NCBI GenBank assembly: GCA_964547875.1
Contig: CAZJPE010000002.1
Coordinates: 42,130-106,129 of the forward strand
Source of the DNA: Candidatus Woesearchaeota archaeon
GTDB taxonomy: Archaea > Nanobdellota > Nanobdellia > Pacearchaeales > GW2011-AR1
Reading direction: 5' to 3'
Length of the DNA: 64,000 nt
This document shows, in pieces, positions 1 to 64,000 of this stretch. Below the pieces are notes generated by a model. That model searched no databases, was not told the origin of the DNA, and was given only the letters and a program-made list of their open reading frames with translations. Position 1 is the first letter of the stretch. Each line of letters opens with the position of its first letter. The position numbers and the translations under genes were made by a program.

Positions 1-1
1 A

Positions 2-220
2 AAAAGAGTTTTTGTTAAAACTAAAATTGAAGATAAGGATAAGTTATTTATAGAAGTCGGAGCAGGAGTTGTTGTTAAAAAAAGCCCGAAGGATGCCTTG
101 AAGATTATTGAAAAGCAGATTTCTAGGTTAAAAGAGGCAGGTTTGCAAATTGCTTCTCAATTAGAGAGCTATCGTGGGCAATTAGAGGAATTTCTTAGGG
201 AGATTCAAGTTGGAGACTAA
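2..220 (+). CDS. pfdA: Prefoldin alpha subunit, 3' partial (the gene starts upstream of the window)
   Basis: Frame 2 translates to ...FVKTKIEDKDKLFIEVGAGVVVKKSPKDALKIIEKQISRLKEAGLQIASQLESYRGQLEEFLREIQVGD*. This is the beta-hairpin GAG core plus C-terminal coiled coil typical of archaeal prefoldin alpha. Stop at 218-220. Confidence 0.55.
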   Translation, partial: KRVFVKTKIEDKDKLFIEVGAGVVVKKSPKDALKIIEKQISRLKEAGLQIASQLESYRGQLEEFLREIQVGD

Positions 221-274
221 GAAAACTATTTAAGCAATTAGTGTTTTGCTATAATTTATTAATAGAGGTAAAAA

Positions 275-1132
275 ATGCTAGAGATGCTTATTAATCCACG
301 CAAGGCAGAGAGGAGAGTATGGGAGCTGTTTTTTGTCGGGGCTTTTTATGCGAGCTTGTCGATATTATTAGTTAACTGGATATTCTCGCAAGATGCGGTT
401 TTATCAAGATATTCTGGGATATTAGTTGTTACATTTACTGTCATGCTATCAATGCCTTTTGTGTATTATACAATCAGACTAGAGGAAAAAAAGATAACAG
501 AAACAACTGGGACAATAGCTCTGCTTAAGGAGCATAAGAAAGCAATTTATGCATTTTTATGGCTTTTCTTTGGTTTTGTTATAGCATTGTCTTTTTGGTA
601 TGTTATCTTATCTTCTACGCAGAGCTTTAGGGCGCAGATTGAAACTTATTGCTTAATTAATAGGCCTGCTAATTTTGAAGCATGCGTTAATCAATATGAC
701 ATAAAAGATATATCAACTTCTGTGAGTTTCTTGTCAAATACCGAAAGATTATTTTTAATATTTACTAATAATATATATGTCTTGATTTTTACTTTAATAT
801 TCTCGTTAATATTTGGTGCAGGAGTTATTTTTGTTCTGGCATGGAATGCAAGCGTCATTGCAGCTGCAATAGGAATATTCACAAAATCTGAATTGAGTTT
901 TTTGCCAATTGCACTCATTAGATACATGATACACGGAATTCCTGAAATTGCTTCATACTTCATTGTTGCTTTGGCGGGAGGAATGATTTCAATTGCTGTG
1001 ATAAGGCATGAAACAGGGACACAGAAATTCTGGGATGTTTTACAAGACTCGCTGAATTTAATAATTATAGCAGTTATCGTTCTGTTCTTGGCGGCTTTGG
1101 TTGAGGTTTTTGTTACGCCCTTGTTGTTTTAA
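275..1132 (+). CDS. SpoIIM/DUF95-family polytopic membrane protein
   Basis: 285 aa with 5-6 TM helices. Asn/Gly-rich conserved positions (AWNASVIAAAIG, HGIPEIASYFIVALAGG) resemble the stage II sporulation protein M family found in archaea. Confidence 0.45.
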   Translation: MLEMLINPRKAERRVWELFFVGAFYASLSILLVNWIFSQDAVLSRYSGILVVTFTVMLSMPFVYYTIRLEEKKITETTGTIALLKEHKKAIYAFLWLFFGFVIALSFWYVILSSTQSFRAQIETYCLINRPANFEACVNQYDIKDISTSVSFLSNTERLFLIFTNNIYVLIFTLIFSLIFGAGVIFVLAWNASVIAAAIGIFTKSELSFLPIALIRYMIHGIPEIASYFIVALAGGMISIAVIRHETGTQKFWDVLQDSLNLIIIAVIVLFLAALVEVFVTPLLF

Positions 1133-1225
1133 CATTAAGTTTTATGATTTATATTCAATTAGACATTTTTAGGAAAGCTTGTTAAAATTGTCTTTTTAAT
1201 AGACTATCATTTAAAAATTGAAAGA

Positions 1226-1233
1226 TTTATATA
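1226..1233 (+). promoter_or_regulatory. Candidate archaeal TATA box (tttatata) about 25 bp upstream of the aglB ATG; a leaderless transcript is likely
   Basis: Sequence tttatata centred about 25 nt upstream of the ATG at 1255. No Shine-Dalgarno motif. Confidence 0.3.
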
Positions 1234-1254
1234 ACTATACTTTTATATCAATTA

Positions 1255-4011
1255 ATGGAAGAAAATAAAATAGAGGAGAAAGAAAAAGAGTTTATTGCGG
1301 ATAAATCTGAAAAACTTGGAGATAAAACTGAGAGGACAAATTTAGGAGAGGAAGAGCTTATTAAAATAAGAAAGGAAAAAATTATTAAATTTTTTAAAAC
1401 GAGATATAACTGGATAGTTTACATAATTTTAGCATGGATTGTTTGGATTGCCGTCAGGATTAGGACGCGAAATTTAGACAGGTTGAGAGATATTACAACT
1501 GGGACATGGACGCTTGGGCCTGACTTGGATCCTTTCCTATTTTTAAGATGGGCAAAATATATTGTTGAGAACGGAACTTTATATGCTGTTGATACAATGA
1601 GATATGTTCCTTTTGGCTTTAGAACAGATAGCGAGCTTCTCTTTCATCCTTATTTGATGGCATGGTTTCATAAAATAGCCTTGTTTTTTGGGAGTGAATC
1701 TGTCACACATTCTGCCGTTTTGTATCCTGTGTTTATGTTTGCTCTTACAGTTATTGCATTTTTTTTATTTACTAGAAAGATATTTTTAGAGAGAGAAGGC
1801 GTATTAAAATCAAACTTTATTGCACTTGTTTCCTCTTTTTTCCTAACTGTATTTCCTATTTTTCTTCCTAGAACAATAGCCGGAATTCCTGAGAAGGAAT
1901 CTGCTGCATTTTTATTTATGTTCCTCGCATTTTATTTCTTTCTGGGAGCGTGGAATGCAAAAAAATTTAAAAACGGGATTTTTTTGGCGATATTAGCCGG
2001 CGCTTCAACTGCAGGAATGGCTTTAATCTGGGGTGGATATGCCTTTATATTTTATACTTTATTTGTAGCAACTTTTATCGCTTTTATATTGGGCATGTTC
2101 GATAAGAATAAGCTATATATTTACGCGACATGGATTTTATCTTCTTTTAGTTTAATGTTTCCTTTTTCAAGCAGATATCCGATAAAGAGCTTATTGGCTA
2201 ATTATGTGGTAGGCGTTCTTTTCATAGTTTTAGTAGATTTTTTAATATTTAATACAAATATAAAAAATTACATATCGAAGAAATTTTCTAAAATCCCGCC
2301 TCGAATAATGAGTCTTATTGTAGGAATTGTGCTTCTAGTTATTATTAGTTCAATTTTCTTCGGATTGAATTATTTTCCATCTCAAATAAAAGGTATTATT
2401 TCAAATCTTTCTCCTACAACTTCTAGAATTATTCAAACTGTTGCGGAAAACAAGCCTCCGTTTTTTGTTGAATGGGTTGGAAGTTTCGGACCAATTTTTA
2501 GAGGTATTCCAATTGTATTCTGGATATTTTTCATAGGTTCAATTTATCTCTTTTATAGAATTATTGGTATATTAAATAAAAAAGAAAGATGGGTAATGAC
2601 TATTGCCTATATAATATTTATATTGGCTCTAATATTTAGCAGATATTCTGGAAATAGCACTTTTAATGGTATAAATAAGGCAAGTTCGACTTTTCTATTC
2701 TCTGGTTTTATAATTATTTTAGGATCAATGTCATATTATTATTATCAATATTTCAAAAGGGGAGAGGAAAATAAATTTAAACAAATAGAATTGGGATACA
2801 TAATCCTGTTTGCATTTCTATTCTTAAGTCTTATTGCGGCCAGGGGGGCTATTAGATTAGTAATGATGCTGGTTCCCCCTATATCCATCATAGTTTCTTT
2901 TTTTGTCGTAGTTGGATTAAGCGAGGCAAAAAAATTAAAGGACAATATAAAACGAATAATAACTTTAATTTTTGTAGGAATAATAGTTATTGGAACTATA
3001 TTTTCAGGATATCAATTCTATAAGCAAATTAATGGGGAAGCAGCAGGTTATGCTCCTTCGGTTTACACCCAACAATGGCAGAAAGCCATGGCTTGGGTAA
3101 GAGAAAATACGCAGAAAGACGCCGTATTTGGACACTGGTGGGATTATGGTTATTGGTTACAATCAATAGGAGAGAGAGCAACTGTTTTAGATGGAGGCAA
3201 TGCGCAAGGCTATTGGAATCATTTAATGGGAAGACATGCTCTTACCGGAACAAATGATAGAGATGCTATTGAATTCCTTTATGCTCATAATACTACGCAT
3301 TTCTTGATAGATTCTAGTGATATAGGAAAATATACTGCTTTTTCCAGTATAGGTTCTGACGCAAAATATGATAGAGTTAGCTGGCTAAGTACTTTTTCAA
3401 AAGATAAAAACCAGATTGCAGAGACAAAGAACTCAACCATTTTTTTATATTCTGGAGGAACTAATTTGGATGAGGATATAATACATGAAGAGAACGATAC
3501 TAAAATATTCTTGCCAGGTGGAAAATCCGGCATAGGAGCGATACTTATAGAAAGAGACGCTTCTGGGAAGATTATTAGAAATCCAATTGGCATTTTCATT
3601 TATCAAAACCAGCAATATAGGCTGCCTTTGAGATATGCTTATTACAATGGGCAATTCTTTGATTTTGGCTCTGGGTATGAGGCAGGCATATTTATATTGC
3701 CTGTTGCATCTGAAAATGGCGTTATCGAGATAGATGGTGCACTTATATACCTGTCAAGAAGAACTGTAAAATCGCAACTTGCGCGCTTATATCTATACAA
3801 TGAAGATAATCCCTACTTTAAGCTTGCGCATAGTGAAGATGATTTTGTTGTTGCACAGATTAAAGCACAAAATCCTAATTTCGGAGATTTTGTTTTCTTC
3901 CAAGGTCTTAGAGGACCTATAAGAATATGGGAGATTGATTATCCAGAAGATATAGAATTTAAAGAGGAGTACATAAGCACTAAATATCCTGAAGAGCTTG
4001 AGATTTCATAA
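1255..4011 (+). CDS. aglB: Archaeal oligosaccharyltransferase AglB (STT3 family, GT66)
   Basis: 918 aa. About 13 N-terminal TM helices plus a large C-terminal soluble domain. Exact WWDYG motif (VFGHWWDYGYWLQS). Confidence 0.9.
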   Translation: MEENKIEEKEKEFIADKSEKLGDKTERTNLGEEELIKIRKEKIIKFFKTRYNWIVYIILAWIVWIAVRIRTRNLDRLRDITTGTWTLGPDLDPFLFLRWAKYIVENGTLYAVDTMRYVPFGFRTDSELLFHPYLMAWFHKIALFFGSESVTHSAVLYPVFMFALTVIAFFLFTRKIFLEREGVLKSNFIALVSSFFLTVFPIFLPRTIAGIPEKESAAFLFMFLAFYFFLGAWNAKKFKNGIFLAILAGASTAGMALIWGGYAFIFYTLFVATFIAFILGMFDKNKLYIYATWILSSFSLMFPFSSRYPIKSLLANYVVGVLFIVLVDFLIFNTNIKNYISKKFSKIPPRIMSLIVGIVLLVIISSIFFGLNYFPSQIKGIISNLSPTTSRIIQTVAENKPPFFVEWVGSFGPIFRGIPIVFWIFFIGSIYLFYRIIGILNKKERWVMTIAYIIFILALIFSRYSGNSTFNGINKASSTFLFSGFIIILGSMSYYYYQYFKRGEENKFKQIELGYIILFAFLFLSLIAARGAIRLVMMLVPPISIIVSFFVVVGLSEAKKLKDNIKRIITLIFVGIIVIGTIFSGYQFYKQINGEAAGYAPSVYTQQWQKAMAWVRENTQKDAVFGHWWDYGYWLQSIGERATVLDGGNAQGYWNHLMGRHALTGTNDRDAIEFLYAHNTTHFLIDSSDIGKYTAFSSIGSDAKYDRVSWLSTFSKDKNQIAETKNSTIFLYSGGTNLDEDIIHEENDTKIFLPGGKSGIGAILIERDASGKIIRNPIGIFIYQNQQYRLPLRYAYYNGQFFDFGSGYEAGIFILPVASENGVIEIDGALIYLSRRTVKSQLARLYLYNEDNPYFKLAHSEDDFVVAQIKAQNPNFGDFVFFQGLRGPIRIWEIDYPEDIEFKEEYISTKYPEELEIS

Positions 4012-5027
4012 TGGTATCTAATATTCTATTAATCCCTGTGTTGGCAAGCTTTTTTGTAACTTTGTTCTTAGTCCCTTTTTGGATTAGAAAGGCTAGGCAG
4101 ATAGGGCTTGTGTGGGATGATATGAACAAAATTTTTGCTGAAAAGGTAGCTGGTTCTGGAGGCATTATGGCTGTTTTAGGATTTATTATTGGCATATTAT
4201 TATACATTGCCTATATAATATTTATATTAAAAAGTCGAAATTCGCATCTAATAGAGATACTTGCAATGTTAAGTGTTATCTTGCTTTTGGCGGGGGTGTC
4301 TTTTATTGATGATTTATTGGGATGGCGGCATGGGGGTTTATCCAGAAGGTCGAGAATTATTCTTGCTGCTTTCGCTGCTATTCCTTTAATGGCGATTAAT
4401 GCGGGGAAGAGCGTAATATCTATTCCTTTCCTTGGAAAAATTGATTTAGGCATTTTTTATCCGCTTATCATTATTCCGATTGGTATTATTGGGGCGACAA
4501 CTACATTTAATTTTTTAGCAGGCTTTAATGGCTTGGAAGCGGGGCAGGGCATTATTTTATTATCTGCGATTGCTTTAGTTGCTTTTTTTACTGGGAATCC
4601 CTGGCTTTCTATTATCGCTCTATGCATGATTGCTTCTCTTGTTGCTTTTCTATTTTATAATTTTTATCCTGCGAGAGTTTTTCCAGGCAATTCTTTGACA
4701 TATGCTGTTGGGGGATTGATTGCGATGATGGCTATTCTTGGAAATTTTGAAAAGATAGCTGTTTTCTTTTTTATTCCTTATATTATAGAAACTATTTTGA
4801 AATTGAGAGGGAAATTAAAAAAACAAAGCTTTGGTAAGCCATTGGAAGATGGAAGCCTGGATTTGAGATATAACAAAATTTATGGCCTGGAGCATTTTGC
4901 TGTCTATCTAATGAAGAAATTTGATGTGAAGCCAACAGAGAAAAGAGTTGTTTATTCTATTTGGATTTTTCAGATTATTATAATATTAATTGGATTATTT
5001 ATATTTAGAGAGGGCATTTTCAGATAA
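4011..5027 (+). CDS. Polyprenyl-phosphate GlcNAc-1-phosphate transferase (AglH/WecA/MraY superfamily)
   Basis: 338 aa polytopic protein. SFIDDLLGW (DDxxG) and NFLAGFNGLEAGQG (NxxNxxDGxDGL-like) motifs. The start overlaps the aglB stop (ATGG), suggesting translational coupling. Confidence 0.75.
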   Translation: MVSNILLIPVLASFFVTLFLVPFWIRKARQIGLVWDDMNKIFAEKVAGSGGIMAVLGFIIGILLYIAYIIFILKSRNSHLIEILAMLSVILLLAGVSFIDDLLGWRHGGLSRRSRIILAAFAAIPLMAINAGKSVISIPFLGKIDLGIFYPLIIIPIGIIGATTTFNFLAGFNGLEAGQGIILLSAIALVAFFTGNPWLSIIALCMIASLVAFLFYNFYPARVFPGNSLTYAVGGLIAMMAILGNFEKIAVFFFIPYIIETILKLRGKLKKQSFGKPLEDGSLDLRYNKIYGLEHFAVYLMKKFDVKPTEKRVVYSIWIFQIIIILIGLFIFREGIFR

Positions 5028-6232
5028 TGTTAAAGATAAACAAAAACCTAGTAAAGGGAAGTTTTATTTTATTGATAGCGTTTGGGTTATTTAATTTCTT
5101 TCAGTTTTTGTTTCAGCTTTTCATGGCCCGCATGCTTAGTGTCTCTGATTATGGGATATTGGCGAGCTTATTTGCCATCATCTACATTTTTCTTATATTT
5201 ACTGAATCTGTCCAGACAATTATGACAAAGTATTCTGCCAGCGAAAATAATAAAGGCAAATTGAAAAGTCTTCTTAAAAAGGCGTCGCATAAGGCTTTTT
5301 TTGTTGCATTGTATCTATTTGTTTTTTATATTATTCTCGCAATTCCTCTATCTTTTATATTAAGGATAGATTATTCTTTGCTAATTCTCAATGGATTGAT
5401 TATATTCATTGCCTTTTTTATGCCTATAAACCGAGGGTTGATGCAGGGGAAAGAGAGATTTAAATCGCTTGGCTTAAATTTAATTATCGAGGCTATTGGA
5501 AAATTAATTTTTGGCGTATTGCTTGTTTATGTCGGATTCAAAGTTTATGGCGCAATAATCGGCGTTGTGCTTGGAGGAATTTTAGCTTTTGCTTTTTCAT
5601 TTTCACAATTGCGCGACATAATAAAGGAGAAAGAAGAAAATGTAAAAACTCTTGGTATTTATGATTATGCCAAACCTGCTTTTATTATAACATCTATGAT
5701 AATTGTTTTTTATAGTTTAGACATGATAATGGCCAGGATTTTCTTTTCTCCCGAAATAGCTGGCTCTTACGCTATTGCTTCTATTCTGGGCAAAATAATT
5801 CTCTGGGGGACATTGCCTATAAGCAAGGCAATGTTTCCTATGTCTGCAGACATTGGGAATAGAAAGAAAGCTGGAAATGTATTTGCAAACGCATTAGCTA
5901 TTCTTCTATTAGGGATAGTTGCGATACTTATAATATTTTACTTATTCCCTAATTTTATAATAAAAATATTCTCCGGAAAGATAGTTCCTGAAGCAATATC
6001 AATTTTATTTTATCTGGGCATAGCATTTAGTTTTATTGCTCTGGCAAATTTGATTTTATTATATAAATTATCCTTGGGAAGAGTTAAGGGCTATGCTTAT
6101 TTAATTATCTTTGTAATTATTGAAATATTTCTATTGTGGTTTTTTTCAGGGAATTTATTTCAGTTTTCAGTTGCATTTATTACAGCTTCTGCTGCTTTTC
6201 TTTGGGGAAGTATTGTGCTGATTAGGGATTAA
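5027..6232 (+). CDS. Wzx/RfbX-type oligosaccharide flippase (polysaccharide biosynthesis protein family, AglR-like)
   Basis: 401 aa with about 12 TM helices. N-terminus typical of the Wzx family (LVKGSFILLIAF...ARMLSVSDYGIL). Start codon overlaps the previous stop. Confidence 0.65.
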   Translation: MLKINKNLVKGSFILLIAFGLFNFFQFLFQLFMARMLSVSDYGILASLFAIIYIFLIFTESVQTIMTKYSASENNKGKLKSLLKKASHKAFFVALYLFVFYIILAIPLSFILRIDYSLLILNGLIIFIAFFMPINRGLMQGKERFKSLGLNLIIEAIGKLIFGVLLVYVGFKVYGAIIGVVLGGILAFAFSFSQLRDIIKEKEENVKTLGIYDYAKPAFIITSMIIVFYSLDMIMARIFFSPEIAGSYAIASILGKIILWGTLPISKAMFPMSADIGNRKKAGNVFANALAILLLGIVAILIIFYLFPNFIIKIFSGKIVPEAISILFYLGIAFSFIALANLILLYKLSLGRVKGYAYLIIFVIIEIFLLWFFSGNLFQFSVAFITASAAFLWGSIVLIRD

Positions 6233-6495
6233 TCTGTTTCTTCTATAAAATTTTCTATTTCTTTTTTCTTTTTAATATTCAAAGAAACTTCCAGACCATA
6301 ATGAGTAGGTTTTGACATTAAGAGCCCTTCTTTAAGTAAATCGTTCATTACTTTCTTGACCTCTTTTTTAGTTCTTAAATAAACTGGAAGGCCCTTTCTT
6401 AAATTATGTATACTTGTATGCTTATGCACCCAAATTCTATGTCTTACTAATTTTCTTAAGACGAATCTTTTAATATCATCTTCTATATTGTCCAT
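6229..6495 (-). CDS. Small basic winged-helix-like protein (hypothetical DNA binder)
   Basis: 88 aa, Lys/Arg-rich. HTH-like segment HTSIHNLRKGLPVYLRTKKEVKKVMNDLLKEGLL. Confidence 0.3.
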   Translation of the reverse strand: MDNIEDDIKRFVLRKLVRHRIWVHKHTSIHNLRKGLPVYLRTKKEVKKVMNDLLKEGLLMSKPTHYGLEVSLNIKKKKEIENFIEETD

Positions 6496-6591
6496 ATAGC
6501 ATAAAATAGATAACCATTTATATTATTTTCTTTAAATAACTCCAATTTGATAATTGCTAAAATATAAATCTAGTATTAGAAAATAGAAATA

Positions 6592-6599
6592 TTTATAAA
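6592..6599 (+). promoter_or_regulatory. Candidate TATA box (tttataaa) about 25 bp upstream of the 6621 ATG
   Basis: AT-rich box at the expected archaeal spacing for a leaderless start. Confidence 0.3.
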
Positions 6600-6620
6600 T
6601 TCTATCTTATTGAATCGCTT

Positions 6621-6968
6621 ATGGAAGACGAATCTGAGGAACAAGAAATGACAAGCATTTTCGTAGAATATTTTGGTAGCTCGCCCTATGTAAAAATACT
6701 TGATTTTCTAATTCAGGGACAAGATTTTGATTATAGCATGACAGAAGTAGCTAGAGGATCTAAAGTTGGATGGAGTTCGTTTACTAAAATTTGGGATAAA
6801 CTATTAGGAAAGAATATAATAGTTCCTACAAGGAATATAGGAAATGCTAAATTGTTTAAGTTAAATAAAGACAACTACTTTGTACAGAAATTGATTAAAT
6901 TTGATTGGGAATTAACGAAAGCCGTAACAGAAAAATTAGATAGAGATGAAATTGAAGTTGGGAATTGA
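6621..6968 (+). CDS. Putative winged helix-turn-helix transcriptional regulator
   Basis: 115 aa with an acidic N-terminus. YVKILDFLIQGQDFDYSMTEVARGSKVGWSSFTKIWDKLLGKNIIV fits a wHTH recognition helix plus wing. Confidence 0.35.
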   Translation: MEDESEEQEMTSIFVEYFGSSPYVKILDFLIQGQDFDYSMTEVARGSKVGWSSFTKIWDKLLGKNIIVPTRNIGNAKLFKLNKDNYFVQKLIKFDWELTKAVTEKLDRDEIEVGN

Positions 6969-6980
6969 CTTTATTGATTT

Positions 6981-7919
6981 TTAGCAGTTACTATTGTAGA
7001 AAATGACAAATTTGGGGATAGTTATTTTTCTAATTATCTTTTCTATAATTATCTCAATTATTATTCCAACAATTGCTACAATTGCTACAATTATTATTCC
7101 AACTAATGCTGAGATGATATCGCTAAAAATTTCTCTTAAATAAGACAATAGTCTACTTTCCCTTTTGTTATAATATAAAGAAAATCTAGTATGACCAACA
7201 CCTTCATGCCAATTAGTAGAAGTTTGTTTTATTGCTATGCCAATTTTATTATCTCCTTTAATAAGTTGTAATTCTTCATTTCTTAATTCATAGCAAGGCT
7301 CGTCTGTACAAGAATATCTATTACCTAAATTAAATTTAAATAAAGTTCCTCTTTCTTCTCCTTTTCTTACTTGAATTTTACCTACGGGCATAAATTCAAA
7401 TTGTGCATTAGGGTATAATCTCCCTTCGAGAGATATATTTACAAAAGTTCTATCTTCAAAATTATCATTTAATCTTGTCAGAATAATATTTGAATAATTA
7501 TAATCTCTCCAAACCGAAAAATCTCCAATTTCTATTTTATAATCTATTTTTTCAGTATATTCTAGATAATCTTGATTATCAATATAATATTTACTATTCC
7601 AACTAATATCTTTTAATTCTAATTCATTAGGGATTCTTAATATAAGATTTCCTACTTGATTCGTGCCAGCAATATAAAAATTTATAGATCCCATATCTTC
7701 ATCAAAATCGTAATAAATCTGAAAATCTTGTAATTGTGGATTACTTAATAAGTCTCTTCTTGATGGGTCTATCTCAACTTCAAAATAATAATTATAATCT
7801 TCTAATGACTTATTGTTTTTATTGTCTAGATAAATAATGACTATTGATGATAATAAAAGAATTAATATTGATATAATTATTCTAAAAATTATTCTAAATC
7901 CTTTTAATTTTTTTACCAT
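6981..7919 (-). CDS. Membrane-anchored extracellular protein (hypothetical surface protein)
   Basis: 312 aa. N-terminal signal anchor, large hydrophilic middle with several N-x-S/T sequons (NYS, NIS), and a C-terminal TM helix encoded partly by 9-bp tandem repeats. Confidence 0.4.
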   Translation of the reverse strand: MVKKLKGFRIIFRIIISILILLLSSIVIIYLDNKNNKSLEDYNYYFEVEIDPSRRDLLSNPQLQDFQIYYDFDEDMGSINFYIAGTNQVGNLILRIPNELELKDISWNSKYYIDNQDYLEYTEKIDYKIEIGDFSVWRDYNYSNIILTRLNDNFEDRTFVNISLEGRLYPNAQFEFMPVGKIQVRKGEERGTLFKFNLGNRYSCTDEPCYELRNEELQLIKGDNKIGIAIKQTSTNWHEGVGHTRFSLYYNKRESRLLSYLREIFSDIISALVGIIIVAIVAIVGIIIEIIIEKIIRKITIPKFVIFYNSNC

Positions 7920-7948
7920 TTTATTATATATATTTGGAATTTAAATAA

Positions 7949-8650
7949 TTAATCCTTAAATTTCCAATAAATCAAAGTCCAAATGGCTTGCAAGCCGTCT
8001 TTCCAGTTGATTTTCTTGCCTTCTGCTATGCTTCTTGGATTGTATGAGATTGGAATTTCCTTTATTTTAATCCCTTGTTTTAGAATTCTTGCTGTAATTT
8101 CTGGCTCAAAATTAAATTTATTTGCCCTTATTTCTATGTTTTTTATTATATCGTTTCTAAAAACCTTATAACATGTTTCCATATCTGTTATTCTTGAATT
8201 ATATAGAATTTTTGTCAAAAATGTAAGGAATTTATTTCCTAAAAAATATAATTTATACATTGGCTTGTGCTTTTTTAGAAATCTTGAGCCATAGACAACT
8301 TTGGCTTTTTTTTCTATTATTGGCTTTATTAGTTTTTTAAAATCTTCAGGATTATATTCTAAATCTGCATCTTGGATCGTTATTATATCTCCAATTGCTA
8401 ATTTTATTCCTTCTTTAATTGCAGAGCCCTTGCCTTCATTTTCTTTTGTTTTAAATTTAAATTCTATTTCTTTATTTTTCTTCTGTTTTTTTAAATAAGT
8501 TTCTATTATTTTTTTTGAATTGTCCTTGCTACCGTCATCTATTATTATTATCTCTTTTTTTAGATTTATTCTTAATTTTAATAATTTATTTAGAATCTTT
8601 ATTATTGTTTTTTCTTCGTTGTAAACAGGAACTATTATTGACAATTTCAT
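7949..8650 (-). CDS. GT2-family glycosyltransferase (Dpm1-like)
   Basis: 233 aa. LSIIVPVYNEE, IIDDGSKDNS and the DxD motif QDADLEY. Confidence 0.8.
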   Translation of the reverse strand: MKLSIIVPVYNEEKTIIKILNKLLKLRINLKKEIIIIDDGSKDNSKKIIETYLKKQKKNKEIEFKFKTKENEGKGSAIKEGIKLAIGDIITIQDADLEYNPEDFKKLIKPIIEKKAKVVYGSRFLKKHKPMYKLYFLGNKFLTFLTKILYNSRITDMETCYKVFRNDIIKNIEIRANKFNFEPEITARILKQGIKIKEIPISYNPRSIAEGKKINWKDGLQAIWTLIYWKFKD

Positions 8651-10530
8651 TTTTTAAGTTGAAAGATAACATATAATGGGCTTAAAAATGCAAGGATTAA
8701 CGCAAGGAGAACAATCCAATGCGCAATTTTGTCCAATGATTTATCTAAGAAATTATGCGTTTCGTAATAATCAAATTGCTTTTCTTTTTGCTTATAGCCT
8801 ATATCATATAAAAACCAATTTTTCGGCTGGTTTGCAAAGGCTAATATAGAATCTTTTATTTGTATCTTTGTGCGATATACATTGATAATATCTTCTCTAT
8901 TGTCTTGGGTAAATAACGGATAATATGATTTTCTTTCTATTGGCTCGCTTATTGTTTTTACTAATTCGCCATTTTGTTTAATTTGATCCGTAAGCAATTC
9001 CATAGTTGCATTAAATTCTGGCTGATTTTTTATTGTTCCCCAGCCGCAATCATCTGGGACGCATTCAATAAAATATATGTCTAATTGCATTATAGTCCCT
9101 TGTATTTGATCCTGTGAATTAATAAATTGCACAAATTCTATCCCCTCTAGATAATTTCTACCTTGTGAGAACCAATTTATTCTTCCACGATATATCCTAC
9201 TATCTGCTACTATCAGCGCATTTTCAGGTATATTTGAATCTTTGAATTCAATCAATTGTGCTATGTGGCTTTTGCCATAAGTGTGATAGCTATTTGGGGC
9301 ATAGATATTTCTGATAGTAGGAAGGCCTAATAATATTAGAGACATTATCAATATTAATATTAAAATAATCTTTGTCATATCTTTATTTAAAGAATCTGAT
9401 AATTTAGTTATCATGGTTTTGAGCGAGAATGCTGCTATTGGTATCAGAGAGAGCTCTAAGAAAATATAATGCTTGGGGAGAAGGATAATTGATGCTAGAA
9501 AAGGCAATGCAAAGATTATGCTGACTAAGAAGAACATTAAATAATTAAGATGCTCCTTTCTTTTAAACAAAATAATTATAATCCCTAGAATTCCAAAATA
9601 AAAGACAATTGGGTCATATAGCCTAATAAATAATATGGCTGACAAAAGACTAGGTTCTTTTGAAGCTGAATTTGAAGAATTGCCGAAGAGCAGGCCTTTC
9701 CAATCATTTTTTGCATTAAATTGATGATCCCATGAATAATATTGTGCCGAAGTATTTTTTCCCAAGCCTAAAGTCCTTGAGAATTGCAAGTCCATAAATC
9801 CTTTATCTTTATACAGCAAGTAATTGTGTGTTAGTGCAGGAATTGCAAATATGAATACGCACAACAGAAAAATAGATAATTTCTTTATGTTTTGTTTTGT
9901 TATAATCTGTTTTTTCTCTTTTCTATTGTAATACGCAAAGTAAATTACAAGCGACGGGATGAACAGCAGAGGGTAGACTTTTGTATAAATTGCCAATCCG
10001 AGAAATATTCCGCTAATTGCGAAATTTATTGATTTATTATTTTTTAACGCCCTTATAAAAAGAAAGAAAGACATCAATGCAAAGAACATAGCCATAACAT
10101 CCATTTCTGCGAGAGTATTTTGAATATGAAATGGAGCTACTGCAAGGAGAAAGGCTGAGATTAATGATATTTTCTCGTTGAAGAATTCCTTTGCTAAAAG
10201 ATAGATTACTAAAATAGTCAGCGAGCCGAATAACAAGGCAGCGAATCTTGATGACAGCTGAGTGAATCCTAAAAATTTGTAAATTATGCTTGTAAATGCG
10301 TGCCATAAACCTGACGACTGATCGTATGTTATAAGCCTGTCTGCTGAGAAGAAGTTTATTGCGTGCGTGACATGGTGCATATCGTCTGCAGAGACTGTAA
10401 GATTAATTGCGGCAATTAATCTTAAAATAACGCCTAAAATAAAAATTAAGACTAAAAAAATAGAGGTTTTTTTCATTGAGAAAATTTTATCTATTATTTT
10501 TGAGATTACATCAGCTTTCTTATTTTCCAT
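8647..10530 (-). CDS. GT-C fold membrane glycosyltransferase (ArnT/PMT-like, GT39/GT83-type)
   Basis: 627 aa with about 12 TM helices. The acidic DD motif in the first loop (VSADDMHH) is typical of polyprenyl-phosphate-sugar dependent GT-C enzymes. The 4-bp overlap with the downstream GT2 suggests an operon. Confidence 0.6.
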   Translation of the reverse strand: MENKKADVISKIIDKIFSMKKTSIFLVLIFILGVILRLIAAINLTVSADDMHHVTHAINFFSADRLITYDQSSGLWHAFTSIIYKFLGFTQLSSRFAALLFGSLTILVIYLLAKEFFNEKISLISAFLLAVAPFHIQNTLAEMDVMAMFFALMSFFLFIRALKNNKSINFAISGIFLGLAIYTKVYPLLFIPSLVIYFAYYNRKEKKQIITKQNIKKLSIFLLCVFIFAIPALTHNYLLYKDKGFMDLQFSRTLGLGKNTSAQYYSWDHQFNAKNDWKGLLFGNSSNSASKEPSLLSAILFIRLYDPIVFYFGILGIIIILFKRKEHLNYLMFFLVSIIFALPFLASIILLPKHYIFLELSLIPIAAFSLKTMITKLSDSLNKDMTKIILILILIMSLILLGLPTIRNIYAPNSYHTYGKSHIAQLIEFKDSNIPENALIVADSRIYRGRINWFSQGRNYLEGIEFVQFINSQDQIQGTIMQLDIYFIECVPDDCGWGTIKNQPEFNATMELLTDQIKQNGELVKTISEPIERKSYYPLFTQDNREDIINVYRTKIQIKDSILAFANQPKNWFLYDIGYKQKEKQFDYYETHNFLDKSLDKIAHWIVLLALILAFLSPLYVIFQLKK

Positions 10531-10603
10531 AAAATTATCCGTATTAATTATATATAAATCCTATTGTAGATATTTTTAAAAAAAGACTTTATTTGAGAAA
10601 TTA

Positions 10604-11377
10604 ATGGAAAGGGTATCTATAATTATGCCTGCTTATAATGAAGAAAGGCGCATAGGAAAAACACTTGAGATATATTCTGGATATTTTGAGGGATTAAGAA
10701 GGAGAAAAAAACTTGATTATGAGATAATAGTTGTTATAAATAATACTAGAGACAAGACTGAAGAAATTGTAAAAAAATTTAGGAAAGAAAACAAGAGAAT
10801 AAGGCATCTTAATTTTGAAAGGGGCGGCAAGGGATTTGCTGTAATTGAAGGATTTAAAAATGCCTTAAAAAGAGACAGCAGCTTAATTGGCTTTGTTGAT
10901 GCAGACATGGCAACTTCGCCAGAAGAATATTATAAATTAATTCAATCAATAGGCGAGGCTGACGGAGCTATTGCGAGCAGGTATATGAGGGGGGCATTAA
11001 TTGAGCCAAAACCAACAATGCAAAGGCTTCTTGCCAAAAGAGCATTTAATGTTTTGTCTAGGGCTTTGCTTTTATTGCCTTTCAAGGATACACAGTGCGG
11101 AGCAAAAATATTTAAGAGAGATGCCTTAAAAAAAATACTTGATAATATAAGCCTCTCTCAATGGGCTTTTGATGTAGATTTGCTTTATTCTATTAAGAAG
11201 GCTGGCTTTAAAATAAAGGAAATCCCGACAAGATGGTTTGATAAAGAATACTCAAAAATAAATTTCTGGAGAGCAGGGCCTTTTATGGTATTGGGCGTTC
11301 TTAGACTAAGATTATATCACTCTCCATTGAGAAGCCTTATAAAGATTTATGACAAAATCTTGGGATTTACAGGATGA
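10604..11377 (+). CDS. GT2 glycosyltransferase (polyprenyl-phosphate mannose/glucose synthase-like)
   Basis: 257 aa. VSIIMPAYNEERRIGKTL, FVDADMATSPEEY (DxD) and a C-terminal amphipathic region. Confidence 0.8.
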   Translation: MERVSIIMPAYNEERRIGKTLEIYSGYFEGLRRRKKLDYEIIVVINNTRDKTEEIVKKFRKENKRIRHLNFERGGKGFAVIEGFKNALKRDSSLIGFVDADMATSPEEYYKLIQSIGEADGAIASRYMRGALIEPKPTMQRLLAKRAFNVLSRALLLLPFKDTQCGAKIFKRDALKKILDNISLSQWAFDVDLLYSIKKAGFKIKEIPTRWFDKEYSKINFWRAGPFMVLGVLRLRLYHSPLRSLIKIYDKILGFTG

Positions 11378-11904
11378 GAAAACTAAACTTTGGATGCGGA
11401 GATGACATTAAATCCTCTAATGATAATGAGAAGTGGGTTAATGCAGACGTTGTAAAACTTCCCAGAGTTGATGTAGTTCATGACTTTAATAAATTTCCCT
11501 ATCCATTTAAAAATAATGAATTTGATGAGGTGTATACTTCTCATGTTCTTGAGCATCTAGATGATTTAACAAAAGTCATGAAAGAGCTTAAAAGAATATG
11601 CAAAAAGAATGCAAAGATTATAATAAGAGTCCCTCATTTTTCATGCGGCGTCAGTTATAGAGACCCAACCCATAAAAGACTATTTAGCTATTTTACTTTT
11701 GATTATTTTACAGACGAATGTTTTTATGGACTGCCAAAATTTAAAATTAAAAGCAGAAGATTGAATTTTACAAGATGGGCTTTTCCATTTTTAAACAAGA
11801 TATTCAATCCTTTTATTAATATTAATCAGGCAATTTATGAAAGATTCTTTTGCTGGGTTCTGCCGTGTTCAGAGGTTTTATTTGAATTAGAGGTAATAAA
11901 ATGA
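11374..11904 (+). CDS. Class I SAM-dependent methyltransferase (Methyltransf_11/23-like)
   Basis: 176 aa. LNFGCGDD (motif I) and the acidic FDEVYTSHVLEHL motif. Confidence 0.7.
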   Translation: MRKLNFGCGDDIKSSNDNEKWVNADVVKLPRVDVVHDFNKFPYPFKNNEFDEVYTSHVLEHLDDLTKVMKELKRICKKNAKIIIRVPHFSCGVSYRDPTHKRLFSYFTFDYFTDECFYGLPKFKIKSRRLNFTRWAFPFLNKIFNPFININQAIYERFFCWVLPCSEVLFELEVIK

Positions 11905-12800
11905 ATCTTATTAGCGTAATTATCCCTTTAGCTCCAGATAGAGATTTGGAGATTTTAGACAGCTATAAAAAGCACAAGAATAAAATAAAACTGATAATAG
12001 AAAGGGGGACAAATCCTTCGGAAAATAGGAATAGAGGAATAAAAAAAACCAAGACTGAGCTTGTGGCTTTTTTGAATGCACATACTCTGCTGACTGATGA
12101 CTGGGCAGAAAAAGTTAATGAATTTTTCAAGAAACATAGAGATATAGATATAGTTGGAGGGCCAATGCTTACTAAAGAAGATGATCCATTATTTGAAAGG
12201 GCTAGCGGATACGTTTTAAGCTCTATTTTTGGCGCTGGAGAGGTAAGGACTCGGTATAAAATGAGAAATTTGAACCTAAAGGCAAATGAGAAGCATTTAA
12301 CATCTGCTAATTTAATCTGTAGAAAGAAAGTTTTTAAAAAAATATGGTTTGATGAAACACTCTGGCCTGGAGAAGATCCTAAGTTTATAAGCGACGCCTT
12401 ACAATCAGGGTTTAAAGTTGCTTATTCGCCAGAAATTTATGTTTATCAAAAAAGAAGAGCTAATTTTAAAGAGTTATTCAAACAGATATTCAATTATGGC
12501 TTTACAAGAACGAGAAAAGAGAAATTTAAAGAGACACTAAAAAAGCCACTTTTTCTTGCACCGAGTATTTTCATTGTTTATCTTGCGCTCTTGCCTACAT
12601 TGACTTTATTTCATTATTTTTTATTTTTCCCACTTATTTTGTATATTCTACTAAATATTCTTTTTAGTTTTCTTGAAAGCATTAAAAACAAGAATGCTAA
12701 GTCATTAATATTAACTCCTTTTTTATTTTTTATAGTTCATTTAGCTTATGGAACAGGTTTTATATATGGGACAATAACTAAAATTAGCTCAAACAAATAA
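11901..12800 (+). CDS. GT2-like glycosyltransferase with C-terminal TM helices
   Basis: 299 aa. ISVIIPLAPDRD, NRNRGIKK and LTDDW motifs, plus two C-terminal TM segments. Confidence 0.55.
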   Translation: MNLISVIIPLAPDRDLEILDSYKKHKNKIKLIIERGTNPSENRNRGIKKTKTELVAFLNAHTLLTDDWAEKVNEFFKKHRDIDIVGGPMLTKEDDPLFERASGYVLSSIFGAGEVRTRYKMRNLNLKANEKHLTSANLICRKKVFKKIWFDETLWPGEDPKFISDALQSGFKVAYSPEIYVYQKRRANFKELFKQIFNYGFTRTRKEKFKETLKKPLFLAPSIFIVYLALLPTLTLFHYFLFFPLILYILLNILFSFLESIKNKNAKSLILTPFLFFIVHLAYGTGFIYGTITKISSNK

Positions 12801-12849
12801 TATAGTTTATGATACAATAATTTTTAAATCAGAAAATTATAAGATTAAA

Positions 12850-13812
12850 ATGAAAAGCGTGTCTATCATAATCCCGACATATAATGAGGAGAGGAATATT
12901 GCTAATTGCTTAAAGTCAATTTTTGCTCAAGATTATCCAAGAAAGTTATTGCAAGTAATTATAGTTGACGGCGGTTCAAATGACTCCACTGTTGAAATTT
13001 CTAAATCTCTTGGCGCTGAAATCTTGCATAATAAATTTAAGGTTGAGGAGAGAGGAAAGCCGTATGCTATTAAAACAAGAGCAAGTGGAGAAATAATCGG
13101 CCTGCTTGACGCCGATAATATTATACCGGATGATAGTAATTGGCTAAAAAAAATGATTGAGCCATTTAAAGACAAGGAAATCTTTGCGAGCGATACTCTT
13201 TATTATAATTTTAGGAAAGGCGATAATCTAATAACAAAGTATAATGCTTTAATAGGAGGTGATGACCCAATTGCTTCTTATTTTGGCATTAATGACAGAT
13301 ATTGTTATTTCACAGGAAAATGGACAGGAATGCCTCATTTAGCAAAAGATAAAGGGGATTACATAGAAGTTATTTTTAGGAAAGATAAGATTCCTGCATC
13401 TGGCTCAAATGGCTTCTTTTTTAGAAAGAGCATTTTTAACAAGGTGAAAAATGACCCATTTATACACCCTTTATTTATTTACGATGTTGTTAACAAGGGA
13501 TATAAGAAAATGGCCAAAGTAAAGCAAGGATTGATTCATGTTCAGAATGGAAGCGTAAAAACCTTTTTTAAAAAGAAATTAAGAAGAATTAAAAGGAGAT
13601 ATATTGGAGAAGTAGACTGGAGATATAACTATGACATTGGAAAGAATGATATTACAAAGACTGCATTATATCTGGCAAGCATTATTCTCCCATTAAAGGA
13701 CATGGCTGTGGGATTTTACAGAAAGCCTGAATTTGTTTGGCTATTTCATCCTGTAGCCACTTTTGGTCTATTTTTTATTTACGCTTTTTATGCTATAAAG
13801 GGATTAAAATAA
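12850..13812 (+). CDS. GT2 glycosyltransferase (AglD/Dpm1-like with C-terminal TM)
   Basis: 320 aa. VSIIIPTYNEERNI, IIVDGGSNDSTVEI and LLDADNI (DxD). Confidence 0.8.
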   Translation: MKSVSIIIPTYNEERNIANCLKSIFAQDYPRKLLQVIIVDGGSNDSTVEISKSLGAEILHNKFKVEERGKPYAIKTRASGEIIGLLDADNIIPDDSNWLKKMIEPFKDKEIFASDTLYYNFRKGDNLITKYNALIGGDDPIASYFGINDRYCYFTGKWTGMPHLAKDKGDYIEVIFRKDKIPASGSNGFFFRKSIFNKVKNDPFIHPLFIYDVVNKGYKKMAKVKQGLIHVQNGSVKTFFKKKLRRIKRRYIGEVDWRYNYDIGKNDITKTALYLASIILPLKDMAVGFYRKPEFVWLFHPVATFGLFFIYAFYAIKGLK

Positions 13813-13882
13813 TAAAGATGAAGATTGTTTTTAATTAGCATAAACCTTAAAAGGGCAGGGGATATGAAGGAAGGGAACTAAA

Positions 13883-14368
13883 ATGGAAGAAAAGATAGAA
13901 GAAAGAAAGATAGATGGCGTAAAATTGATTCATTTAGTAACAAGAGTAGATGACAGGGGTGATTTGGTTGAAAATTGGAGAAAGAGCTGGAATTTATTGC
14001 CTTGTGATGTAAACCAGGTTTATGTAGTGCATGATGCAAGAAGGGATATTATAAGGGCCTATCACAAGCATGATAAATTATGGGATTTATTTTCAATAAT
14101 TAATGGAAGTGCAAAATTTTGCTTAGGAGACGACAGAGAAGAGAGCCCTAGTTATAAAATTACTGATGAAGTAATATTAGGAGTAAGAAAGCCTGGATTG
14201 CTAATTGTTCCTCCAGGAGTATATCATGGATGGATGTCTTTGGAAGATAATACTATATTGCTAAGTATTGCAAGCCATGAATATAATAGAGATAAACCAG
14301 ACGAGTATAGAATACCTTATGATAGTTTTGATAGTTTGGGAGAACGGTGGAATATAAAGCCAAGATAA
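13883..14368 (+). CDS. RmlC-like cupin (WxcM/FdtA-type sugar 3,4-ketoisomerase or epimerase)
   Basis: 161 aa single cupin barrel. GDLVENWRK...YHKHDKLWDLFSIINGSAKF...PPGVYHGWMSLED resembles the dTDP-sugar isomerase/epimerase cupins. Confidence 0.5.
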   Translation: MEEKIEERKIDGVKLIHLVTRVDDRGDLVENWRKSWNLLPCDVNQVYVVHDARRDIIRAYHKHDKLWDLFSIINGSAKFCLGDDREESPSYKITDEVILGVRKPGLLIVPPGVYHGWMSLEDNTILLSIASHEYNRDKPDEYRIPYDSFDSLGERWNIKPR

Positions 14369-14444
14369 ATAAGTTATTAATAAATTATAATAATTCTGAA
14401 AAGAGATTATGAAATATTAATCGTAATAGCACAATATTAGATTT

Positions 14445-15317
14445 TTAAATTCTGGAGAGCTCGTATCTTTTCTTCATTTCTTTTAATGAATCCCGAAGTG
14501 TAGGACATTCATAATTTAGATAATTTCTTATCTTTGAAGAATCTGTCGCGCTATTCAGCGGTCTTTTTGCTATTTGGCCTAGTTCTGATGTCTGAACGCC
14601 TACAAATAAATCTTTATCTAGATTGAAAATATCTGCTATCATTAAACTGAATTCTAGCCTATTTATTGATTCCTTGCCTGTTGCTACAAAAAGACCCCTA
14701 CCATCTTTTTCTATAATGCCTTTGACGTAATCTGCCAATACATTTATTGCTGTGGGATTACTTATCTGATCATAAGGCACTTTTCTTTTTTCCCTTGTAT
14801 TAAGAATTTGCATTAGGAAATTTACATCTCCGGGAAGATAATCAAATATTACTGTTGAGCGCAATATTGCATGATTTAACACATTTTCCTTAACTATTTT
14901 CTCTGCTTGGAGCTTTAATTCGCCATAATAATTTAATGGCTTTGTTTCAGAATATTCATTGTAATTATTTGTTTCTCCTGGGTAGACATAATCGGTAGAG
15001 ATATAGATTAATTTTTTTTCTCTTTCTCTTGCCCATTGTGCTATATTTCTAATGCCTGAAACATGGAGACTAAAAGCCTCTTCTCTATTTTTTTCATAGT
15101 AGTCAACACTTTTTCGCAATTTAACAGAATCAATTATTACATCAGGGTTTATATTGCCTAATGCCTGTTCTAAATCTCTTTTATTTCTTATATCGCATAT
15201 ATTTGTTGTGCAATCATGAGGATTTAAAGATATGCCTGATAGTTCGTATTTTTCATTGAATCTATTAAAAAGACAGCTTCCTACAAAACCTGAAGAACCT
15301 AATATTGCGAGTTTCAT
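14445..15317 (-). CDS. rmlD: dTDP-4-dehydrorhamnose reductase-like (RmlD family SDR)
   Basis: 290 aa. N-terminal GSSGFVGS Rossmann motif, the size, and tight linkage to rmlC. Confidence 0.7.
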   Translation of the reverse strand: MKLAILGSSGFVGSCLFNRFNEKYELSGISLNPHDCTTNICDIRNKRDLEQALGNINPDVIIDSVKLRKSVDYYEKNREEAFSLHVSGIRNIAQWAREREKKLIYISTDYVYPGETNNYNEYSETKPLNYYGELKLQAEKIVKENVLNHAILRSTVIFDYLPGDVNFLMQILNTREKRKVPYDQISNPTAINVLADYVKGIIEKDGRGLFVATGKESINRLEFSLMIADIFNLDKDLFVGVQTSELGQIAKRPLNSATDSSKIRNYLNYECPTLRDSLKEMKKRYELSRI

Positions 15318-15474
15318 ATTAATTTAGGGATTTTTTATTAATATAAAAAGATTATTATGCTTAAATAGGCAGTATATCGAGAGCCTTAAAAGTTGGCTTA
15401 AGATAATAATTCCTTATGAGAGATATATTTTTAATTGCAATAAAGTTTAAATGCGATACTAATTGGCTTTTATT

Positions 15475-16050
15475 ATGGCATTTAGAATAGAAAACGAGAT
15501 TTTAAATGGGATAAAGGTATTTGTCCCTGACGTACTTGAAGACAAGAGAGGTTTTTTTATGGAAACATATAGAAAAGATAAATTCAATGAAATTGGCATA
15601 GATGAAGAATTTGTCCAGGAAAATCATTCTTTTTCAAGAAAGGGCGTTATAAGAGGGCTGCATTTTCAATTTAATCCTCCAGTTAGCAAATTAATAAGAG
15701 CAGTCAATGGAGAAGCATATTTAGTAGCTGTTGACATAAGAAAAAACTCTGATACATTGGGAAAGTGGCATGGTGATTTCATATCTGGAGAAAATAAACG
15801 ACAGATATGGGTGCCTGAAGGATTCGCATCTGGCTTTTGTGCATTAAGAGATTATACAGAAATTCTATATAAATATAATGCTCTTTATAATCCGGAAGGC
15901 GAATCTAATATTATCTGGGACGATGCTGAAATTGGAATAAAATGGCCTAGCTATATGGCGGAACCTATTTTGTCAGATAAAGACAAAAAAGCACAGACAC
16001 TTTCTGAATGGCTGAAAAGGGAGGAATCTAATTATTTTAGATTGAGATAA
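15475..16050 (+). CDS. rmlC: dTDP-4-dehydrorhamnose 3,5-epimerase
   Basis: FVPDVLEDKRGFFMETYRK...RGLHFQ...YLVAVDIR are canonical RmlC motifs. The ORF track begins at a TTG at 15463; the ATG at 15475 is the more likely start. Confidence 0.85.
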   Translation: MAFRIENEILNGIKVFVPDVLEDKRGFFMETYRKDKFNEIGIDEEFVQENHSFSRKGVIRGLHFQFNPPVSKLIRAVNGEAYLVAVDIRKNSDTLGKWHGDFISGENKRQIWVPEGFASGFCALRDYTEILYKYNALYNPEGESNIIWDDAEIGIKWPSYMAEPILSDKDKKAQTLSEWLKREESNYFRLR

Positions 16051-16051
16051 A

Positions 16052-17101
16052 ATGAAAGTTTTAGTTACTGGGGGAGCAGGATATCTTGGAAGCGTGCTTG
16101 TATATCAATTAATAAATAAAGGACTTTCTGTCAGGGTATTTGACAAATTCTATTTTGGTAAGGAATCGCTAAAACCCTATCTTGGAAGAATTGAAATTAT
16201 GCAAGGAGACATAAGGAATTTTCATGAAGCACTTGACGATGTTAAGGTAGTGATACACTTAGGAGGATTGTCTAATGATCCTACTGCTGAATTCAGGCCA
16301 AGGGAAAACATGGAAATAAATACTAAAGCAACAATAGAGTTAGCTAAGGCGTGCTTAGAAAAAAAGATTAATAAATTTATATTTGGCTCTACTGCATCAA
16401 TTTACGATAAAGGGTTAATGAGCGCTAATATTATACAAGACGAAAATAGTTTAGTAGAACCTTTGGCTGCTTATTCTGTATCAAAATTTGAGGCGGAGAA
16501 AGCCTTGCTTGAACTTATGAAAGAGAACGATAATTTCTGCCCTGTAATCTTAAGAAAAGGAACATTGTATGGATATAGCCCTAGAATGAGATACGACTTA
16601 GTCGTCAATACTCTCGTTAAAGATGCTTTTACAAAAGGAAGATTAAAAGCTTTCTGCGGAGGCAATCAATGGAGGCCTTTGGTTGATGTGCTTGATGCTG
16701 CGCGAGCTTATATGGTTTGCCTTGAGGCTGACGAAAATAAAGTCAAAGGGGAGATATTCAATGTTGCCTATGGGAATTTTCAGATTATGGATGTAGCTCA
16801 TAGAATTAAAGAGGCATTAAAAAATATACGGCCTGTTGAAGTAGACATCGATTATACGCCTGGAAAAATAGATAGAAGCTATAGCATCTCCAACGAGAAA
16901 TTAGAAGACAGATTAAAATTTAGATATAAAGTAACTATAGAAGATTCTGCACGGAATATGGCTGGAAAAATTAAAGATTTCCTAGATAAGGGCGGAAATG
17001 TTAGTGAATTGGAAAATAATATTTACTACAACATAAGATGGATGCAACATCTTGCTGATATGGAGAGCAAGATTAAAGAGATGGGCGGGAGTGTTTTTTA
17101 A
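16052..17101 (+). CDS. NAD-dependent nucleotide-sugar epimerase/dehydratase (extended SDR)
   Basis: 349 aa. VLVTGGAGYLGS Rossmann motif and YSVSK (YxxxK) catalytic pair. Confidence 0.8.
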   Translation: MKVLVTGGAGYLGSVLVYQLINKGLSVRVFDKFYFGKESLKPYLGRIEIMQGDIRNFHEALDDVKVVIHLGGLSNDPTAEFRPRENMEINTKATIELAKACLEKKINKFIFGSTASIYDKGLMSANIIQDENSLVEPLAAYSVSKFEAEKALLELMKENDNFCPVILRKGTLYGYSPRMRYDLVVNTLVKDAFTKGRLKAFCGGNQWRPLVDVLDAARAYMVCLEADENKVKGEIFNVAYGNFQIMDVAHRIKEALKNIRPVEVDIDYTPGKIDRSYSISNEKLEDRLKFRYKVTIEDSARNMAGKIKDFLDKGGNVSELENNIYYNIRWMQHLADMESKIKEMGGSVF

Positions 17102-17474
17102 TTCTATATTCTAATGATATCAAGTATAATGTTGAGGCAAAGACAATTCCGAATGAATTAAGCAATATATCAGAAAGGGAGCTTACTCTTCCTGGAACAA
17201 AATGCTGATGAATCTCATCAGAGATGCCGTATAATATCGATAGTATGATTGCGATTAAGATGAAATTTTTGTATTTTCCCCTTATTAATGATATTGACAA
17301 AAAGAAAGCCAGGAAAAAGAATATAATTAGATGATATGCAATTGCTTTGAAACCTATTCCTCCGGAGCCTATACCTGATTCAAATGTTTGAGAAGACATG
17401 TAAAAGATTATTCCTGCTATAAGGATTGTGATTAACAAAGACAGCCTATTATGTTTTTCAAACCAGCTTATCAT
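17073..17474 (-). CDS. VanZ-family membrane protein
   Basis: 133 aa with 4 TM helices. DEIHQHFVPGR...D...NSFG is the VanZ signature. Confidence 0.75.
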   Translation of the reverse strand: MISWFEKHNRLSLLITILIAGIIFYMSSQTFESGIGSGGIGFKAIAYHLIIFFFLAFFLSISLIRGKYKNFILIAIILSILYGISDEIHQHFVPGRVSSLSDILLNSFGIVFASTLYLISLEYRIKKHSRPSL

Positions 17475-19140
17475 CTTGCCTCTTTATTTCGTAAATAAAT
17501 ACATCTTGCTTTATATTTATTAGGTTAAAAGTTATGTCTTCAAAGTTTTTTGATTGTTTAATATCTTGCTGCTTATTAACAAAATCTATTTTTGTGTCCA
17601 TAAATGGGATTTCCCATGCTGCAACTTGGCCATTATTGGCATAGACTCTTGTCATCCAGTCAGGATGTCCTGGTTGTGAAAACGATATTAAAAGATATTT
17701 TGTTTCTGGAGCATTGCTAACTGCTGATAAAAAGTTTTCTAAAGGAACAGTATCCCCGGATTCCGTCCATTGTGCAATTTTATCCGGCTGGACAACATTT
17801 CTTTCTGCATAATAAATCACTTGCGGGACAGCTACACTAACAATTAAATCATTTTCATTTGATATTTCCCTAAGATAAAGACTTGCCTGCTTAATTCCAT
17901 CAAATGATGTTATTTTATTTTTTATTGAGGAATCAGCAATTTTTAATTCATAATAGCCTCCAATTCCCAATAGTGCAACTAGAATAATAAGGGCAACATA
18001 TTTATTATAAGGCTTAATTAAATCGGTTAAAAATATAGAGGCGCGGGATATAGAGATGAATGCTGCGAGAGCAAGCGGGAAGAACCATCTTGGCTCGCCA
18101 AATACATCCGGCGTTCTTATAATAAGAATAAAAAATGCCAATGTGACAATAATTGCAATAAGATTAAATAAATCTGATCTTGCCATGCTATTTCTGGTTT
18201 TTTTAATATAATCAAAAGATAAGAATATATTGGAAATAATTAATAGAAGACCTATCCAAAATAGATAAAGAAGTATGCTTAATATAGAACTTGAAGAGGA
18301 GAAATATGCTGGAAATACGCCTAATGGGAGAAGATTGATTTTATTTTCAGGATGAAAATAGGTTCCTGAAACCCCGCCTATTTGAGAGATAAAGATAAAT
18401 TTTTCTGCAAGAAAAAATAAAAATACAAGAAGGGCAAGCGATATCCAGTTATATTTATCTTTGATTAAGTCAGTCCATTTGCGAGTTGCAAGCATGTGAA
18501 CAAGAAAAAATATTCCAAATAAGAAATAACCTCGCCTTATTGTATATGTCAGTATCACAAATATTATTGTAATTGGTATTGCCCATTTTGCGTCTATCTT
18601 GCCGAATATCTTATCCTTGTTTTCATAGCCCTGCCAGAAAACATAAATCGAGAGAAGACCTAAAAAAAGCCCCAGAACGTCTATATGAAATCTCATTGTC
18701 TCGAAAAGATGATCCCAAAATATCGCCATTAAAAATGCAGAGATTAGTGCAACTCTTTTGTCTTTGCACATTGCGTTGCAAATAAGATAAACTAAAAGAA
18801 CGCTAAAAATTGAAGGCATTATCTGAAGAAAGAACTTTGCAATTGCCTCGCTCATTCCAAATTTAAAAAATATTGCTGCCATATATGGATATAACGAACT
18901 GTGCTGTGTTGTTATAATCCAATTAGCGGGAAATCCTGCTAAATTTTTAGCATATGCAAGATAATCAGACTCGTCCCACCACAAAGGCTGAGTTTTTGTA
19001 AGATTAAAGTAATAAAGCCTTATTATAAATGCGAATATTAAAATTAGTATAAAAATTAGATTATGCGGATTCTTTAGCCAGTTTTTTATCTTATCTTTTC
19101 TTTTTTCAGCCTCTAAAGGAGCATTGTTCTCCATTGTCAA
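17458..19140 (-). CDS. GT-C fold membrane glycosyltransferase (ArnT/PMT-like), paralog 2
   Basis: 560 aa polytopic protein. First-loop acidic motif LWWDESDY. Architecture matches the genes at 8647..10530 and 25109..26668. Confidence 0.55.
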   Translation of the reverse strand: MTMENNAPLEAEKRKDKIKNWLKNPHNLIFILILIFAFIIRLYYFNLTKTQPLWWDESDYLAYAKNLAGFPANWIITTQHSSLYPYMAAIFFKFGMSEAIAKFFLQIMPSIFSVLLVYLICNAMCKDKRVALISAFLMAIFWDHLFETMRFHIDVLGLFLGLLSIYVFWQGYENKDKIFGKIDAKWAIPITIIFVILTYTIRRGYFLFGIFFLVHMLATRKWTDLIKDKYNWISLALLVFLFFLAEKFIFISQIGGVSGTYFHPENKINLLPLGVFPAYFSSSSSILSILLYLFWIGLLLIISNIFLSFDYIKKTRNSMARSDLFNLIAIIVTLAFFILIIRTPDVFGEPRWFFPLALAAFISISRASIFLTDLIKPYNKYVALIILVALLGIGGYYELKIADSSIKNKITSFDGIKQASLYLREISNENDLIVSVAVPQVIYYAERNVVQPDKIAQWTESGDTVPLENFLSAVSNAPETKYLLISFSQPGHPDWMTRVYANNGQVAAWEIPFMDTKIDFVNKQQDIKQSKNFEDITFNLINIKQDVFIYEIKRQDDKLV

Positions 19141-19172
19141 TCACAGAGAAGATAGTTTTTATTTGTTGTTAT

Positions 19173-20186
19173 TCACAAATATGTAAGTATTTTTTCAACA
19201 GAAATGCTATTTACTAATTTCTCGCTATAAAGATTCTGTTTTTCTGGAAAATACTCATAGAGCAAAGGAGAGACTATCTTTTTTAGTAGTCCATAGTCTT
19301 CCACTTCATGAGGGGTTGTGCAAAAGAACAAGCCTATTGTTGGCTTGTTCATTGCAAGGGAGATATGCAAAGCAAAACTATCAGAGCAGATTATTGTTTT
19401 GCAACAATTTATTAATGCTGCAAATTCTTTAATAGAATTGCTCGGATTATTCTTATGAATCAATATGTTTTCATTTTTCAACTCATTTATAAGAGGGCCT
19501 ATTTCTTCTGCTTCGTCAGGACCGCCGAATATTATTATCTCATAATTTCTTTCTTTTGCTTTCTTAACAAATTCTTTTATTTTTTCTTTTCCCCATGCCT
19601 TCGAAGGCCATCTTGAGCCTGCGCCCATATGAATTCCTATTAGATTTTCTTTTCTTATTTTATTCTTTTTTATGAAATTTTCTGCATAAATTTTTTCTTT
19701 TTCAGCTAAAATTATAGACGGACGCTCTTTATTATAAGATAATTCTGCAGCATCAAAGATCATTTCCTGATAAGTTTTTTTGTTTGATTTTTTTAATTCG
19801 TCATCAAACAGCGTGTTTAGATAATATTCTGCACTTGGATTAAACACTGCTGGATAATTGTCTTCTGAATAAAACCCCAGTTTCTTTTTTGCCATAATTG
19901 ATTGAGCCAAGGAAGTTGCTTCTTCGTCTATATCAAGATTGCATAATATATCAAATTTTAAATCTGTCTTAAATGGAATTTTTTCTATTTTATTTATGAA
20001 AGGATTGCTTTCAAATAACTGTAGAGCATTTTCTTTTGTAATCCATGTAATTTCTGCTTCTTTATATTTTTTCTTTAGTGCTTCTGCAATTGGAAGAGTT
20101 CTTACAACATCTCCTAATGCTCCTAATTTTATTATCACTATCTTCATATAATTTAGTTTAAAATAGAAGTTTTTAATCTTATCCAT
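19173..20186 (-). CDS. GT9-family glycosyltransferase (ADP-heptose:LPS heptosyltransferase-like)
   Basis: 337 aa. MKIVIIKLGALGDVVRTLPIAEALKKKYKEAEITWIT is the GT9 RfaF/WaaC N-terminal signature, with a GT-B C-terminal half. Confidence 0.75.
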   Translation of the reverse strand: MDKIKNFYFKLNYMKIVIIKLGALGDVVRTLPIAEALKKKYKEAEITWITKENALQLFESNPFINKIEKIPFKTDLKFDILCNLDIDEEATSLAQSIMAKKKLGFYSEDNYPAVFNPSAEYYLNTLFDDELKKSNKKTYQEMIFDAAELSYNKERPSIILAEKEKIYAENFIKKNKIRKENLIGIHMGAGSRWPSKAWGKEKIKEFVKKAKERNYEIIIFGGPDEAEEIGPLINELKNENILIHKNNPSNSIKEFAALINCCKTIICSDSFALHISLAMNKPTIGLFFCTTPHEVEDYGLLKKIVSPLLYEYFPEKQNLYSEKLVNSISVEKILTYL

Positions 20187-20218
20187 AAATTTATAACTAT
20201 AAAATTTTCTTAGTTTTT

Positions 20219-20629
20219 ATGAAAATATACATAGCTGGGAAAATAGGAACAGATGGTGAATTAAACACGCTTGCTAAAGTTGATGAATTGTGCAAATCTC
20301 TGGGATTTTCAACATTTTTGCCGCATAGAGATGTTGGAATAGCAGACGGCATGGGTGATGTTATAAGAATTTTTAACGGCGACATAAAAGAAGGCTTTAA
20401 AGACATTGATTTAGTAATTGCTGTTCTCGATGGATTGCATCTAGGCGCTGGAACTGCATGGGAATTAGGATATGCGTATGCCAAGAAAATTCCTGCTATT
20501 GGGTTGAAAACAGACGAGCCTGTCTCTGAAGCATTGGATTATTTGAGCGCAATATTGATAGGCTCTATGGAAATTGTTGATAGTTTTGATAAATTAAAAA
20601 AGGCTTTGCAAAAATTTAAATCGATCTAA
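20219..20629 (+). CDS. Nucleoside 2-deoxyribosyltransferase-like (SLOG/Rossmann) protein
   Basis: 136 aa. MKIYIAGK...DLVIAVLDG...GTAWELGYAYAKKIP pattern. Confidence 0.5.
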   Translation: MKIYIAGKIGTDGELNTLAKVDELCKSLGFSTFLPHRDVGIADGMGDVIRIFNGDIKEGFKDIDLVIAVLDGLHLGAGTAWELGYAYAKKIPAIGLKTDEPVSEALDYLSAILIGSMEIVDSFDKLKKALQKFKSI

Positions 20630-21526
20630 TGGTTTTGTTGAGTGTATTTCTGTATTTCTCCAGCCATCAGCATAATTTTTTTTCTGCTTTAATTCGTTAA
20701 ATGCTTTTATATAAATATGAAGCCTTGCAAAATATAACTGCATTGTCCAGAAAACTTCACGGAGATTTCTTGGATATGTCAGGGAGTATAATGCTCCTTC
20801 GCGTATTTCATTAAAAAATGATTTTGTTCTGGGCATATTTCTTGCTATCTTATTTAAATTTTCATGAGCTTTTATATTTCTTATTTTCTGATTTTGCCAA
20901 TCCTGCCAATTGGAAGGATTTTTTACATAGACTTCAGCCTTATCAGCATAAGCTATTTTATATCCCTTTTTCCAGAAGAGATAGGGAATAATGCTGTCTT
21001 CTGATGTTTCTAGAGGAAAATCTAAAATAACTCCTTTTCTTATTGCAAAAAGATATCCGGAACACTCTAGAAATTTTTTATTATTTGATAATTTATTTCT
21101 TGTTTTATGTATTCCTGCAAAAAGCAAGTGAGACCAGTATCCATATTTATTATTCTTGCTGTCTATTGAAACTGGCTTGCCCGTTACGCATCCTATTTTG
21201 GGGTCTTTAAACTTTTCAAGAATTTCTTTTAGAGTATTTTTTGAAACATAAACATCGCCATCTGTTAAAATGAATATGTCTTTTTTATTATCTGAACCAT
21301 ATTCCTGAAATAGTATATTTAGGGCGTAAGATTTGCCTTCGCCGGGGTCTAGGAAAAATTTAACTTTTTTGCTCTTAATATTTTTCTTTAAAAATTTTTC
21401 AACTTTTGGAAATGGGTCTACGACAACTATCTCAAAATTATCTTCAATATTCTGATTAAGAAAAGTCTTAACAGCCCTTAATGTTGAATTAGGCTCATTG
21501 TATGATGTTATTATAATATGAATCAT
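20594..21526 (-). CDS. GT2 glycosyltransferase
   Basis: 310 aa. IIITSYNEPNST, VVVDP and TDGDVYV (DxD). Confidence 0.7.
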   Translation of the reverse strand: MIHIIITSYNEPNSTLRAVKTFLNQNIEDNFEIVVVDPFPKVEKFLKKNIKSKKVKFFLDPGEGKSYALNILFQEYGSDNKKDIFILTDGDVYVSKNTLKEILEKFKDPKIGCVTGKPVSIDSKNNKYGYWSHLLFAGIHKTRNKLSNNKKFLECSGYLFAIRKGVILDFPLETSEDSIIPYLFWKKGYKIAYADKAEVYVKNPSNWQDWQNQKIRNIKAHENLNKIARNMPRTKSFFNEIREGALYSLTYPRNLREVFWTMQLYFARLHIYIKAFNELKQKKNYADGWRNTEIHSTKPLDRFKFLQSLF

Positions 21527-21741
21527 TTTTCTGTTTCAAAAGGATAATCATCTGGGCGAATTATAACAACTCTCTCGCCTTCAGAAGTTTTTGCTTCAAT
21601 CCTGCATTTTCTAGACATTTGCTTTCCTTTCACAGAGCTTTTTCCTGCCGTGTCTGAAAATTCTATATTTACTATTGCACACGACTTCCCTGAAATTTTT
21701 ATTTTATCCCCTATTTTTAACTCTTTGGCCTTTTTTTTCAT
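21523..21741 (-). CDS. Small basic hypothetical protein (possible beta-barrel nucleic-acid binder)
   Basis: 72 aa, Lys-rich, no TM. The 4-bp overlap with the downstream GT2 suggests co-transcription. Confidence 0.25.
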   Translation of the reverse strand: MKKKAKELKIGDKIKISGKSCAIVNIEFSDTAGKSSVKGKQMSRKCRIEAKTSEGERVVIIRPDDYPFETEK

Positions 21742-21791
21742 AGTTAATTTGCAAAGAGCAAACTTATAAACTTTATTAAGGTAGCAAGATA

Positions 21792-22508
21792 ATGAAAAAT
21801 GTAATAATCTTATGCTCTGGCGGAATTGATAGTGTTACTACGGCTTATTACGCAAGGAATAAACTGAATTATGATAAGATTATTTTACTTTTTTTTGATT
21901 ATGGGCAAAAATCTATTAATATAGAAAGAAGATGTGCAAAAAATACTGCAAAAAAATTGGGAGCAAAGTTTAGAGAGATAAAAATAGCCGAATTAGGAGA
22001 ACTCTCTACATCTTTAATTAATAAAAAAGGAAAAGTTAAAAATCTTGAATTAAATGACTTGAAAGATACAAGAAAAGAAGGTGCAAAATGGTATGTTCCT
22101 TTTAGAAATGCTGTTTTTTTAGTTTATGCGCTTGCTTTTGCTGAATCAATTTTTGTCAGAGATGGTGAAAATTATGATTTATTTGTAGGATTTAAATCAG
22201 ACATGGGCGAGGGATATCCTGATACGAGTTTAAAATTTTTAAATGATATTGAAAGGATTGGAAAATACTCAAAAGCAAACGGATTTAGGATAAAAGCTCC
22301 TTTTATTGACAAAGAAAAAGAAGATATAATTTCATTAGGCAATAAGCTTGGAATTGATTTTAAAGAAAGCTTTAGCTGTTATGTTGGAAGAAAAATGCAT
22401 TGCGGGACCTGTCTTGCTTGTAGATTGAGACAAGAAGGATTTTATTGGGCAAATATAAAAGACCCTACTGAATATAAGGAAAAGCCAAATGATTTAAGAC
22501 TCGCATAA
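21792..22508 (+). CDS. queC: 7-cyano-7-deazaguanine (preQ0) synthase
   Basis: SGGIDSV PP-loop, FDYGQKS, and the C-terminal zinc motif SCYVGRKMHCGTCLACRLRQEGF typical of QueC. Confidence 0.85.
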   Translation: MKNVIILCSGGIDSVTTAYYARNKLNYDKIILLFFDYGQKSINIERRCAKNTAKKLGAKFREIKIAELGELSTSLINKKGKVKNLELNDLKDTRKEGAKWYVPFRNAVFLVYALAFAESIFVRDGENYDLFVGFKSDMGEGYPDTSLKFLNDIERIGKYSKANGFRIKAPFIDKEKEDIISLGNKLGIDFKESFSCYVGRKMHCGTCLACRLRQEGFYWANIKDPTEYKEKPNDLRLA

Positions 22509-23642
22509 ATTTTTATATAAATCAATAGTCTTATTAGAAATTAAATCCCATCTATAATTCTGCGCTTTTTCAAAATTGCTCTCGGATATTTTTTCTCTTA
22601 ATTTTCTGTTGTCTAAGAGTTCAATTATTCTTTTTGCAAATTTTTCATTATCTCCGTAATTTACAAGAAAGCCGTTATCTGGCTCTTTCATTTCAAAAGG
22701 AATTCCATTTACAGGAGATGCTACAATTGGCAATCCGCTTGCCATTGCTTCAAATAATGTTAAAGGCAAGCCTTCGCGAAAGCTTGGCATAACAAAAATG
22801 TCTGCTGACTGATACATTTTAATTATTTCTTCCTTGTCTCTTGTTTCTGGCATTAATATAATTCTTTTTTCTTTTCCTATAAACTTTTTTATTGTTTTTT
22901 TCATGCCTTCGTCAGGACCTCTTATAACGAAATTTATATTTTTCTTTTCTTTTAAAATAAGTTTCGCTATTTCAACAAATTTATCAGGGCCTTTTGTTAT
23001 GTTTAATCTGCCAAAGAACAGAATAATTGTATTTTTATTAGGTATCTTATGCTTCTTTCTAAAGTCGTTGTTTTTGATTTTTTTGAAAAATTCATCTGAC
23101 ATCCCATTTGGAATGTTGATTATGTTATTACTTGAATTATATCTTTTTATAAAATTATATTCCCATGGGGTTATTGCTATTATTCTATCTGTAAACTTCA
23201 ATGCCAATCTGCTAAATATGTTATAACTTATTAATATTCCTAATCTTGCTAATGTTGAGCGATAAGCATCTGTCCATGGGCAATGCGTAGTATGAACATG
23301 TTTGGCATTTGATAATTTTGCTGCTAGAGCCGCGAGAACAAAGTGCGAATGCCCGAAAACATGGCTATGGATTACGTCAAATTTTTCTTTTAAAAGTTTA
23401 GGGAAAAAAGACAAGTATATTATGGAAAAATTTCCTGCCCTTGCTATGTGCCTGAATCTGTGCACATAAACGCCATTTATTATTTCTTCTTTTGTTTTAA
23501 TTTTGTTTTTTTTATCCCAATCGCTTGTAAAGACATGAACTTCATGCCCATTTTGTGCTTGCCTTTCTGCTAATTCCTCAACAACTTTTGCAACGCCGCT
23601 AATAGTTGGATTATATTCATGCGAAACATGCGCTATTTTCAT
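22494..23642 (-). CDS. GT4-family glycosyltransferase (GT-B)
   Basis: 382 aa. N-terminal ISGVAKVV and the C-terminal EGLPLTLFEAMASGLPIVAS motif. Confidence 0.85.
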   Translation of the reverse strand: MKIAHVSHEYNPTISGVAKVVEELAERQAQNGHEVHVFTSDWDKKNKIKTKEEIINGVYVHRFRHIARAGNFSIIYLSFFPKLLKEKFDVIHSHVFGHSHFVLAALAAKLSNAKHVHTTHCPWTDAYRSTLARLGILISYNIFSRLALKFTDRIIAITPWEYNFIKRYNSSNNIINIPNGMSDEFFKKIKNNDFRKKHKIPNKNTIILFFGRLNITKGPDKFVEIAKLILKEKKNINFVIRGPDEGMKKTIKKFIGKEKRIILMPETRDKEEIIKMYQSADIFVMPSFREGLPLTLFEAMASGLPIVASPVNGIPFEMKEPDNGFLVNYGDNEKFAKRIIELLDNRKLREKISESNFEKAQNYRWDLISNKTIDLYKNLCES

Positions 23643-23660
23643 AAAAAACGGAATTAGGAG

Positions 23661-24251
23661 CTATTTATAAGCATTTAGTATTGATTTTATTCTTTCATAT
23701 GTATTATTTAAAGGATTCGAGGAATCTATTTTTATTATGGGATAGGTTTTAGAAAGAGCATACATGCTATTGTAAAAATTCTTTAATCTTTCTTCTGTTA
23801 TAAGCACTCCTCTTTTCCTAAGCACCGCATTAGATGCTTCAAGCAAAAAACAAATATCTGGCTTTGGCGTAAAAATTTTGAAAAGCTTAAATTTAATTCC
23901 TTTTGCAAATGCAAGCTCGTCAAAAAAATAACGGTCAATTAAATTATATTCTTTTCTTGAAGCCAATATTTTTAAGTATCTTAGCCAGAGCTCAGAATAA
24001 TAAATGAAATAAAAAAGCCAGCTCCTTTCTCTAAACCTCGCTAGTTTCTCTTCTTTTATTCCTCTTTTGCTCTTTCTTTTCATGTAAAATCTTGAAAAAA
24101 AATTTAAGAGAGGATTTCTAAAATCACGCCAACCCATGAAAAAGACATCAACATCCTTACCTGCCTTTTCTAATTTTTTTTTAACATATTTTATAAGCGC
24201 ACTTTTCCCTGAGCCATCGCTGCCGATAAATACTATCCTAAATTTCTTCAT
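23661..24251 (-). CDS. P-loop kinase (dNK/dTMP-kinase-like fold), function unknown
   Basis: 196 aa. Walker A FIGSDGSGKS and a DRYFFDELAF (DRY-type) motif. Confidence 0.45.
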   Translation of the reverse strand: MKKFRIVFIGSDGSGKSALIKYVKKKLEKAGKDVDVFFMGWRDFRNPLLNFFSRFYMKRKSKRGIKEEKLARFRERSWLFYFIYYSELWLRYLKILASRKEYNLIDRYFFDELAFAKGIKFKLFKIFTPKPDICFLLEASNAVLRKRGVLITEERLKNFYNSMYALSKTYPIIKIDSSNPLNNTYERIKSILNAYK

Positions 24252-24991
24252 TTTGGTTTTTCAAACTTTACAAGATATCCTGAAGCAAGCATTTTAGAAA
24301 CTAGTCCCCATTTCTTCTTGTAGAAATTCCTAAATAGAAAGGAAGTTGGGACTAAAAAGGAATCTGTGAACAGAATAGGATAGAAATTTATCTTTTCAAA
24401 TCCTGTCTTTCTTAGAAGTCTGCTCATTTCTTTTATAGATATTCGCTGGCTATGCTCAAAATCTATTTTTTTTCCGAGCAATTTCTTTATTGAGAGAAAA
24501 GCTGGATGAGGGGGCGATGTAATTATTATGCCTTTTCCGCCTGGTTCTAAAAGTGAATAAATCTTCCTTATAACTATCTGCTTATTTGGAATATACTCTA
24601 TTGCCCTTGAACAAAAAATAAAATTGTATTTCTCTTTAAATTTTTGATCTAGAAAGTTGTTCGTAATTGCCTTAACCTTTTTTGATTTTATTGCACTTTT
24701 AAACTGCTTTATCATTTCTCTTGATATGTCTAAGCAAGTAAATTTTGCTCTGGGATATTTTTTTAAAAGAAGTTTTGTCCATGTTCCAGGGCCGCAGCCT
24801 ATTTCCAGACAATTTTTGAATTCAATATCCCTTAAATGATATAATAAACTTAGCGTGCTAAATTTATATTGTCTGCTTTTTTCTTTCGTACTAAACCAGC
24901 GCGCATATTCATATCCTTTATCAGAGATCTTTTTTGCTTTAATATTATAAAAATTCCTGATCCAATTGCTGAACTCTAAGTCTTTCTCCAT
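24248..24991 (-). CDS. Class I SAM-dependent methyltransferase
   Basis: 247 aa. LEIGCGPGTWT motif I and CLDISREM. Confidence 0.75.
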   Translation of the reverse strand: MEKDLEFSNWIRNFYNIKAKKISDKGYEYARWFSTKEKSRQYKFSTLSLLYHLRDIEFKNCLEIGCGPGTWTKLLLKKYPRAKFTCLDISREMIKQFKSAIKSKKVKAITNNFLDQKFKEKYNFIFCSRAIEYIPNKQIVIRKIYSLLEPGGKGIIITSPPHPAFLSIKKLLGKKIDFEHSQRISIKEMSRLLRKTGFEKINFYPILFTDSFLVPTSFLFRNFYKKKWGLVSKMLASGYLVKFEKPK

Positions 24992-25108
24992 AATGTCTTG
25001 GTTTTTAATATTTTTTCTTGCTTAATAACGCATTTAAATATATGCTTTTATATTTTCTAAATTATACATAAGCTTTTATAGAATGAAATTAAATTTGGGA
25101 TTGATAAA

Positions 25109-26668
25109 GTGGAGCTTAGAAAATCAGAAGAACGCAGCATTTTGAAGAGTAAGAGCATAGTCTTTATACTTTTAATAGTTCTTCTTATTTCTATAGATCT
25201 TAGATTTATCTTCTTAGACGCGGATCCTTTTCCTTATTCTGCTTTTGGGGCAACATGGGTTGATGAAGGGCCTTATGCTCATAATGCCAGAAATTATGCC
25301 TTATTCGGATATTGGAAACTTGAGAATGATCAGTGGAATCCTATGTATATCTCACCGATTCATACTTATTTGGAATTAATTTTTTTTAGGATTTTTGGAG
25401 TTAGCACATTTAGCGCAAGAATTGTATCTGCATTATTTGGAATTATTTCCATTATTATTGCAGGGTTTTTTTTAATGAGAAAGAATTTTAATGTGGGCGC
25501 ATTATTTATGATATTTATTTTAATAAATCCCATGCACATAGCGCATAACAGAATAGCTACTATAGAGAGTATTTTATTGGCTTTTATTTTGATAATAATA
25601 AGCCTGATTATTTATGATAATAAGACTTCCTGGTTTTTTACTGGGCTTTTGGCGCCTGTCCTGTTTTTTTCTAAAGTTACTTCTGCTTTTTTTGTCTTTG
25701 CCATTCCGACAACTCTTTTAGCTTATAGCTTATTTTACAAGTCAAAAGAGCATTTTAAGAAACTTGGAATATTTATTCTTGGATTAATTGTTTCTTTAGG
25801 CGCCTGGCTTTTTTGGCTTATTCCGAATTTTGATAATTGGAGATATATGAATTTTGAAATTTATGGCGGCAGAATTGGGATTAATCTCATCGAAGTTGGC
25901 GTAATTATTATGAGGACATTTGAGTTTTTTCTGTTAAATCCTCTACTTGTTTTAATGAGCTTAGCGATAATAATATATCTTTATAGTGAAATACGAAAGA
26001 AAAATAGAATAGAGTTTATAGAAGCATTTTTAGTTATAGCATTGATAATTTTCTTGCTGCAAATTATATTTACTGATTATTCCTTAGCGCGGTTTGTTTT
26101 ATTGGTGCCAATTTTGGCTCTTTCTTCTGCTAAATTTATTTCTAAAATAGAAAGATCTGAACTTGTAATAAATGGAACTCATTTTAAATTTAAGGCGATT
26201 TTTGCTATTTTAATTGTTTTATTATATGCGATAATAAGCGCTGCCCAATTGCTTCCATTTTATGTAGACATGATAAAGGACGATAACGCCTTTGTTATAA
26301 AAAGCAATTCCGAGGAAGTGGGCGAATTGATACCTCCCAACTCTAAGGTATATGGGAATCAAGCGTCTCCTTTAAGTTTGGAGAACAAAATAATGCCATA
26401 TCACGGGAATTATTTAGATAAAATCCATAATTCTGAAGATAATATTCTGCCCTTGCTAGTAAATGGACAAATAGATTATGCTTTGCTGAAAGAAAATATT
26501 TTTGACGAAGCAGATTTAAAAGAGCAGGATAAAGATCTTGATTTATCTAAGGTTTATAAATATATCAGAGATAACTTTGAGATTGTCAAGGAAATACAGA
26601 GCAAGCATAGCAGGACAAATGAGCCTGATAAGAAATACATTTATAAAAGAATAAATCTGACTGCTTAA
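25109..26668 (+). CDS. GT-C fold membrane glycosyltransferase (ArnT/PMT-like), paralog 3
   Basis: 519 aa with multiple TM helices. First-loop motif FLDADPFPYS. The start is a GTG in the ORF track. Confidence 0.5.
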   Translation: MELRKSEERSILKSKSIVFILLIVLLISIDLRFIFLDADPFPYSAFGATWVDEGPYAHNARNYALFGYWKLENDQWNPMYISPIHTYLELIFFRIFGVSTFSARIVSALFGIISIIIAGFFLMRKNFNVGALFMIFILINPMHIAHNRIATIESILLAFILIIISLIIYDNKTSWFFTGLLAPVLFFSKVTSAFFVFAIPTTLLAYSLFYKSKEHFKKLGIFILGLIVSLGAWLFWLIPNFDNWRYMNFEIYGGRIGINLIEVGVIIMRTFEFFLLNPLLVLMSLAIIIYLYSEIRKKNRIEFIEAFLVIALIIFLLQIIFTDYSLARFVLLVPILALSSAKFISKIERSELVINGTHFKFKAIFAILIVLLYAIISAAQLLPFYVDMIKDDNAFVIKSNSEEVGELIPPNSKVYGNQASPLSLENKIMPYHGNYLDKIHNSEDNILPLLVNGQIDYALLKENIFDEADLKEQDKDLDLSKVYKYIRDNFEIVKEIQSKHSRTNEPDKKYIYKRINLTA

Positions 26669-26733
26669 AATAATGCAAATGTTTAAAATAGAAAACAATT
26701 TTGAATGAAAATGAAAAAAAGATTTAGGAAACT

Positions 26734-26780
26734 TCAAGAACCCAAGGTTCTTGAGGCCATCAAGATTCAGGGAATCTTGA
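26734..26780. promoter_or_regulatory. Two adjacent related palindromes (tcaagaacc-caa-ggttcttga, then tcaagattc-agg-gaatcttga). Candidate operator or hairpin pair.
   Basis: Seen directly in the sequence between the stop of 25109..26668 and the 26818 ATG. Confidence 0.3.
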
Positions 26781-26817
26781 GGTCTTTAAGCAAAGCAAGA
26801 TTTAATCAGAGATTAAA

Positions 26818-27456
26818 ATGAAAAGCCAAGAAGCTCAAAAATTTACAGAGTATTATAAGCAGAAGAAGGTTAGTGGAACTTATGATGCGCAGAGAGAAGG
26901 CACTCCTTACAGGAGAAAAAAAAGAGCTGTTGAATTAAAGCATTTTTTAGAACTGATAGATAAAAAAGATAGAGAAGATGTTTTGGAATTAGGATGCAGC
27001 AGCGGGTTTCTAACAAGGCATTTAGGCAAGGTTACTGCAATAGATACTTCGGAAGGCATGTTAAAAATAACTAAAGAGAAAAATCCTTTGGCTAAATGCA
27101 TTTATGCTGATATGTTTGAACTCCCTTTTAAAGATAAATCATTTGATAAGATTACTACAATGAGAGTTTGGAATCATTTAAATGATGGAGATTTAAGAAA
27201 GGCGATAAGAGAATCAAAAAGGGTTTTGCAAAAAGGAGGATATTTAATATTTGACGCAGAAGACAAATCCAGATTGAGAAGAATCGCAAATGTAATTTAC
27301 AAACTGCTCTTTAGGCCAACTGGGTATAAAATATATCAATATTCTTTGGGAGATTTGCATAAAATCATGAGAGAAGAGGGATTTCAAATAGAAAAGACAA
27401 AATTTCTTCAACATAGAGTAGGGAGACAGATAATTTTAAGGTCAAAGCTGCTTTAG
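26818..27456 (+). CDS. Class I SAM-dependent methyltransferase (Methyltransf_11-like)
   Basis: 212 aa. VLELGCSSGFLT motif I and FDKITTMRVWNHL. Confidence 0.75.
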   Translation: MKSQEAQKFTEYYKQKKVSGTYDAQREGTPYRRKKRAVELKHFLELIDKKDREDVLELGCSSGFLTRHLGKVTAIDTSEGMLKITKEKNPLAKCIYADMFELPFKDKSFDKITTMRVWNHLNDGDLRKAIRESKRVLQKGGYLIFDAEDKSRLRRIANVIYKLLFRPTGYKIYQYSLGDLHKIMREEGFQIEKTKFLQHRVGRQIILRSKLL

Positions 27457-28083
27457 ATTCTTTATTAAGACTGGCGTATAATTTTCAAATAAAATTTTTC
27501 TTATTATTTTATAGTTGAATTCCATGTTTTCCATCCATTTTACTGCATAAGCCTTGTCAATCTGCTCTGCAGGGTATCTTGTTTTGTCAATTCTTTTATA
27601 TCTCTCTTTTTCGTTTTCTTCAACTAATAAAATTCTCCCAGATGGCAGAACTTTTATCAAATCAGAAAGCTCAATTTCATTAGATTTTCTTTGTATTAAC
27701 ATGAATAAAGACTGCATTAAAAATTCGTCAACATAAATATTCTTCATGCCAATTATTTCATGCTTTGCAAGGACATATCCCAAATATGAGTTTCTCATTA
27801 AAAAAATCTTTGCATATTTGAGAAAATTAAATTCCTTTAAATAAAGCCAGTTTGAATTCATTTTAGAAAATAACATTATTGTCTTAACGGGATTTTTTAC
27901 AAAGAATTTCATTAAATAAAATAATTTCTCAAAGATTGAAAGCTTTGAATTAAAAATTTTTTTCTCTTTTTTTTCTTCAATTTTTTTTAATAAAGAGCTT
28001 TTTCCTGACCTTGAAAGTCCAAATAATTCAGTGCAATTATTTTTTCTATTTTGCCTGTTGTTTTTGAGCAAGAATATCTTCAT
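27442..28083 (-). CDS. P-loop NTPase-like hypothetical protein
   Basis: 213 aa with Walker A-like GLSRSGKSS. Confidence 0.3.
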   Translation of the reverse strand: MKIFLLKNNRQNRKNNCTELFGLSRSGKSSLLKKIEEKKEKKIFNSKLSIFEKLFYLMKFFVKNPVKTIMLFSKMNSNWLYLKEFNFLKYAKIFLMRNSYLGYVLAKHEIIGMKNIYVDEFLMQSLFMLIQRKSNEIELSDLIKVLPSGRILLVEENEKERYKRIDKTRYPAEQIDKAYAVKWMENMEFNYKIIRKILFENYTPVLIKNLKQL

Positions 28084-28287
28084 GAAAATAAAGAAATTTG
28101 AGGGTTTATATACATTATTTAATATAAATTTTAAAAATTATTTATAACTATAGACTATAATAATTAACCAGGCTTTTTGTTCTCTTGAATACAGTACAGA
28201 CGAATTGAGTAATTATTTAAATCAGTTGCCATAGATTAGAAAGAAAATTAAGAAAGATGCCCATTATTAAAACAGGATAATATATTC

Positions 28288-29142
28288 TCATTCGTCTAGA
28301 GGAATTGTAACTCTTTTAGCAACTGCGCCAGGCAGAAATTCTTCTCCGCTTGGAATATATGTATTTGTATAAATTACGCGCGAACGCTTTGATACATTTG
28401 GACGCGAGCCGTGCAGCGTATTTCCGCTCATAAACATGGCTGCCCCTTTTTTGCCTATTATATTTACCTCTGTTCCCTTATATTTCTTAGGTATTTCTGT
28501 TATGTTGCCTGGCTGCTCTCCTTTTTGCTCGCGATAGCTTGTCTGAGGAGTAAAAGGCAGAATGCCTTCTTTGTGAGAGCCTGGATAAACAAATATTGGG
28601 CCATTTTCATTATCAATGTCATCTAAAAACAAGCCAGTTGTGATGTATAAGCCATATGGATTTTTAGTATAGGCATTATCCTGATGAACATTCCATGCCT
28701 GTTTAGCATATTGAGTATCTGGTTTTTTGAAAAGAATCATGCTCATTAAGCCGACATGTTCTCTTGGAATAAAATTATCCATGTGCCCTGTGGCAGAACG
28801 ACCATATTGCTTCATAATCTGCTCCTGAAGCTGATCCAATACCGAAACAATACGCCTGTCTTTCATTAGATTTAGCGCAAGTTCTGATGTTCCTTCTATT
28901 TCGCGCAGAACTTCTGGCGTCTTTTCTCTTGGGTCTTGTTTAGCTAATTTCGCCTTACTATGCATATTTAAAATACAGGCGTATTCAGACGTAGCATGAT
29001 GAGAGACTTTTTCAGTGATTTCATCACATTCTGCTGGGGAAAATAGATTTTCAACAACTAAATATCCATTATTGTTGTAGAAACCTATCTGATCTTCTGA
29101 GAGTTTTATGTCATTACCTCGCTTGTATATCAAATTTGTCAT
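28288..29142 (-). CDS. Phytanoyl-CoA dioxygenase (PhyH) family Fe(II)/2-oxoglutarate oxygenase
   Basis: 284 aa. HxD...H facial triad (NVHQDNAYT ... NTLHGS). A PhyH-type N-terminus. Confidence 0.75.
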   Translation of the reverse strand: MTNLIYKRGNDIKLSEDQIGFYNNNGYLVVENLFSPAECDEITEKVSHHATSEYACILNMHSKAKLAKQDPREKTPEVLREIEGTSELALNLMKDRRIVSVLDQLQEQIMKQYGRSATGHMDNFIPREHVGLMSMILFKKPDTQYAKQAWNVHQDNAYTKNPYGLYITTGLFLDDIDNENGPIFVYPGSHKEGILPFTPQTSYREQKGEQPGNITEIPKKYKGTEVNIIGKKGAAMFMSGNTLHGSRPNVSKRSRVIYTNTYIPSGEEFLPGAVAKRVTIPLDE

Positions 29143-29400
29143 TTTCTCTGATTATTAAATATGTATTTAAATATATCTATTTTTTTGAGTTAGGTTTTAA
29201 ATAATAACCCTGCTTTATTTTTTTATGGATTTATATCCAAAGATACTTGAGAATCAGATTAATGAATTAAATGAAAATTTGAAATCATTAAATAAGTCAA
29301 TCAATGAATTTTCTAGGACTTCTGAAGTGGTGATAGGGCTTCAAATTTACTTAACTCTTTTTTAGGACGATTGTCGCTAATTTAACAGCTCACTATTTTT

Positions 29401-30795
29401 TTAACTTGATTGAATAGAGGATTGCTTATACTTGTCAAAAACACGACACACATGAAGGGTAAATTCTCTTCCTGCTTCTGTGATTTCAATTGCCTTGTCT
29501 GAATAGCTCAATATTCCATCTTTTGCAAGATCGCCTAATTGTTCTATTTCTCTATTGAAATATTCGGGAAACTTGATATTGTAGGCTTTTTCTATAGTTG
29601 CGTAATCAACAGAGAAATAATTGCGCAATTTGCGTATAATATCTCTTCTAATTATATCGTCTTGGCTTAGTTTGTGCCCTCTGAAAACTGGAAATAAGTC
29701 TTTGTTAACGAGAGATTTATGCGACTCAACTCCATATATATTCTGAAAATAGAAATTTCCAAGCGTAGAGGCGCTATGCGGACCAACGCCTATTACATCC
29801 ACACTTCTTCCTGGCGTTGCGCCGAGTGCATTCCAATGCATTTTGCCTTCTTTTAATGCTTTGCCAATTGCATCTTCTATCTTTGTAAAATGTTCGTATC
29901 CTGCGCGCAAATATCCATTTTCTGTAAGCACTTTAAGCCCTTGCTTGAAAAGATGTTTTCTTTCTCTTGCATCAGGTAGACTATTTGGCCTTCCATTGCG
30001 CCCATCAATCATTATATTTTGATGCTGGGCAAATCTTGGGGCAAAATCCAAATAATTAAAGCAAACTCTATCAGGAGAAAGTTCTATTATTTCCTCAAAT
30101 GTCTTCCTTATACCATCTTCTGTCTGCAGAGGCAGCCCGCATATAATGTCAAAACTAACTCCGTTCTTAAAGAGTTTTCTAATATCTGGAGCAATCAAGC
30201 GCCTTACTAATTCTGATGGCTGCACTCTGTTGACTGCCCTTTGGACATTTATGTCAAAATCCTGCAATCCAAAAGAAACCCTATTAATCCCTTTTTCGTG
30301 ATAGTATTTCATTCTTTCCTCGCTTACAAATCTAGGATCAATTTCTATTGCAAACTCGTCTAAATTTTTTATGTTAGCTATAGGATTGATAGCATCAACT
30401 AAATAATCAAATTCTTCCTCGTCTAAGAACGTTGGCGAGCCTCCGCCAAGATGAACTTCAACAAAATTTGGGTTGATTGAATTTTCCTCAAAGAATTTTC
30501 TATATAAGCTTATTTCATTAGAAAGCGTTTTTAAATAATCTTTTGCCTTGTCGTGGTCTTTTGTAATCTCAAAATGGCATGTGCAAAAAAAACATGGCTT
30601 TGTGCAGTATGGGAAATGCACATATAATGTTAATGGTTCATCTTTTTGAATGCCGGATAATTGGCTTAGGGCTTCTTTAATATCTTTCTGGCTAAACTTT
30701 TCTGACCAAAAACTTTTATGAGGATATTCAATATACATGAACTCCTTAGAATTATGCTTTTCAACTAATGCATCTATTGTTTGATTTGGTTCCAT
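29401..30795 (-). CDS. HemN-like radical SAM enzyme (coproporphyrinogen III oxidase family)
   Basis: 464 aa. YVHFPYCTKPCFFCTC contains the CxxxCxxC cluster, followed by a HemN-type C-terminal domain. Confidence 0.8.
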   Translation of the reverse strand: MEPNQTIDALVEKHNSKEFMYIEYPHKSFWSEKFSQKDIKEALSQLSGIQKDEPLTLYVHFPYCTKPCFFCTCHFEITKDHDKAKDYLKTLSNEISLYRKFFEENSINPNFVEVHLGGGSPTFLDEEEFDYLVDAINPIANIKNLDEFAIEIDPRFVSEERMKYYHEKGINRVSFGLQDFDINVQRAVNRVQPSELVRRLIAPDIRKLFKNGVSFDIICGLPLQTEDGIRKTFEEIIELSPDRVCFNYLDFAPRFAQHQNIMIDGRNGRPNSLPDARERKHLFKQGLKVLTENGYLRAGYEHFTKIEDAIGKALKEGKMHWNALGATPGRSVDVIGVGPHSASTLGNFYFQNIYGVESHKSLVNKDLFPVFRGHKLSQDDIIRRDIIRKLRNYFSVDYATIEKAYNIKFPEYFNREIEQLGDLAKDGILSYSDKAIEITEAGREFTLHVCRVFDKYKQSSIQSS

Positions 30796-30871
30796 CTTTT
30801 CTTTCGTTAAATTGCAATTTTAATTGAATATATAAATTTTGTGATGTTTAACTTGTTTAAAGAAGTATGCT

Positions 30872-32197
30872 TTATAATGTGGCAAGATTATTCTCCTTTA
30901 ATCTTTTCTGCAATTCCATATAGTTCTCAATTATCTCTTTCTCTGAAAAACTTCTGTCCCATGGAGTCTGTTTTGCATACCTAAATGTAAGATTTGGCGT
31001 TTCATTGCTATACCTACCAATCATGTGCATTGTTTTATTCCAGTCTGTATTTATCCACTCTATGCCAAATCTCTCTGGATGCTCATAGACCTCTGTTCCA
31101 GGCCTTAGAGTAAATAAAGAGAGATAAACCATTTCAGGACTTGTCTCTTCAATAAACTGCCATGTCTTTTCAACTATGTTTTCGGGCTCTGCAGGAAGCC
31201 CCATTATCAAATAAAGCCTTGTTTCAATTCCGCTCTCTTTCAGATGCCTAATTGCTAATTTTGATTCTTCAACATTTATTTTTTTATTTATTAAATCCAA
31301 AGATTTTTGCGAAACACTTTCTACGCCCATGCCTAAGGATACACATCCTGATTCTTTTGCCAGTCTTGCTAATTCAGGAGTTATTCCATCAACTCTGCAC
31401 TGCCCCCGCCATTTTATTCCTGTGCTGGCGATTGCTTCCAAATGTGATATTGCTCTTAAAAGGTTGAGTGGAATACTTATTTCATCAGACATGCTTATCG
31501 CGCGAATACCATATTCTCTTTTTAGATACTCTATTTCTTCGCTTATAAATTCAGGCCTTCTAAATCTAATTCCTGGCGCATAATCTCTCATTTGAGGAAC
31601 TGCGCAAAAAGAACAATTATACGGGCAACCCCTGCTAAATACAGTTGTTGTGCTCAGCAATTCGCCATAATCCTTATTATGCCTTGAATTCAAGAGACCT
31701 TTTCTAGCAACTGAAGATTGAGGGATATACTTTCTCAATGGAAATGGATAATCGTTTATATCCGTCTTTTCTTCCTGATGATAAACTTTCTTCATGCCAG
31801 AACCATTAAAATCCTGCAATGCTTTTATTATTGATTCTTCTCCTTCTCCAAGAATAATTGAATCAAAATTTTCTTGAGATTCTTTTGGGAATAAATTGAC
31901 ATGATAGCCTCCAGCTATGTGCTTTGCCTTCGGATATCTTTCTCTCAGCGCTTTTACTAATTGATTTTGCTCATCCCAATCAAGAGTATAAACTGAATGA
32001 AGGTATATGTCACATTCTGGAATATGCTTCAAAGTGAATTCTTTTTTTATTCCGCGTAAGTCAATCAATTGCGCGTTTACTTTATTTTCCAATCTTGATT
32101 CTATTATGGTAAGCAAATGAAAATGCGCATGCGGATCTCCTTTGAACGGATCAAATAGATAATCGCTTGTTGGATTAATGAATCCTAATTCCAGCAT
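30872..32197 (-). CDS. Class B (B12-binding-domain) radical SAM enzyme
   Basis: 441 aa. About 190 aa N-terminal Rossmann-like domain ending in ILGEGEES, then SRGCPYNCSFC (CxxxCxxC). Confidence 0.8.
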   Translation of the reverse strand: MLELGFINPTSDYLFDPFKGDPHAHFHLLTIIESRLENKVNAQLIDLRGIKKEFTLKHIPECDIYLHSVYTLDWDEQNQLVKALRERYPKAKHIAGGYHVNLFPKESQENFDSIILGEGEESIIKALQDFNGSGMKKVYHQEEKTDINDYPFPLRKYIPQSSVARKGLLNSRHNKDYGELLSTTTVFSRGCPYNCSFCAVPQMRDYAPGIRFRRPEFISEEIEYLKREYGIRAISMSDEISIPLNLLRAISHLEAIASTGIKWRGQCRVDGITPELARLAKESGCVSLGMGVESVSQKSLDLINKKINVEESKLAIRHLKESGIETRLYLIMGLPAEPENIVEKTWQFIEETSPEMVYLSLFTLRPGTEVYEHPERFGIEWINTDWNKTMHMIGRYSNETPNLTFRYAKQTPWDRSFSEKEIIENYMELQKRLKENNLATL

Positions 32198-32226
32198 GAT
32201 TATAATTAAATTATTTAGTTTATAAA

Positions 32227-33174
32227 TTATTCTGAAAGAACATTTGTTTTATACCAATCCATTGTCTTTCTTATTCCTTCATCTAACGATACTTGTGGCT
32301 TCCAATTAAAACATTCCTTTGCTTTTGATGAATCAAGAGCAAGATTTGTCTTAATTGTCGGCTTTGATATGTCATATTCAATTCTTATTTTTTTTCCTGA
32401 AAATCTTATTATCTTTTTTACTAATTCTTCTATGGATGTATAACTGCCAGAGCCAACATTGAACAATTCAAATGGAGAATCTTGCTTATCTATGGCTAAT
32501 TCTATTAATTTAACTAAATCTGAAACATGCAATAAATCCCTTTTTTCCTCTCCTGTGCCCCAGACTTTTATTGCGCTGCCCTCTTCTGCTTTCATCACTT
32601 TTGTTATTGACGCGCCAAAAACATGGGATCTTTCCAAGTCAAATTTATCATAAGGGCCGTAAATATTGGATTGGCGTAAAATAGTATGCTTTGTTCTTCC
32701 TTGTTTGGAAAAGAACTCGCACATTCTCTCTATGTATAATTTTGTATTTGCAGAGCCAAAATAAACTGGATGTATGTCAACCTTATCTGTTTCTTTTATT
32801 AGAGTATCTGATGAAGGGTAAACAGTAGATGAGCTTGGAAAAATAAAATGTTTTACATGATTATCAAATGCTGCCCTTAAAAGAAGGGAATTAATTATTG
32901 CATTATCTGTTATATGAATATGCGGAGATGTGAAAATCTTTCCAGCTCCGCTTGTGTTGGCTGCCATTTGCACTATAACATCTTTGTTTTTAGTAACGCG
33001 CTCAACATCCTCTTTATTTGTTAAATCTGCCTTGATTAACTCAATCTCCATATAAGGACAAGAATTGAGATAAGTTCCGCATATTTCATAATCTTCTCTT
33101 TGAGAGAGATATTCAGCTACATTTCTTCCTATAAATCCTGTTGCGCCGCAGACTAAAATTTTTTTCTTATTCAT
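32227..33174 (-). CDS. NAD-dependent nucleotide-sugar epimerase/dehydratase (GDP-fucose-synthase-like size)
   Basis: 315 aa. ILVCGATGFIGRN Rossmann motif and extended SDR fold. Confidence 0.8.
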   Translation of the reverse strand: MNKKKILVCGATGFIGRNVAEYLSQREDYEICGTYLNSCPYMEIELIKADLTNKEDVERVTKNKDVIVQMAANTSGAGKIFTSPHIHITDNAIINSLLLRAAFDNHVKHFIFPSSSTVYPSSDTLIKETDKVDIHPVYFGSANTKLYIERMCEFFSKQGRTKHTILRQSNIYGPYDKFDLERSHVFGASITKVMKAEEGSAIKVWGTGEEKRDLLHVSDLVKLIELAIDKQDSPFELFNVGSGSYTSIEELVKKIIRFSGKKIRIEYDISKPTIKTNLALDSSKAKECFNWKPQVSLDEGIRKTMDWYKTNVLSE

Positions 33175-33886
33175 TTTTTAGTTCTATTATACTATATTTA
33201 GTAGCATCTTTCATGCGAAATCTTTCTGGACGGCCTTCAAAAATAATGTTTTCAATAGCAGGATTACGACATGCTTTATAAATTCTTGCTGCAATATCAT
33301 GACGATTCATTCCATATTCATGCTCTGGTTTTGTCTTTACTCTTGTTAGATAAATCCCGATTAAATTGATATTATAATCTCTAGCCTCTGTCCTTAAGCT
33401 ATCTGTAAAACCGCGCAATCCACATTTTGCAGCAGATGAAACGCTTCTTGATTTTTTCGGTTCTATCGCAGTAATAGAATTAATATTCACTATAGTGCCT
33501 TTATTTTTTGCTTGAAACAAAGGATAAACCATTTGCGTTAGTCTTATAGGGGCATAAAGACTGACTCTTATTAAATCGTCAAAATCTTCATTGCTAATTT
33601 TCTCAAATGGGACACCTGGGCAACGCTTCGCAGCATTATTAATTAATATGCTTATATTCTTCTCTTTTGCAATTGTATATAAGTCATCAAGTGTGCTGTT
33701 ACTTCGCAAATCGCCTTTAATGCAATAGCAATCCATTCCTTTTTCTAATATTTTTTTTGATACTTTTTCCAGTTCAGATTCTTTTCTTGCGTGAATAATA
33801 ATATTATAATTATTATTAGAAAATTCTAGAGCAATGGCCTCTCCTATTCCATTGCCAGAGCCTGTAATCAGAATTGTTTCTCTCAT
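33167..33886 (-). CDS. Short-chain dehydrogenase/reductase (classical SDR)
   Basis: 239 aa. ILITGSGNGIGEAIA (TGxxxGIG) and NNAA motif. 8-bp overlap with the downstream gene. Confidence 0.85.
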   Translation of the reverse strand: MRETILITGSGNGIGEAIALEFSNNNYNIIIHARKESELEKVSKKILEKGMDCYCIKGDLRSNSTLDDLYTIAKEKNISILINNAAKRCPGVPFEKISNEDFDDLIRVSLYAPIRLTQMVYPLFQAKNKGTIVNINSITAIEPKKSRSVSSAAKCGLRGFTDSLRTEARDYNINLIGIYLTRVKTKPEHEYGMNRHDIAARIYKACRNPAIENIIFEGRPERFRMKDATKYSIIELKNE

Positions 33887-33937
33887 TTTATTGACTTAAA
33901 ATCTACTTTTATAAGCATTTATGTAGTAAATTTTAAA

Positions 33938-35770
33938 TTAAGAAGCCTTAAGAAGATCATATAATCCCAAACTATTAAACCGCGTTGACCAAAATTCTGA
34001 TTCATTTATATATTTTTCTGCTAGATTTCTATTTATCCTGGCTTTTTCTTTCTTGCCAAGTTTTTCTCTTATAATTGCAAGATATAAATTCCCCAAAGGA
34101 TTATCTTCGCTTCTTTTTTCGCATATTTCTTCTAGCCATTTTTCTTGCAATGCCAGCTTTATTGGATGGCTCTCATTAGCAAGATTTTGATAATTTATGT
34201 AGTAATCTGTAAGAAACCAAATATCTTTCAATTCAGCTCTTGTTGGAACATATTCTCTCGGCTTGTCTAGAAGAATATTGAAGAATCCTACGGAAGAAGT
34301 TTTTCTCTTTTTCTCGTACTCTCTCGCCGCAACATTTCCAAAACCATACATGAATCTGCTTTGTGAAGATTCTTCTACAATGCTGCCTGTTTCCATCTGC
34401 TCGGCCTCTTTTATTTTTCTTGCCATGTCTGTTTGAGGAATTGGAAGAGCCACATGGATGCTATACCAATCAAGGTGCATTTTATTAGCCAATCCTATTG
34501 TGTTCCATATTTGGCCTAATGTCTCTCCAGGATAGCCTATAATCAAAAATCCCTTTGAGAAAATATTTGGATGATATTCTCTCATTATTTGGGCAGCCTC
34601 TACATACTTGTGTATGTTTCCTGGCTTTCGCATCTCGTGCAAAATTTTTGGATCTCCCGATTCAAGTCCAAAGCTCATTCCAATACATCCAGAAGCTTCT
34701 GCAAGTTGCGCCACATCTCTGTTAAGAAATGCCGCAATAACTCCGTTTGAAGCATCCCATGTCACTCCCAAATTTCTTTTTGCCATTTCTTCAAATAGCT
34801 TTTTTACATGTCTCGTATCTGAAATTAAATCGTCGTCCAACCATACTAGATGTTTTACTCCGTATTTGTCTCTCAAGTCCTCTATTTCGCCTATTACGCT
34901 TTCTATTGATCTACGGCGCACGCCTTTCCCATTAAATTCTCTCACAGAGCAGAAATCGCAATGCGCGATACATCCTCTTGTTGACGATATAGTGCTGCAT
35001 CTTATGTCCTCGCCGCGTATCCATCTTCCGTATACTCCGATCTTTCCTATTCTTGAATAATCTCCAATAGGCAAATTCTGCCAATTTGGATACTTGCTTA
35101 TTATTTCCTCAGAAGGCGTATCTCGTTTATCAAGCGAGACGAAATTGTTATCTATTAATGTCGCGAGTTGCGATAATCTGCTCGCGTCAACTTTTTTGTT
35201 TATAAAATCTATCATGTCAGGAAAACTATTATCTGATTCAAAAAGCGAGACAAAATCTATGCTTCCTTTTGAATTGCGAAGTGTTTCTTCTGCTGCCAGA
35301 GCAGGATAACCGCCGCCCGTAATTACTGGTATTTTTGGATTGTATTGCTTGACATAATCTGCCAATGCTTTTACTTCTGGATAATTCATTGTAAACATGC
35401 AGGATATTCCAACCAAGTCTGGCTTGAATTTATCAAGTCTTTCATGAAAAATTCCTTCCCATATTGTATTAAAATTAAATTCTCCATTTGAGTCGTAAGC
35501 CTCTCTTAATACTTCATAATTCATGTCCAGCAATTTTGTTTGATAGCCTCTTTCTTCCAGCGCCCTAGATAAAAGGGCTATATTATACGGCTGATAGCAT
35601 GGATAGTTTCCTATCTTTGCGATTTTGACATCAAAAACATCTCTTGTCGTTTGAGGGGGATTAACTAAAAGGATTTTCCTAACGCTATTTGGAAATTTCT
35701 CACTAAGCTCGCGAGTAATTTTCTCTTTTGCTGAATAATCTGTTTTGTTAAGCAGTTTTAGTTCTAGCAT
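33938..35770 (-). CDS. Class B (B12-binding-domain) radical SAM enzyme
   Basis: 610 aa. N-terminal KILLVNPPQ B12-like domain, STRGCIAHCDFC (CxxxCxxC) at about residue 265, and a long C-terminal extension. Confidence 0.8.
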   Translation of the reverse strand: MLELKLLNKTDYSAKEKITRELSEKFPNSVRKILLVNPPQTTRDVFDVKIAKIGNYPCYQPYNIALLSRALEERGYQTKLLDMNYEVLREAYDSNGEFNFNTIWEGIFHERLDKFKPDLVGISCMFTMNYPEVKALADYVKQYNPKIPVITGGGYPALAAEETLRNSKGSIDFVSLFESDNSFPDMIDFINKKVDASRLSQLATLIDNNFVSLDKRDTPSEEIISKYPNWQNLPIGDYSRIGKIGVYGRWIRGEDIRCSTISSTRGCIAHCDFCSVREFNGKGVRRRSIESVIGEIEDLRDKYGVKHLVWLDDDLISDTRHVKKLFEEMAKRNLGVTWDASNGVIAAFLNRDVAQLAEASGCIGMSFGLESGDPKILHEMRKPGNIHKYVEAAQIMREYHPNIFSKGFLIIGYPGETLGQIWNTIGLANKMHLDWYSIHVALPIPQTDMARKIKEAEQMETGSIVEESSQSRFMYGFGNVAAREYEKKRKTSSVGFFNILLDKPREYVPTRAELKDIWFLTDYYINYQNLANESHPIKLALQEKWLEEICEKRSEDNPLGNLYLAIIREKLGKKEKARINRNLAEKYINESEFWSTRFNSLGLYDLLKAS

Positions 35771-35815
35771 CTTTTTTCTCCTTAATTTAGATATATGTTT
35801 TATTTAAATCTCTTT

Positions 35816-38002
35816 CTATACTAATTGTTTCGCTTTAATAGGCGCGCATGAATATATATAATCTCCCTTTTTGTTTCCCCACCAAATTACTCTTCTTGCC
35901 CAATCTTCCCACGAATCCCATTTGTCATTGGTTCTGTTTATCGCATAATTAAATTCTCCTTTTTCTATCTGGATTTTTTCTGCTACTAAGCCTGCCTTGT
36001 AAATATCTAAAACATTATAATTCAGAGTTATTATTTTATCTTGTGTATTGAAAGGCATTTTAAGCAACTCTTTATTGAAACGGATAGCATCTGATAGGAC
36101 CGAGTTCTCCTTATAGCCTTTTTTTTCTAAAAGATATTCTAAATTTGCCTGGGCTTCTTTGTAGAACGCATCAAGTTCTCTTTCTGTTGCAAGCTTGATT
36201 AAAGCATACTCATCTGCTGGCCACCATATATTCAGCCATCTTTTGGAATGAATATATTCTGCTCCTCCATTTTGAAGATTTCTGGCATGCCCGGAAAATA
36301 AATCGCTAATCTCTTGCGTAATCGGAGTTTTTCTTGGATTTTCTATAAAAGTGTCTGCTATTTCCTTGTAGCTGATTCCATATTGCGTATTCAACAAAAT
36401 GTTTGGGAGTTGTAAGAGCTTGTCAAAATGCAAAAAAGCGAGCATATAACCAAAGTTTCTCGCCTTAACCCAATCTTCTCTGGGCATTGTGTTAGTTCCT
36501 ACAACTAATTGCTGTTTTTCATAGATATTATCTGCCCATTCTCCCAAACTTCCATGAATATTTATCATGTCAGATTCTGCTATTTCTATTCCATATTTTT
36601 CAATATCCTCTGTCATGGGCGCATTTGGAAGTATTGATAAATTGTTGAATTGTATCCTATTATGCTGACCATTTTCTATGAGAGTTGAGACTCCTCTTGT
36701 AAAAGTTTCATATGTTTCCAAAGGCAGTCCTAATATAATATCTGAAAATGTCGTAACTCCTTCTGTTGTAAACCTTTTTTGCAACTCGTGATATGTTGAA
36801 AGTTTTATATTGCCTCTTTTTATAGCTCTAAGAGTTGGTTCATGAAGAGATTGAAAAGCTAAAAGGACGCCTTTATCCAGACCGCTATCATTAAGCACTT
36901 TCTGAATTCCATATGACACCTCTGTTGAGTTTTTGGTATTTTGTACAGAAAATCTATGCGGATAGCCATAATTTCTTTTATTTTCTGCAAAACGTTTCGC
37001 AATAGCTAAATCCCTTTCTTTGTACAGACCAAAATTAGCATCGCAACAATAGACAAATTCTATCTTATTTCTGCTAAACCAATCTATCTCTTTGAATATC
37101 CTGTTTTCCAAATCGTAATCTGCCATTCTCTTTGTTGATGCAATTCCCCAATCACAGAAACTACACTCAAATGGGCAGCCCCTATTTGTTTCAAAAAGAG
37201 CATTCCACTGTTGATCAGGATTTGATTTAATTAATTCATCGAAATATCCTGTTAAATAAGGAGAAGGAATTGTATTCAGATCCTCAACCCTTTGTTTTTT
37301 TAGGCTTTCTATAATCGGATCCAGTTCTCGCCGTTTTTTAAGAAATTCATCTGTGCTTAGATTTTTGACATGGGTTACATATAGTTTTTTTAAATCTTCT
37401 GGGCTTTGTTCTTCAAGATATTCTGCACTATATATTTTTTTTAGGTATTCCTTGTACTTATTTAACAAATCTTGCATACTTAACCCTTCATTTGTATAGA
37501 CAAACCTTTTCTTTTCATCTAAAAATGCCAAGGAGGGTACAGCTTCCCAATTGCCTGAAGGATAATTTTCCAAGAAGGATTTGAAAGGCCTTTCTCCTTC
37601 TCCAGGGGAGGCGAAATCAACAAAAGGATATTTTCTTAGAAGAGCTTCCAAACCTTTTTCTTTAGTATCGGGAACGTGGCATCCGCCAAAAAGAATAATT
37701 GCATTTGGATTCTCTTCTTTTATTCCTTTTGCTATTGCCTTTGAAATCTCAAAATTCCAGACATAAGTGCTGAAACAGGCGATATTGGAGCCAGATAAAT
37801 GCTCAACTGCTTTTTCAATTGATATTCTTTTATAAATTGGACTTGAGAATTCAAAATCATCAAAATTCCTTGCATGTCTCTGCGCATAAGAATGCAAGAA
37901 TCCCAACGAGAGCGGCAGATAATCCTGTCTATCAAAGCTATTATTAATCTGCACCATACCCACTTTTATCTTTCTCTTTTTCTCTTTTTGCATTGTTTCC
38001 AT
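35816..38002 (-). CDS. Class B (B12-binding-domain) radical SAM enzyme, large
   Basis: 728 aa. N-terminal KIKVGMVQIN B12-like domain, NRGCPFECSFC at about residue 275, and a roughly 350 aa C-terminal extension. Confidence 0.8.
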   Translation of the reverse strand: METMQKEKKRKIKVGMVQINNSFDRQDYLPLSLGFLHSYAQRHARNFDDFEFSSPIYKRISIEKAVEHLSGSNIACFSTYVWNFEISKAIAKGIKEENPNAIILFGGCHVPDTKEKGLEALLRKYPFVDFASPGEGERPFKSFLENYPSGNWEAVPSLAFLDEKKRFVYTNEGLSMQDLLNKYKEYLKKIYSAEYLEEQSPEDLKKLYVTHVKNLSTDEFLKKRRELDPIIESLKKQRVEDLNTIPSPYLTGYFDELIKSNPDQQWNALFETNRGCPFECSFCDWGIASTKRMADYDLENRIFKEIDWFSRNKIEFVYCCDANFGLYKERDLAIAKRFAENKRNYGYPHRFSVQNTKNSTEVSYGIQKVLNDSGLDKGVLLAFQSLHEPTLRAIKRGNIKLSTYHELQKRFTTEGVTTFSDIILGLPLETYETFTRGVSTLIENGQHNRIQFNNLSILPNAPMTEDIEKYGIEIAESDMINIHGSLGEWADNIYEKQQLVVGTNTMPREDWVKARNFGYMLAFLHFDKLLQLPNILLNTQYGISYKEIADTFIENPRKTPITQEISDLFSGHARNLQNGGAEYIHSKRWLNIWWPADEYALIKLATERELDAFYKEAQANLEYLLEKKGYKENSVLSDAIRFNKELLKMPFNTQDKIITLNYNVLDIYKAGLVAEKIQIEKGEFNYAINRTNDKWDSWEDWARRVIWWGNKKGDYIYSCAPIKAKQLV

Positions 38003-38035
38003 GATAATTTTTCATGTTATGCCTTGTTTATATAA

Positions 38036-39022
38036 TTATTGCTTAAAAATATCGTATCTTTTAGTTAATATCTCTTTATTTTCGTTATACCATGCCATTG
38101 TTTTTTTTATTCCTTGTTCTAAGGAAACTTGAGGATTAAATCCAAGAGCGAGAGCGCGGGAAATATTCATTGTTCTTATTTTATCGCCATAATTTTTAGA
38201 AGTTTCGTATACAATTTTAGGCAACTTATCCGAATTATTTATTATTATTTCCAATGCTTGCTTTATTGTTTGTTTATTGCCAGAACCTAAATTTACCGGA
38301 TTTTCAGGCCCTGGATTTTTTTCCATGACAAGCATCATTCCTCTTGCTACATCGTCCGTATAAACGAAATCCCTTATTTGAGAGCCGTCTCCCCAAACAA
38401 CAATTGGATTTTCTCCATTAAGAATTTTCCTAATTAATGAAGGAATAACCATTGCACTATCTTGAGCAAAGTTATCATAGGGGCCATAAGTATTTGAAGG
38501 ACGGACAATTGATATCTTGCCCCAGTTATATTCAATTTTACATGCTCTTGCCTGGGCTTCTCCAACTCGCTTTGCTAATCCTGTATAAAAATCATTTTCA
38601 GAAAGAGGTATTCTTAATACATCAATTGAATCGTCATAAATCTCTGATGAAGAATAAACTGCATAGCTGCTTGCAAATAAATATCTTTCAACATCTGATT
38701 CTCGCGCTGCTTTTAGAAGATTTGTATTAAACAAGAGCATAGGCTCTAAAAAGCTTAATGGTTTTTCTTTGTTTATTTTAGGAGAACCTTTAATGCATAA
38801 TAGATTAAATACATAATCAATATTTCTACATGCTTTAAGGCAATTTTCATATTTTATTAAGTCCAGATGTAAAAATTCTGCTTCTGGATGGGCTCTTGAT
38901 TTGTCGTCAAGAGATGCTATTCTAACTTCAGCTTCTTCTTTTATTAGATTTTTTACTAGAGGGATGCCTATTAAGCCAGTGCCTCCTGCAACTAAGACTC
39001 TTTTATTTTTGTAGAAGCCCAT
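38036..39022 (-). CDS. NAD-dependent nucleotide-sugar epimerase/dehydratase
   Basis: 328 aa. VLVAGGTGLIGIP Rossmann motif. First gene of the minus-strand operon. Confidence 0.75.
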   Translation of the reverse strand: MGFYKNKRVLVAGGTGLIGIPLVKNLIKEEAEVRIASLDDKSRAHPEAEFLHLDLIKYENCLKACRNIDYVFNLLCIKGSPKINKEKPLSFLEPMLLFNTNLLKAARESDVERYLFASSYAVYSSSEIYDDSIDVLRIPLSENDFYTGLAKRVGEAQARACKIEYNWGKISIVRPSNTYGPYDNFAQDSAMVIPSLIRKILNGENPIVVWGDGSQIRDFVYTDDVARGMMLVMEKNPGPENPVNLGSGNKQTIKQALEIIINNSDKLPKIVYETSKNYGDKIRTMNISRALALGFNPQVSLEQGIKKTMAWYNENKEILTKRYDIFKQ

Positions 39023-39121
39023 GGTTTATGCATCTTTTTATATCTTATAAATATTGCTACATAATTTCTTATGAATTGCTATATCTTTTTAAAAGATATA
39101 ATCTGACAGAAAATAAGTAAA

Positions 39122-40810
39122 ATGAAGAGAATAAGTTTGGAAGAGACGAGCAGGCTGTTGAAGAAAAAGACTGCTTTATGCGCTCTTTGGAATTGTGAAG
39201 ACAGGAAAAACTGGCCTTATCAATTAGGATATCTTGTATATAAGGACTTGTTCAAAGAAGTATTTTTATTCGATCCAAAAGCAGAAAGGCTTAGACATGG
39301 CTCAGAAATTATGAAAAATAAGATGTTTGATATTATAAAAAATAAAAAACCTAATTATGCCTTTTTATTACTGGAGGCAAATGACATTAGCTTGGACACG
39401 CTTGAAAAAATAAAAGAGATATCTCCCAATACAAAAACACTTGCTATATTTGGAGATGATGACATTCATTTTGAAACTCGTTCAAGATATTATGCCTTAT
39501 TTCTTGATTACTGCATATTTTGCCCGATAAAATATTTATCTTCTTATAGAAATGATGGGATTATGAATTCCCTGCCTTTTGCAGGAGGAGTAAATACAGA
39601 AAATTTTAAGCCTTTGAAGCTTGAGAAAAAATATGATGTTGTATGTATTGGAAAGCCTGTGCCTGCGTCAAGAGCTGAGGCAATAAGATTCTTAATTAAA
39701 AATGGAATTAAAGTAAATATCTGGGGCTATGGATGGGACAACTATCCTGAATTTAAGGAAGTATACGGCGGACCGCTTGAACATAACGAGATGGTTAAAG
39801 TAATAAATCAAACTAAGATTTATCTTGGATTTTGCAAGAATAAACTGGGCGAGGCGCATAATACTGGAAAATTCTTTGAAAGCGCTGCGTGTGGAACATT
39901 TTGCCTTGTTGATGAATTTCCTGAATATCAAGAATATTTCAATAATAATGAAATAGTTAATTTCAGCGACAATAATGATTTGCTGAATAAAGCAAGATAT
40001 TATTTGAAAAATGAAAAAGAAAGAGAGAGAATTGCAAGAAACGCACATAAGAAAACAATCAAAAATCATAGCTATCATATGATTTATAGAAAAATTTTCC
40101 AGAGAATTTTTATGATGGAAGATTCTAAGACTCTTCTTAAGCTTGACAATAAAGTTATACGGCTTTCAGAAGAAGACATGAATCTTGATTATTCTTCTAT
40201 TGAAGAAAAATTAAAAGATTATTCTTATGTTTGCTTTTCTGAAGGAAAATCCTTAATACATAAGCATAAAAATTTCCTTCAAGCTTATTCTTTGGAAAAA
40301 ACTGGAAAAGACATAAGCTGCTGCGATTATTTTGTATTTTCTCAAGGAATTGGGAGATATCTTAAATCAGATGCATTTAGGGCTTCCTTAAATGTAAAGA
40401 AAGAAGAATTCAACAAATTGCTGAATATTAATCAGATAATGCTAAGAAAAGAATATTTTATGAGGCATTTTGATAGTTTCAAGAAATTTTATAATCTTGG
40501 CGAGATAAACATAATTGACAAAGATAATGTCGCCTTTATAGAAATTCCTTTAGTGCAAATAAACAGATTGAATAAGATTAGCAAAGACTGCCTATATAAT
40601 CTGGATTCTGTCTCTCTTGAAAATTCATTTCAGTTTAGGTTCATGTTTGAACTTTATTTGCTTTTATATCAAAAAAGACTGCTATTTAATAAATATCTAT
40701 ATAGGCTCGTGATTGAATCTATTATGAAATGGGATACTTTTATTTTAAAATATTTATTTAATTCTCTTTTTAACAAGGAAAAGCGGCTTAGAATCAAAAA
40801 CCTAATTTAA
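39122..40810 (+). CDS. CgeB-like glycosyltransferase (DUF3880 + Glyco_trans_1_2 architecture)
   Basis: 562 aa. The central region (KIYLGF...NTGKFFESAACGTFCLVDEFPEYQEYF...LLNKARYYLKNEKERERIARNAHK) matches the CgeB/YkvP family. Confidence 0.5.
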   Translation: MKRISLEETSRLLKKKTALCALWNCEDRKNWPYQLGYLVYKDLFKEVFLFDPKAERLRHGSEIMKNKMFDIIKNKKPNYAFLLLEANDISLDTLEKIKEISPNTKTLAIFGDDDIHFETRSRYYALFLDYCIFCPIKYLSSYRNDGIMNSLPFAGGVNTENFKPLKLEKKYDVVCIGKPVPASRAEAIRFLIKNGIKVNIWGYGWDNYPEFKEVYGGPLEHNEMVKVINQTKIYLGFCKNKLGEAHNTGKFFESAACGTFCLVDEFPEYQEYFNNNEIVNFSDNNDLLNKARYYLKNEKERERIARNAHKKTIKNHSYHMIYRKIFQRIFMMEDSKTLLKLDNKVIRLSEEDMNLDYSSIEEKLKDYSYVCFSEGKSLIHKHKNFLQAYSLEKTGKDISCCDYFVFSQGIGRYLKSDAFRASLNVKKEEFNKLLNINQIMLRKEYFMRHFDSFKKFYNLGEINIIDKDNVAFIEIPLVQINRLNKISKDCLYNLDSVSLENSFQFRFMFELYLLLYQKRLLFNKYLYRLVIESIMKWDTFILKYLFNSLFNKEKRLRIKNLI

Positions 40811-40985
40811 TATTTCAATAGTGTCAAAAATTTCTGAAACTAATCAGGACTCTATTTCTTCTATTATTTCCTCTTCTGCTAAATGTCCAGTTAATATATT
40901 CAATTTATGAATATTTATATACTTCTAAAAATCTGAACTTTTATTCTGCCATATTATTTTATAAAGGGCTGGATTATACATTTTT

Positions 40986-41672
40986 ATGGAAAAAATTAGC
41001 TGCCATAGCAGTGGAGTTATTATAGAGGCTGAAAAAACTGGCGAATTATTGCTTGGCAGATATGACGAAACATATCCTACAAAATTCTTTAGGGGCGCTG
41101 TAAATTTAATAGGCGGGAATTATGAAAAGAGCGACAAGTCTCCGTTAGAGATATTATTAAGAGAAATTAAGCAGGAGTTTTCATCAAATCAGGAGTATGT
41201 AAATCATAGAGAAGAAAATTTAAGAGACTTTATAGGGGACTGGAGAGCTGCTAAAAAAATAGAATTGTTTGCCAGTGAGGAAGACATATTTTTAATTAAA
41301 AGAGAGATAATTTCCAATATCTCTCCTTATAAAGATTTTTTGTGGGCTTTTCCTTCTATTGAAGGAAGGGATAAATTTGATTCTTTAACAAGCGTATTTA
41401 TTTCTAAGATTGCACAAGATGTTTTTGAATTAGCGCGTGAAAATCTAAAAGAAAGCAGGAGCATAAAAAATGAGGGCTCTGCAGTTATATGCACTTTTAA
41501 AGAGCTTAAACAAGGAAGACTTTTATGTGCTTGGGCAACGCCTTTTATTTTGTCTGATTATAAAAACGTTGAAATCCCAAATAATTACAATGTTAAAGCA
41601 AAATCTATTGGGAAGCCGAGAAATTCAATATTGGAATACGCACGTGAATTTGATTATAGGCTCCCTATTTAA
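40986..41672 (+). CDS. Hypothetical protein with a degenerate Nudix-like box
   Basis: 228 aa. GGNYEKSDKSPLEILLREIKQE is close to the Nudix box but has D instead of the first E and one extra residue. Confidence 0.3.
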   Translation: MEKISCHSSGVIIEAEKTGELLLGRYDETYPTKFFRGAVNLIGGNYEKSDKSPLEILLREIKQEFSSNQEYVNHREENLRDFIGDWRAAKKIELFASEEDIFLIKREIISNISPYKDFLWAFPSIEGRDKFDSLTSVFISKIAQDVFELARENLKESRSIKNEGSAVICTFKELKQGRLLCAWATPFILSDYKNVEIPNNYNVKAKSIGKPRNSILEYAREFDYRLPI

Positions 41673-41718
41673 TGACTTATAATTGTTCTGCTACAAATAT
41701 ATTTATAAACTAAATTAA

Positions 41719-42237
41719 ATGGCTTTCGTTATGGCTATAATTAAATACAATGATTTATCAGAAATAAGAGAACAGCATAGGGACAAAAAAATAGTCTTTT
41801 GCTCTGGAACTTTTGACCTGCCGCATGCAGGACATGTTTTATTTTTTGAGGATTGCAAGAGATATGGAGAGATTCTTGTTGTTGCTCTTGGCGTAGATGA
41901 ACTTACTAGAGAATTTAAAGGCGAAAAAAGACCTATTTTGAATGAACATATCAGATTAAAAACAGTAGATTCATTTAAGCCTGTTGATTATAGCCTGCTT
42001 GTTGGTAGAGATTATCATTCTTCTTCTTATCCGCTTAGCGTATCTACATTCCCAAAATTATTTGATTTGCTAAAACCAAATAAGTGGGTTGTTAATAAAG
42101 ACGCCCAAGACATTCCAATGAGGCATGAGCTGGCTAATAGATTCAATGTAGAATTAATAGTCTTGGAGAGATACTGCCCTAGGGAATTTGAGGATATATC
42201 GACGACAAAACTTATTGAAAAAATAAGAGCATTATAA
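41719..42237 (+). CDS. Cytidylyltransferase-fold nucleotidyltransferase (HldC/RfaE domain II-like or TagD-like)
   Basis: 172 aa. CSGTFDLPHAGHVLFFEDCKRYGEILVVALGVDE...FKGEKRPILNEHIR matches the HxGH nucleotidyltransferases. The KGxxRP segment resembles heptose-1-P adenylyltransferase. Confidence 0.75.
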   Translation: MAFVMAIIKYNDLSEIREQHRDKKIVFCSGTFDLPHAGHVLFFEDCKRYGEILVVALGVDELTREFKGEKRPILNEHIRLKTVDSFKPVDYSLLVGRDYHSSSYPLSVSTFPKLFDLLKPNKWVVNKDAQDIPMRHELANRFNVELIVLERYCPREFEDISTTKLIEKIRAL

Positions 42238-42888
42238 CAATAAATTTTCAATATCATAGATTCTTTCAACTGAAAAATCCGCTTCTTTGAGGTTTTTTCC
42301 AACTGCTATTGTTTTCATTCCTAATGATCTCGGAGGAAGAATGTCTGTCTTTAAATTATCGCCTATGTAAACATGCTCTTGCGCAGAATATCCAGACATA
42401 TTTAAAAAATATGAAAATATGGAGCCATCTAATTTTTTATTTGGCAAGGCGCTATCGCCAAATATTGCATAATCAAATACTTTTTCTTCTATACCTAATT
42501 TTTTTAATCTGGGTATGGCTTGATTAGTTATTGCTGATGTTATCAAAAAAGTTTTGTAATTCTCATGGATTTTATCTAAAAGCTTGGCAATTTTATCATC
42601 TGGCTTTATTAAATCTGTAATATCTGCCCGTGAGATGCATTCATTTATCATTTCTCCTGCATTTGGAAAACTAAGATTTCTTAAGGATTGCGTCCTGCTG
42701 CCTACCTCTGCGTATAGATTATCACAAAGCCTTTTTGCATTTCCTAGATTCAAAAGCTCTGGCTTATACTCAAGAACTTTTTTTGCTATCTCTAATGAGA
42801 TTCTTTCGTCTATTTTTGGATTATTTTGGTATAATGTGCTATCTAAGTCAAATCCCACTAATTTTATATCGGAAAATATAGACAACAT
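42232..42888 (-). CDS. HAD-superfamily hydrolase
   Basis: 218 aa. N-terminal LVGFDLDSTLY (DxD) and C-terminal GDN motif. Confidence 0.75.
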   Translation of the reverse strand: MLSIFSDIKLVGFDLDSTLYQNNPKIDERISLEIAKKVLEYKPELLNLGNAKRLCDNLYAEVGSRTQSLRNLSFPNAGEMINECISRADITDLIKPDDKIAKLLDKIHENYKTFLITSAITNQAIPRLKKLGIEEKVFDYAIFGDSALPNKKLDGSIFSYFLNMSGYSAQEHVYIGDNLKTDILPPRSLGMKTIAVGKNLKEADFSVERIYDIENLLL

Positions 42889-42921
42889 GATTTTTGTCGC
42901 AGAGAGGGGAATATAAAGATT

Positions 42922-43542
42922 ATGCTAAATCATCATACAAATGTATTTAAATTATATCAAAAGAATTTTTATATGCATAATTATCTTATTTTAGTTGCTG
43001 GCTTGCCTGCGACAGGCAAGCAAACTTCTGCGGAAAAACTTGCTAAAAATTTGAATAATTATGTATTAATTGACCAGAATGAGCTTAGAAGAAAGGCAGG
43101 CATCAGAAAAATGCCACAAAAGCAAGACGAGATAAATCGCAAGATAGATAGGATGACTGCTTCTTACCTGAACGAGAGAAAGGGAGTTATAATTCTTGCA
43201 GGACACAGACAAGTTTGCAGAAGAAACCAGCTTTATGGAGTGGCTTCTTGCTGCGGAGCAAATGTTATTGCGTTAGAATGTGTTTGCTCTGAAGCAGAGG
43301 CAAAGAGAAGAATGAGAGCAAGACCAAAAAGCGATGGATTGCTTTCAAAACCGAATGAGCCAAGAGTTTATGATAGAATAAGAGATTTATGGGAAGACAT
43401 AAATATTGACTTTAAATTTCCAGGACAGGATTTTGTTTCTTATGTTGCATATAATACAGAAGAGAATAAAATTTATAGAAATAAAATAACTGAAGGAATG
43501 AATAATTTTGTTGATAAAATGGAGAGAATATTGCTTGGATAA
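42922..43542 (+). CDS. P-loop kinase (AAA_33/zeta-toxin-like fold)
   Basis: 206 aa with Walker A GLPATGKQT. Confidence 0.45.
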   Translation: MLNHHTNVFKLYQKNFYMHNYLILVAGLPATGKQTSAEKLAKNLNNYVLIDQNELRRKAGIRKMPQKQDEINRKIDRMTASYLNERKGVIILAGHRQVCRRNQLYGVASCCGANVIALECVCSEAEAKRRMRARPKSDGLLSKPNEPRVYDRIRDLWEDINIDFKFPGQDFVSYVAYNTEENKIYRNKITEGMNNFVDKMERILLG

Positions 43543-43859
43543 TTTAAATCAGGGGATTGCGTTTGAGGTGTAGGAAATTCATTATTTCTCAATTAGAGAT
43601 ATTTCACTCCATTTATATTGATTATTTATTATAATAATCTCGTTTTTCTTGTGTATAAAATCAATTCCTTCTCTTAAGGTTACATTTATTCCATCATTTT
43701 CAAATAAACCACGAACTATTTTACCATCATGTCTAAAATGGCTGTTATCATGGGCAATATCTCCAGAATTTTCATAATTATTTTCGTAGTAATTATCTTC
43801 TTGATTTTCTAGTGTCGTTATTTGCATTTTTTGTTTTTCTTGGATAAAGTTGTAAGGAT

Positions 43860-44654
43860 TTATTTTATGAATTTCTTCTCTTTTTTTAATTCAATATATA
43901 AATTCTTAAAGAACAAGAAAAAAAGAGGAAGATTAATGAGCTGGACTAAAAATGTAGATAAAATGTACAATAAATTATTAATTATAGAGACACTAACAGG
44001 GGCTGCAACACCATTTAAATTCAGAGTTAAAATATATGTTGTTGTTGGAAGTGATATTAAGCCGCCTAATAGTTGAATTAATGATAAGATTAATATTATA
44101 AGAATAAAATAGCCAAAAATTCTCCACCATCTGCCTTTAACTAATTCTCTGCTTCCCCTTAAACTCTTACGAATGCCATTTTTTTCTTCGTAATAAACAT
44201 AAATTCCAAAAATCCAATATATTAAAAAGATAATTCCTGGAATTATCAACAATATGAACAATCCTAATAAAAATATCATCATAACAACGGTAAATCCTAA
44301 ATATTTAAGATAAAAACTGCTTCCTTCTGAAGTTAGATCTTTGAATTTAAATTTTGCTTTTTTAAGAGGTGCTGAAGTAAAGCCTGCATAAACAAAAAAT
44401 GATATGAATAAAGATATTATTCCTAATATTATATTGGAAATGAAAAATGGAATGTTATGTATTAAACCTCTTGATTGTAATGCTGGGTTTAGAATAATAA
44501 TAAGAACATCTTTATCAAAGAAAGCCCATATCCATTGTATGCCGTATATGATTATTAGAGGCAATAAATTAAAGAAGAACATAAAAGTAAATATTGCTTT
44601 AAAATTTTCTTTATAATCTTTCCATGATTTTTTGAATATCTCTGTGAATTTCAT
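43860..44654 (-). CDS. Polytopic membrane protein, hypothetical
   Basis: 264 aa with 6 or more TM helices. Confidence 0.35.
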   Translation of the reverse strand: MKFTEIFKKSWKDYKENFKAIFTFMFFFNLLPLIIIYGIQWIWAFFDKDVLIIILNPALQSRGLIHNIPFFISNIILGIISLFISFFVYAGFTSAPLKKAKFKFKDLTSEGSSFYLKYLGFTVVMMIFLLGLFILLIIPGIIFLIYWIFGIYVYYEEKNGIRKSLRGSRELVKGRWWRIFGYFILIILILSLIQLLGGLISLPTTTYILTLNLNGVAAPVSVSIINNLLYILSTFLVQLINLPLFFLFFKNLYIELKKEKKFIK

Positions 44655-45121
44655 TATGTTAACCTATTATCTAAAATCTCGCAGTTTTCACAACTATCAA
44701 TAGAACAAAGTGAAAGTGAATAATCATCAATTAATTTGTTATTTGTTATATATAACTGTGCATTTTTATAGGATGTTGATGCAACATTTCCTAAATTACT
44801 AGTAGTTTTTGTTATTGGTATATCGCTCTTATAATTTCCTTCTGCATCTGCGTCGTAAATTCCACAGGTCATTACTATATTTTTTACTTCTTCGTATCCA
44901 TAATTATAAAGTATGACATCAACTATTATTTCTGAGGAATTATATTCATTCTCTCCCCATTTCTTATTTATATAGGTTACAAGTGCTTTTTCATCGTCAG
45001 AGAAAATACTTCTATTAAGTGTTTGGACAATAGGGACTTTTTGGCGTATTTCGATAAATAGCAATGTTAATAAGATTATAATTGCCAAAAGAAGAATAGA
45101 AAATACTGCTTGCCATTTCAT
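44654..45121 (-). CDS. Membrane-anchored hypothetical protein with a Cys-rich C-terminus
   Basis: 155 aa. N-terminal TM and CSIDSCENCE at the C-terminus. Confidence 0.3.
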   Translation of the reverse strand: MKWQAVFSILLLAIIILLTLLFIEIRQKVPIVQTLNRSIFSDDEKALVTYINKKWGENEYNSSEIIVDVILYNYGYEEVKNIVMTCGIYDADAEGNYKSDIPITKTTSNLGNVASTSYKNAQLYITNNKLIDDYSLSLCSIDSCENCEILDNRLT

Positions 45122-45344
45122 TATTTAATGAACAAAATTTTATTTATATATCTTTCTTTTTTCTCATTGATAAAACAACATAGATATTTAAAAATAAAAA
45201 AAACAGAGTCAAACTTAAAATAGTTTTCTTAACCATCTCTTTTTTATTTAAAAGTGCAGAGATATATAAGCCTTTAGAATATCACTGATTTTAATAGAAA
45301 AATCTTACAATAATCTTTATATATGACTATTTCTGGCGATTTAA

Positions 45345-46265
45345 ATGAGAACTTTAGATTATGGCGTTATAGAAGGATTGTCTGAAAAATTTTCAAAGGA
45401 GGAAAATTTGTCGCTTTTCGAAAAAATGTGCTCAATACGGGCATTTGAATATAATGTAGCTGATGTTTTTGAGGCTGATTTTGAAAAAATGCCTGTTTAT
45501 TTATCAGTTGGAAGCGAGGCAGTTGCAGCTGCATTGGCCCTTTCTTATGGAAAGAAAAATCCTTCTATTTTTGCGCAGCATAGAGCTCATAGTTATTATA
45601 TTGCTTTCGGAGGCAATCTTGAGTCTCTTGTTGACGAGATGCTGCACAGACCAACAGGCTGCGCCTATGGAATGGGCGGCTCTGCTTCAATTCATTCTCC
45701 TGAAATTAAGATGCATGGGCATGACGGATTTATGGGAACACAGGTGCCCTTTGGAGTTGGCAGAATTTTTGCTGCCAATTATAGAGATAAAGAAAACAAA
45801 GAATATGGCTTGTGCATTATGGGAGATGCTTCTGTAGAAGAGGGCTATGTTTTTGGAGGTTTGGGATTTGCAGCACACAAAAATCATAAGATGCCTATTT
45901 TATTTGTATGCGAGGATAATAATCTCTCTGTTCTTACTAAAAAAGAAGTGAGAAGGAATTGGGAATGCTCTAATCTTGCAAAAAGCCTTGGCATGGAAAC
46001 AATTGAAATAGCAGATAATCCCTGGACAATCATGCATTATGCTAATGAACTTAAAAATAATCTGCCTGCGTTCATGAACATTCATTTAGTAAGGATTTTA
46101 AGACATGTAGGAAGCAAAAGTGATGGCTCTCCTGAATGGGACCGACTTGAGCTAACAAAACAGGAGCTTAAAAGAATAGGCTTGGGAATAGAAGCGGAAG
46201 AAATAGAAAGAAAGACAAAAAGATACACAGATAACTTATGGAAAAGAAAATTGGAGGAGTATTAA
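45345..46265 (+). CDS. TPP-dependent 2-oxoacid/acetoin dehydrogenase E1 alpha-like subunit
   Basis: 306 aa. TPP motif MGDASVEEG...CEDNN and E1 alpha-type VGSEAV / HRAH segments. Confidence 0.7.
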   Translation: MRTLDYGVIEGLSEKFSKEENLSLFEKMCSIRAFEYNVADVFEADFEKMPVYLSVGSEAVAAALALSYGKKNPSIFAQHRAHSYYIAFGGNLESLVDEMLHRPTGCAYGMGGSASIHSPEIKMHGHDGFMGTQVPFGVGRIFAANYRDKENKEYGLCIMGDASVEEGYVFGGLGFAAHKNHKMPILFVCEDNNLSVLTKKEVRRNWECSNLAKSLGMETIEIADNPWTIMHYANELKNNLPAFMNIHLVRILRHVGSKSDGSPEWDRLELTKQELKRIGLGIEAEEIERKTKRYTDNLWKRKLEEY

Positions 46266-47236
46266 ATGTAAAAATGACAGAGCAACTGCGTGAAACAATA
46301 AGAATAATATCTAGAAAACATTTGGAAGAGAATAACGGCTTATTATTAGGCCAATGCTTAACTGCAGTCGGGTGGGTTGGAAATACTATTCCTGAAATGC
46401 CTGAGAATAAGGGACTCGTAGAACTTTCAATGGATGACACATTTGCAGGATATTTTATATCTGGCATTGCTGCAGGAGACAAAGTCAGGCCTATTTATGT
46501 TGTTAGATATCAAGGCTTTCAATGGTTTAATGCAGTGGGCATTGTTAATTATGCTGCCAAGTCTAAGGAAATGTGGAAAATACCATGTCCTGTATTTGTA
46601 AGATCAATTGCAATGGAAGGAGGAGGCAGAAAAGGGAGAGACGAGAGAGCTATAGGACCTGTTGCTTCTGCAAGTCATCATGGAATATTTTACAGAATGC
46701 CTGGAATTCCGATTTGCGCGCCTGCAACTCCGAAAGAATACGAATCAATATGGAATCATTTTATGAATCATGACGATCCGCTTTATGTCAGCGAGCACAG
46801 AAGAGTTTGGGATGTTGATTATGAAATGCAAGATACATTGGAAAAAGATGCAGACATTACGCTATTTCCGATTTCTGCAACAAGATTAAATGCTCGCGAA
46901 GCTGTTGGAAGATTGGAAAAAGAAGCTGGAATTAAATGTAATGTAGTGAATTTGTTATGGCTAAAACCTCTTGATTTGAATAAAAAAGATGAAAAAATAG
47001 AATATTCCTTGAATAATTCAAGATGTGGGGGATTGGTCTTAGACGGAGATTACATAAACGGCGTTGCGAAAAATATAGCTTACGAGCTTATGCATAAATA
47101 CGAAAAGAAAATTTATGCGCTTGGTTTAGAAGAGAGAGCGTCTGGATTTGCGCCCTGGAATAATAATTTAGCGCCTACGCCTGATAGAATATATAGTTAT
47201 GTTAGATGGTTAGTTGGTAAGAATAAGAAGACATAG
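46238..47236 (+). CDS. E1 beta-like / transketolase-like Pyr-domain subunit
   Basis: 332 aa with pyrimidine-binding and C-terminal transketolase-like domains. An alternative start at 46274 would remove the overlap with E1 alpha. Confidence 0.65.
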   Translation: MEKKIGGVLNVKMTEQLRETIRIISRKHLEENNGLLLGQCLTAVGWVGNTIPEMPENKGLVELSMDDTFAGYFISGIAAGDKVRPIYVVRYQGFQWFNAVGIVNYAAKSKEMWKIPCPVFVRSIAMEGGGRKGRDERAIGPVASASHHGIFYRMPGIPICAPATPKEYESIWNHFMNHDDPLYVSEHRRVWDVDYEMQDTLEKDADITLFPISATRLNAREAVGRLEKEAGIKCNVVNLLWLKPLDLNKKDEKIEYSLNNSRCGGLVLDGDYINGVAKNIAYELMHKYEKKIYALGLEERASGFAPWNNNLAPTPDRIYSYVRWLVGKNKKT

Positions 47237-47282
47237 TCTTTAGAATAAAAAAACTTTTAAACTAGCAATTCTGAACTTTTAA

Positions 47283-47813
47283 ATGAAGAAGGCGCTAATA
47301 TTGGCTGGAAAATTCGTGCAGGATCATGAATTTATTTATCCATATTACAGACTACAGGAAGAGGGCTTTAAAGTGACTGTTGCAAGTGAGGATGGGCAGG
47401 AAACAGTTGGAGCTGTTGGAATAAAAATTCCAGTAAACGAAAAAATTGAAAATATAAATCAAGAGGATTATGATTTGTTAGTTATCCCTGGAGGAGCAAA
47501 GGCAATGGAATATATGAGGCAGAATAAAAAGATCATTGATTTGATAAGCGGGTGGAATAAAAAGGGAAAGATAATTGCTGCAATTTGCCATGGAAGCCAA
47601 TTGCTTATTTCTGCAAAAGTAGTAAAGAATAGAAAATTAAGCGGATATTACAGTATAAAAGATGACATTAGCAATGCTGGGGCAGATTATGTGGATGCTC
47701 CGTTTGTTACAGATAAAAATATTATTACCTCGCCCCATTATAAGCATCTTGGGCCTTGGATGAAAGAAGTTTTTGGAGTGTATAAAAGAAAATATGGTGA
47801 TTTTAACAATTAA
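47283..47813 (+). CDS. DJ-1/PfpI family protein
   Basis: 176 aa with the AICHGSQLL nucleophile elbow. Confidence 0.85.
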   Translation: MKKALILAGKFVQDHEFIYPYYRLQEEGFKVTVASEDGQETVGAVGIKIPVNEKIENINQEDYDLLVIPGGAKAMEYMRQNKKIIDLISGWNKKGKIIAAICHGSQLLISAKVVKNRKLSGYYSIKDDISNAGADYVDAPFVTDKNIITSPHYKHLGPWMKEVFGVYKRKYGDFNN

Positions 47814-47832
47814 CAATTCGGAATTGGATAAT

Positions 47833-48555
47833 ATGAGATTATCAAACGTTTTAACGCCTATTGACACAACAATGAAGAATTTTGATTTTTCAAAGGTTAT
47901 TGTAAATAAACCATGGGGATATGAATATTTGGCATATGCAAACAAGAATATTGCTATCTGGATAATGTACATAAAGAAAAATTTCTGCAATTCCATGCAC
48001 TGCCATCTTGAGAAAAAAACTAATCTCATGCTGCTATCTGGAAAAGCTGTTTTTTCAACTCTTCAAGAAGGGCATGTGATAAAAGAGGGGGACATAATTG
48101 CCATAGATAAAAAATCCTTCCATTCCACTCAAGCTATTTCTGACGAAGGCATTTTTGTAATGGAGATTGAAAATCCTGTCAACAAAGTTGACTTATTGAG
48201 GCTGTCTGACGAATACGGCAGGGAAACAAAGGGCTATGAATCTAAAAATGAAATTTCACGCAATATAGACAGTTATAATGCTGTTTTCTTTGAGAATGAA
48301 GAATTTGATAAAGCAAAGAGAATCGGGAACATGGGCCTTTATTTCAAAAAATTTGAAGATGATAGAGAATTGATAGAGTACATGAACAGCAATAATGAAT
48401 CCATAAATGCTGTTGTTGAGGGGACAATTATCAGTGATATTTCTGGCGAGATGATTATGCCAGGGAAGTTTTTTTCAAATAATCATCCTGAAAATAAAAA
48501 TATAAAAATTCTAGAAAAGCCTTTAATTTTGCTTTCTATTTCAAGAAGAGATTAA
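47833..48555 (+). CDS. Cupin-domain protein (type II PMI / ManC C-terminal-like)
   Basis: KPWGYEYL...SMHCHLEKKTNLMLLSGKAVF. The ORF track starts at 47773 and overlaps the upstream gene; the ATG at 47833 is preferred. Confidence 0.55.
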   Translation: MRLSNVLTPIDTTMKNFDFSKVIVNKPWGYEYLAYANKNIAIWIMYIKKNFCNSMHCHLEKKTNLMLLSGKAVFSTLQEGHVIKEGDIIAIDKKSFHSTQAISDEGIFVMEIENPVNKVDLLRLSDEYGRETKGYESKNEISRNIDSYNAVFFENEEFDKAKRIGNMGLYFKKFEDDRELIEYMNSNNESINAVVEGTIISDISGEMIMPGKFFSNNHPENKNIKILEKPLILLSISRRD

Positions 48556-50591
48556 AATCTATTCTTTGAAATCCAGCTCTTTACTCCCTCTGATTCAAAT
48601 CTTACCTCCATTACCTCTGGAGAGCCTGCATTCTTCAACGCCCTTGCCAAATCATTTCTTTTTTTAGGGGAATGGAAGAATAAAAGATAGCCTCCATCTC
48701 CTGCTCCGAGAAGTCTCCCTCCATATGCGCCATTCTTTAATGCGCATTCGTATAATTTGTCCACGAAAGAATTTGAGATATTGTCGCTTAATTTTTTCTT
48801 GATTTCCCACGTTTCGCTCATTATTCTTCCAAATAATTCCAGCCTGCTGGTTAATAAGGCTTCTTTTATCTCCTCACTAAGTTCTTTCAAGCGAAATAGA
48901 GATTTTGTTTTTTCTGATTCGTCTTTCATGAAAAACGCCTCCTGCCTTTTATGAATATCTCCAGAATTGTGCGTGCGCCCTATATAACAAAGGAGCAGAT
49001 GATTCTCAAGCTCGTCAATTACTTCTTGCTTTAATTTCAATGGATAAACCAATGATTTGTCTTTTTCAAATTCTATGTAATTAAATCCTCCAACTGCAGA
49101 CGCATACTGATCCTGCCAGCCCCCTTTAATCTTCAGTTCTTCTCTTTCAACCTTATAAGCTAATTTTGCAATAGTATAATCGTCATGCTTATAATCCATT
49201 AACTGATCCAGCAGGCTTATTATCAGCACTGACAAGCTTGCTGACGAGCCTAATCCTCTTCCAGGAGGCACGTCACTTGCTACATATAATTCCAAGCCGA
49301 ATTCAGGATTCATTAGTTTTATTGCTGCCTTAATTAAGTCAAGCCTGCCGTCATAAACAAGCTCTTTAACAGAATTGGCAAGTATAATCCCTCCAAATTC
49401 CGAGTCAATAATTATTTTTTTATCTGCTCTTTTTATCAAGGTTGCGCTACAATATTTTTTAATTGTAGAATTTATGACACATCCCCCATATTTTTCAAAA
49501 AAATAAGGAATATCTGTTCCGCCGCCAGCGAAACTTATTCTTAATGGCACCCTGCCTCTTACAACAGGGAATTTTTCAGTTGTTATTTTCTCAATTCTAA
49601 ACTGCACATCCTTGACTCTCCCTTCATTATCTATAATTGGAAGATGATTGATGCCTGAAAATAATAATTCAGATATTCTTTCTTTTGTATCGTCGTGCTT
49701 TCCTGTAATTGGATCTCTGATCATGATAGATTTAACATCATCATCTATTTTTCCATTTCTTAAGATATGCTCCTTAATTATCCTATCATTGATAATGCCA
49801 ACGAGCTTTTCATTTTTATCTACAACCAAACCTAAATCTATTCCTGTTTTAGATATTTTCCTCATTATATCGCTTATTTTATTATGCTCTCTTACAAAAA
49901 GCCCTTTTATAATTCCCTCTTTAAATTCTTTGTAAGTTTCTGGCAAACCTATGTCAATAAAATAGCCTTCGTTTTTAAAGCACCATAATAAACCTTCTTT
50001 TGATAATTTGGGAAATATTTCCTTTTCCAAAGAGACATTTTTTTCAGGCTCTATATAATCAAAAATAATTGGCTCAAATAAATATGCTCCAACATTTATC
50101 AATCCCTTATTATTTTCTGCGCCTTTTTCTAAAAAGTCCAAAATTCTATCTCCGCTAATAGAAATTCTTCCGCCTCTGGAAGTATCTAGTACTTCTGTTG
50201 CCGCAATTGAGAACTTGCTTTTCTTTGTTTTATGAAATTCCAAAAATTTTTTTAAATCAATCTCAAAGTATGAATCTCCGTTTAATACCAAGAAGGTATC
50301 GTCAATATACCTCTCGGCTTTTTTTACTGCGCCTGCTGTTCCAAGAGGCACCTCTTCTTCAGAATATGTTATATTAACTCCCCATCTCTTTCCTTGACCA
50401 AAATAAGATTTTATTTTATCAGCCATATGGTGAACTGCGAGTATTAGTTCTTCTATACCCTGCTCTTTCAAAAATCTTATTTGATACTCTAAGAATGGCT
50501 TGCCTGCAATAGGAGCCATTGGCTTTGGCAAATCTGTGACTTCGGATCTTAAACGCGTTCCAAACCCGCCAGCTAGGATAACTGCCTTCAT
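48552..50591 (-). CDS. Fused sugar-1-P nucleotidyltransferase, CBS pair and GHMP kinase (HddC-CBS-HddA-like, Fkp-like order)
   Basis: 679 aa. N-terminus MKAVILAGGFGTRLRS (NTP_transferase), a mid CBS pair, and a C-terminal GHMP motif PPGRGLGSSASL. Confidence 0.8.
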   Translation of the reverse strand: MKAVILAGGFGTRLRSEVTDLPKPMAPIAGKPFLEYQIRFLKEQGIEELILAVHHMADKIKSYFGQGKRWGVNITYSEEEVPLGTAGAVKKAERYIDDTFLVLNGDSYFEIDLKKFLEFHKTKKSKFSIAATEVLDTSRGGRISISGDRILDFLEKGAENNKGLINVGAYLFEPIIFDYIEPEKNVSLEKEIFPKLSKEGLLWCFKNEGYFIDIGLPETYKEFKEGIIKGLFVREHNKISDIMRKISKTGIDLGLVVDKNEKLVGIINDRIIKEHILRNGKIDDDVKSIMIRDPITGKHDDTKERISELLFSGINHLPIIDNEGRVKDVQFRIEKITTEKFPVVRGRVPLRISFAGGGTDIPYFFEKYGGCVINSTIKKYCSATLIKRADKKIIIDSEFGGIILANSVKELVYDGRLDLIKAAIKLMNPEFGLELYVASDVPPGRGLGSSASLSVLIISLLDQLMDYKHDDYTIAKLAYKVEREELKIKGGWQDQYASAVGGFNYIEFEKDKSLVYPLKLKQEVIDELENHLLLCYIGRTHNSGDIHKRQEAFFMKDESEKTKSLFRLKELSEEIKEALLTSRLELFGRIMSETWEIKKKLSDNISNSFVDKLYECALKNGAYGGRLLGAGDGGYLLFFHSPKKRNDLARALKNAGSPEVMEVRFESEGVKSWISKNRF

Positions 50592-50662
50592 TTTTACTCT
50601 TTTTTGCTCCTCATTTTATAAAGCCGTATCTGGATAATATATAAACATTATGAGAAAATAGT

Positions 50663-51250
50663 CTATACTTTATTCTTTAAGATTATATTTGCAACTGCGT
50701 CGTAAAGATCTGATGCATGAAACGATGGCTCTATATCAATTAGATTTTCATTGCCTTTGCCCCCATATCCTGTTTTCACAAGAATTGTTTTGCACCCTGC
50801 AGACTTACCTGCATAAATATCACTCATTTTATCTCCAATGATATAACATCCAGATAAATCTTTTATGTTAAAATCTTTTTGCGCTTGCAGAATCATTCCT
50901 GGTTTTGGCTTCCTGCATTCACATTCTTTAGTGTAGATTGGATTATTTCCCTTGGGATGATGGGGGCAAAAATATATTTTATCCAATTTCGCTCCTTTTT
51001 CGTTTAACAATTCTCTCATGTAATTATTTAAATTCTCCACGTCATTTTGTGTGCAAATTCCTTTTGCTATAGCGGATTGATTCGAGATAATTATTATTCT
51101 ATAATTATTTTTGTTTAATAATTTTATTGCGTCTATTGTTTTATCAATCAGCTTAAAATCTTCCCTTCTATGAAGATGAATCCTTTCTTCGCAAATAACG
51201 CCATCTCTATCAAGAAAAACTACTTTCTCCATTATTATTGCTTTTGTCAT
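50663..51250 (-). CDS. gmhB: D-glycero-D-manno-heptose 1,7-bisphosphate phosphatase
   Basis: FLDRDGVI, SNQSAIAKG, YFCPHHP...CECRKPKPGM, IGDKMSD and VKTG motifs match E. coli GmhB almost motif for motif. Confidence 0.88.
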   Translation of the reverse strand: MTKAIIMEKVVFLDRDGVICEERIHLHRREDFKLIDKTIDAIKLLNKNNYRIIIISNQSAIAKGICTQNDVENLNNYMRELLNEKGAKLDKIYFCPHHPKGNNPIYTKECECRKPKPGMILQAQKDFNIKDLSGCYIIGDKMSDIYAGKSAGCKTILVKTGYGGKGNENLIDIEPSFHASDLYDAVANIILKNKV

Positions 51251-51324
51251 GAAAAACGAGCATTATATTAAACTTTTCTATAAATCACCGATTTATTTAT
51301 AAACATATTTCTGAAATAATTAAA

Positions 51325-52302
51325 ATGGCAAAATCTATGATAACTGGGATTGGTGGGTTTGTTGCTTCGCATTTGGCGAATTATTTGGTTGGGAAGAACG
51401 AAGAGGTTTATGGAACTTATCGCTGGACAGAAGACCTTTCAAGAATAGATAAAATAAAAGATAAAATAAAAATGATTCCTGCTGACTTATTAGATTTAAG
51501 CAGTTTAATAAGGGCAATTGCAGACAATTATCCAGATTATATTTTTCATTTGGCTGCACAGAGTTATGTTCCAGATTCATTTACAAATCCGATTGTAACT
51601 GTTGAAACTAATACTATAGGAACAATAAATCTGCTGGAAGCTATTAGAATAATAAAAGATTACATAAACAAAGACTATGATCCTGTGATTCACTTGTGCT
51701 CTAGCTCTGAATTCTATGGAAGAGTTGACGAGCAGGAAATTCCGATAACAGAAAAACATCCAATGAGGCCTGGAAATCAATATGCTATTGGTAAGATAGG
51801 GGCTGATGCTGCTGGATATTTTTACTATAAGTATTATGGCTTGAAAGTCATTAGAACGCGCATGTTCACACATACTGGCTATGGAAGGACAATGATGTCT
51901 GCAGAATGCAATTTTGCAAAACAAATTGCATTAATTGAAAAAGGCAAGCAAGAGCCTGTTATAAATCACGGGAATTTGAACTCTGTCAGAACCTGGGCTG
52001 ATGTAAGAGATGCTGTGAGAGCATATTATATTTTAGTTAGGAAAGGAAAACCTGGAGAAGTTTATAACATAGGCGGAAATACTGTAAAAACCATTGGCGA
52101 GGCTCTTGATTATTTAATCTCATTAAGTCCTATGAAAGACAAGATAAAAAAAGAGCTGGATACTAAGCTTGTGAGAAAAATGGATGTAAACTTGCAGATA
52201 GTAGACATATCAAAGTTCCAAAATGAAACAGGCTGGACTCCGGAAATTCCTTTTGAAGAAACTTTATCAGAAGTCTTGAGATATTGGAGAGAGCACGTTT
52301 AA
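51325..52302 (+). CDS. GDP-mannose 4,6-dehydratase-like (possibly GDP-manno-heptose 4,6-dehydratase)
   Basis: 325 aa. ITGIGGFVASHLA, AAQSYVPDSF...GTINLLEAIR, SSSEFYG, HGNLNSVRTWADVRDAV and a C-terminal GWTPEI track Gmd along its length. Confidence 0.75.
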   Translation: MAKSMITGIGGFVASHLANYLVGKNEEVYGTYRWTEDLSRIDKIKDKIKMIPADLLDLSSLIRAIADNYPDYIFHLAAQSYVPDSFTNPIVTVETNTIGTINLLEAIRIIKDYINKDYDPVIHLCSSSEFYGRVDEQEIPITEKHPMRPGNQYAIGKIGADAAGYFYYKYYGLKVIRTRMFTHTGYGRTMMSAECNFAKQIALIEKGKQEPVINHGNLNSVRTWADVRDAVRAYYILVRKGKPGEVYNIGGNTVKTIGEALDYLISLSPMKDKIKKELDTKLVRKMDVNLQIVDISKFQNETGWTPEIPFEETLSEVLRYWREHV

Positions 52303-52304
52303 TC

Positions 52305-52673
52305 TTATAGATAATATTTTAAATTATTTTTTTCTTCATTAACAAACTTTTCTTCCGTTACTCCAAGGATAATCGTGCCTTTCTTTGCATAAGCTTTATG
52401 ATATATTCGCGGAGGGATTCTTATTCTATCGCCTGGAGATAAAATAACGCTTTGTCTTTCTTCAGTATCTATGTTTGTTAATTCATACCTTAATTCTCCT
52501 CTGAACACATACCAAATCTCTCCATATTCATGAAAATGGCCTCCTAAAAGACAATCTGTTTTTGTTTCTAGTGTTAATAATTGGCGAGCAGTAAAATCTC
52601 CATTAAAAATCTGTCTTAAAGTTCTTCTCTCATCATCATGACCTTCTCTAACCTTTTCAGATTGTGTTATCAT
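52305..52673 (-). CDS. Small single-domain cupin
   Basis: 122 aa. GGHFHEYGEIWYVFRGE. Confidence 0.5.
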   Translation of the reverse strand: MITQSEKVREGHDDERRTLRQIFNGDFTARQLLTLETKTDCLLGGHFHEYGEIWYVFRGELRYELTNIDTEERQSVILSPGDRIRIPPRIYHKAYAKKGTIILGVTEEKFVNEEKNNLKYYL

Positions 52674-53044
52674 TTTATCTCAAATTTTAAATCGTCTATT
52701 TCTGGAGAGGTATATTTCTCTTCATTTCCCTCAATCATAATATTTCCTGCTTTTTGCAATGCTTTGTGCGCAATATTCCTATCAATTATTATCATGTCTC
52801 CTTCTTGAACTTTCTTGTCAATTCTTTCTCCAGTAGATATATTAACAAACGTATAATCTGCGTCTCCTTTCATCAGATAAAAAAATTGCCTGTAAGGATG
52901 ATAATGGTTTCCAAGAACAGCGTCTTCCTTAATTTTAAGCAATTTAACTTGTTTTGCTGTGAATCCTCCGTTAAATATCTCTATGAGCGCTCTTCTGTTA
53001 TCTTCATGAACTGGTTTAATCTTTGTATGATATAGGCCTTTCAT
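52670..53044 (-). CDS. Small single-domain cupin, tandem paralog
   Basis: 124 aa. GNHYHPYRQFFYLMKGD. 4-bp overlap with the downstream cupin. Confidence 0.5.
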   Translation of the reverse strand: MKGLYHTKIKPVHEDNRRALIEIFNGGFTAKQVKLLKIKEDAVLGNHYHPYRQFFYLMKGDADYTFVNISTGERIDKKVQEGDMIIIDRNIAHKALQKAGNIMIEGNEEKYTSPEIDDLKFEIK

Positions 53045-53159
53045 ATTGTTATTTTGATTTTATTTTTTAATCAAGTAAAACTTTATAAAATTATGTGAGA
53101 TGACATGTTTTCCACAAAAAACGGAAATATATAAAAAGTTATTTTATAGACTTTAGAAC

Positions 53160-54266
53160 ATGAAAAAAACAACTGTTGAGAAAAAAATTAATATTATATT
53201 CACAGGCCTATTTAGACAACAAGAATTGCTTAAGAAATCAATTGCCAATTTTATTAAGTTGCGAAAAGACAATCTTGTAGATAAGATAATTGTATCAACT
53301 TGGGACTACGAAGTCAAGAAAAATCCAAAAATGACTGATTTCTTAAAAAATAATGAGGTGATTGTTCTTGGCAGCAAAGAACCGAAAAAACGCGGTTTTG
53401 GAAATATAAACTGCCAGATGAAAGCGCTGGAAGCTGGACTTAGAGAGGTGAATAAAAAAAGCTTTGTATTAAAGACGAGAACAGACATATATATTGATCC
53501 ATTATTTTTAAAGGGATTATTCAAAAATAAAGAGAGAATATTGAGAATAAAATTAAATCTTCCCGACAATGTTTTTAGATACAAATTCTGGATTCCTTAT
53601 TTTGAGATAACAAAGCCGTTTTACTTAAGCGACGAGGCTTATTTTGGATATTATGAAGATCATAAAAAATTAATAAATTATAAACCTTATCACGATAGTT
53701 ATAATTTGCAGTCAGGGACTATTCACATGCAAAGGTGGTTTGAGCCGTTTTTATCAAAATATCCTGTTCTTAAGGACTTTATTGAGAATCATCCTCATGT
53801 TGGCTACCCTAAAGAAAATTTATTTTATAAAATTATTAAGAAAATTGCAAAACAAAACAGATTGACATTTAATTTGTTGAATTCTGTTACTGTCAGAAAC
53901 AGATTTAGGGTGCTAAAAAAACGCTTAGAGGATGAGAGATATGTTAATGTCCTTGCAGCCTATTATTCAATTTTATACAGCCATTTTTATATTAATGCAA
54001 AACCAGTAGACTATGCAATTAATAAGGAGGGTATTTTCAAAAGGGGCTCCCCATTTAATCCCAAAGTTAACAATCTAGATTTAATAAAAAATTATGTTAT
54101 GGAAAATGCAACTGGAAAAAGGCAGGGGCAGATTTACGCGTATAACGATGAGTTTCTTAAAAATATCTTTAATGGTAAGATAATAAAAGACGACTTTTCA
54201 ACAAGTTTGTTGGTTTCTATAGATAAGTTTTTTAATAGAAATCTTTTGGAGAAAAGAGTTAAATAA
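53160..54266 (+). CDS. Hypothetical protein (possibly a WavE-like polysaccharide synthesis protein; uncertain)
   Basis: 368 aa soluble protein. First gene of a plus-strand operon. Confidence 0.3.
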   Translation: MKKTTVEKKINIIFTGLFRQQELLKKSIANFIKLRKDNLVDKIIVSTWDYEVKKNPKMTDFLKNNEVIVLGSKEPKKRGFGNINCQMKALEAGLREVNKKSFVLKTRTDIYIDPLFLKGLFKNKERILRIKLNLPDNVFRYKFWIPYFEITKPFYLSDEAYFGYYEDHKKLINYKPYHDSYNLQSGTIHMQRWFEPFLSKYPVLKDFIENHPHVGYPKENLFYKIIKKIAKQNRLTFNLLNSVTVRNRFRVLKKRLEDERYVNVLAAYYSILYSHFYINAKPVDYAINKEGIFKRGSPFNPKVNNLDLIKNYVMENATGKRQGQIYAYNDEFLKNIFNGKIIKDDFSTSLLVSIDKFFNRNLLEKRVK

Positions 54267-54277
54267 AAGTTTATAAA

Positions 54278-55090
54278 TTGGACATTTTATATAAAAATAT
54301 GGATGGGAAAACTATTAAATGCGTCTCTATTGCTGAAAAACCGAGCTGTTTTGGAATTGAATTTCATAATAAAGGATATGAATTTTTTGGCTTAAATTAT
54401 GTTTATATTCCGCTTAAAGTAACCTCTAACAATCTTGAATCTACTATTCAACTTGTGAGGGAAAATTTCAAGGGATGCGGTGTTTCTATGCCTTATAAAA
54501 TAGAGGTTATAAAATACCTTGATGAGCTTGACGAATCTGCGGAAAAAGTTGGAGCTGTCAATACTATACTTAATAATGGACGATTAAAGGGATTTAATAC
54601 TGATTATTACGGGGCAAGAAGCGCGTTAAAAAATACACTAGAAATTGAAGGAAAAGATATTTTAATGATAGGGGCAGGAGGGGCTGCTCGTGCAATTGGA
54701 CATGCTGTAAAGGACTTGGATGGAAGGCTGTGGATTACAAACAGAACAGAGGCGAGGGCAAATGAATTGGCTTATATTTTGCGGGCTAAAACAATTCAAT
54801 GGCAAGAACGTAATTCATTTAATGCTTATTTGCTAATTAATGCCACAAGCATTGGCTTTAATAATATAAATGAATCTCCATTATTGAATGAATCTATTTC
54901 AAATTATGAGGCAGTGATGGATATTGTGCTTACAAGCGATGCTCAAAAAACCAGATTAATAAGAGAAGCAGAATCAAAGATGAAGATTGTAATTCCTGGA
55001 AGGACTATGACGATTTATCAGGCTGCAAAGCAATTTTATATCTATACGGAAAAGAAACTTCCAGAAGAATTTTTAAATAAATTTATATAG
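54278..55090 (+). CDS. Shikimate/quinate 5-dehydrogenase (AroE) family protein
   Basis: 270 aa. GAVNTI...GFNTDYYG and IGAGGAARAI Rossmann motif. Confidence 0.7.
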   Translation: MDILYKNMDGKTIKCVSIAEKPSCFGIEFHNKGYEFFGLNYVYIPLKVTSNNLESTIQLVRENFKGCGVSMPYKIEVIKYLDELDESAEKVGAVNTILNNGRLKGFNTDYYGARSALKNTLEIEGKDILMIGAGGAARAIGHAVKDLDGRLWITNRTEARANELAYILRAKTIQWQERNSFNAYLLINATSIGFNNINESPLLNESISNYEAVMDIVLTSDAQKTRLIREAESKMKIVIPGRTMTIYQAAKQFYIYTEKKLPEEFLNKFI

Positions 55091-55109
55091 ATTTATGCAG
55101 GAGAATTTT

Positions 55110-55805
55110 ATGGATTATAAAGTGTGTATTTTGGCTGCGGGAATAGGGAGTAGAATGCTTGAATTTACAAAAACCTTTAATAAGGTTTTACTTCCTATTC
55201 AAGGAAAGCCTGTTATTTGCCATATAATTGAAAAATTTCCTGAAAATATTGGGATTATTATAGCTGTTGGATACAAAAAAGAAGGAGTTATTGATTATTT
55301 GAAAACTGCTTATCCAAATAGAAAATTTAATTTTGTAAACGTGGGCAAATACGAAGGTGTTGGAACTGGCCCTGGATATTCTTTACTAAAATGCAAAGAA
55401 TATTTACAATGCCCATTTATTCAGTTTGCCGGGGATACATTAGTAAGGGAAGAAATTCCTTTCCCTAACAAAAACTGGTTTGGCGTTGCAGACGTTAAAA
55501 ATACTGAGAGATTTTGCTCTGTAAAGATTATGGGCGATAAAATAATAAGAATTGACGATAAAATAAAGAATGATAATAAACATGCTTTTATTGGCTTAGC
55601 TGGAATAAAGGATTATGACATTTTTTGGAGCGCATTGGAGAAAGATAAAAAATTTATTGCAGAGGAGTTACAAGTTTCTAATGGGTTTAGAGAACTGATA
55701 AATAAGGATTTACACTCTAAAAGATTTACATGGTTTGACACTGGAACATGGGAAGCTTATGATTATACGATAAAAAATTATCCAGATGGAGAATCTTATT
55801 CTTAG
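55110..55805 (+). CDS. Sugar-phosphate nucleotidyltransferase (LicC/MurU-like), short paralog
   Basis: MDYKVCILAAGIGSRM... Homologous along its whole length to the N-terminal half of 59037..60680, and the first 34 nt are identical. The ORF track starts at 55095. Confidence 0.7.
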   Translation: MDYKVCILAAGIGSRMLEFTKTFNKVLLPIQGKPVICHIIEKFPENIGIIIAVGYKKEGVIDYLKTAYPNRKFNFVNVGKYEGVGTGPGYSLLKCKEYLQCPFIQFAGDTLVREEIPFPNKNWFGVADVKNTERFCSVKIMGDKIIRIDDKIKNDNKHAFIGLAGIKDYDIFWSALEKDKKFIAEELQVSNGFRELINKDLHSKRFTWFDTGTWEAYDYTIKNYPDGESYS

Positions 55806-55859
55806 AGATTAAAGCATAAAAATATTTATAAACAATAATTGTAAATTTAATTAAATAAA

Positions 55860-56336
55860 ATGATAAAAAATTTTGTTTTGGACGTTGATGGCGTTATGAC
55901 GACAGGGCATTTTATTTATTCGGCAGAAGGAAAAGCGCTTAAGATTTTCGGACCTCATGACGCAGATGGATTGAAATTGCTCAAAGACAAATTGAACGTA
56001 TCTTTCATAACTGCTGACAAAAAAGGATTTGCCATATCAAAGAAGAGAATAGAAGACTTAGGTTTTCAAATTGAACTCATTTCTGAGCAAGACAGATATA
56101 ATTATGTCAAGGAAAAATTCGGATTTGAAAATACTGCATTCATGGGCGATGGAATCTTTGACGCTCAATTAATCAAGGATTGCAAATTTGGTATAGCTCC
56201 TGCAAATGCCAGGCCAGAGGCGAGAGAAGCAGCAGATTTTATTACGCCATCAAAATCTGCCGAAGGAGCAGTGTGCGATGCGTGCTTGGAGATAAAAAAG
56301 AGATTTTTAGATAAAGCAGAAGACAATAATGCTTAA
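55860..56336 (+). CDS. KdsC-family HAD phosphatase (sugar-acid phosphate phosphatase-like)
   Basis: 158 aa. LDVDGVMTTG, ITADKK and FMGDGIFDAQL fit the YrbI/KdsC subfamily. Confidence 0.75.
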   Translation: MIKNFVLDVDGVMTTGHFIYSAEGKALKIFGPHDADGLKLLKDKLNVSFITADKKGFAISKKRIEDLGFQIELISEQDRYNYVKEKFGFENTAFMGDGIFDAQLIKDCKFGIAPANARPEAREAADFITPSKSAEGAVCDACLEIKKRFLDKAEDNNA

Positions 56337-56348
56337 ATATACAAAATA

Positions 56349-57149
56349 ATGATTCTCGCAATGGAATTATCCTTAATAGACAAGACTGAAAGATATAGGT
56401 TTGAAAAAATAGAAAGAAATCCTGATTATTTCCATGAAAGAAAGGAATTTTCCACAGTAGATGAAATAAGAACTTTATTTTTGCATTATGGAAGTCTAGG
56501 AATTAATGTTGAATCAAATGGAAAGAAAAATATGTATGCTTTAAAAGCGGGCGAAGGTTTTATATTTGGACCGAATTTAAGATATAACTTATCCTGCGAT
56601 TCTAGGATTTTTGCAGTGCAATCTAGCTCTCAAATTGCAGAAGGTAAAATAATTGAGATTTTAGACAAAGGAGATGAAAAAGAGGAATCTGAATTGGGCC
56701 CGTTTAAGCTGGTTAGAAATCCAAAAAGAGTGAATAAACCTTGGGGGCATGAATTATGGATCAGCTGGTTTAGAGACTATCATGTTTTAAAGCAGATAGG
56801 CATGAAGGCAGGAAATATGTCAAGTTTGCAGCTACACGGACGCAAATTAGAAACTAATTATCTAGTTAAAGGGGAGGCAGACGTTATAGATGGCTATCCT
56901 ATGGATTTGAGCTTGAGCGAGGACGAGATGAAAAATAAAATAGGCGATGTTGATTTGTCTGAATATACTAACAGGAAAAAAGCAGGAATGCATTGGACTT
57001 CTCGTCCAGGAATTGTGCATAGAGTAATTTCTGTTGCAGATTATATTGCTTATGAGACATCAACGCCTGAATTAGATGATGTTATAAGACTTAGTGATGT
57101 TTCTGGAAGGCAGTCTGGAAGGATAGACTCAGAGCATAAATTGTCTTAG
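56349..57149 (+). CDS. Cupin-domain protein (type II PMI-like)
   Basis: 266 aa. NKPWGHELWIS...SSLQLHGRKLETNYLVKGEADV. Confidence 0.55.
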   Translation: MILAMELSLIDKTERYRFEKIERNPDYFHERKEFSTVDEIRTLFLHYGSLGINVESNGKKNMYALKAGEGFIFGPNLRYNLSCDSRIFAVQSSSQIAEGKIIEILDKGDEKEESELGPFKLVRNPKRVNKPWGHELWISWFRDYHVLKQIGMKAGNMSSLQLHGRKLETNYLVKGEADVIDGYPMDLSLSEDEMKNKIGDVDLSEYTNRKKAGMHWTSRPGIVHRVISVADYIAYETSTPELDDVIRLSDVSGRQSGRIDSEHKLS

Positions 57150-57181
57150 AAGAATACCATATAGGTAGAATGATAACGTAT

Positions 57182-57276
57182 GACATTTACAGAAGTCGCT
57201 CACCAAAATTGAAATTATAAAATAAGTGAGCGATTTGGGCTGAGGACTTGCAAAGTCCGAACCTGTAAATGTCTGT
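57182..57276. other. GC-elevated structured intergenic element with nested inverted repeats (candidate small RNA or mobile-element end)
   Basis: Outer stem gacatttacag / ctgtaaatgtc (11 bp), inner stem agtcgctcac / gtgagcga, and a local hairpin ggacttgcaaagtcc. I could not fold it as a tRNA. Confidence 0.25.
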
Positions 57277-57347
57277 TAAGTGATGTTTTCGTAAGAAAAA
57301 GTGCAATGTCACAAGCGAAGCGCAGAGTGCCTGCAACTATTATTTTC

Positions 57348-57361
57348 ATGGGTCGGCTCGC
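57348..57361. repeat. Left copy of a perfect 14-bp GC-rich inverted repeat (atgggtcggctcgc)
   Basis: The reverse complement, gcgagccgacccat, occurs at 58505..58518. Confidence 0.6.
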
Positions 57362-57884
57362 CCTTTTTATCAAAGAAAAGTTTAAAAGGTATCTTCTATA
57401 GGGAAAAATATGAAAAACGAAATATTACGTGGAGAATATAGAGAACCTTGGGTATTATAGTTATAATCATAAAATAGTTGATCCTGACTACCTTAAGATA
57501 AAGCAAAGAGGTATAAATGGAGAGATTGGTAAGCATCCTGATTTTAATTTTAAAAAATTTACCAAAAATCAACATAAAATGATTGAAGAAATTTTAAGAG
57601 AAATGCCAATAAGTCTGCAAGCAAAAGAGGTTGAAACTGGAAAAAGAAAGAGAAATGCAAGATAAACCAGTAGGATATGGAGAATCTTTTATTGTTAATG
57701 ATAGAACTTTTATTAACCCATATGGGAATGAAGTAGAAGTGTACTATCTAATGCTTAGTAGAAAAAGCTCCTTAGGAAATGATGTATTCAGAACTATTGA
57801 ATTGCATCTTGGTGTGCCACGCTCAGATTTTTTTGACTTCTAAATCACCAGAAACCTTAAATACTTACATTTCTTACAAGTAAT

Positions 57885-58145
57885 ATGCGAGAAGAAATAA
57901 GGGAAATAAGAACTGTGAAAATAACAAGAAAGGGACAGATAAGTATTCCCTCAGCGGTCAGAGCGAGAGCTGGTTTTGAAGAAGGCGCAAAGGTTAATGT
58001 TATTGCCTACGATGATAGAGTTGAATTAAGACCTATGAAAAAAGAAAAAATTAGTGAAGCTATGATGTGCTATATAATGTCAGAAGAAGCTTTAGCAAAA
58101 AATTGGGATACTCCAGAAGAGGATGAAGCATGGAAAGACTTGTGA
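57885..58145 (+). CDS. AbrB/MazE-family antitoxin (SpoVT_AbrB swapped-hairpin domain)
   Basis: 86 aa. KITRKGQISIPSAVRARAGFEEGAKV, with an acidic C-terminus. Overlaps the downstream toxin gene. Confidence 0.6.
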   Translation: MREEIREIRTVKITRKGQISIPSAVRARAGFEEGAKVNVIAYDDRVELRPMKKEKISEAMMCYIMSEEALAKNWDTPEEDEAWKDL

Positions 58146-58462
58146 AGGGAGATGTTGTTGTTTTAGACTTTCCATATACAGATTTATCAAAAACTAAAAA
58201 GAGACCAAGTCTTATTGTTGCTAATTTGAAAGGAGATAATATTATTCTTTGTCAAATTACTGGGCAACCAAGACCTGACCCTGATTTGATTAATCTGAAA
58301 AAAGAAGATTTCCAGACTGGTGGTTTGCATAGAGAGAGTTTTATAATGTCCTCTTTTTTATTTACGATTCACAAGTCAAAAATCAATTATGCGGCTGGAA
58401 AAATCAAGCAAGAAAAAATAGAAGAAGTTGAAAAGAAACTTTGTGAGATTTTTACAAGATAA
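58130..58462 (+). CDS. MazF/PemK-family toxin (endoribonuclease)
   Basis: 110 aa. GDVVVLDFPYTDLSKTKKRPSLIVAN...ILCQITGQ matches the MazF N-terminal signature. Confidence 0.65.
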   Translation: MERLVKGDVVVLDFPYTDLSKTKKRPSLIVANLKGDNIILCQITGQPRPDPDLINLKKEDFQTGGLHRESFIMSSFLFTIHKSKINYAAGKIKQEKIEEVEKKLCEIFTR

Positions 58463-58504
58463 GTTTCTTGCTGAAAGCGAAACTATTTGTGGCGTCAGCC
58501 ACTT

Positions 58505-58518
58505 GCGAGCCGACCCAT
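58505..58518. repeat. Right copy of the 14-bp inverted repeat (gcgagccgacccat)
   Basis: Perfect reverse complement of 57348..57361. 10 of 14 positions are G/C in a genome of about 30% GC. Confidence 0.6.
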
Positions 58519-58634
58519 ATTTATCCTTGTAGGTATTTCACTTAACTATGGTTAAGAATAAAAGGATAAAAAGAAAATGGCATTGATTATTTTGGTTAAT
58601 ATTATTAATAATCTTAATTTATGTTTTATATAAA

Positions 58635-58952
58635 TTACTTCAATAAAAATCTCTTCTTCCAATCAAATACGGTTTTTCTTGTTATTTTGACCTTAAAAGT
58701 ATGATTTAGATAAAGGGTTATATTGCCAAGACTGGTTTTCTTTTTCAATAACTCGAGAGCTGTTTTAATCATTGCTGGCGGATAACGGAATTTTTTAAAC
58801 ATTCCGGGAGTAAATCTTCTTTTACATTTCCTGCATTTATATATTTGTTTTATGGAATTAAGGTTTTTTCTTAGCTGTATAACATAAGTATCATTAGAGG
58901 CACAATAAAGGCAAGACATTAGATATTCTGATTGAATAGATAAATCTTTCAT
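58635..58952 (-). mobile_element. IS1 InsA-like / IS1595-like transposase N-terminal zinc-ribbon plus HTH ORF (probable IS remnant)
   Basis: 105 aa. CLYCASND...KQIYKCRKCKRRFT follows the CxxC-x(n)-QRYxCxxCxxxF InsA pattern, then an HTH. No catalytic transposase ORF lies next to it. Confidence 0.45.
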
Positions 58953-59036
58953 TATAATGAAAGACGAGAATTTTATTTAAATTTATCGTTAACTAAACAA
59001 AAATTTAAATAGTGTCCTCTTTTATTAATAAAAAAG

Positions 59037-60680
59037 ATGGATTATAAAGTGTGTATTTTGGCTGCGGGAAAAAATACAAATGTTAGTTATGCGAGAGATT
59101 TTCATATAAGTTTATTGCCTGTAGGGACAAAATCAGCATTAACTAGGATTATTGAAAAGTTCCCTTTAAATGTAGAGATAATAATTGCTGTGGGATATAA
59201 TAGCCATTTGATAAAAGATTTCAGTGATATAACTTTTTCTAATAGGAAGATTAGAATTGTAGAAATTGATAATTATTCAGGGCCCGGTAGTGGACCTGGG
59301 AGAACACTTTTAGCATGTAAGTCACATCTAAACTGCCCATTTATATTCACTGCCGCCGACACGATAGTAGGAGATGAAATTCCAATCCCTAATAAAAACT
59401 GGATTGGTATATCGCATGTTTCTGATTCAACGAATTATTGTGTCGCTGAAGTAGAAAATAGTAATGTAACAAAGTTCTATGATAAAATGGAAACTTCTAT
59501 CTTATTAAAAGCATGTAAAAACTACAGAACAATTTTAAACAACGCTTTTATTGGCATTGCTGGCGTTCTTGATTATAATGTTTTCTGGAAAGAGATTGAG
59601 AGAGACCAGCATCTCATAAAAAAAGAGCTGCAAGTTTCTAATGGCCTTGCAGGGTTAATTCCGCATAAGCTTGAGGCAATATCATTCTTTAATTGGTTTG
59701 ATATAGGAAATGAGACAGGATATAATTTTGCGAACAGATTCTTTGAGAAAAACAAGATTATAGCAAAACCAGAAGAATTTATTTATTTTGAGGATAGAAA
59801 AGTAATAAAATATTTTTCAGATAAGGAGATAGTAAGGGAGAGAATAAATAGGGCATCAAAATTAAAAAATATTGTTCCCGAGATTATTCAATCCAAGGAT
59901 AATTTTTACGCTTATGATTTTGTCGAAGGAGAGACACTGGCAAAAATTAATGATATAAGCATATTCAAACAATTCTTAGATTTCTGCAAAGAAACAATAT
60001 GGAAAAGAGCAAACTTAAACGCAGAAGAGATGTCAGATTTCAAGAGCCTGTGCATTAACTTTTATAGACATAAGACCTTAGAGAGAATTCAAAAGTTTTT
60101 CAGGGAAAGCGATATTAAGGATAAAGAGGAAATAATTAACGGAGAGAAAGTCCTGACATTGGGAGAAATGCTAAGAGAGATAGACTGGAAAAAAATTTCA
60201 GAAGGCGTACCTGTTGTCTTTCACGGGGATTTACAGCCTGAAAATATAATTGTCTGTGATAAAGGATTCCAATTAATTGACTGGAGGCACAGCTTTGCAG
60301 GCAATGTAGACTATGGGGATATTTATTACGATTTTGCAAAGTTGCATCATGCTCTTATTGTTACCCATGAAATTATAAGAAATAATCAATTTGAAATAAA
60401 AAGAGATAAGAATTACGTGAATTATGATTTTTTGAGAAAAAACAATTTGATGGAATACAAAGACGTTCTTGAGAATTTTATAGAAAAAGAAGGATATGAC
60501 TTAAAAAGATTGAATATATTGACTTCATTGATATACTTAAATATTGCGCCCCTGCACCATTACCCATACAACGAGTTTCTTTATTATCTTGGCAAATATT
60601 CTTTGTTTAAGGAGATGAATAACAATAATCCTTATATAATAAAAAATCAGCAATTAACAGTTAAGATTCAGGACAGATAA
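59037..60680 (+). CDS. Bifunctional sugar-phosphate nucleotidyltransferase plus APH/choline-kinase-fold kinase (AmgK-MurU-like or LicC-LicA-like fusion)
   Basis: 547 aa. The N-terminal 230 aa are paralogous to 55110..55805. C-terminal HGDLQPENIIV and LIDWRHSFAGNVDYGDIYYDFA motifs (Brenner and IDWE-like). Confidence 0.7.
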   Translation: MDYKVCILAAGKNTNVSYARDFHISLLPVGTKSALTRIIEKFPLNVEIIIAVGYNSHLIKDFSDITFSNRKIRIVEIDNYSGPGSGPGRTLLACKSHLNCPFIFTAADTIVGDEIPIPNKNWIGISHVSDSTNYCVAEVENSNVTKFYDKMETSILLKACKNYRTILNNAFIGIAGVLDYNVFWKEIERDQHLIKKELQVSNGLAGLIPHKLEAISFFNWFDIGNETGYNFANRFFEKNKIIAKPEEFIYFEDRKVIKYFSDKEIVRERINRASKLKNIVPEIIQSKDNFYAYDFVEGETLAKINDISIFKQFLDFCKETIWKRANLNAEEMSDFKSLCINFYRHKTLERIQKFFRESDIKDKEEIINGEKVLTLGEMLREIDWKKISEGVPVVFHGDLQPENIIVCDKGFQLIDWRHSFAGNVDYGDIYYDFAKLHHALIVTHEIIRNNQFEIKRDKNYVNYDFLRKNNLMEYKDVLENFIEKEGYDLKRLNILTSLIYLNIAPLHHYPYNEFLYYLGKYSLFKEMNNNNPYIIKNQQLTVKIQDR

Positions 60681-60681
60681 A

Positions 60682-61365
60682 ATGGCAATAGATAATGAAA
60701 GGCTATATGAGATGGCAGAATATGGCTTATTAAAGTTATATCTTCGAGAGAAGGAATCTGCATTAAAACATTTTCCTATTCATGAGGTTATGCAGGCGAC
60801 AGATATGATATGGGAAACTTATAAAAAAGGTGGAACAGTTTACGCCTGCGGAAATGGTGGCAATGCTGCTTCTGTCGGCAATCTAATTACAGATCTGGCT
60901 AATCACTTATTTGTTACAGATGACAAATCAAAACCTCTTCCAGAAAATATTCAGAGATTAAGGACTGTTGATTTATGCTCTTCTGGAGCAGCTCTTACTG
61001 CTTATTTAAATGACTTTGGAAAAGAATACGTGTTTTCACAACAACTTATCTGCAATAGGGTTGCAGAGGGAGATACTTTGTTTGGCTTTAGCGGAAGCGG
61101 AACATCAGGAAATATAAGAAAAGCATGTGAGATTGCAAAAAAACACGGCGCTAAAACAATTTTAGTGACGAGAAATAGGAATGCTGTATTGGAAGAACTT
61201 ATTGACTTAAGCATTGTTTTTGAGGGACATTCGCAATTTCCAGGACAAATAGGAAGCAATGACTTTAATTTCCATTATGAAGATCTTGGCTTTGCCATGG
61301 CTCACATGATTACAGGGCTATTGAGAAAGAGGATTTATGACGAACATAATAGAATCAAATCTTGA
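60682..61365 (+). CDS. gmhA: SIS-domain sedoheptulose-7-phosphate isomerase-like
   Basis: 227 aa. GGTVYACGNGGNAASVG and GDTLFGFSGSGTSGNIRKACEIAKKHGAKTILVT align with the GmhA motifs. There is an insertion in the middle relative to E. coli GmhA. Confidence 0.65.
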   Translation: MAIDNERLYEMAEYGLLKLYLREKESALKHFPIHEVMQATDMIWETYKKGGTVYACGNGGNAASVGNLITDLANHLFVTDDKSKPLPENIQRLRTVDLCSSGAALTAYLNDFGKEYVFSQQLICNRVAEGDTLFGFSGSGTSGNIRKACEIAKKHGAKTILVTRNRNAVLEELIDLSIVFEGHSQFPGQIGSNDFNFHYEDLGFAMAHMITGLLRKRIYDEHNRIKS

Positions 61366-63133
61366 AGAAAAAGCAAGAGAGATAAGAAAAAGCCTGATAA
61401 CTGCGCTATATCACGCAGATTCAGGACATCCTGGATCTTCTCTATCATGGACAGACATAGCTGCTAGCTTATTTTTTAATGAGATAAATCTTGAAAAAGG
61501 GGATAGATTTATGCTATCCAAAGGACATGCAGTTCCAACTTTATACGCAATATTATGCATGAAAGGTTATGCAGATGAAAAGAGATTTGAAAAAGAACTA
61601 AGAAAGATTGGCAGTCCTTTTCAAGGGCATCCTGTAGCAGGCACTCTCCCGCATATTTATGCAAGCACAGGCTCATTAGGACAGGGCTTATCATTTGCCC
61701 TTGGCATGGCTGAAGCAAAGAAATTATCAAAACAAAATGAAAGAGTTTATGTTTTGCTTGGAGATGGAGAGCTTCAAGAGGGGCAGAATTGGGAGGCATT
61801 TCGATATGGCTGCAACAGGAAGATGGATAATTTAATTGCTATTATAGACAAGAATGGCTATCAGAATGATGCTGCTGTTGACGAAACTATGCCCTTAGGC
61901 AATTTAGAGCGACAATTAGAGAGCTTTGGCTGGAATGTGATAAAGGTAGATGGGCATAACTTTAACGAACTAAGGCAGGCTTATGCTAATGCAAAAAAGA
62001 TATTGGGAAAGCCAACAGCAATTATTGCAGAAACTGTGAAGGGAAAAGGAGTTAGGCATATAGAATCAAACAGGAAAAAACATAATGGGGCCATGACTGG
62101 AGAGGAATATGTAAACGCCATGCTTGATCTGGGAGTTAAGATTAAAGAACCGCCAATTAAATTCCAAGCTAAAAACAGCATAAACAACGAGCCTGCTTCT
62201 GGGATAAGAGATGCTTTTGGCGAGGCGTTAGCTGAAGCGGGAAAAGAATATGGCCGCCTAGTGGTTGTTGACTGCGATTTAGGAAGCGCTACAAAAACCC
62301 TTAAATTTAAGGAAAAGTTTCCTGAGAGATTTTTTCAAGTCGGAATTGCAGAGCAGCATGGAGTTAGTCTAGCAGCGGGATTGGCAAAGGAGGGCTATCG
62401 CCCTTTTATCTCAAGCTTTGGTGCATTTTTAACGCAGAGAGCAAAGGATCAAATAATGAATTCTGTCGCCTACAGCAATGCGGGCGTTGTGCTTGTTGGA
62501 AGCCATAGTGGATTAGCAATAGGAAAAGACGGAGCTACGCAAATGGGAATAGACGACATTAATGCCATGATGGCGATACCAAATATGGAAATTTATTCTC
62601 CAGCGAGCGCCGTAGAAATCAAGCAAGTTGTTAATTATCTTGTAAATGGAAATCAATTCGCATATCTAAGAACATCACGCAGACCTGTGCCCAATATACA
62701 CGACAATAACTACTCTTTTAATCCTGAAAGAGTAGATGTTATAAAAGACTGCGGGCGGGAAAATGGAATAAGCATAATGGCGACAGGCGACATGGTTTAT
62801 TATGCCCTCCAGGCTGCCAAAGAGCTGGAAAAAGAGATACCTTTAGATGTAATTAATTTTTGCAGATTAAAGCCAATTGACAGAGAGAGCGTAATTTCCT
62901 ACGCAAGAAGAAGAGCAGGGATAATTACATTGGAAGATCATAGCATTATCGGGGGGCTTGGCTCAAGAGTGTGCGAGATAATTGCAGAAGAGGGTCTTGG
63001 AAAGAGAGTTTTAAGGCAGGGATTGCGTGACTGCTTTGGGGAGAGCGGCGAGCCCGAAGATTTATATAAAAAACATAAGCTGGATATTGAAGGCATAAAA
63101 AATTCCATGAGAGAATTCTATTTAGAGACATAA
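61337..63133 (+). CDS. tkt: Transketolase, N-terminal and C-terminal sections fused in one 598 aa polypeptide
   Basis: DSGHPGSSLSWTDI and GHAVPTLYA (N-section TPP binding), GDGELQEG, the pyrimidine domain GIAEQHGVS, and a C-terminal domain. 29-bp overlap with the gmhA-like gene. Confidence 0.85.
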   Translation: MTNIIESNLEEKAREIRKSLITALYHADSGHPGSSLSWTDIAASLFFNEINLEKGDRFMLSKGHAVPTLYAILCMKGYADEKRFEKELRKIGSPFQGHPVAGTLPHIYASTGSLGQGLSFALGMAEAKKLSKQNERVYVLLGDGELQEGQNWEAFRYGCNRKMDNLIAIIDKNGYQNDAAVDETMPLGNLERQLESFGWNVIKVDGHNFNELRQAYANAKKILGKPTAIIAETVKGKGVRHIESNRKKHNGAMTGEEYVNAMLDLGVKIKEPPIKFQAKNSINNEPASGIRDAFGEALAEAGKEYGRLVVVDCDLGSATKTLKFKEKFPERFFQVGIAEQHGVSLAAGLAKEGYRPFISSFGAFLTQRAKDQIMNSVAYSNAGVVLVGSHSGLAIGKDGATQMGIDDINAMMAIPNMEIYSPASAVEIKQVVNYLVNGNQFAYLRTSRRPVPNIHDNNYSFNPERVDVIKDCGRENGISIMATGDMVYYALQAAKELEKEIPLDVINFCRLKPIDRESVISYARRRAGIITLEDHSIIGGLGSRVCEIIAEEGLGKRVLRQGLRDCFGESGEPEDLYKKHKLDIEGIKNSMREFYLET

Positions 63134-63340
63134 ATTAGATAATACTTGCCTAAATGATCTCCATGATAGCAAGTATTATTGTTTGAATTGTCTTTATTAG
63201 TAACTAATTTATCATTAGCGTAATAATATGTTTCGTTGAGAATTGTGCCGTTTGTGTTTCTTGTTTGGATGAAGTTGTCGTTTATGTAATAACTAATTTT
63301 ATTCATGTCTTTATTCACCCAATCCTTTTTATAAAATTAA

Positions 63341-63568
63341 TTAGGCTTTATACTTACTAGCATTAATTATAGTTAATCCAACAATATTATCGCCTCTTTT
63401 ATGGAGAATGGTGTTCCCATCCATTACACTATTATCTGCATTTTGAGGCCTTGCAAAACTAATATAAAGCACGTCCGCTTCTTTATCATAGTCTATCCAC
63501 ATTTGCTTCGCTATCTTTACAAATTGTGGTATTATCTTCTCTATATTACTTATTATTTTTTCTTCCAT
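63341..63568 (-). CDS. DUF2283-family protein (putative antitoxin partner of DUF4258)
   Basis: 75 aa. IDYDKEADVLYISF motif. Overlaps the upstream DUF4258 gene. Confidence 0.55.
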   Translation of the reverse strand: MEEKIISNIEKIIPQFVKIAKQMWIDYDKEADVLYISFARPQNADNSVMDGNTILHKRGDNIVGLTIINASKYKA

Positions 63569-63864
63569 ATTATTTTTCTATCTTTTCTTACTCTATCAAT
63601 TTCTGAAGTCAAAAAGGCCGTTATAACAAAGCCATCTTTATTAGGGATTTCCCTATAAATAACAACAATATGCTTATTATTAAATCTTTTTGTTGCTAAA
63701 AATTCGCCTTCATCACCCTCTATTATTTCTTCTGGCTCATTAATAGTTTCTAAAACACAATCGCTAAGTCCAGACATATAATCATGAGATTCTATTATGT
63801 GAAACCATCTTTCTTCAGTTAGTCTGATTTTAATCTTATTTTTAGAAATTGTAAAACCTATCAT
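63553..63864 (-). CDS. DUF4258-family protein (putative toxin)
   Basis: 103 aa. Size and organisation are typical of DUF4258/DUF2283 pairs. Confidence 0.55.
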   Translation of the reverse strand: MIGFTISKNKIKIRLTEERWFHIIESHDYMSGLSDCVLETINEPEEIIEGDEGEFLATKRFNNKHIVVIYREIPNKDGFVITAFLTSEIDRVRKDRKIIWKKK

Positions 63865-64000
63865 TTTTTATGTTAAAAGCTAATAGCTAATAGTATCTAA
63901 ATGTTTTGTTTTTATTTAAATCTCTCCAAAAGGTAAATAAAATTCTTCTTCTACTATATGCCCAGTCTGATTAGTAACTAAACTTGTTGAGCCTAAATGA

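Follow-up and report, generated by a model that had tools for sequence, protein, structure and literature searches.

The 64,000 nucleotides of the window analysed here belong to a Pacearchaeota-like DPANN archaeon. Within a glycan-synthesis cluster, where two genes converge, the window contains between them a block of about 1.5 kb (57150-58634; all features are given on the + strand), which carries a decayed gene, a toxin–antitoxin gene pair and an inverted pair of perfectly matching 14-mers. The block is extra as compared with the syntenic relatives. In L136/L137, the cupin gene is followed after 5 nt by a kinase gene, and in L138 the stop codon of the cupin gene overlaps that of a Zn-ribbon gene, with no insertion at either site. 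Because the syntenic relatives lack the block, it is an insertion into a conserved glycan-gene cluster. A circular or empty-site junction was not observed directly among the data examined. A scan of genome contigs with the cupin protein gave no match, and a 2,088-nt Logan contig (SRR8863434) that was reached via a homologue is 100% identical to 55114-57201 of the window, so that it stops within the hairpin h1 described below.

The ORF that follows the block had been taken for IS1 InsA-like. Its match to the IS1 model is weak (19.5 bits versus a cut-off of 100), and the ORF is kept at the same place, with 68% amino acid identity, in an insertion-free relative. It is evidently a native Zn-ribbon neighbour of the cassette and not a remnant of IS1. 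No transposase gene is present in the cassette, and no tyrosine recombinase gene in the 64-kb window.

Two small ORFs in the left part of the block (57429-57665 and 57631-57843), previously listed as separate, turned out to be the N- and C-terminal pieces of one 190-aa gene, the remnant of which, a pseudogene, occupies 57410..57843. The gene is intact in contig L212 (245-817), to which the two pieces could be aligned at 49% and 63% identity, and the comparison of the region with L212 by blastn gave two blocks; in the window, about 124 nt are missing from the interior of the gene, and its reading frame is shifted. Its C-terminal piece is also retained in L202 (57% identity). The product has no match in Pfam or NCBIfam, and a word-index search with the small ORF gave none either. 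A TATA-like sequence, GTTTAAAAGG (57379-57388), lies upstream of the remnant.

The remainder of the cargo is the MazE/MazF-like pair reported earlier, which held up. The mazE gene (57885..58145) encodes a protein of 86 aa with the AbrB/SpoVT fold (PF04014, E = 1e-9; TIGR01439, E = 5e-13), and the mazF/PemK gene (58130..58462) a protein of 110 aa (PF02452, E = 6e-12); the PF04014 and PF02452 matches are above the cut-offs, and the genes overlap by 16 nt, stop to start. An AbrB-type antitoxin gene adjacent to a PemK/MazF toxin gene is the arrangement of type II MazEF modules, to which the pair can be assigned with a predicted activity. Many Nanoarchaeota/Pacearchaeota contigs encode homologues of the toxin that are 78-96% identical. 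The region in front of mazE (57830..57884), which contains a TTAAATA box and the palindrome CTTACATTTCTTACAAGTAAG, is conserved ahead of mazE in all close copies, irrespective of their surroundings, and probably serves as the promoter and operator of mazEF.

The left 14-mer, ATGGGTCGGCTCGC (57348-57361), is the exact reverse complement of the right one, GCGAGCCGACCCAT (58505-58518), and 1143 nt separate the two arms, which can form a 14-bp helix without bulges. The G+C content of the window is 32.5%. Perfect 14-nt inverted pairs within 3 kb of each other are not rare in it (8 versus about 4 expected from composition), but all the others are A+T-rich, and the number of 14-mers with at least 10 G+C that are expected to have such a partner by chance is 1.9e-4 per window. 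Thus, the description of the pair as perfect, GC-rich and hardly accidental was correct. Extension of the pair as plain DNA identity was not significant; a second, collinear block of 12 bp does pair, however, 57325-57336 with 58527-58538 (8 Watson–Crick and 4 G.T pairs). No further copy of the 14-mer was found in the window, nor did any of 14 related mazEF loci contain it or equivalent flanking repeats, and its use as a marker of such modules was rejected because it is missing from these loci. In scans of sequence collections, the 14-mer alone was too short and gave only random single matches.

The unit recurs, complete with its two arms, in two other contigs, L196 and L212. L196 matches the window at 57273-57368 (90.6% identity) and 57830-58541 (83.5%), and L212 at 57282-58545. 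The arms pair at 14 of 14 positions in the window, and at 12 of 14 and at 11 Watson–Crick plus one G.T of 14 in the L196/L212 copies; for the middle block the three values, with G.T counted, are 12/12, 12/12 and 11/12. The left arm of L212 pairs with its own right arm at 12 of 14 positions, as compared with about 8 of 13, in a by-eye reading, for an arm-like sequence before the same-side hairpin. The upstream flank is common to L196 and L212, so that the contexts with both arms that are clearly independent number only two.

The homology between the copies runs from 57273 to about 58541-58546. It starts 75 nt outside the left arm and stops about 27 nt outside the right arm, and because of this extent the 14-mers are subterminal, with the boundaries of the unit at two inverted boxes, GTTAAGT (57275-57281) and ACTTAAC (58540-58546), which are complementary to each other at 7 of 7 positions. 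The corresponding comparison of R'' with the 5' box in L196 and L141 gave 4-6 of 7, which does not discriminate. The idea that the 14-mers are terminal inverted repeats is therefore not supported, and of the mobile-cassette reading of the earlier note there remains a non-autonomous, horizontally moving toxin–antitoxin cassette in which the 14-mers are not the termini. We agree with the note that flanking direct repeats are missing: there is no target-site duplication at any of four candidate boundary pairs, where the longest shared direct word is 3-4 nt.

At the 5' end of the cassette, a conserved non-coding left unit (57273..57368) begins at the GTTAAGT box. Within it lie a TTTTC-GTAA-GAAAA hairpin, the left 14-mer, a T-run (57364-57368) and, as the middle block, GAGTGCCTGCAA (57325-57336). 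It extends over 96 nt at the 90.6% identity to L196 given above, and its identity among the three copies is about 87%, versus 61-74% at the third codon positions of mazEF, which indicates that this non-coding unit is under constraint. Over the first 55 nt, the unit is homologous to what directly follows hairpin a of contig L141 (0/1000 shuffles). At the other end, the tail and right unit (58463..58546) contain two small hairpins, GC-TGAAA-GC within GTTTC/GAAAC and GTGGC-GTCA-GCCAC, as well as the right 14-mer, TTGTAGGTATTT as the middle block (58527-58538) and, at the end, the box ACTTAAC. They are kept after mazF in L196, L212, L213-218, L192/L142 and L202/L208-211, and partly in L002-L011. 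Homologues also occur behind unrelated genes, ahead of hairpins, in L141 and L202 (0/1000 shuffles); in L202 the match is at 5040-5127, after a 145-aa ORF (also 0/1000 shuffles). Since the sequence of the right arm follows unrelated genes before hairpins as well, we consider this arm to be part of a repeat and not the end of a transposon. The A+T-rich remainder of the insertion (58547..58634) is absent from L138 and folds only weakly. It may be a degenerate hairpin (GGTTAAGA ... TCTTAATT TAT GTTTTAT), which is doubtful; its assignment to the hairpin family described below was an impression by eye, and the similarity was not significant.

Directly at the left boundary, and including the GTTAAGT box, lies an attC-like hairpin of 111 nt (h1, 57171..57281), which folds far better than shuffled sequences both as single-stranded DNA (z = -5.0) and as RNA. 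Its 5' side consists of R'' TGATAAC (57171-57177), the spacer GTAT and L'' GACATTTACAG (57182-57192), and its 3' side of L' CTGTAAATGTC (57263-57273), the spacer T and the R' box GTTAAGT; the centre is branched, with ATTTGGG and a GGACT-TGCAA-AGTCC sub-hairpin. Hairpins of the same family were found in L196 (three copies), L141 (two), L145, L192, L163 and L140. They have in common the architecture R''-spacer-L''...L'-spacer-R', a 3' box of the GTTRRRY type, which is matched in full in 8 of 11 hairpins, and a sub-hairpin with a conserved TGCAA loop. The pairing of the 11-bp L stem in six members is kept through 2-3 pair types per column, so that the stems covary. Their lengths are about 104-159 nt, some slightly above the attC range of 55-141 nt. 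Co-oriented arrays are formed by three hairpins in L196 and by two or three in L141; the 64-kb window has one clear hairpin site, and a second was not significant. Some of the L141 hairpins flank housekeeping-looking genes (radical SAM, Ham1), which fits dispersed intergenic repeats as well as cassettes. No Rfam family was matched, even at E <= 10, and we found no description of a Pacearchaeota/DPANN repeat of this kind in the literature.

Although h1 lies to the left of the cargo, it is closest to hairpin b of L196, which lies to the right of it (similarity score 49, with a shuffle maximum of 40), and the two differ by a compensatory change in the L box. This relation would fit circular permutation of the unit. 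Moreover, in L141 the homologues of the right and left units are contiguous around hairpin a, beside the radical-SAM gene, and the contiguous element folds as one long hairpin (z = -5.6). Sequences resembling the right unit before, or the left unit after, hairpin b of L141 and hairpins a and b of L196 were not significant. When the two ends of the window cassette were joined, they folded at -40.1 kcal/mol, as compared with -17.4 +/- 3.0 kcal/mol, with the 14-mers as the basal stem. The long-range stem that the earlier note had offered as a second possibility is thus retained in a modified form: the arms make a basal stem only when the cassette ends are joined, in a circular form or in a contiguous repeat.

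Taken together, these observations are best explained if the unit is an integron-like cassette and an extended palindromic recombination site is divided between its ends, one half at each. We give this reading a probability of about one half; within it, the hairpin is a candidate attC and the recombinase a candidate as well. The 14-mers would be the two strands of the basal stem in a single long palindromic repeat that is interrupted and composed of the tail with the right arm, the attC-like hairpin, and the left unit with the left arm and T-run, and that is placed between genes in Pacearchaeota-like DPANN archaea. The cassette proper would consist of the decayed 190-aa gene and mazE-mazF with its own promoter, with a half-repeat at each end and, in the window, the full hairpin (57171-57281) on the left. 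It could move as a circle whose two ends zip into one extended hairpin, under the action of a tyrosine recombinase (an integron-integrase or a XerA-like enzyme) supplied in trans, as for integron cassettes, and once the hairpin has folded, strands would be exchanged at its GTTRRRY / RYYYAAC boxes. The window copy would then have been opened on the R'' side of the hairpin and the L196 copy on the R' side. A recombinase gene does adjoin the L196 array; it scores 241 bits against XerA_Arch (NF040815; cut-off 220), but stays below the cut-off of the integron-integrase model (201 versus 265). A supposed recombinase remnant in L192 was withdrawn, as it was unsupported by tblastn. Against the reading stand the lack of a tyrosine recombinase gene in the window, the short spacers of the hairpins, the single clear hairpin of the window, the housekeeping-looking neighbours of some L141 hairpins, the small number of independent contexts with both arms, and the right arms of L192, L213-218 and L202, which are kept where no left unit exists.

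The first alternative is that the repeat acts in RNA, as a transcribed 3'-UTR element in which a hairpin closed by the GC-rich 14-bp stem and followed by a U-run serves as a terminator, insulator or mRNA stabiliser, the cassette merely lying between two partial copies; the arms would then matter as RNA, or, when apart, not at all. The tail begins right after stop codons (of mazF and of a 482-aa gene in L141), four to five T residues follow the left arm in all three copies, and a T-run also follows the right arm in L196, L192 and L212. In addition, where the two helices deviate from Watson–Crick pairing, G.T predominates on the + (mRNA) strand (9 cells versus one C.A), conservation of the left unit exceeds that of synonymous sites, and ordinary genes are flanked by some members of the hairpin family. 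However, pairing of the window arms would need a 1.2-kb read-through past the T-run of the left arm, even though mazEF has its own promoter. A role in RNA also leaves unexplained why the shared unit ends exactly at the GTTAAGT / ACTTAAC boxes and why h1 matches the opposite-side hairpin of L196, and it receives no help from Rfam. We find this alternative rather unlikely; RNA 3'-end and recombination roles are not mutually exclusive.

The model of the earlier note, in which a non-autonomous transposon (a mobile insertion cassette or a MITE with cargo) has the 14-mers as its terminal inverted repeats and depends on a transposase encoded elsewhere, would account for a perfect GC-rich inverted pair around cargo, for the block being an insertion and for the retention of both arms in two other copies. 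IS110-family transposases, moreover, adjoin related mazEF modules in L004 and L007. The model is nevertheless improbable. The homology between copies passes beyond both arms, direct repeats are missing at the candidate boundaries, no cargo-less, MITE-like copies were found, the 14-mer recurs neither in the window nor at the 14 related loci, the right arm lies in sequence that also stands behind unrelated genes, and the IS1-like ORF is native.

The arms could also be a neutral relic, left by two palindromic-repeat copies or by an ancient inverted duplication, and the perfect match in this genome would then be devoid of present function. The right arm survives in L192, L213-218 and L202, where the left unit is missing, so that its conservation is independent of pairing, the pairing has decayed in L196 and L212, and the arms show only one compensatory change. 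This explanation is quite improbable, given that the 14/14 match persists while the third codon positions of mazEF have diverged by 26-39% between copies, that the left unit is so well conserved, and that the most diverged right arms (ATGAGCCAGCCTTA in L202 and GCAAGCCGACTAGT in L192) are found where the left unit has been lost. Still less can be said for an invertible segment, flipped between the inverted repeats by a site-specific recombinase in the manner of phase variation. Inverted repeats and inverted GTTAAGT boxes within a surface-glycan gene cluster are what such a switch would have, but in the window, L196 and L212 the cargo points the same way with respect to the left and right units, no inverted form was present among the loci fetched, the window encodes no recombinase, and the segment encloses complete genes instead of a promoter switch, which makes this explanation highly improbable. 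Split tRNA halves or a bulge-helix-bulge stem were rejected, as ARAGORN finds no tRNA in the window, Rfam gives no match, the helix is bulge-free and the flanks are unlike tRNA halves.

If the integron-like reading is right, symbiotic archaea with reduced genomes trade toxin–antitoxin and other genes through cassettes with non-canonical recombination sites. Standard integron finders may overlook such sites, so that archaeal cassette traffic could be under-counted, and the hairpin with or without the 14-bp outer stem offers a testable substrate for asking which archaeal recombinase moves the cassettes. A more specific version, which we put forward only tentatively and regard as doubtful, is that DPANN archaea have a composite site of about 250-320 nt, made of an attC-like hairpin and outer stems contributed by the cassette ends, which would zip up only in an excised circle or across an array junction, and in which a XerA-type enzyme, in place of a classical integron integrase, exchanges strands on either side of the R box; this would be a distinct archaeal branch of integrons, missed by attC finders. 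Were the repeat an RNA 3'-end element only, it would still represent a family of conserved, structured repeats in Pacearchaeota that had not been described before. The annotation of the locus is corrected here: the two ORFs become a single pseudogene, the supposed IS1 remnant is a native Zn-ribbon gene, and the cassette has other boundaries.

Several known systems resemble the unit in part. In Nanoarchaeum, the halves of split tRNA genes are joined through GC-rich complementary leaders of 12-14 nt. The pair described here is similar in being GC-rich, complementary and about 14 nt long in a nanoarchaeal genome that is A+T-rich, but neither of its arms adjoins a tRNA or a tRNA half. Like REP/BIME, ERIC and Correia-type repeats, the repeat is a structured palindrome that directly follows stop codons and may act at the 3' ends of mRNAs; unlike them, it is composite and far longer (about 250-320 nt), is clustered in co-oriented arrays and bounds a unit moved between genomes. 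Mobile insertion cassettes and MITEs are likewise short non-autonomous units that have inverted repeats, may carry passenger genes and are present as insertions, whereas here the repeats are subterminal, and target-site duplications, a cognate transposase and a cargo-less form in multiple copies are all missing. In the pdif modules of Acinetobacter plasmids, genes, often those of toxin–antitoxin systems, lie between inversely oriented XerC/XerD sites. The window unit similarly has toxin–antitoxin cargo between inverted core sites of the recombinase type, and a Xer-family recombinase is the likely actor, as a XerA gene stands beside the L196 array. It differs in that no 28-bp dif-like site was identified, in that the core boxes lie within hairpins of 110-160 nt, and in its archaeal setting.

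The closest likeness is to integrons. Integrons and integrase-less attC clusters (CALINs), often with toxin–antitoxin cassettes, have been documented in Nanoarchaeota/Pacearchaeales (Ghaly et al. 2022, PMC9668308), and such integrase-less clusters are common. As in attC sites, a GTTRRRY box (GTTAAGT, 57275-57281) stands at the cassette boundary. The imperfect palindrome with R and L box stems and compensatory changes may be a further point of likeness, and so may, in the window, the exact complement ACTTAAC on the 3' side. As in integrase-less attC clusters, there is mostly no integrase nearby, and the cassette carries a promoter-bearing toxin–antitoxin cargo; the co-oriented arrays of the relatives, with one or two genes between the hairpins, may be comparable too. 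A home-made loose scan for attC was discarded as evidence, as it was non-specific and shuffled sequences gave as many matches. In contrast to validated attC sites, in which the spacers are about 5 / 6 nt (PMC9668308, data S10), the spacers here are 3-5 / 1-2 nt, the interior of the hairpin is conserved (ATTTGGG and the TGCAA-loop sub-hairpin), and the repeat runs 40-90 nt past both boxes into the cassette ends, where the 14-mer and 12-mer blocks lie. Contrary to integrons, the window copy seems to have been opened on the R'' side, and the recombinase that neighbours the L196 array is of the XerA type, below the integron-integrase cut-off.

The 14-mer ATGGGTCGGCTCGC (57348-57361) has its exact reverse complement at 58505-58518. 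The window, with a G+C content of 32.5%, holds eight perfect 14-nt inverted pairs at most 3 kb apart, against about four expected, and the other pairs are all A+T-rich. As only 1.9e-4 pairs of 14-mers with at least 10 G+C are expected per window, the pair is real and not a product of chance, in agreement with the earlier note. The pairing of these two arms did not extend as simple identity; a second, collinear pairing block was found at 57325-57336 (GAGTGCCTGCAA) and 58527-58538 (TTGTAGGTATTT), with 8 Watson-Crick and 4 G.T pairs (the middle block). At 39417-39430 and 40349-40362, 932 nt apart, lies another perfect inverted pair of 14 nt with moderate G+C (AGATATCTCCCAAT), within or around a 562-aa ORF (39122-40810).

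A search of species-representative genomes for a pattern taken from the sequence downstream of mazF revealed three DPANN loci. Other copies of the unit with both arms do exist: in L196, a contig of a Nanoarchaeota MAG that matches 57273-57368 of the window at 90.6% and 57830-58541 at 83.5%, and in L212, a contig found through its MazF homologue, which matches 57282-58545. These two share their upstream flank and thus represent one context; the window represents a second, independent one. The arms pair at 14/14 positions in the window, at 12/14 in L212, and through 11 Watson-Crick pairs and one G.T of 14 in L196, and the middle block, G.T included, at 12/12, 12/12 and 11/12 positions, respectively. 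The homology between copies reaches beyond the arms, by 75 nt on the left, to CTGTTAAGTG, and by about 27 nt on the right, to CACTTAAC. Therefore, the 14-mers, which had been taken for the cassette ends, are subterminal, and the unit ends at the inverted boxes GTTAAGT (57275-57281) and ACTTAAC (58540-58546). The non-coding left unit (57273-57368) is under constraint, being about 87% identical among copies versus 61-74% at third codon positions of mazEF. In the related contig L202, CTGTTAGGCTCGTTTTG at 5225-5245 resembles the box GTTA fused to the 3'-most bases of the left arm, GGCTCG, and its T-run, and reads as though the left unit had lost its interior; L202 also has the most diverged right arm (ATGAGCCAGCCTTA).

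The flanks belong to a sugar-nucleotide/glycan cluster (shikimate-dehydrogenase-like, nucleotidyltransferase, HAD phosphatase, cupin, nucleotidyltransferase-kinase, SIS and transketolase genes), which is also present in the relatives L136/L137 and L138. In L136/L137, 5 nt separate the cupin gene from the kinase gene, and in L138 the stops of the cupin gene and an opposite-strand 97-aa Zn-ribbon gene overlap. Relative to L138, 57150-58634 is thus extra DNA of the window; at about 1.5 kb it exceeds the 1.17 kb between the arms, and the comparison with relatives marks it as an insertion. The ORF that follows it (58635-58952, minus strand), previously described as IS1-like, is a native neighbour: its 105-aa Zn-ribbon product is 68% identical to that of L138, and reached 19.5 bits with the IS1 model, for which the cut-off is 100. 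The protein has weak similarity (E ~1e-3) to N-terminal parts of IS1 and IS6 transposases; its gene is syntenic in L138 and missing from L136, so that the protein may represent the N-terminal domain of a transposase, either orphaned or domesticated. L135, a Logan contig of the public run SRR8863434, is 100% identical to 55114-57201; otherwise, no record matched the window's MazF and cupin ORFs exactly. L135 starts exactly at a 30-nt exact direct repeat (55114-55143 and 59041-59070) formed by the starts of two paralogous nucleotidyltransferase genes, both beginning MDYKVCILAAG, which suggests an assembly-graph break there. Its other end breaks inside h1, a hairpin at 57171-57281, which points either to a hairpin sequence that is repeated in that genome or to a cassette subject to presence/absence variation within that population.

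Both assignments in the MazE/MazF-like pair were confirmed. MazF homologues at 78-96% identity came from Nanoarchaeota/Pacearchaeota (DPANN archaea), and the mazEF module, including a TTAAATA box and the CTTACATTTCTTACAAGTAAG palindrome, was found in at least 10 different contexts at 80-90% nucleotide identity; the module travels, or recombines, freely within this group. The two small ORFs reported beside it proved to be N- and C-terminal pieces of one 190-aa gene, which is intact in L212 and whose product had no family match. In the window, the gene has lost about 124 nt internally and carries frameshifts; L202 retains just its last 55 codons, and it is absent from L196. In L142/L192 (Pacearchaeota RIFCSPHIGHO2_01_FULL_39_44), where the cassette also lacks the left unit, mazF (L192 5055-5387) is a decaying toxin gene with an in-frame stop (CAG to TAA), and mazE is apparently intact. 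In L002-L011, a 457-aa gene (e.g., L002 4107-5480) with Pfam matches to Sigma70 regions 2, 3 and 4, unexpected for an archaeon, adjoins archaeal ribosomal protein genes (L1, L10, P1) and mazEF; in L004 and L007 an IS110-family transposase takes its place.

The hairpin h1 (ssDNA fold z = -5.0) abuts the left box. It consists, in order, of TGATAAC, GTAT, an 11-nt stem half, a branched centre holding ATTTGGG and a stem-TGCAA-stem sub-hairpin, the other stem half, T and GTTAAGT. The same architecture was seen in three co-oriented hairpins of L196, in two hairpins and a short third of L141, and in single hairpins of L145, L192, L163 and L140, the last being decayed. Six members retain the pairing of the 11-bp inner stem, through two to three pair types at most columns, and the xAAC/GTTx of the outer boxes; the 3' box is GTTRRRY in 8 of 11 hairpins. 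The family shows covariation and is arranged in co-oriented arrays. Downstream of the hairpins (L141 6923-6945; L196, L192 and L202 just 3' of GTTRRRY), two types of sequence recur, one left-unit-like (TTTTC-loop-GAAAA ... AAGCGAAGCG) and one YCCCGAACGAAGTGAG-like, suggesting more conserved modules in the arrays.

The tail and right unit (58463-58546) are not mazEF-specific. A homologue of the tail, right arm and middle block is found in L141, behind the stop codon of a 482-aa radical-SAM gene, and in L202, behind that of a 145-aa ORF, each time directly before a hairpin and with a score reached by 0/1000 shuffles. Directly 3' of the L141 hairpin lies a sequence homologous to the first 55 nt of the left unit in the window (0/1000 shuffles). 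Since both flanks of that hairpin are thus homologous to window units, the tail, hairpin and left unit of L141 form one contiguous composite repeat, which folds as one long hairpin (z = -5.6). The cassette ends of the window, joined in silico to mimic an excised circle, folded at -40.1 kcal/mol versus -17.4 +/- 3.0 for shuffles, with the 14-mers as the basal stem; the joined ends of L196 had the same topology but a weaker fold (z = -2.8). The left arm of L212 pairs at 12/14 with the cassette's own right arm, versus about 8/13 with the same-side arm-like sequence before the hairpin, and h1, to the left of the cargo, is closest to the L196 hairpin on the right-hand side of its cargo, with a compensatory change in the stem. 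These two observations indicate that the two cassette ends would be two halves of one site, and the window copy a circular permutation of the L196 copy.

We propose that a tyrosine recombinase would excise and insert the cassette in integron fashion, acting on the folded hairpin at GTTRRRY / RYYYAAC boxes, and that in the circular form the arms and the middle block would lengthen the stem of the site. Several observations count against this mechanism or leave it open. The 64-kb window contains no recombinase genes, and the one next to the L196 array, of XerA type, fails as an integron integrase. Moreover, h1 is the only clear hairpin in the window, that in the right flank (58547-58634) being doubtful and degenerate, some hairpins of the family adjoin housekeeping-like genes, and several copies keep the right arm without the left unit. 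As the main alternative, the composite repeat could be a 3'-end element that is transcribed: its tail starts at stop codons, T-runs follow the arms, and most of the non-canonical pairs are G.T when read on the mRNA strand; this role is compatible with that of a recombination site, and the two could coexist. A transposon with the 14-mers as terminal inverted repeats fails its defining tests: the arms are subterminal, and direct repeats were found at no candidate boundary. Inversion of the segment is unsupported, because all copies are in one orientation. Split-tRNA leaders were excluded. The earlier note was right in reading the segment as a mobile toxin-antitoxin cassette, but wrong on its ends and likely mechanism.

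Archaea, Pacearchaeales among them, have been reported to carry integrons and integrase-less attC clusters in which toxin-antitoxin cassettes are numerous (PMC9668308). The right-arm core (58505-58514), (G)AGCCGACC, is the stem sequence adjoining the L'' box in several experimentally validated attCs, namely AAGCCGAC in aadA7 and CAGCCGACC in Thermoplasmatota and Halobacteriota attCs (PMC9668308 data S10). No canonical R boxes were present at the expected distance from the arms, and the likeness may be a coincidence or a hint of a common recombinase-binding motif. The hairpin family shares the attC layout of R'', L'', variable centre, L' and R', whereas its spacers are 3-5 and 1-2 nt long, versus about 5-6 nt in validated attCs (PMC9668308), and its interior is partly conserved in sequence. 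Given these differences and the non-specificity of our own crude attC scan, we regard the family as attC-like rather than as established attCs. Among known systems, this cassette is closest to the integron cassettes of archaeal attC clusters, from which it differs in its non-canonical hairpin and in a site that reaches into both cassette ends.

What the first reader, a model, noticed from the sequence alone, without database searches (positions are those of the whole stretch)
60682..63133. GmhA-like isomerase translationally coupled to a fused full-length transketolase: a dedicated sedoheptulose-7-P supply
The SIS-domain GmhA-like gene (CGNGGNAAS, GFSGSGTSGNI) overlaps by 29 bp a 598 aa transketolase that carries both halves in one chain (GHPGSSLS, GDGELQEG, Pyr and C-terminal domains). 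Transketolase produces sedoheptulose-7-P, the GmhA substrate, and archaeal transketolases are usually split into two genes.

Taken with the kinase/transferase fusion, GmhB, the HldC-like gene at 41719 and the GT9 at 19173, the window encodes every step from central metabolites to a heptosylated glycan. Glycan loci normally borrow sedoheptulose-7-P from core metabolism rather than pairing it with a pathway-specific transketolase.
Basis: partly seen in the sequence, partly recalled or inferred. Interest (0 to 1): 0.6.

Follow-up and report, generated by a model that had tools for sequence, protein, structure and literature searches.

The report
Dedicated transketolase–isomerase sugar-building gene cassette
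The overlapping isomerase and transketolase genes are real and form the front end of a conserved, uncharacterised cassette found in many archaea and bacteria that probably builds a nucleotide-activated seven-carbon (or larger) sugar, but the isomerase is not an ordinary GmhA.

Summary
A 227-aa SIS protein (60682-61365) overlaps by 29 nt a 598-aa single-chain transketolase (61337-63133).

The pairing is not a local accident. In all 11 related loci inspected, an SIS homologue lies with a transketolase and a bicupin. These loci come from DPANN, Asgard and ammonia-oxidising archaea, CPR bacteria, a gammaproteobacterium and two actinomycetes. Usually a nucleotidyltransferase–APH-kinase fusion, a KdsC-like phosphatase and an AroE-like or SDR reductase are present too. 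Natural fusions (NT–APH–SIS, bicupin–NT–APH, bicupin–SIS) tie these proteins to one pathway.

Cassette transketolases form their own clade (100/100 bootstraps), apart from generic transketolases. They replace the phosphate-binding Ser with Ala. The fused form is a derived subclade; all other cassette copies are split.

The SIS protein has the GmhA fold. However, GmhA's "completely conserved" zinc ligands H/E/Q/H are invariantly N/D/E/H here. Q→E inactivates true GmhA. The protein scores 64 bits against a 209-bit GmhA cut-off.

The cassette also carries its own kinase, phosphatase and nucleotidyltransferase, and it occurs without HddA/GmhB elsewhere.

Best reading: a third, non-orthologous route to an NDP-heptose-like sugar with a dedicated chain-building transketolase. 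The product is unknown.

The parts
54278..55090 (+). AroE-like (shikimate-dehydrogenase-fold) oxidoreductase, a cassette member. It is probably a keto-sugar or sugar-phosphate reductase, not a shikimate dehydrogenase.
   Evidence: Pfam Shikimate_dh_N/Shikimate_DH. It falls below all NCBIfam aroE cut-offs (205 against 252). The catalytic Lys and Asp are kept, but the N-terminal S-x-S carboxylate motif of M. jannaschii AroE aligns with C-F-G. The PDB hit list includes 5-ketofructose reductase 7cok. Homologues lie inside the cassette in L007, L008, L010, L012, L088 and L089. A classical SDR replaces it in L002, L005 and L006.
55095..55805 (+). Stand-alone nucleotidyltransferase, a paralogue of the N-terminal domain of the 547-aa fusion.
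   Evidence: Pfam NTP_transferase/NTP_transf_3. NCBIfam gives weak matches to sugar-1-P nucleotidyltransferases. In phmmer it cross-hits the NT-APH fusions at 1e-41 to 1e-65. Stand-alone orthologues are present in L002 and L005.
55860..56336 (+). KdsC-type HAD phosphatase, the presumed sugar-phosphate phosphatase of the cassette.
   Evidence: NCBIfam KdsC-phosphatase subfamily, 66.9 bits and below cut-off. Orthologues (130-207 bits) lie in L006, L010, L012, L088 and L089.
56349..57149 (+). Bicupin related to mannose-6-phosphate-isomerase cupins. With SIS and TK it is one of the three invariant core members.
   Evidence: Weak Pfam MannoseP_isomer and NCBIfam GMP_PMI matches. Two cupin domains are seen in the L009 orthologue. 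An orthologue is present in all 11 loci; in L089 it is the bicupin domain of the P0131 fusion, not a separate gene. It is fused to NT-APH in P0131 and P0137 and to SIS in P0344.
57885..58462 (+). MazE/MazF toxin-antitoxin pair inserted inside the cassette. It is not part of the pathway.
   Evidence: Pfam MazE_antitoxin and PemK_toxin. It is absent from this position in all related loci, where the bicupin directly precedes NT-APH.
59037..60680 (+). Fusion of a sugar-1-phosphate-type nucleotidyltransferase (about residues 1-235) with an APH/protein-kinase-like small-molecule kinase (about residues 245-535).
   Evidence: Pfam APH (8 of 8 members). The AF2 model has pLDDT 91.9. The Foldseek top 50 are all GalU/RmlA/MurU/HddC-type enzymes matching the N-terminal domain. 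The kinase motifs HGDxQPEN and IDWR are invariant. The family has 1199 hits. Orthologues lie next to SIS in 9 of 11 loci. It is fused to SIS in P0129.
60682..61365 (+). Divergent GmhA-fold SIS isomerase, the 'N/D/E/H' family.
   Evidence: gmhA TIGR00441 scores 64 bits against a cut-off of 209. Best PDB match is 1x94, 1e-16. The AF2 model has pLDDT 94.3, and the top Foldseek hit is B. pseudomallei GmhA with target-normalised TM-score (TMt) 0.87. The GmhA zinc ligands H61/E65/Q172/H180 are replaced by invariant N67/D71/E200/H208. The phosphate loop S137-G-S-G-x-S142 is kept. There are two family-specific insertions, at 82-92 and 183-193. It is the only SIS ORF in the window.
61337..61365 (+). 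29-nt overlap of the SIS stop region with the TK start, with an AAGAGG just upstream. This is a possible translational coupling site.
   Evidence: Overlaps of 4-17 nt occur in six related loci. The coupling itself was not tested.
61337..63133 (+). Single-chain transketolase of the cassette-specific clade, formed by fusion of split N and C genes.
   Evidence: NF004559 scores 516 bits against a cut-off of 488. Best PDB matches are human TK (315 bits) and the C. hydrogenoformans split TK. The linker is about residues 262-288. Cassette TKs are monophyletic in 100/100 bootstraps, and the fused forms are nested among split ones. ThDP, catalytic His and Arg residues are conserved. The phosphate-binding Ser (human S345) is Ala318 in 16 of 18 cassette TKs, against Ser in 54 of 56 generic TKs.
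48552..51250 (-). Canonical HddC-CBS-HddA fusion and GmhB. This is a separate GDP-heptose-type set, a possible second consumer of the SIS product. It has no GmhA of its own in the window.
   Evidence: HddA NF049969 274.7 bits and HddC NF049965 181 bits, both below their equivalog cut-offs; GmhB TIGR00213 153 bits against a cut-off of 149.6. No homologues lie near the cassette in nine other loci.

Best explanation
The SIS and transketolase genes are the first two enzymes of a conserved, horizontally spread cassette. In the window it spans 54278-63133 and is interrupted by a MazEF insertion. The cassette builds a nucleotide-activated higher-carbon sugar from central sugar phosphates.

Proposed order (every step is inferred, none was assayed):
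1. The dedicated transketolase transfers a C2 unit from fructose-6-P or xylulose-5-P to an aldose phosphate. The acceptor is most likely ribose-5-P, which would give sedoheptulose-7-P.
2. The GmhA-fold SIS enzyme converts this ketose phosphate to an aldose phosphate. Its metal site is remodelled (Asn/Asp/Glu/His).
3. The APH-type kinase and the KdsC-like phosphatase move the phosphate to C1. This could run through a 1,7-bisphosphate, or through the free sugar.
4. The fused nucleotidyltransferase makes the NDP-sugar.
5. The bicupin and the AroE-like (elsewhere SDR) oxidoreductase isomerise, epimerise or reduce an intermediate, which sets the final stereochemistry.

This has the same logic as the GmhA/HddA/GmhB/HddC route to GDP-heptose. 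The differences are non-orthologous kinase and phosphatase enzymes and a pathway-specific chain-building enzyme. The lincosamide octose pathway likewise has its own transaldolase.

In this window the SIS product may also feed the neighbouring HddC-HddA/GmhB set.
For: Conserved gene neighbourhood. SIS, TK and bicupin co-occur in 11 of 11 other loci. NT-APH is present in 9 of 11. A reductase and a HAD phosphatase are present in most. The loci span six phylum-level groups.

Gene fusions link the parts:
- NT-APH-SIS (P0129)
- bicupin-NT-APH (P0131, P0137)
- bicupin-SIS (P0344)

The TK is a distinct lineage:
- It shows a sharp identity drop, from 56-72% (fused cassette TKs on SIS-bearing contigs) to 45% or less (generic TKs).
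- Cassette TKs are monophyletic 100/100 against 55 generic TKs and the characterised C. hydrogenoformans split TK.
- The closest generic TK, from a Nanoarchaeota genome, sits among unrelated housekeeping genes.
- The TK keeps all ThDP and catalytic residues.

The SIS protein has the GmhA fold and keeps the sugar-phosphate loop.

The NT domain is structurally a sugar-1-P nucleotidyltransferase.

Context points to glycan synthesis. Flanking genes are glycosyltransferases and flippases. These include a GT9 (heptosyltransferase family) about 1.2 kb downstream of the cassette in L088, after a GT4 gene, and a GT9 plus AglB in the window.

Precedent exists for a dedicated chain-building enzyme plus an isomerase: LmbR/LmbN (PMC5854111, PMC7014725).
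Against: - No enzyme was assayed, and the product is unknown.
- Two isomerase-fold proteins (SIS and bicupin) are present where the classical route needs one. No step explains this yet.
- The SIS metal ligands differ from GmhA at three of four positions, and Q175E kills true GmhA. Activity on sedoheptulose-7-P therefore cannot be assumed.
- The kinase's regiochemistry (anomeric or other) is not established. Its nearest structural relatives could not be retrieved.
- The two actinomycete loci lack NT-APH. There, at least, the core trio may yield a sugar phosphate rather than an NDP-sugar.
- The classical SDRs that replace the AroE-like enzyme resemble glucose-1-dehydrogenases, which would fit an oxidised or reduced (acid or alditol) product equally well.
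- The TK tree is neighbour-joining on p-distances and contains only one generic split TK.
Confidence: 0.55

Rival explanations
1. The SIS protein is a functional sedoheptulose-7-P isomerase (GmhA) that makes D-glycero-D-manno-heptose-7-P for the classical HddA/GmhB/HddC GDP-heptose route at 48552-51250. The transketolase is only a local S7P supply.
For: The HddC-HddA fusion, GmhB, a 4,6-dehydratase and small cupins form a GDP-(6-deoxy)heptose-like set with no GmhA of its own. The only GmhA-like ORF in 64 kb is 60682-61365. The SIS fold and best matches are GmhA. A GT9 is present. LPS heptose is known to depend on transketolase (Eidels & Osborn 1971, cited in PMC5387315).
Against: [quoted passage not shown] Q175E is inactive in true GmhA. 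The protein scores 64 bits against a 209-bit cut-off. The cassette carries its own kinase, phosphatase and NT, and occurs without HddA or GmhB in nine other loci. The two gene sets are 9 kb apart on opposite strands. A canonical GmhA could lie elsewhere in the genome, which was not seen.
Confidence: 0.2
2. The cassette makes something other than an NDP-aldoheptose. One option is an eight-carbon sugar, with the TK acting on a hexose-6-P as in the octulose-forming plant TKs. Another is a CDP-activated alditol or ketose phosphate (TarI/TarJ- or AbpA/AbpB-like), with the reductase and the second NT as the key steps.
For: The cassette TK clade has lost the phosphate-binding Ser. The SIS has a shortened catalytic carboxylate (Glu to Asp) and two insertions at the active-site rim, which is compatible with a different or longer substrate. 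Specialised TK paralogues that make octulose-8-P exist (PMC5854111). A reductase (AroE-like or SDR) and a second NTP_transf_3-type NT accompany the cassette. One relative fuses NT-APH to a GatZ/KbaZ-like aldolase-family domain.
Against: There is no direct evidence for chain length. The NT domain looks like sugar-1-P enzymes rather than IspD/TarI. GT9 genes accompany the cassette in two loci. The Ser-to-Ala change is a single conservative-size substitution.
Confidence: 0.15
3. The transketolase is simply the organism's housekeeping pentose-phosphate enzyme and happens to sit next to a sugar isomerase.
For: DPANN genomes are small, and no second TK lies in the 64-kb window. The enzyme has a complete catalytic apparatus and passes an NCBIfam transketolase model.
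Against: TK-SIS linkage is conserved in 11 of 11 loci, including large-genome bacteria. Cassette TKs form a clade apart from generic TKs. DPANN relatives encode generic TKs of 37-45% identity in non-glycan contexts. The overlap with the SIS gene is also conserved.
Confidence: 0.05

Closest known systems
GDP-D-glycero-alpha-D-manno-heptose pathway (GmhA, HddA, GmhB, HddC) and the ADP-heptose pathway (GmhA, HldE, GmhB, HldD)
   Same: The step logic is the same: ketose-phosphate isomerase of GmhA fold, kinase, phosphatase, nucleotidyltransferase. Both sit in glycan loci with GT9-family transferases. Both depend ultimately on transketolase-made sedoheptulose-7-P.
   Different: - The kinase has the APH/protein-kinase-like fold, not GHMP (HddA) or PfkB (HldE).
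- The phosphatase is KdsC-type, not GmhB-type.
- The isomerase has N/D/E/H instead of the H/E/Q/H zinc site and fails the gmhA model cut-off.
- A dedicated transketolase, a bicupin and a reductase are integral parts.
- The canonical HddA/GmhB set is present separately in the same window.
Lincosamide octose pathway (LmbR transaldolase, LmbN isomerase, then kinase, phosphatase and nucleotidyltransferase to GDP-octose)
   Same: A biosynthetic cluster carries its own pentose-phosphate-type C-C bond-forming enzyme. An isomerase follows it directly, and the product is then activated to an NDP-higher sugar (PMC5854111, PMC7014725; the later steps are from my own knowledge of Lin et al. 2014).
   Different: A transketolase (C2 transfer) is used instead of a transaldolase (C3 transfer). 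The cassette sits in glycan islands of archaea and CPR bacteria, not in an antibiotic cluster.
Type II phosphomannose isomerase / GDP-mannose pyrophosphorylase (AlgA/ManC/XanB)
   Same: A cupin isomerase is physically fused to a sugar-1-P nucleotidyltransferase. Bicupin-NT-APH fusions exist in this family, and the bicupin gives weak GMP_PMI matches.
   Different: The domain order is reversed. There is an extra kinase domain and no phosphomutase. Similarity is only marginal (E about 0.002-0.005).
AmgK-MurU and NahK-type salvage routes (APH-fold anomeric sugar kinase plus nucleotidyltransferase)
   Same: An APH-fold kinase is paired with a MurU/RmlA-like nucleotidyltransferase. MurU is among the structural matches.
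   Different: Here the two are fused and the substrate is made de novo by TK and SIS. Anomeric specificity of the kinase is not shown. This comparison rests on my own knowledge.
Split-gene transketolase of Carboxydothermus hydrogenoformans (PDB 6yaj/6yak) and human-type short transketolases
   Same: The best sequence matches have the same short architecture without the long insertions of E. coli or yeast TK. ThDP and catalytic residues are identical.
   Different: The C. hydrogenoformans TK falls outside the cassette clade. Cassette TKs carry Ala at the phosphate-binding Ser. The window's copy is a fusion of the two genes.
Octulose-forming transketolase paralogues TKT7/TKT10 of Craterostigma plantagineum
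   Same: They are a precedent for a specialised transketolase paralogue dedicated to making an unusual higher-carbon ketose phosphate (PMC5854111).
   Different: They are plant enzymes, not clustered with downstream genes, and there is no evidence that they are related beyond the family level.

Membership tests
GmhA (sedoheptulose-7-phosphate isomerase) orthologues | GmhA-type SIS fold | tested here: met
   The AF2 model has pLDDT 94.3. The Foldseek top 35 PDB hits are GmhA (plus DiaA), with target-normalised TM-score (TMt) up to 0.87-0.89.
GmhA (sedoheptulose-7-phosphate isomerase) orthologues | Zinc and catalytic tetrad His/Glu/Gln/His (B. pseudomallei H64, E68, Q175, H183), 'completely conserved amongst GmhA orthologues' (PMC5705639) | tested here: not met
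   N67/D71/E200/H208 are invariant in 37 aligned members and about 87 family members. The N-terminal pair is confirmed by two HMMER alignments to PDB GmhAs. Q175E is inactive in true GmhA.
GmhA (sedoheptulose-7-phosphate isomerase) orthologues | Score above the curated equivalog cut-off (TIGR00441 and NF001628, NF010546, NF010547) | tested here: not met
   It scores 64.4 bits against a cut-off of 209. The other three models give 49-62 bits against cut-offs of 265-320.
GmhA (sedoheptulose-7-phosphate isomerase) orthologues | Sugar-phosphate binding loop (E. coli S119-T120-S121-G-N-S124) and the N93-D94 motif | tested here: met
   S137-G138-S139-G140-T-S142 and N110-D111 are conserved. Thr120 is invariably Gly.
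GmhA (sedoheptulose-7-phosphate isomerase) orthologues | Converts sedoheptulose-7-P to D-glycero-D-manno-heptose-7-P | not testable with these tools
   This needs an enzyme assay or gmhA complementation.
KpsF/GutQ/KdsD arabinose-5-phosphate isomerases | SIS domain followed by tandem CBS domains (about 320 aa); best matches to API models | tested here: not met
   The protein is 227 aa with no CBS domain. No API model appears among the 13 NCBIfam hits, and GmhA models rank first.
Transketolase (EC 2.2.1.1) | Three-domain architecture, ThDP/Mg motif GDG...N, cofactor-activating Glu, catalytic His residues | tested here: met
   All three Pfam domains are present. NF004559 scores 516 bits against a cut-off of 488. 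H31, H64, H98, D143, N173, K235, H249, R291, E339, H390, D398 and R448 are conserved with generic TKs.
Transketolase (EC 2.2.1.1) | Phosphate-binding Ser (human S345, E. coli S385, yeast S386; residue role from my own knowledge) | tested here: not met
   It is Ala318 in the window. It is Ala in 16 of 18 cassette TKs (Pro in 2), against Ser in 54 of 56 generic TKs.
Split-gene transketolases | N-terminal (PP) and C-terminal (Pyr+C) halves encoded by two adjacent genes | tested here: not met
   The window has one 598-aa ORF with a linker of about 25 aa. All 11 related loci have two genes. Nine further fused cassette TKs are listed.
HddA/HddC/GmhB GDP-heptose pathway (as a member, for the 54278-63133 cassette) | GHMP-family heptose-7-P kinase and GmhB (histidinol-phosphatase-type HAD) phosphatase | tested here: not met
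   The cassette kinase is APH-fold. The cassette phosphatase is KdsC-type. True HddA/HddC/GmhB homologues are at 48552-51250 and are absent near nine other cassettes.
Shikimate dehydrogenase AroE (for 54278-55090) | Curated cut-off and the substrate-carboxylate-binding Ser-x-Ser motif | tested here: not met
   The best model scores 205 bits against a cut-off of 252. The SFS of M. jannaschii AroE aligns with CFG.

The most novel reading that the evidence does not exclude
The cassette is a third, non-orthologous route to a nucleotide-activated higher-carbon sugar, and its product is not the classical D-glycero-D-manno-heptose. It could be a C2-epimeric or otherwise re-configured heptose, or an octose. 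The carbon chain is built by a specialised transketolase clade that has lost the phosphate-binding serine. The ketose is processed by a new metal-site variant (Asn/Asp/Glu/His) of the GmhA fold together with a bicupin. The cassette has spread by horizontal transfer among DPANN, Asgard and ammonia-oxidising archaea, CPR bacteria, proteobacteria and actinomycetes.
Probability: 0.3. Interest if true: 0.7.

Novelty: new variant of a known kind. Interest (0 to 1): 0.55.

Why it matters
Surface glycans are the main interface of DPANN archaea and CPR bacteria with their hosts, yet their sugar chemistry is almost unknown.

This cassette would be a self-contained way to make an activated seven-carbon (or larger) sugar without relying on the cell's pentose-phosphate pathway. 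That is relevant for organisms with reduced metabolism.

It also supplies three enzymological novelties that can be tested directly:
- a transketolase clade tied to a glycan pathway
- a GmhA-fold isomerase whose metal site carries the very substitution (Gln to Glu) that kills classical GmhA
- an APH-type sugar kinase fused to its nucleotidyltransferase

The same core occurs in cultured actinomycetes, so it is experimentally reachable and might lead to new sugar-derived natural products.

For annotation, it shows that 'D-sedoheptulose 7-phosphate isomerase' labels on this family (JGI names) are unsafe.

Tried and rejected
- **KpsF/GutQ or hexulose-phosphate isomerase identity for the SIS protein.** Rejected: there are no CBS domains, and GmhA models and structures rank first.
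- **A second SIS/GmhA or a second TK in the window.** None was found by tblastn.
- **Genome-collection scan with the SIS alignment.** One of the two search patterns was generic (CGNGG), so 75 of 80 loci were ordinary GmhA.
- **The window's own 189-kb NCBI contig.** It was not returned by the look-up; only a 5-kb Logan contig came back. The rest of the genome could therefore not be searched for a housekeeping TK or a canonical GmhA.
- **Nearest structural relatives of the kinase domain.**
  - Foldseek's top 50 hits were all taken by the NT domain.
  - A profile search of PDB sequences with the kinase domain alone gave only chance-level hits.
  - Pfam gives only generic APH.
- **Literature searches** for transketolase together with GmhA, cupin, heptose or DPANN found no description of this cassette. 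The LmbR/LmbN primary paper was not held.
- **First tree attempt.** It timed out and was redone with a faster distance calculation.
- **True AroE for 54278, or a sugar-phosphate cyclase route to C7 cyclitols.** Rejected: the carboxylate-binding motif is absent and no DHQS-like gene is in the cassette.
- **Raw bit scores as evidence for a cassette TK clade.** Rejected as insufficient: distant cassette TKs score like generic ones. This is why the tree, with the C. hydrogenoformans TK as a control, was built.

Full report
**1. The observation**

- a 227-aa SIS-domain protein at 60682-61365
- a 598-aa transketolase (TK) at 61337-63133, on the same strand

They overlap by 29 nt. The overlap is not an artefact of start-codon choice. 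61337 is the first possible start of the TK frame. Similarity to other transketolases already begins at residue 7-9, while the SIS stop is at 61363-61365. A purine-rich AAGAGG lies 4 nt upstream of the TK ATG.

TK carries the N-terminal ThDP domain, the pyrimidine-binding domain and the C-terminal domain in one chain. It exceeds the curated cut-off of NCBIfam transketolase model NF004559 (516 against 488 bits).

The gene upstream (59037-60680, 547 aa) ends one nucleotide before the SIS ATG.

- an HddC-CBS-HddA fusion (48552-50591, minus strand)
- GmhB (50663-51250, minus strand)
- an rfaE-domain-II-like cytidylyltransferase-fold gene (41719)
- a GT9 (19173)

An AglB/STT3 oligosaccharyltransferase (1255-4011), together with homologues in Nanoarchaeota, Pacearchaeota and Woesearchaeota, indicates a low-GC DPANN-type archaeon.

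**2. The SIS protein has the GmhA fold but is not a GmhA orthologue**

Its best family and structure matches are GmhA. However, it reaches only 64 bits against a 209-bit equivalog cut-off and E = 1e-16 against the best PDB GmhA. An AlphaFold model built on 37 homologues is confident (pLDDT 94.3). It superposes best on Burkholderia pseudomallei GmhA, with target-normalised TM-score (TMt) 0.87 and 27% identity.

The defining zinc and catalytic tetrad of GmhA is His64/Glu68/Gln175/His183 in B. pseudomallei numbering. It is described as completely conserved among orthologues, and every mutant is impaired. Q175E is used as an inactive enzyme, D61A retains 6% activity and H64Q 14% (PMC5705639). The same site is found in N. 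gonorrhoeae GmhA (PMC5387315).

In the window's protein these positions are Asn67, Asp71, Glu200 and His208. The Asp61 equivalent is lost. This is not degeneration:
- the four residues are invariant across the family
- the sugar-phosphate loop (S137-G-S-G-x-S142) and the N110-D111 motif are kept
- two family-specific insertions (82-92 and 183-193) carry invariant residues: K82, S184, P187, G188, N193, N196 and H198

An exhaustive profile search of 1.84 billion cluster representatives finds only about 40 clusters of this family, against more than 7,000 GmhA-like clusters.

The protein does not cluster with KpsF/GutQ: it has no CBS domains, and API models are absent from the hit list. But it also does not carry the GmhA catalytic set. 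All four replacement residues are still metal ligands. A metal-dependent aldose-ketose isomerase with a different metal preference, substrate or stereochemical outcome is therefore the most economical inference.

**3. The pair belongs to a conserved cassette**

I inspected 11 loci that carry a member of this SIS family:
- an unclassified archaeon (L002)
- Pacearchaeota (L005)
- Zambryskibacteria (L006)
- Hodarchaeales (L007)
- a Nanoarchaeota single-cell genome (L008)
- Streptomyces (L009)
- Sedimenticola (L010)
- Actinoallomurus (L011)
- Nitrosopelagicus (L012)
- an unassigned 81-kb contig (L088)
- Micrarchaeota (L089)

In all 11, the SIS gene lies with a transketolase and with a homologue of the window's 266-aa bicupin (56349-57149). 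In 9 of 11 it also lies with a homologue of the 547-aa protein.

Most loci add two further genes. One is a KdsC-type HAD phosphatase, the homologue of 55860-56336. The other is either an AroE-like oxidoreductase (the homologue of 54278-55090) or a classical SDR.

L088 and L089 show the full colinear order: HAD, AroE-like, bicupin, NT-APH, SIS, TK-N, TK-C.

In the window the same set spans 54278-63133. It has an extra stand-alone nucleotidyltransferase (55095-55805), which is a paralogue of the fusion's N-domain. It is interrupted between the bicupin and the 547-aa gene by a MazE/MazF pair and a small zinc-ribbon ORF.

Natural gene fusions link the components independently of neighbourhood:
- NT-APH-SIS (P0129)
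- bicupin-NT-APH (P0131, P0137)
- bicupin-SIS (P0344)

Homologues of HddA/HddC or GmhB are absent from the nine loci scanned for them.

**4. The 547-aa protein**

Its C-terminal half is an APH/protein-kinase-like small-molecule kinase. The invariant motifs are HGDxQPEN and IDWR.

Its N-terminal half is structurally a sugar-1-phosphate nucleotidyltransferase. All 50 top Foldseek matches of a confident model (pLDDT 91.9) are of this kind: GalU, RmlA, ST0452, MurU, HddC or PntC.

The kinase's closest structural relatives could not be obtained. Phosphorylation at the anomeric carbon therefore remains an inference from the nature of the fused nucleotidyltransferase.

**5. The transketolase is a cassette-specific lineage, and the fusion is derived**

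The database search shows a sharp break. Nine other single-chain TKs are 56-72% identical, and six of them sit on contigs whose lengths match SIS-bearing or NT-APH-bearing contigs. After these come generic transketolases at 45% identity or less.

I built a neighbour-joining tree of 18 cassette TKs (10 fused, 8 split and concatenated), 55 generic TKs and the biochemically characterised split TK of Carboxydothermus hydrogenoformans. The cassette TKs are monophyletic in 100 of 100 bootstrap replicates. The fused forms are a subclade nested among split ones, and the C. hydrogenoformans enzyme falls outside. The window's chain joins the two halves by a linker of about 25 residues.

The closest generic TK comes from a Nanoarchaeota genome and lies among unrelated housekeeping genes. 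Relatives of this organism therefore do encode an ordinary TK.

All ThDP-binding, catalytic His and phosphate-binding Arg/His residues are conserved. The single column that discriminates the clades is window position 318. It is Ala in 16 of 18 cassette TKs, and Ser in 54 of 56 generic TKs. By the alignment this is human Ser345. From my own knowledge, that residue is one of the four that hold the substrate's phosphate (E. coli Ser385, yeast Ser386). This hints at altered acceptor handling but proves nothing about chain length.

The cassette TKs are split in all 11 related loci, but most generic archaeal TKs listed are single chains.

**6. How it most likely works**

The cassette reproduces the logic of the known NDP-heptose routes: isomerase, kinase, phosphatase, nucleotidyltransferase. 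It uses non-orthologous parts and adds its own chain-building enzyme. I propose the following order:
1. TK makes a ketose phosphate. This is most simply sedoheptulose-7-P, from ribose-5-P and fructose-6-P or xylulose-5-P.
2. SIS makes the aldose phosphate.
3. The APH kinase and the KdsC-like phosphatase relocate the phosphate to C1.
4. The fused transferase makes the NDP-sugar.
5. The bicupin and the AroE-like or SDR oxidoreductase adjust configuration or oxidation state.

What is shown:
- the conserved linkage, the gene fusions, the folds and the residue patterns
- glycan-locus contexts, including a GT9 about 1.2 kb downstream of the cassette in L088, after a GT4 gene

What is inferred:
- every substrate, the order of steps and the product

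One anatomical fact is not explained: two isomerase-fold proteins (SIS and bicupin) are present, and the classical pathway needs only one.

The AroE-like protein keeps the catalytic Lys and Asp but lacks the Ser-x-Ser carboxylate clamp. The shikimate-dehydrogenase fold is known to include a 5-ketofructose reductase (7cok). A keto-sugar reductase role is therefore plausible.

In this window the neighbouring set comprises HddC-HddA, GmhB, a 4,6-dehydratase and small cupins (48552-53044). It has no isomerase of its own.

**7. Comparison with what is known**

- The nearest pathway analogues are GmhA/HddA/GmhB/HddC and the lincosamide octose route. In the latter, a cluster-encoded transaldolase (LmbR) and isomerase (LmbN) build octose-8-P (PMC5854111, PMC7014725).
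- Specialised transketolase paralogues that make octulose-8-P are known in a resurrection plant.
- Cupin-nucleotidyltransferase fusions recall type II PMI-GMP enzymes.
- I found no description of this cassette in the literature held.

It fails the membership tests for GmhA orthologues (metal ligands, curated cut-off) and for the HddA/GmhB pathway. I therefore file it as a new variant of a known kind of system, not as a member of either.

**8. Verdict**

The product, whether heptose, heptose epimer or octose, is open.

Interest is moderate to good (0.55). The cassette is conserved, widely transferred and experimentally tractable, and it carries three unusual enzymes. Conceptually, however, it remains within sugar-nucleotide biosynthesis.

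Noticed in passing
window 57885-58462 (+) and 58635-58952 (-): A MazE/MazF toxin-antitoxin pair and a small zinc-ribbon ORF are inserted inside the cassette, between the bicupin and the NT-APH gene. In all related loci these two genes are adjacent.
   Followed up: partly
window 63341-63864 (-): A DUF2283 protein and a PBECR2-like (barnase/EndoU/RelE-like nuclease) protein form an overlapping pair directly downstream of the transketolase. This is probably a second toxin-antitoxin-like module.
   Followed up: no
window 45345-47236 (+), with 47283-47813: A pair of pyruvate-dehydrogenase-E1-alpha/beta-like ThDP enzymes lies in the glycan island, next to a DJ-1/PfpI protein. It is a second, unrelated ThDP-dependent C-C enzyme, and it might add a two-carbon branch to a sugar.
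   Followed up: no
window 48552-53044: This sub-locus holds an HddC-CBS-HddA fusion, GmhB, an NDP-sugar 4,6-dehydratase (51325-52302) and two small cupins (52305-53044). It resembles GDP-6-deoxyheptose pathways but has no GmhA of its own.
   Followed up: partly
window 29401-38002 (-): Four radical-SAM genes lie here, three with B12-binding domains, in a run of six minus-strand ORFs (two ORFs, 32227-33886, were not examined) inside the glycosylation island.
   Followed up: no
window 1255-4011, 8647-10530, 25109-26668: An AglB/STT3 oligosaccharyltransferase and two PMT_2/GT-C-type transferases are present. The whole window is an archaeal protein-glycosylation island.
   Followed up: no
L009 7259-14052 (Streptomyces sp. 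NPDC049881); L011 5862-10627 (Actinoallomurus soli): The actinomycetes carry a reduced core (TK-N, TK-C, bicupin, SIS) without the NT-APH gene. In Streptomyces it is followed by an MFS transporter, a TreT-like trehalose-synthase-type glycosyltransferase and a PhyH dioxygenase. This may be a small sugar-derived natural-product cluster.
   Followed up: partly
P0202 (903 aa); L089 15777-16577: One relative fuses NT-APH to a GatZ/KbaZ-like (tagatose-bisphosphate aldolase family) domain. The Micrarchaeota locus has a transaldolase/FSA gene about 2.7 kb from the cassette. Other C-C enzymes may substitute for or assist the transketolase in some variants.
   Followed up: no
window residue A318 of TK (nt 62288-62290): The only alignment column that separates cassette transketolases from generic ones is the phosphate-binding serine. 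It is replaced by alanine in 16 of 18 cassette TKs and by proline in 2.
   Followed up: yes
P0343 (379 aa), P0372, P0375, P0378: Tandem-SIS proteins, with two SIS domains in one chain, appear among the hits to the family profile. P0343 scores highest of all (430 bits).
   Followed up: no
window 53160-54266 (+): A 368-aa ORF lies directly upstream of the cassette. It has no Pfam or NCBIfam match and no homologue near the other cassettes.
   Followed up: no
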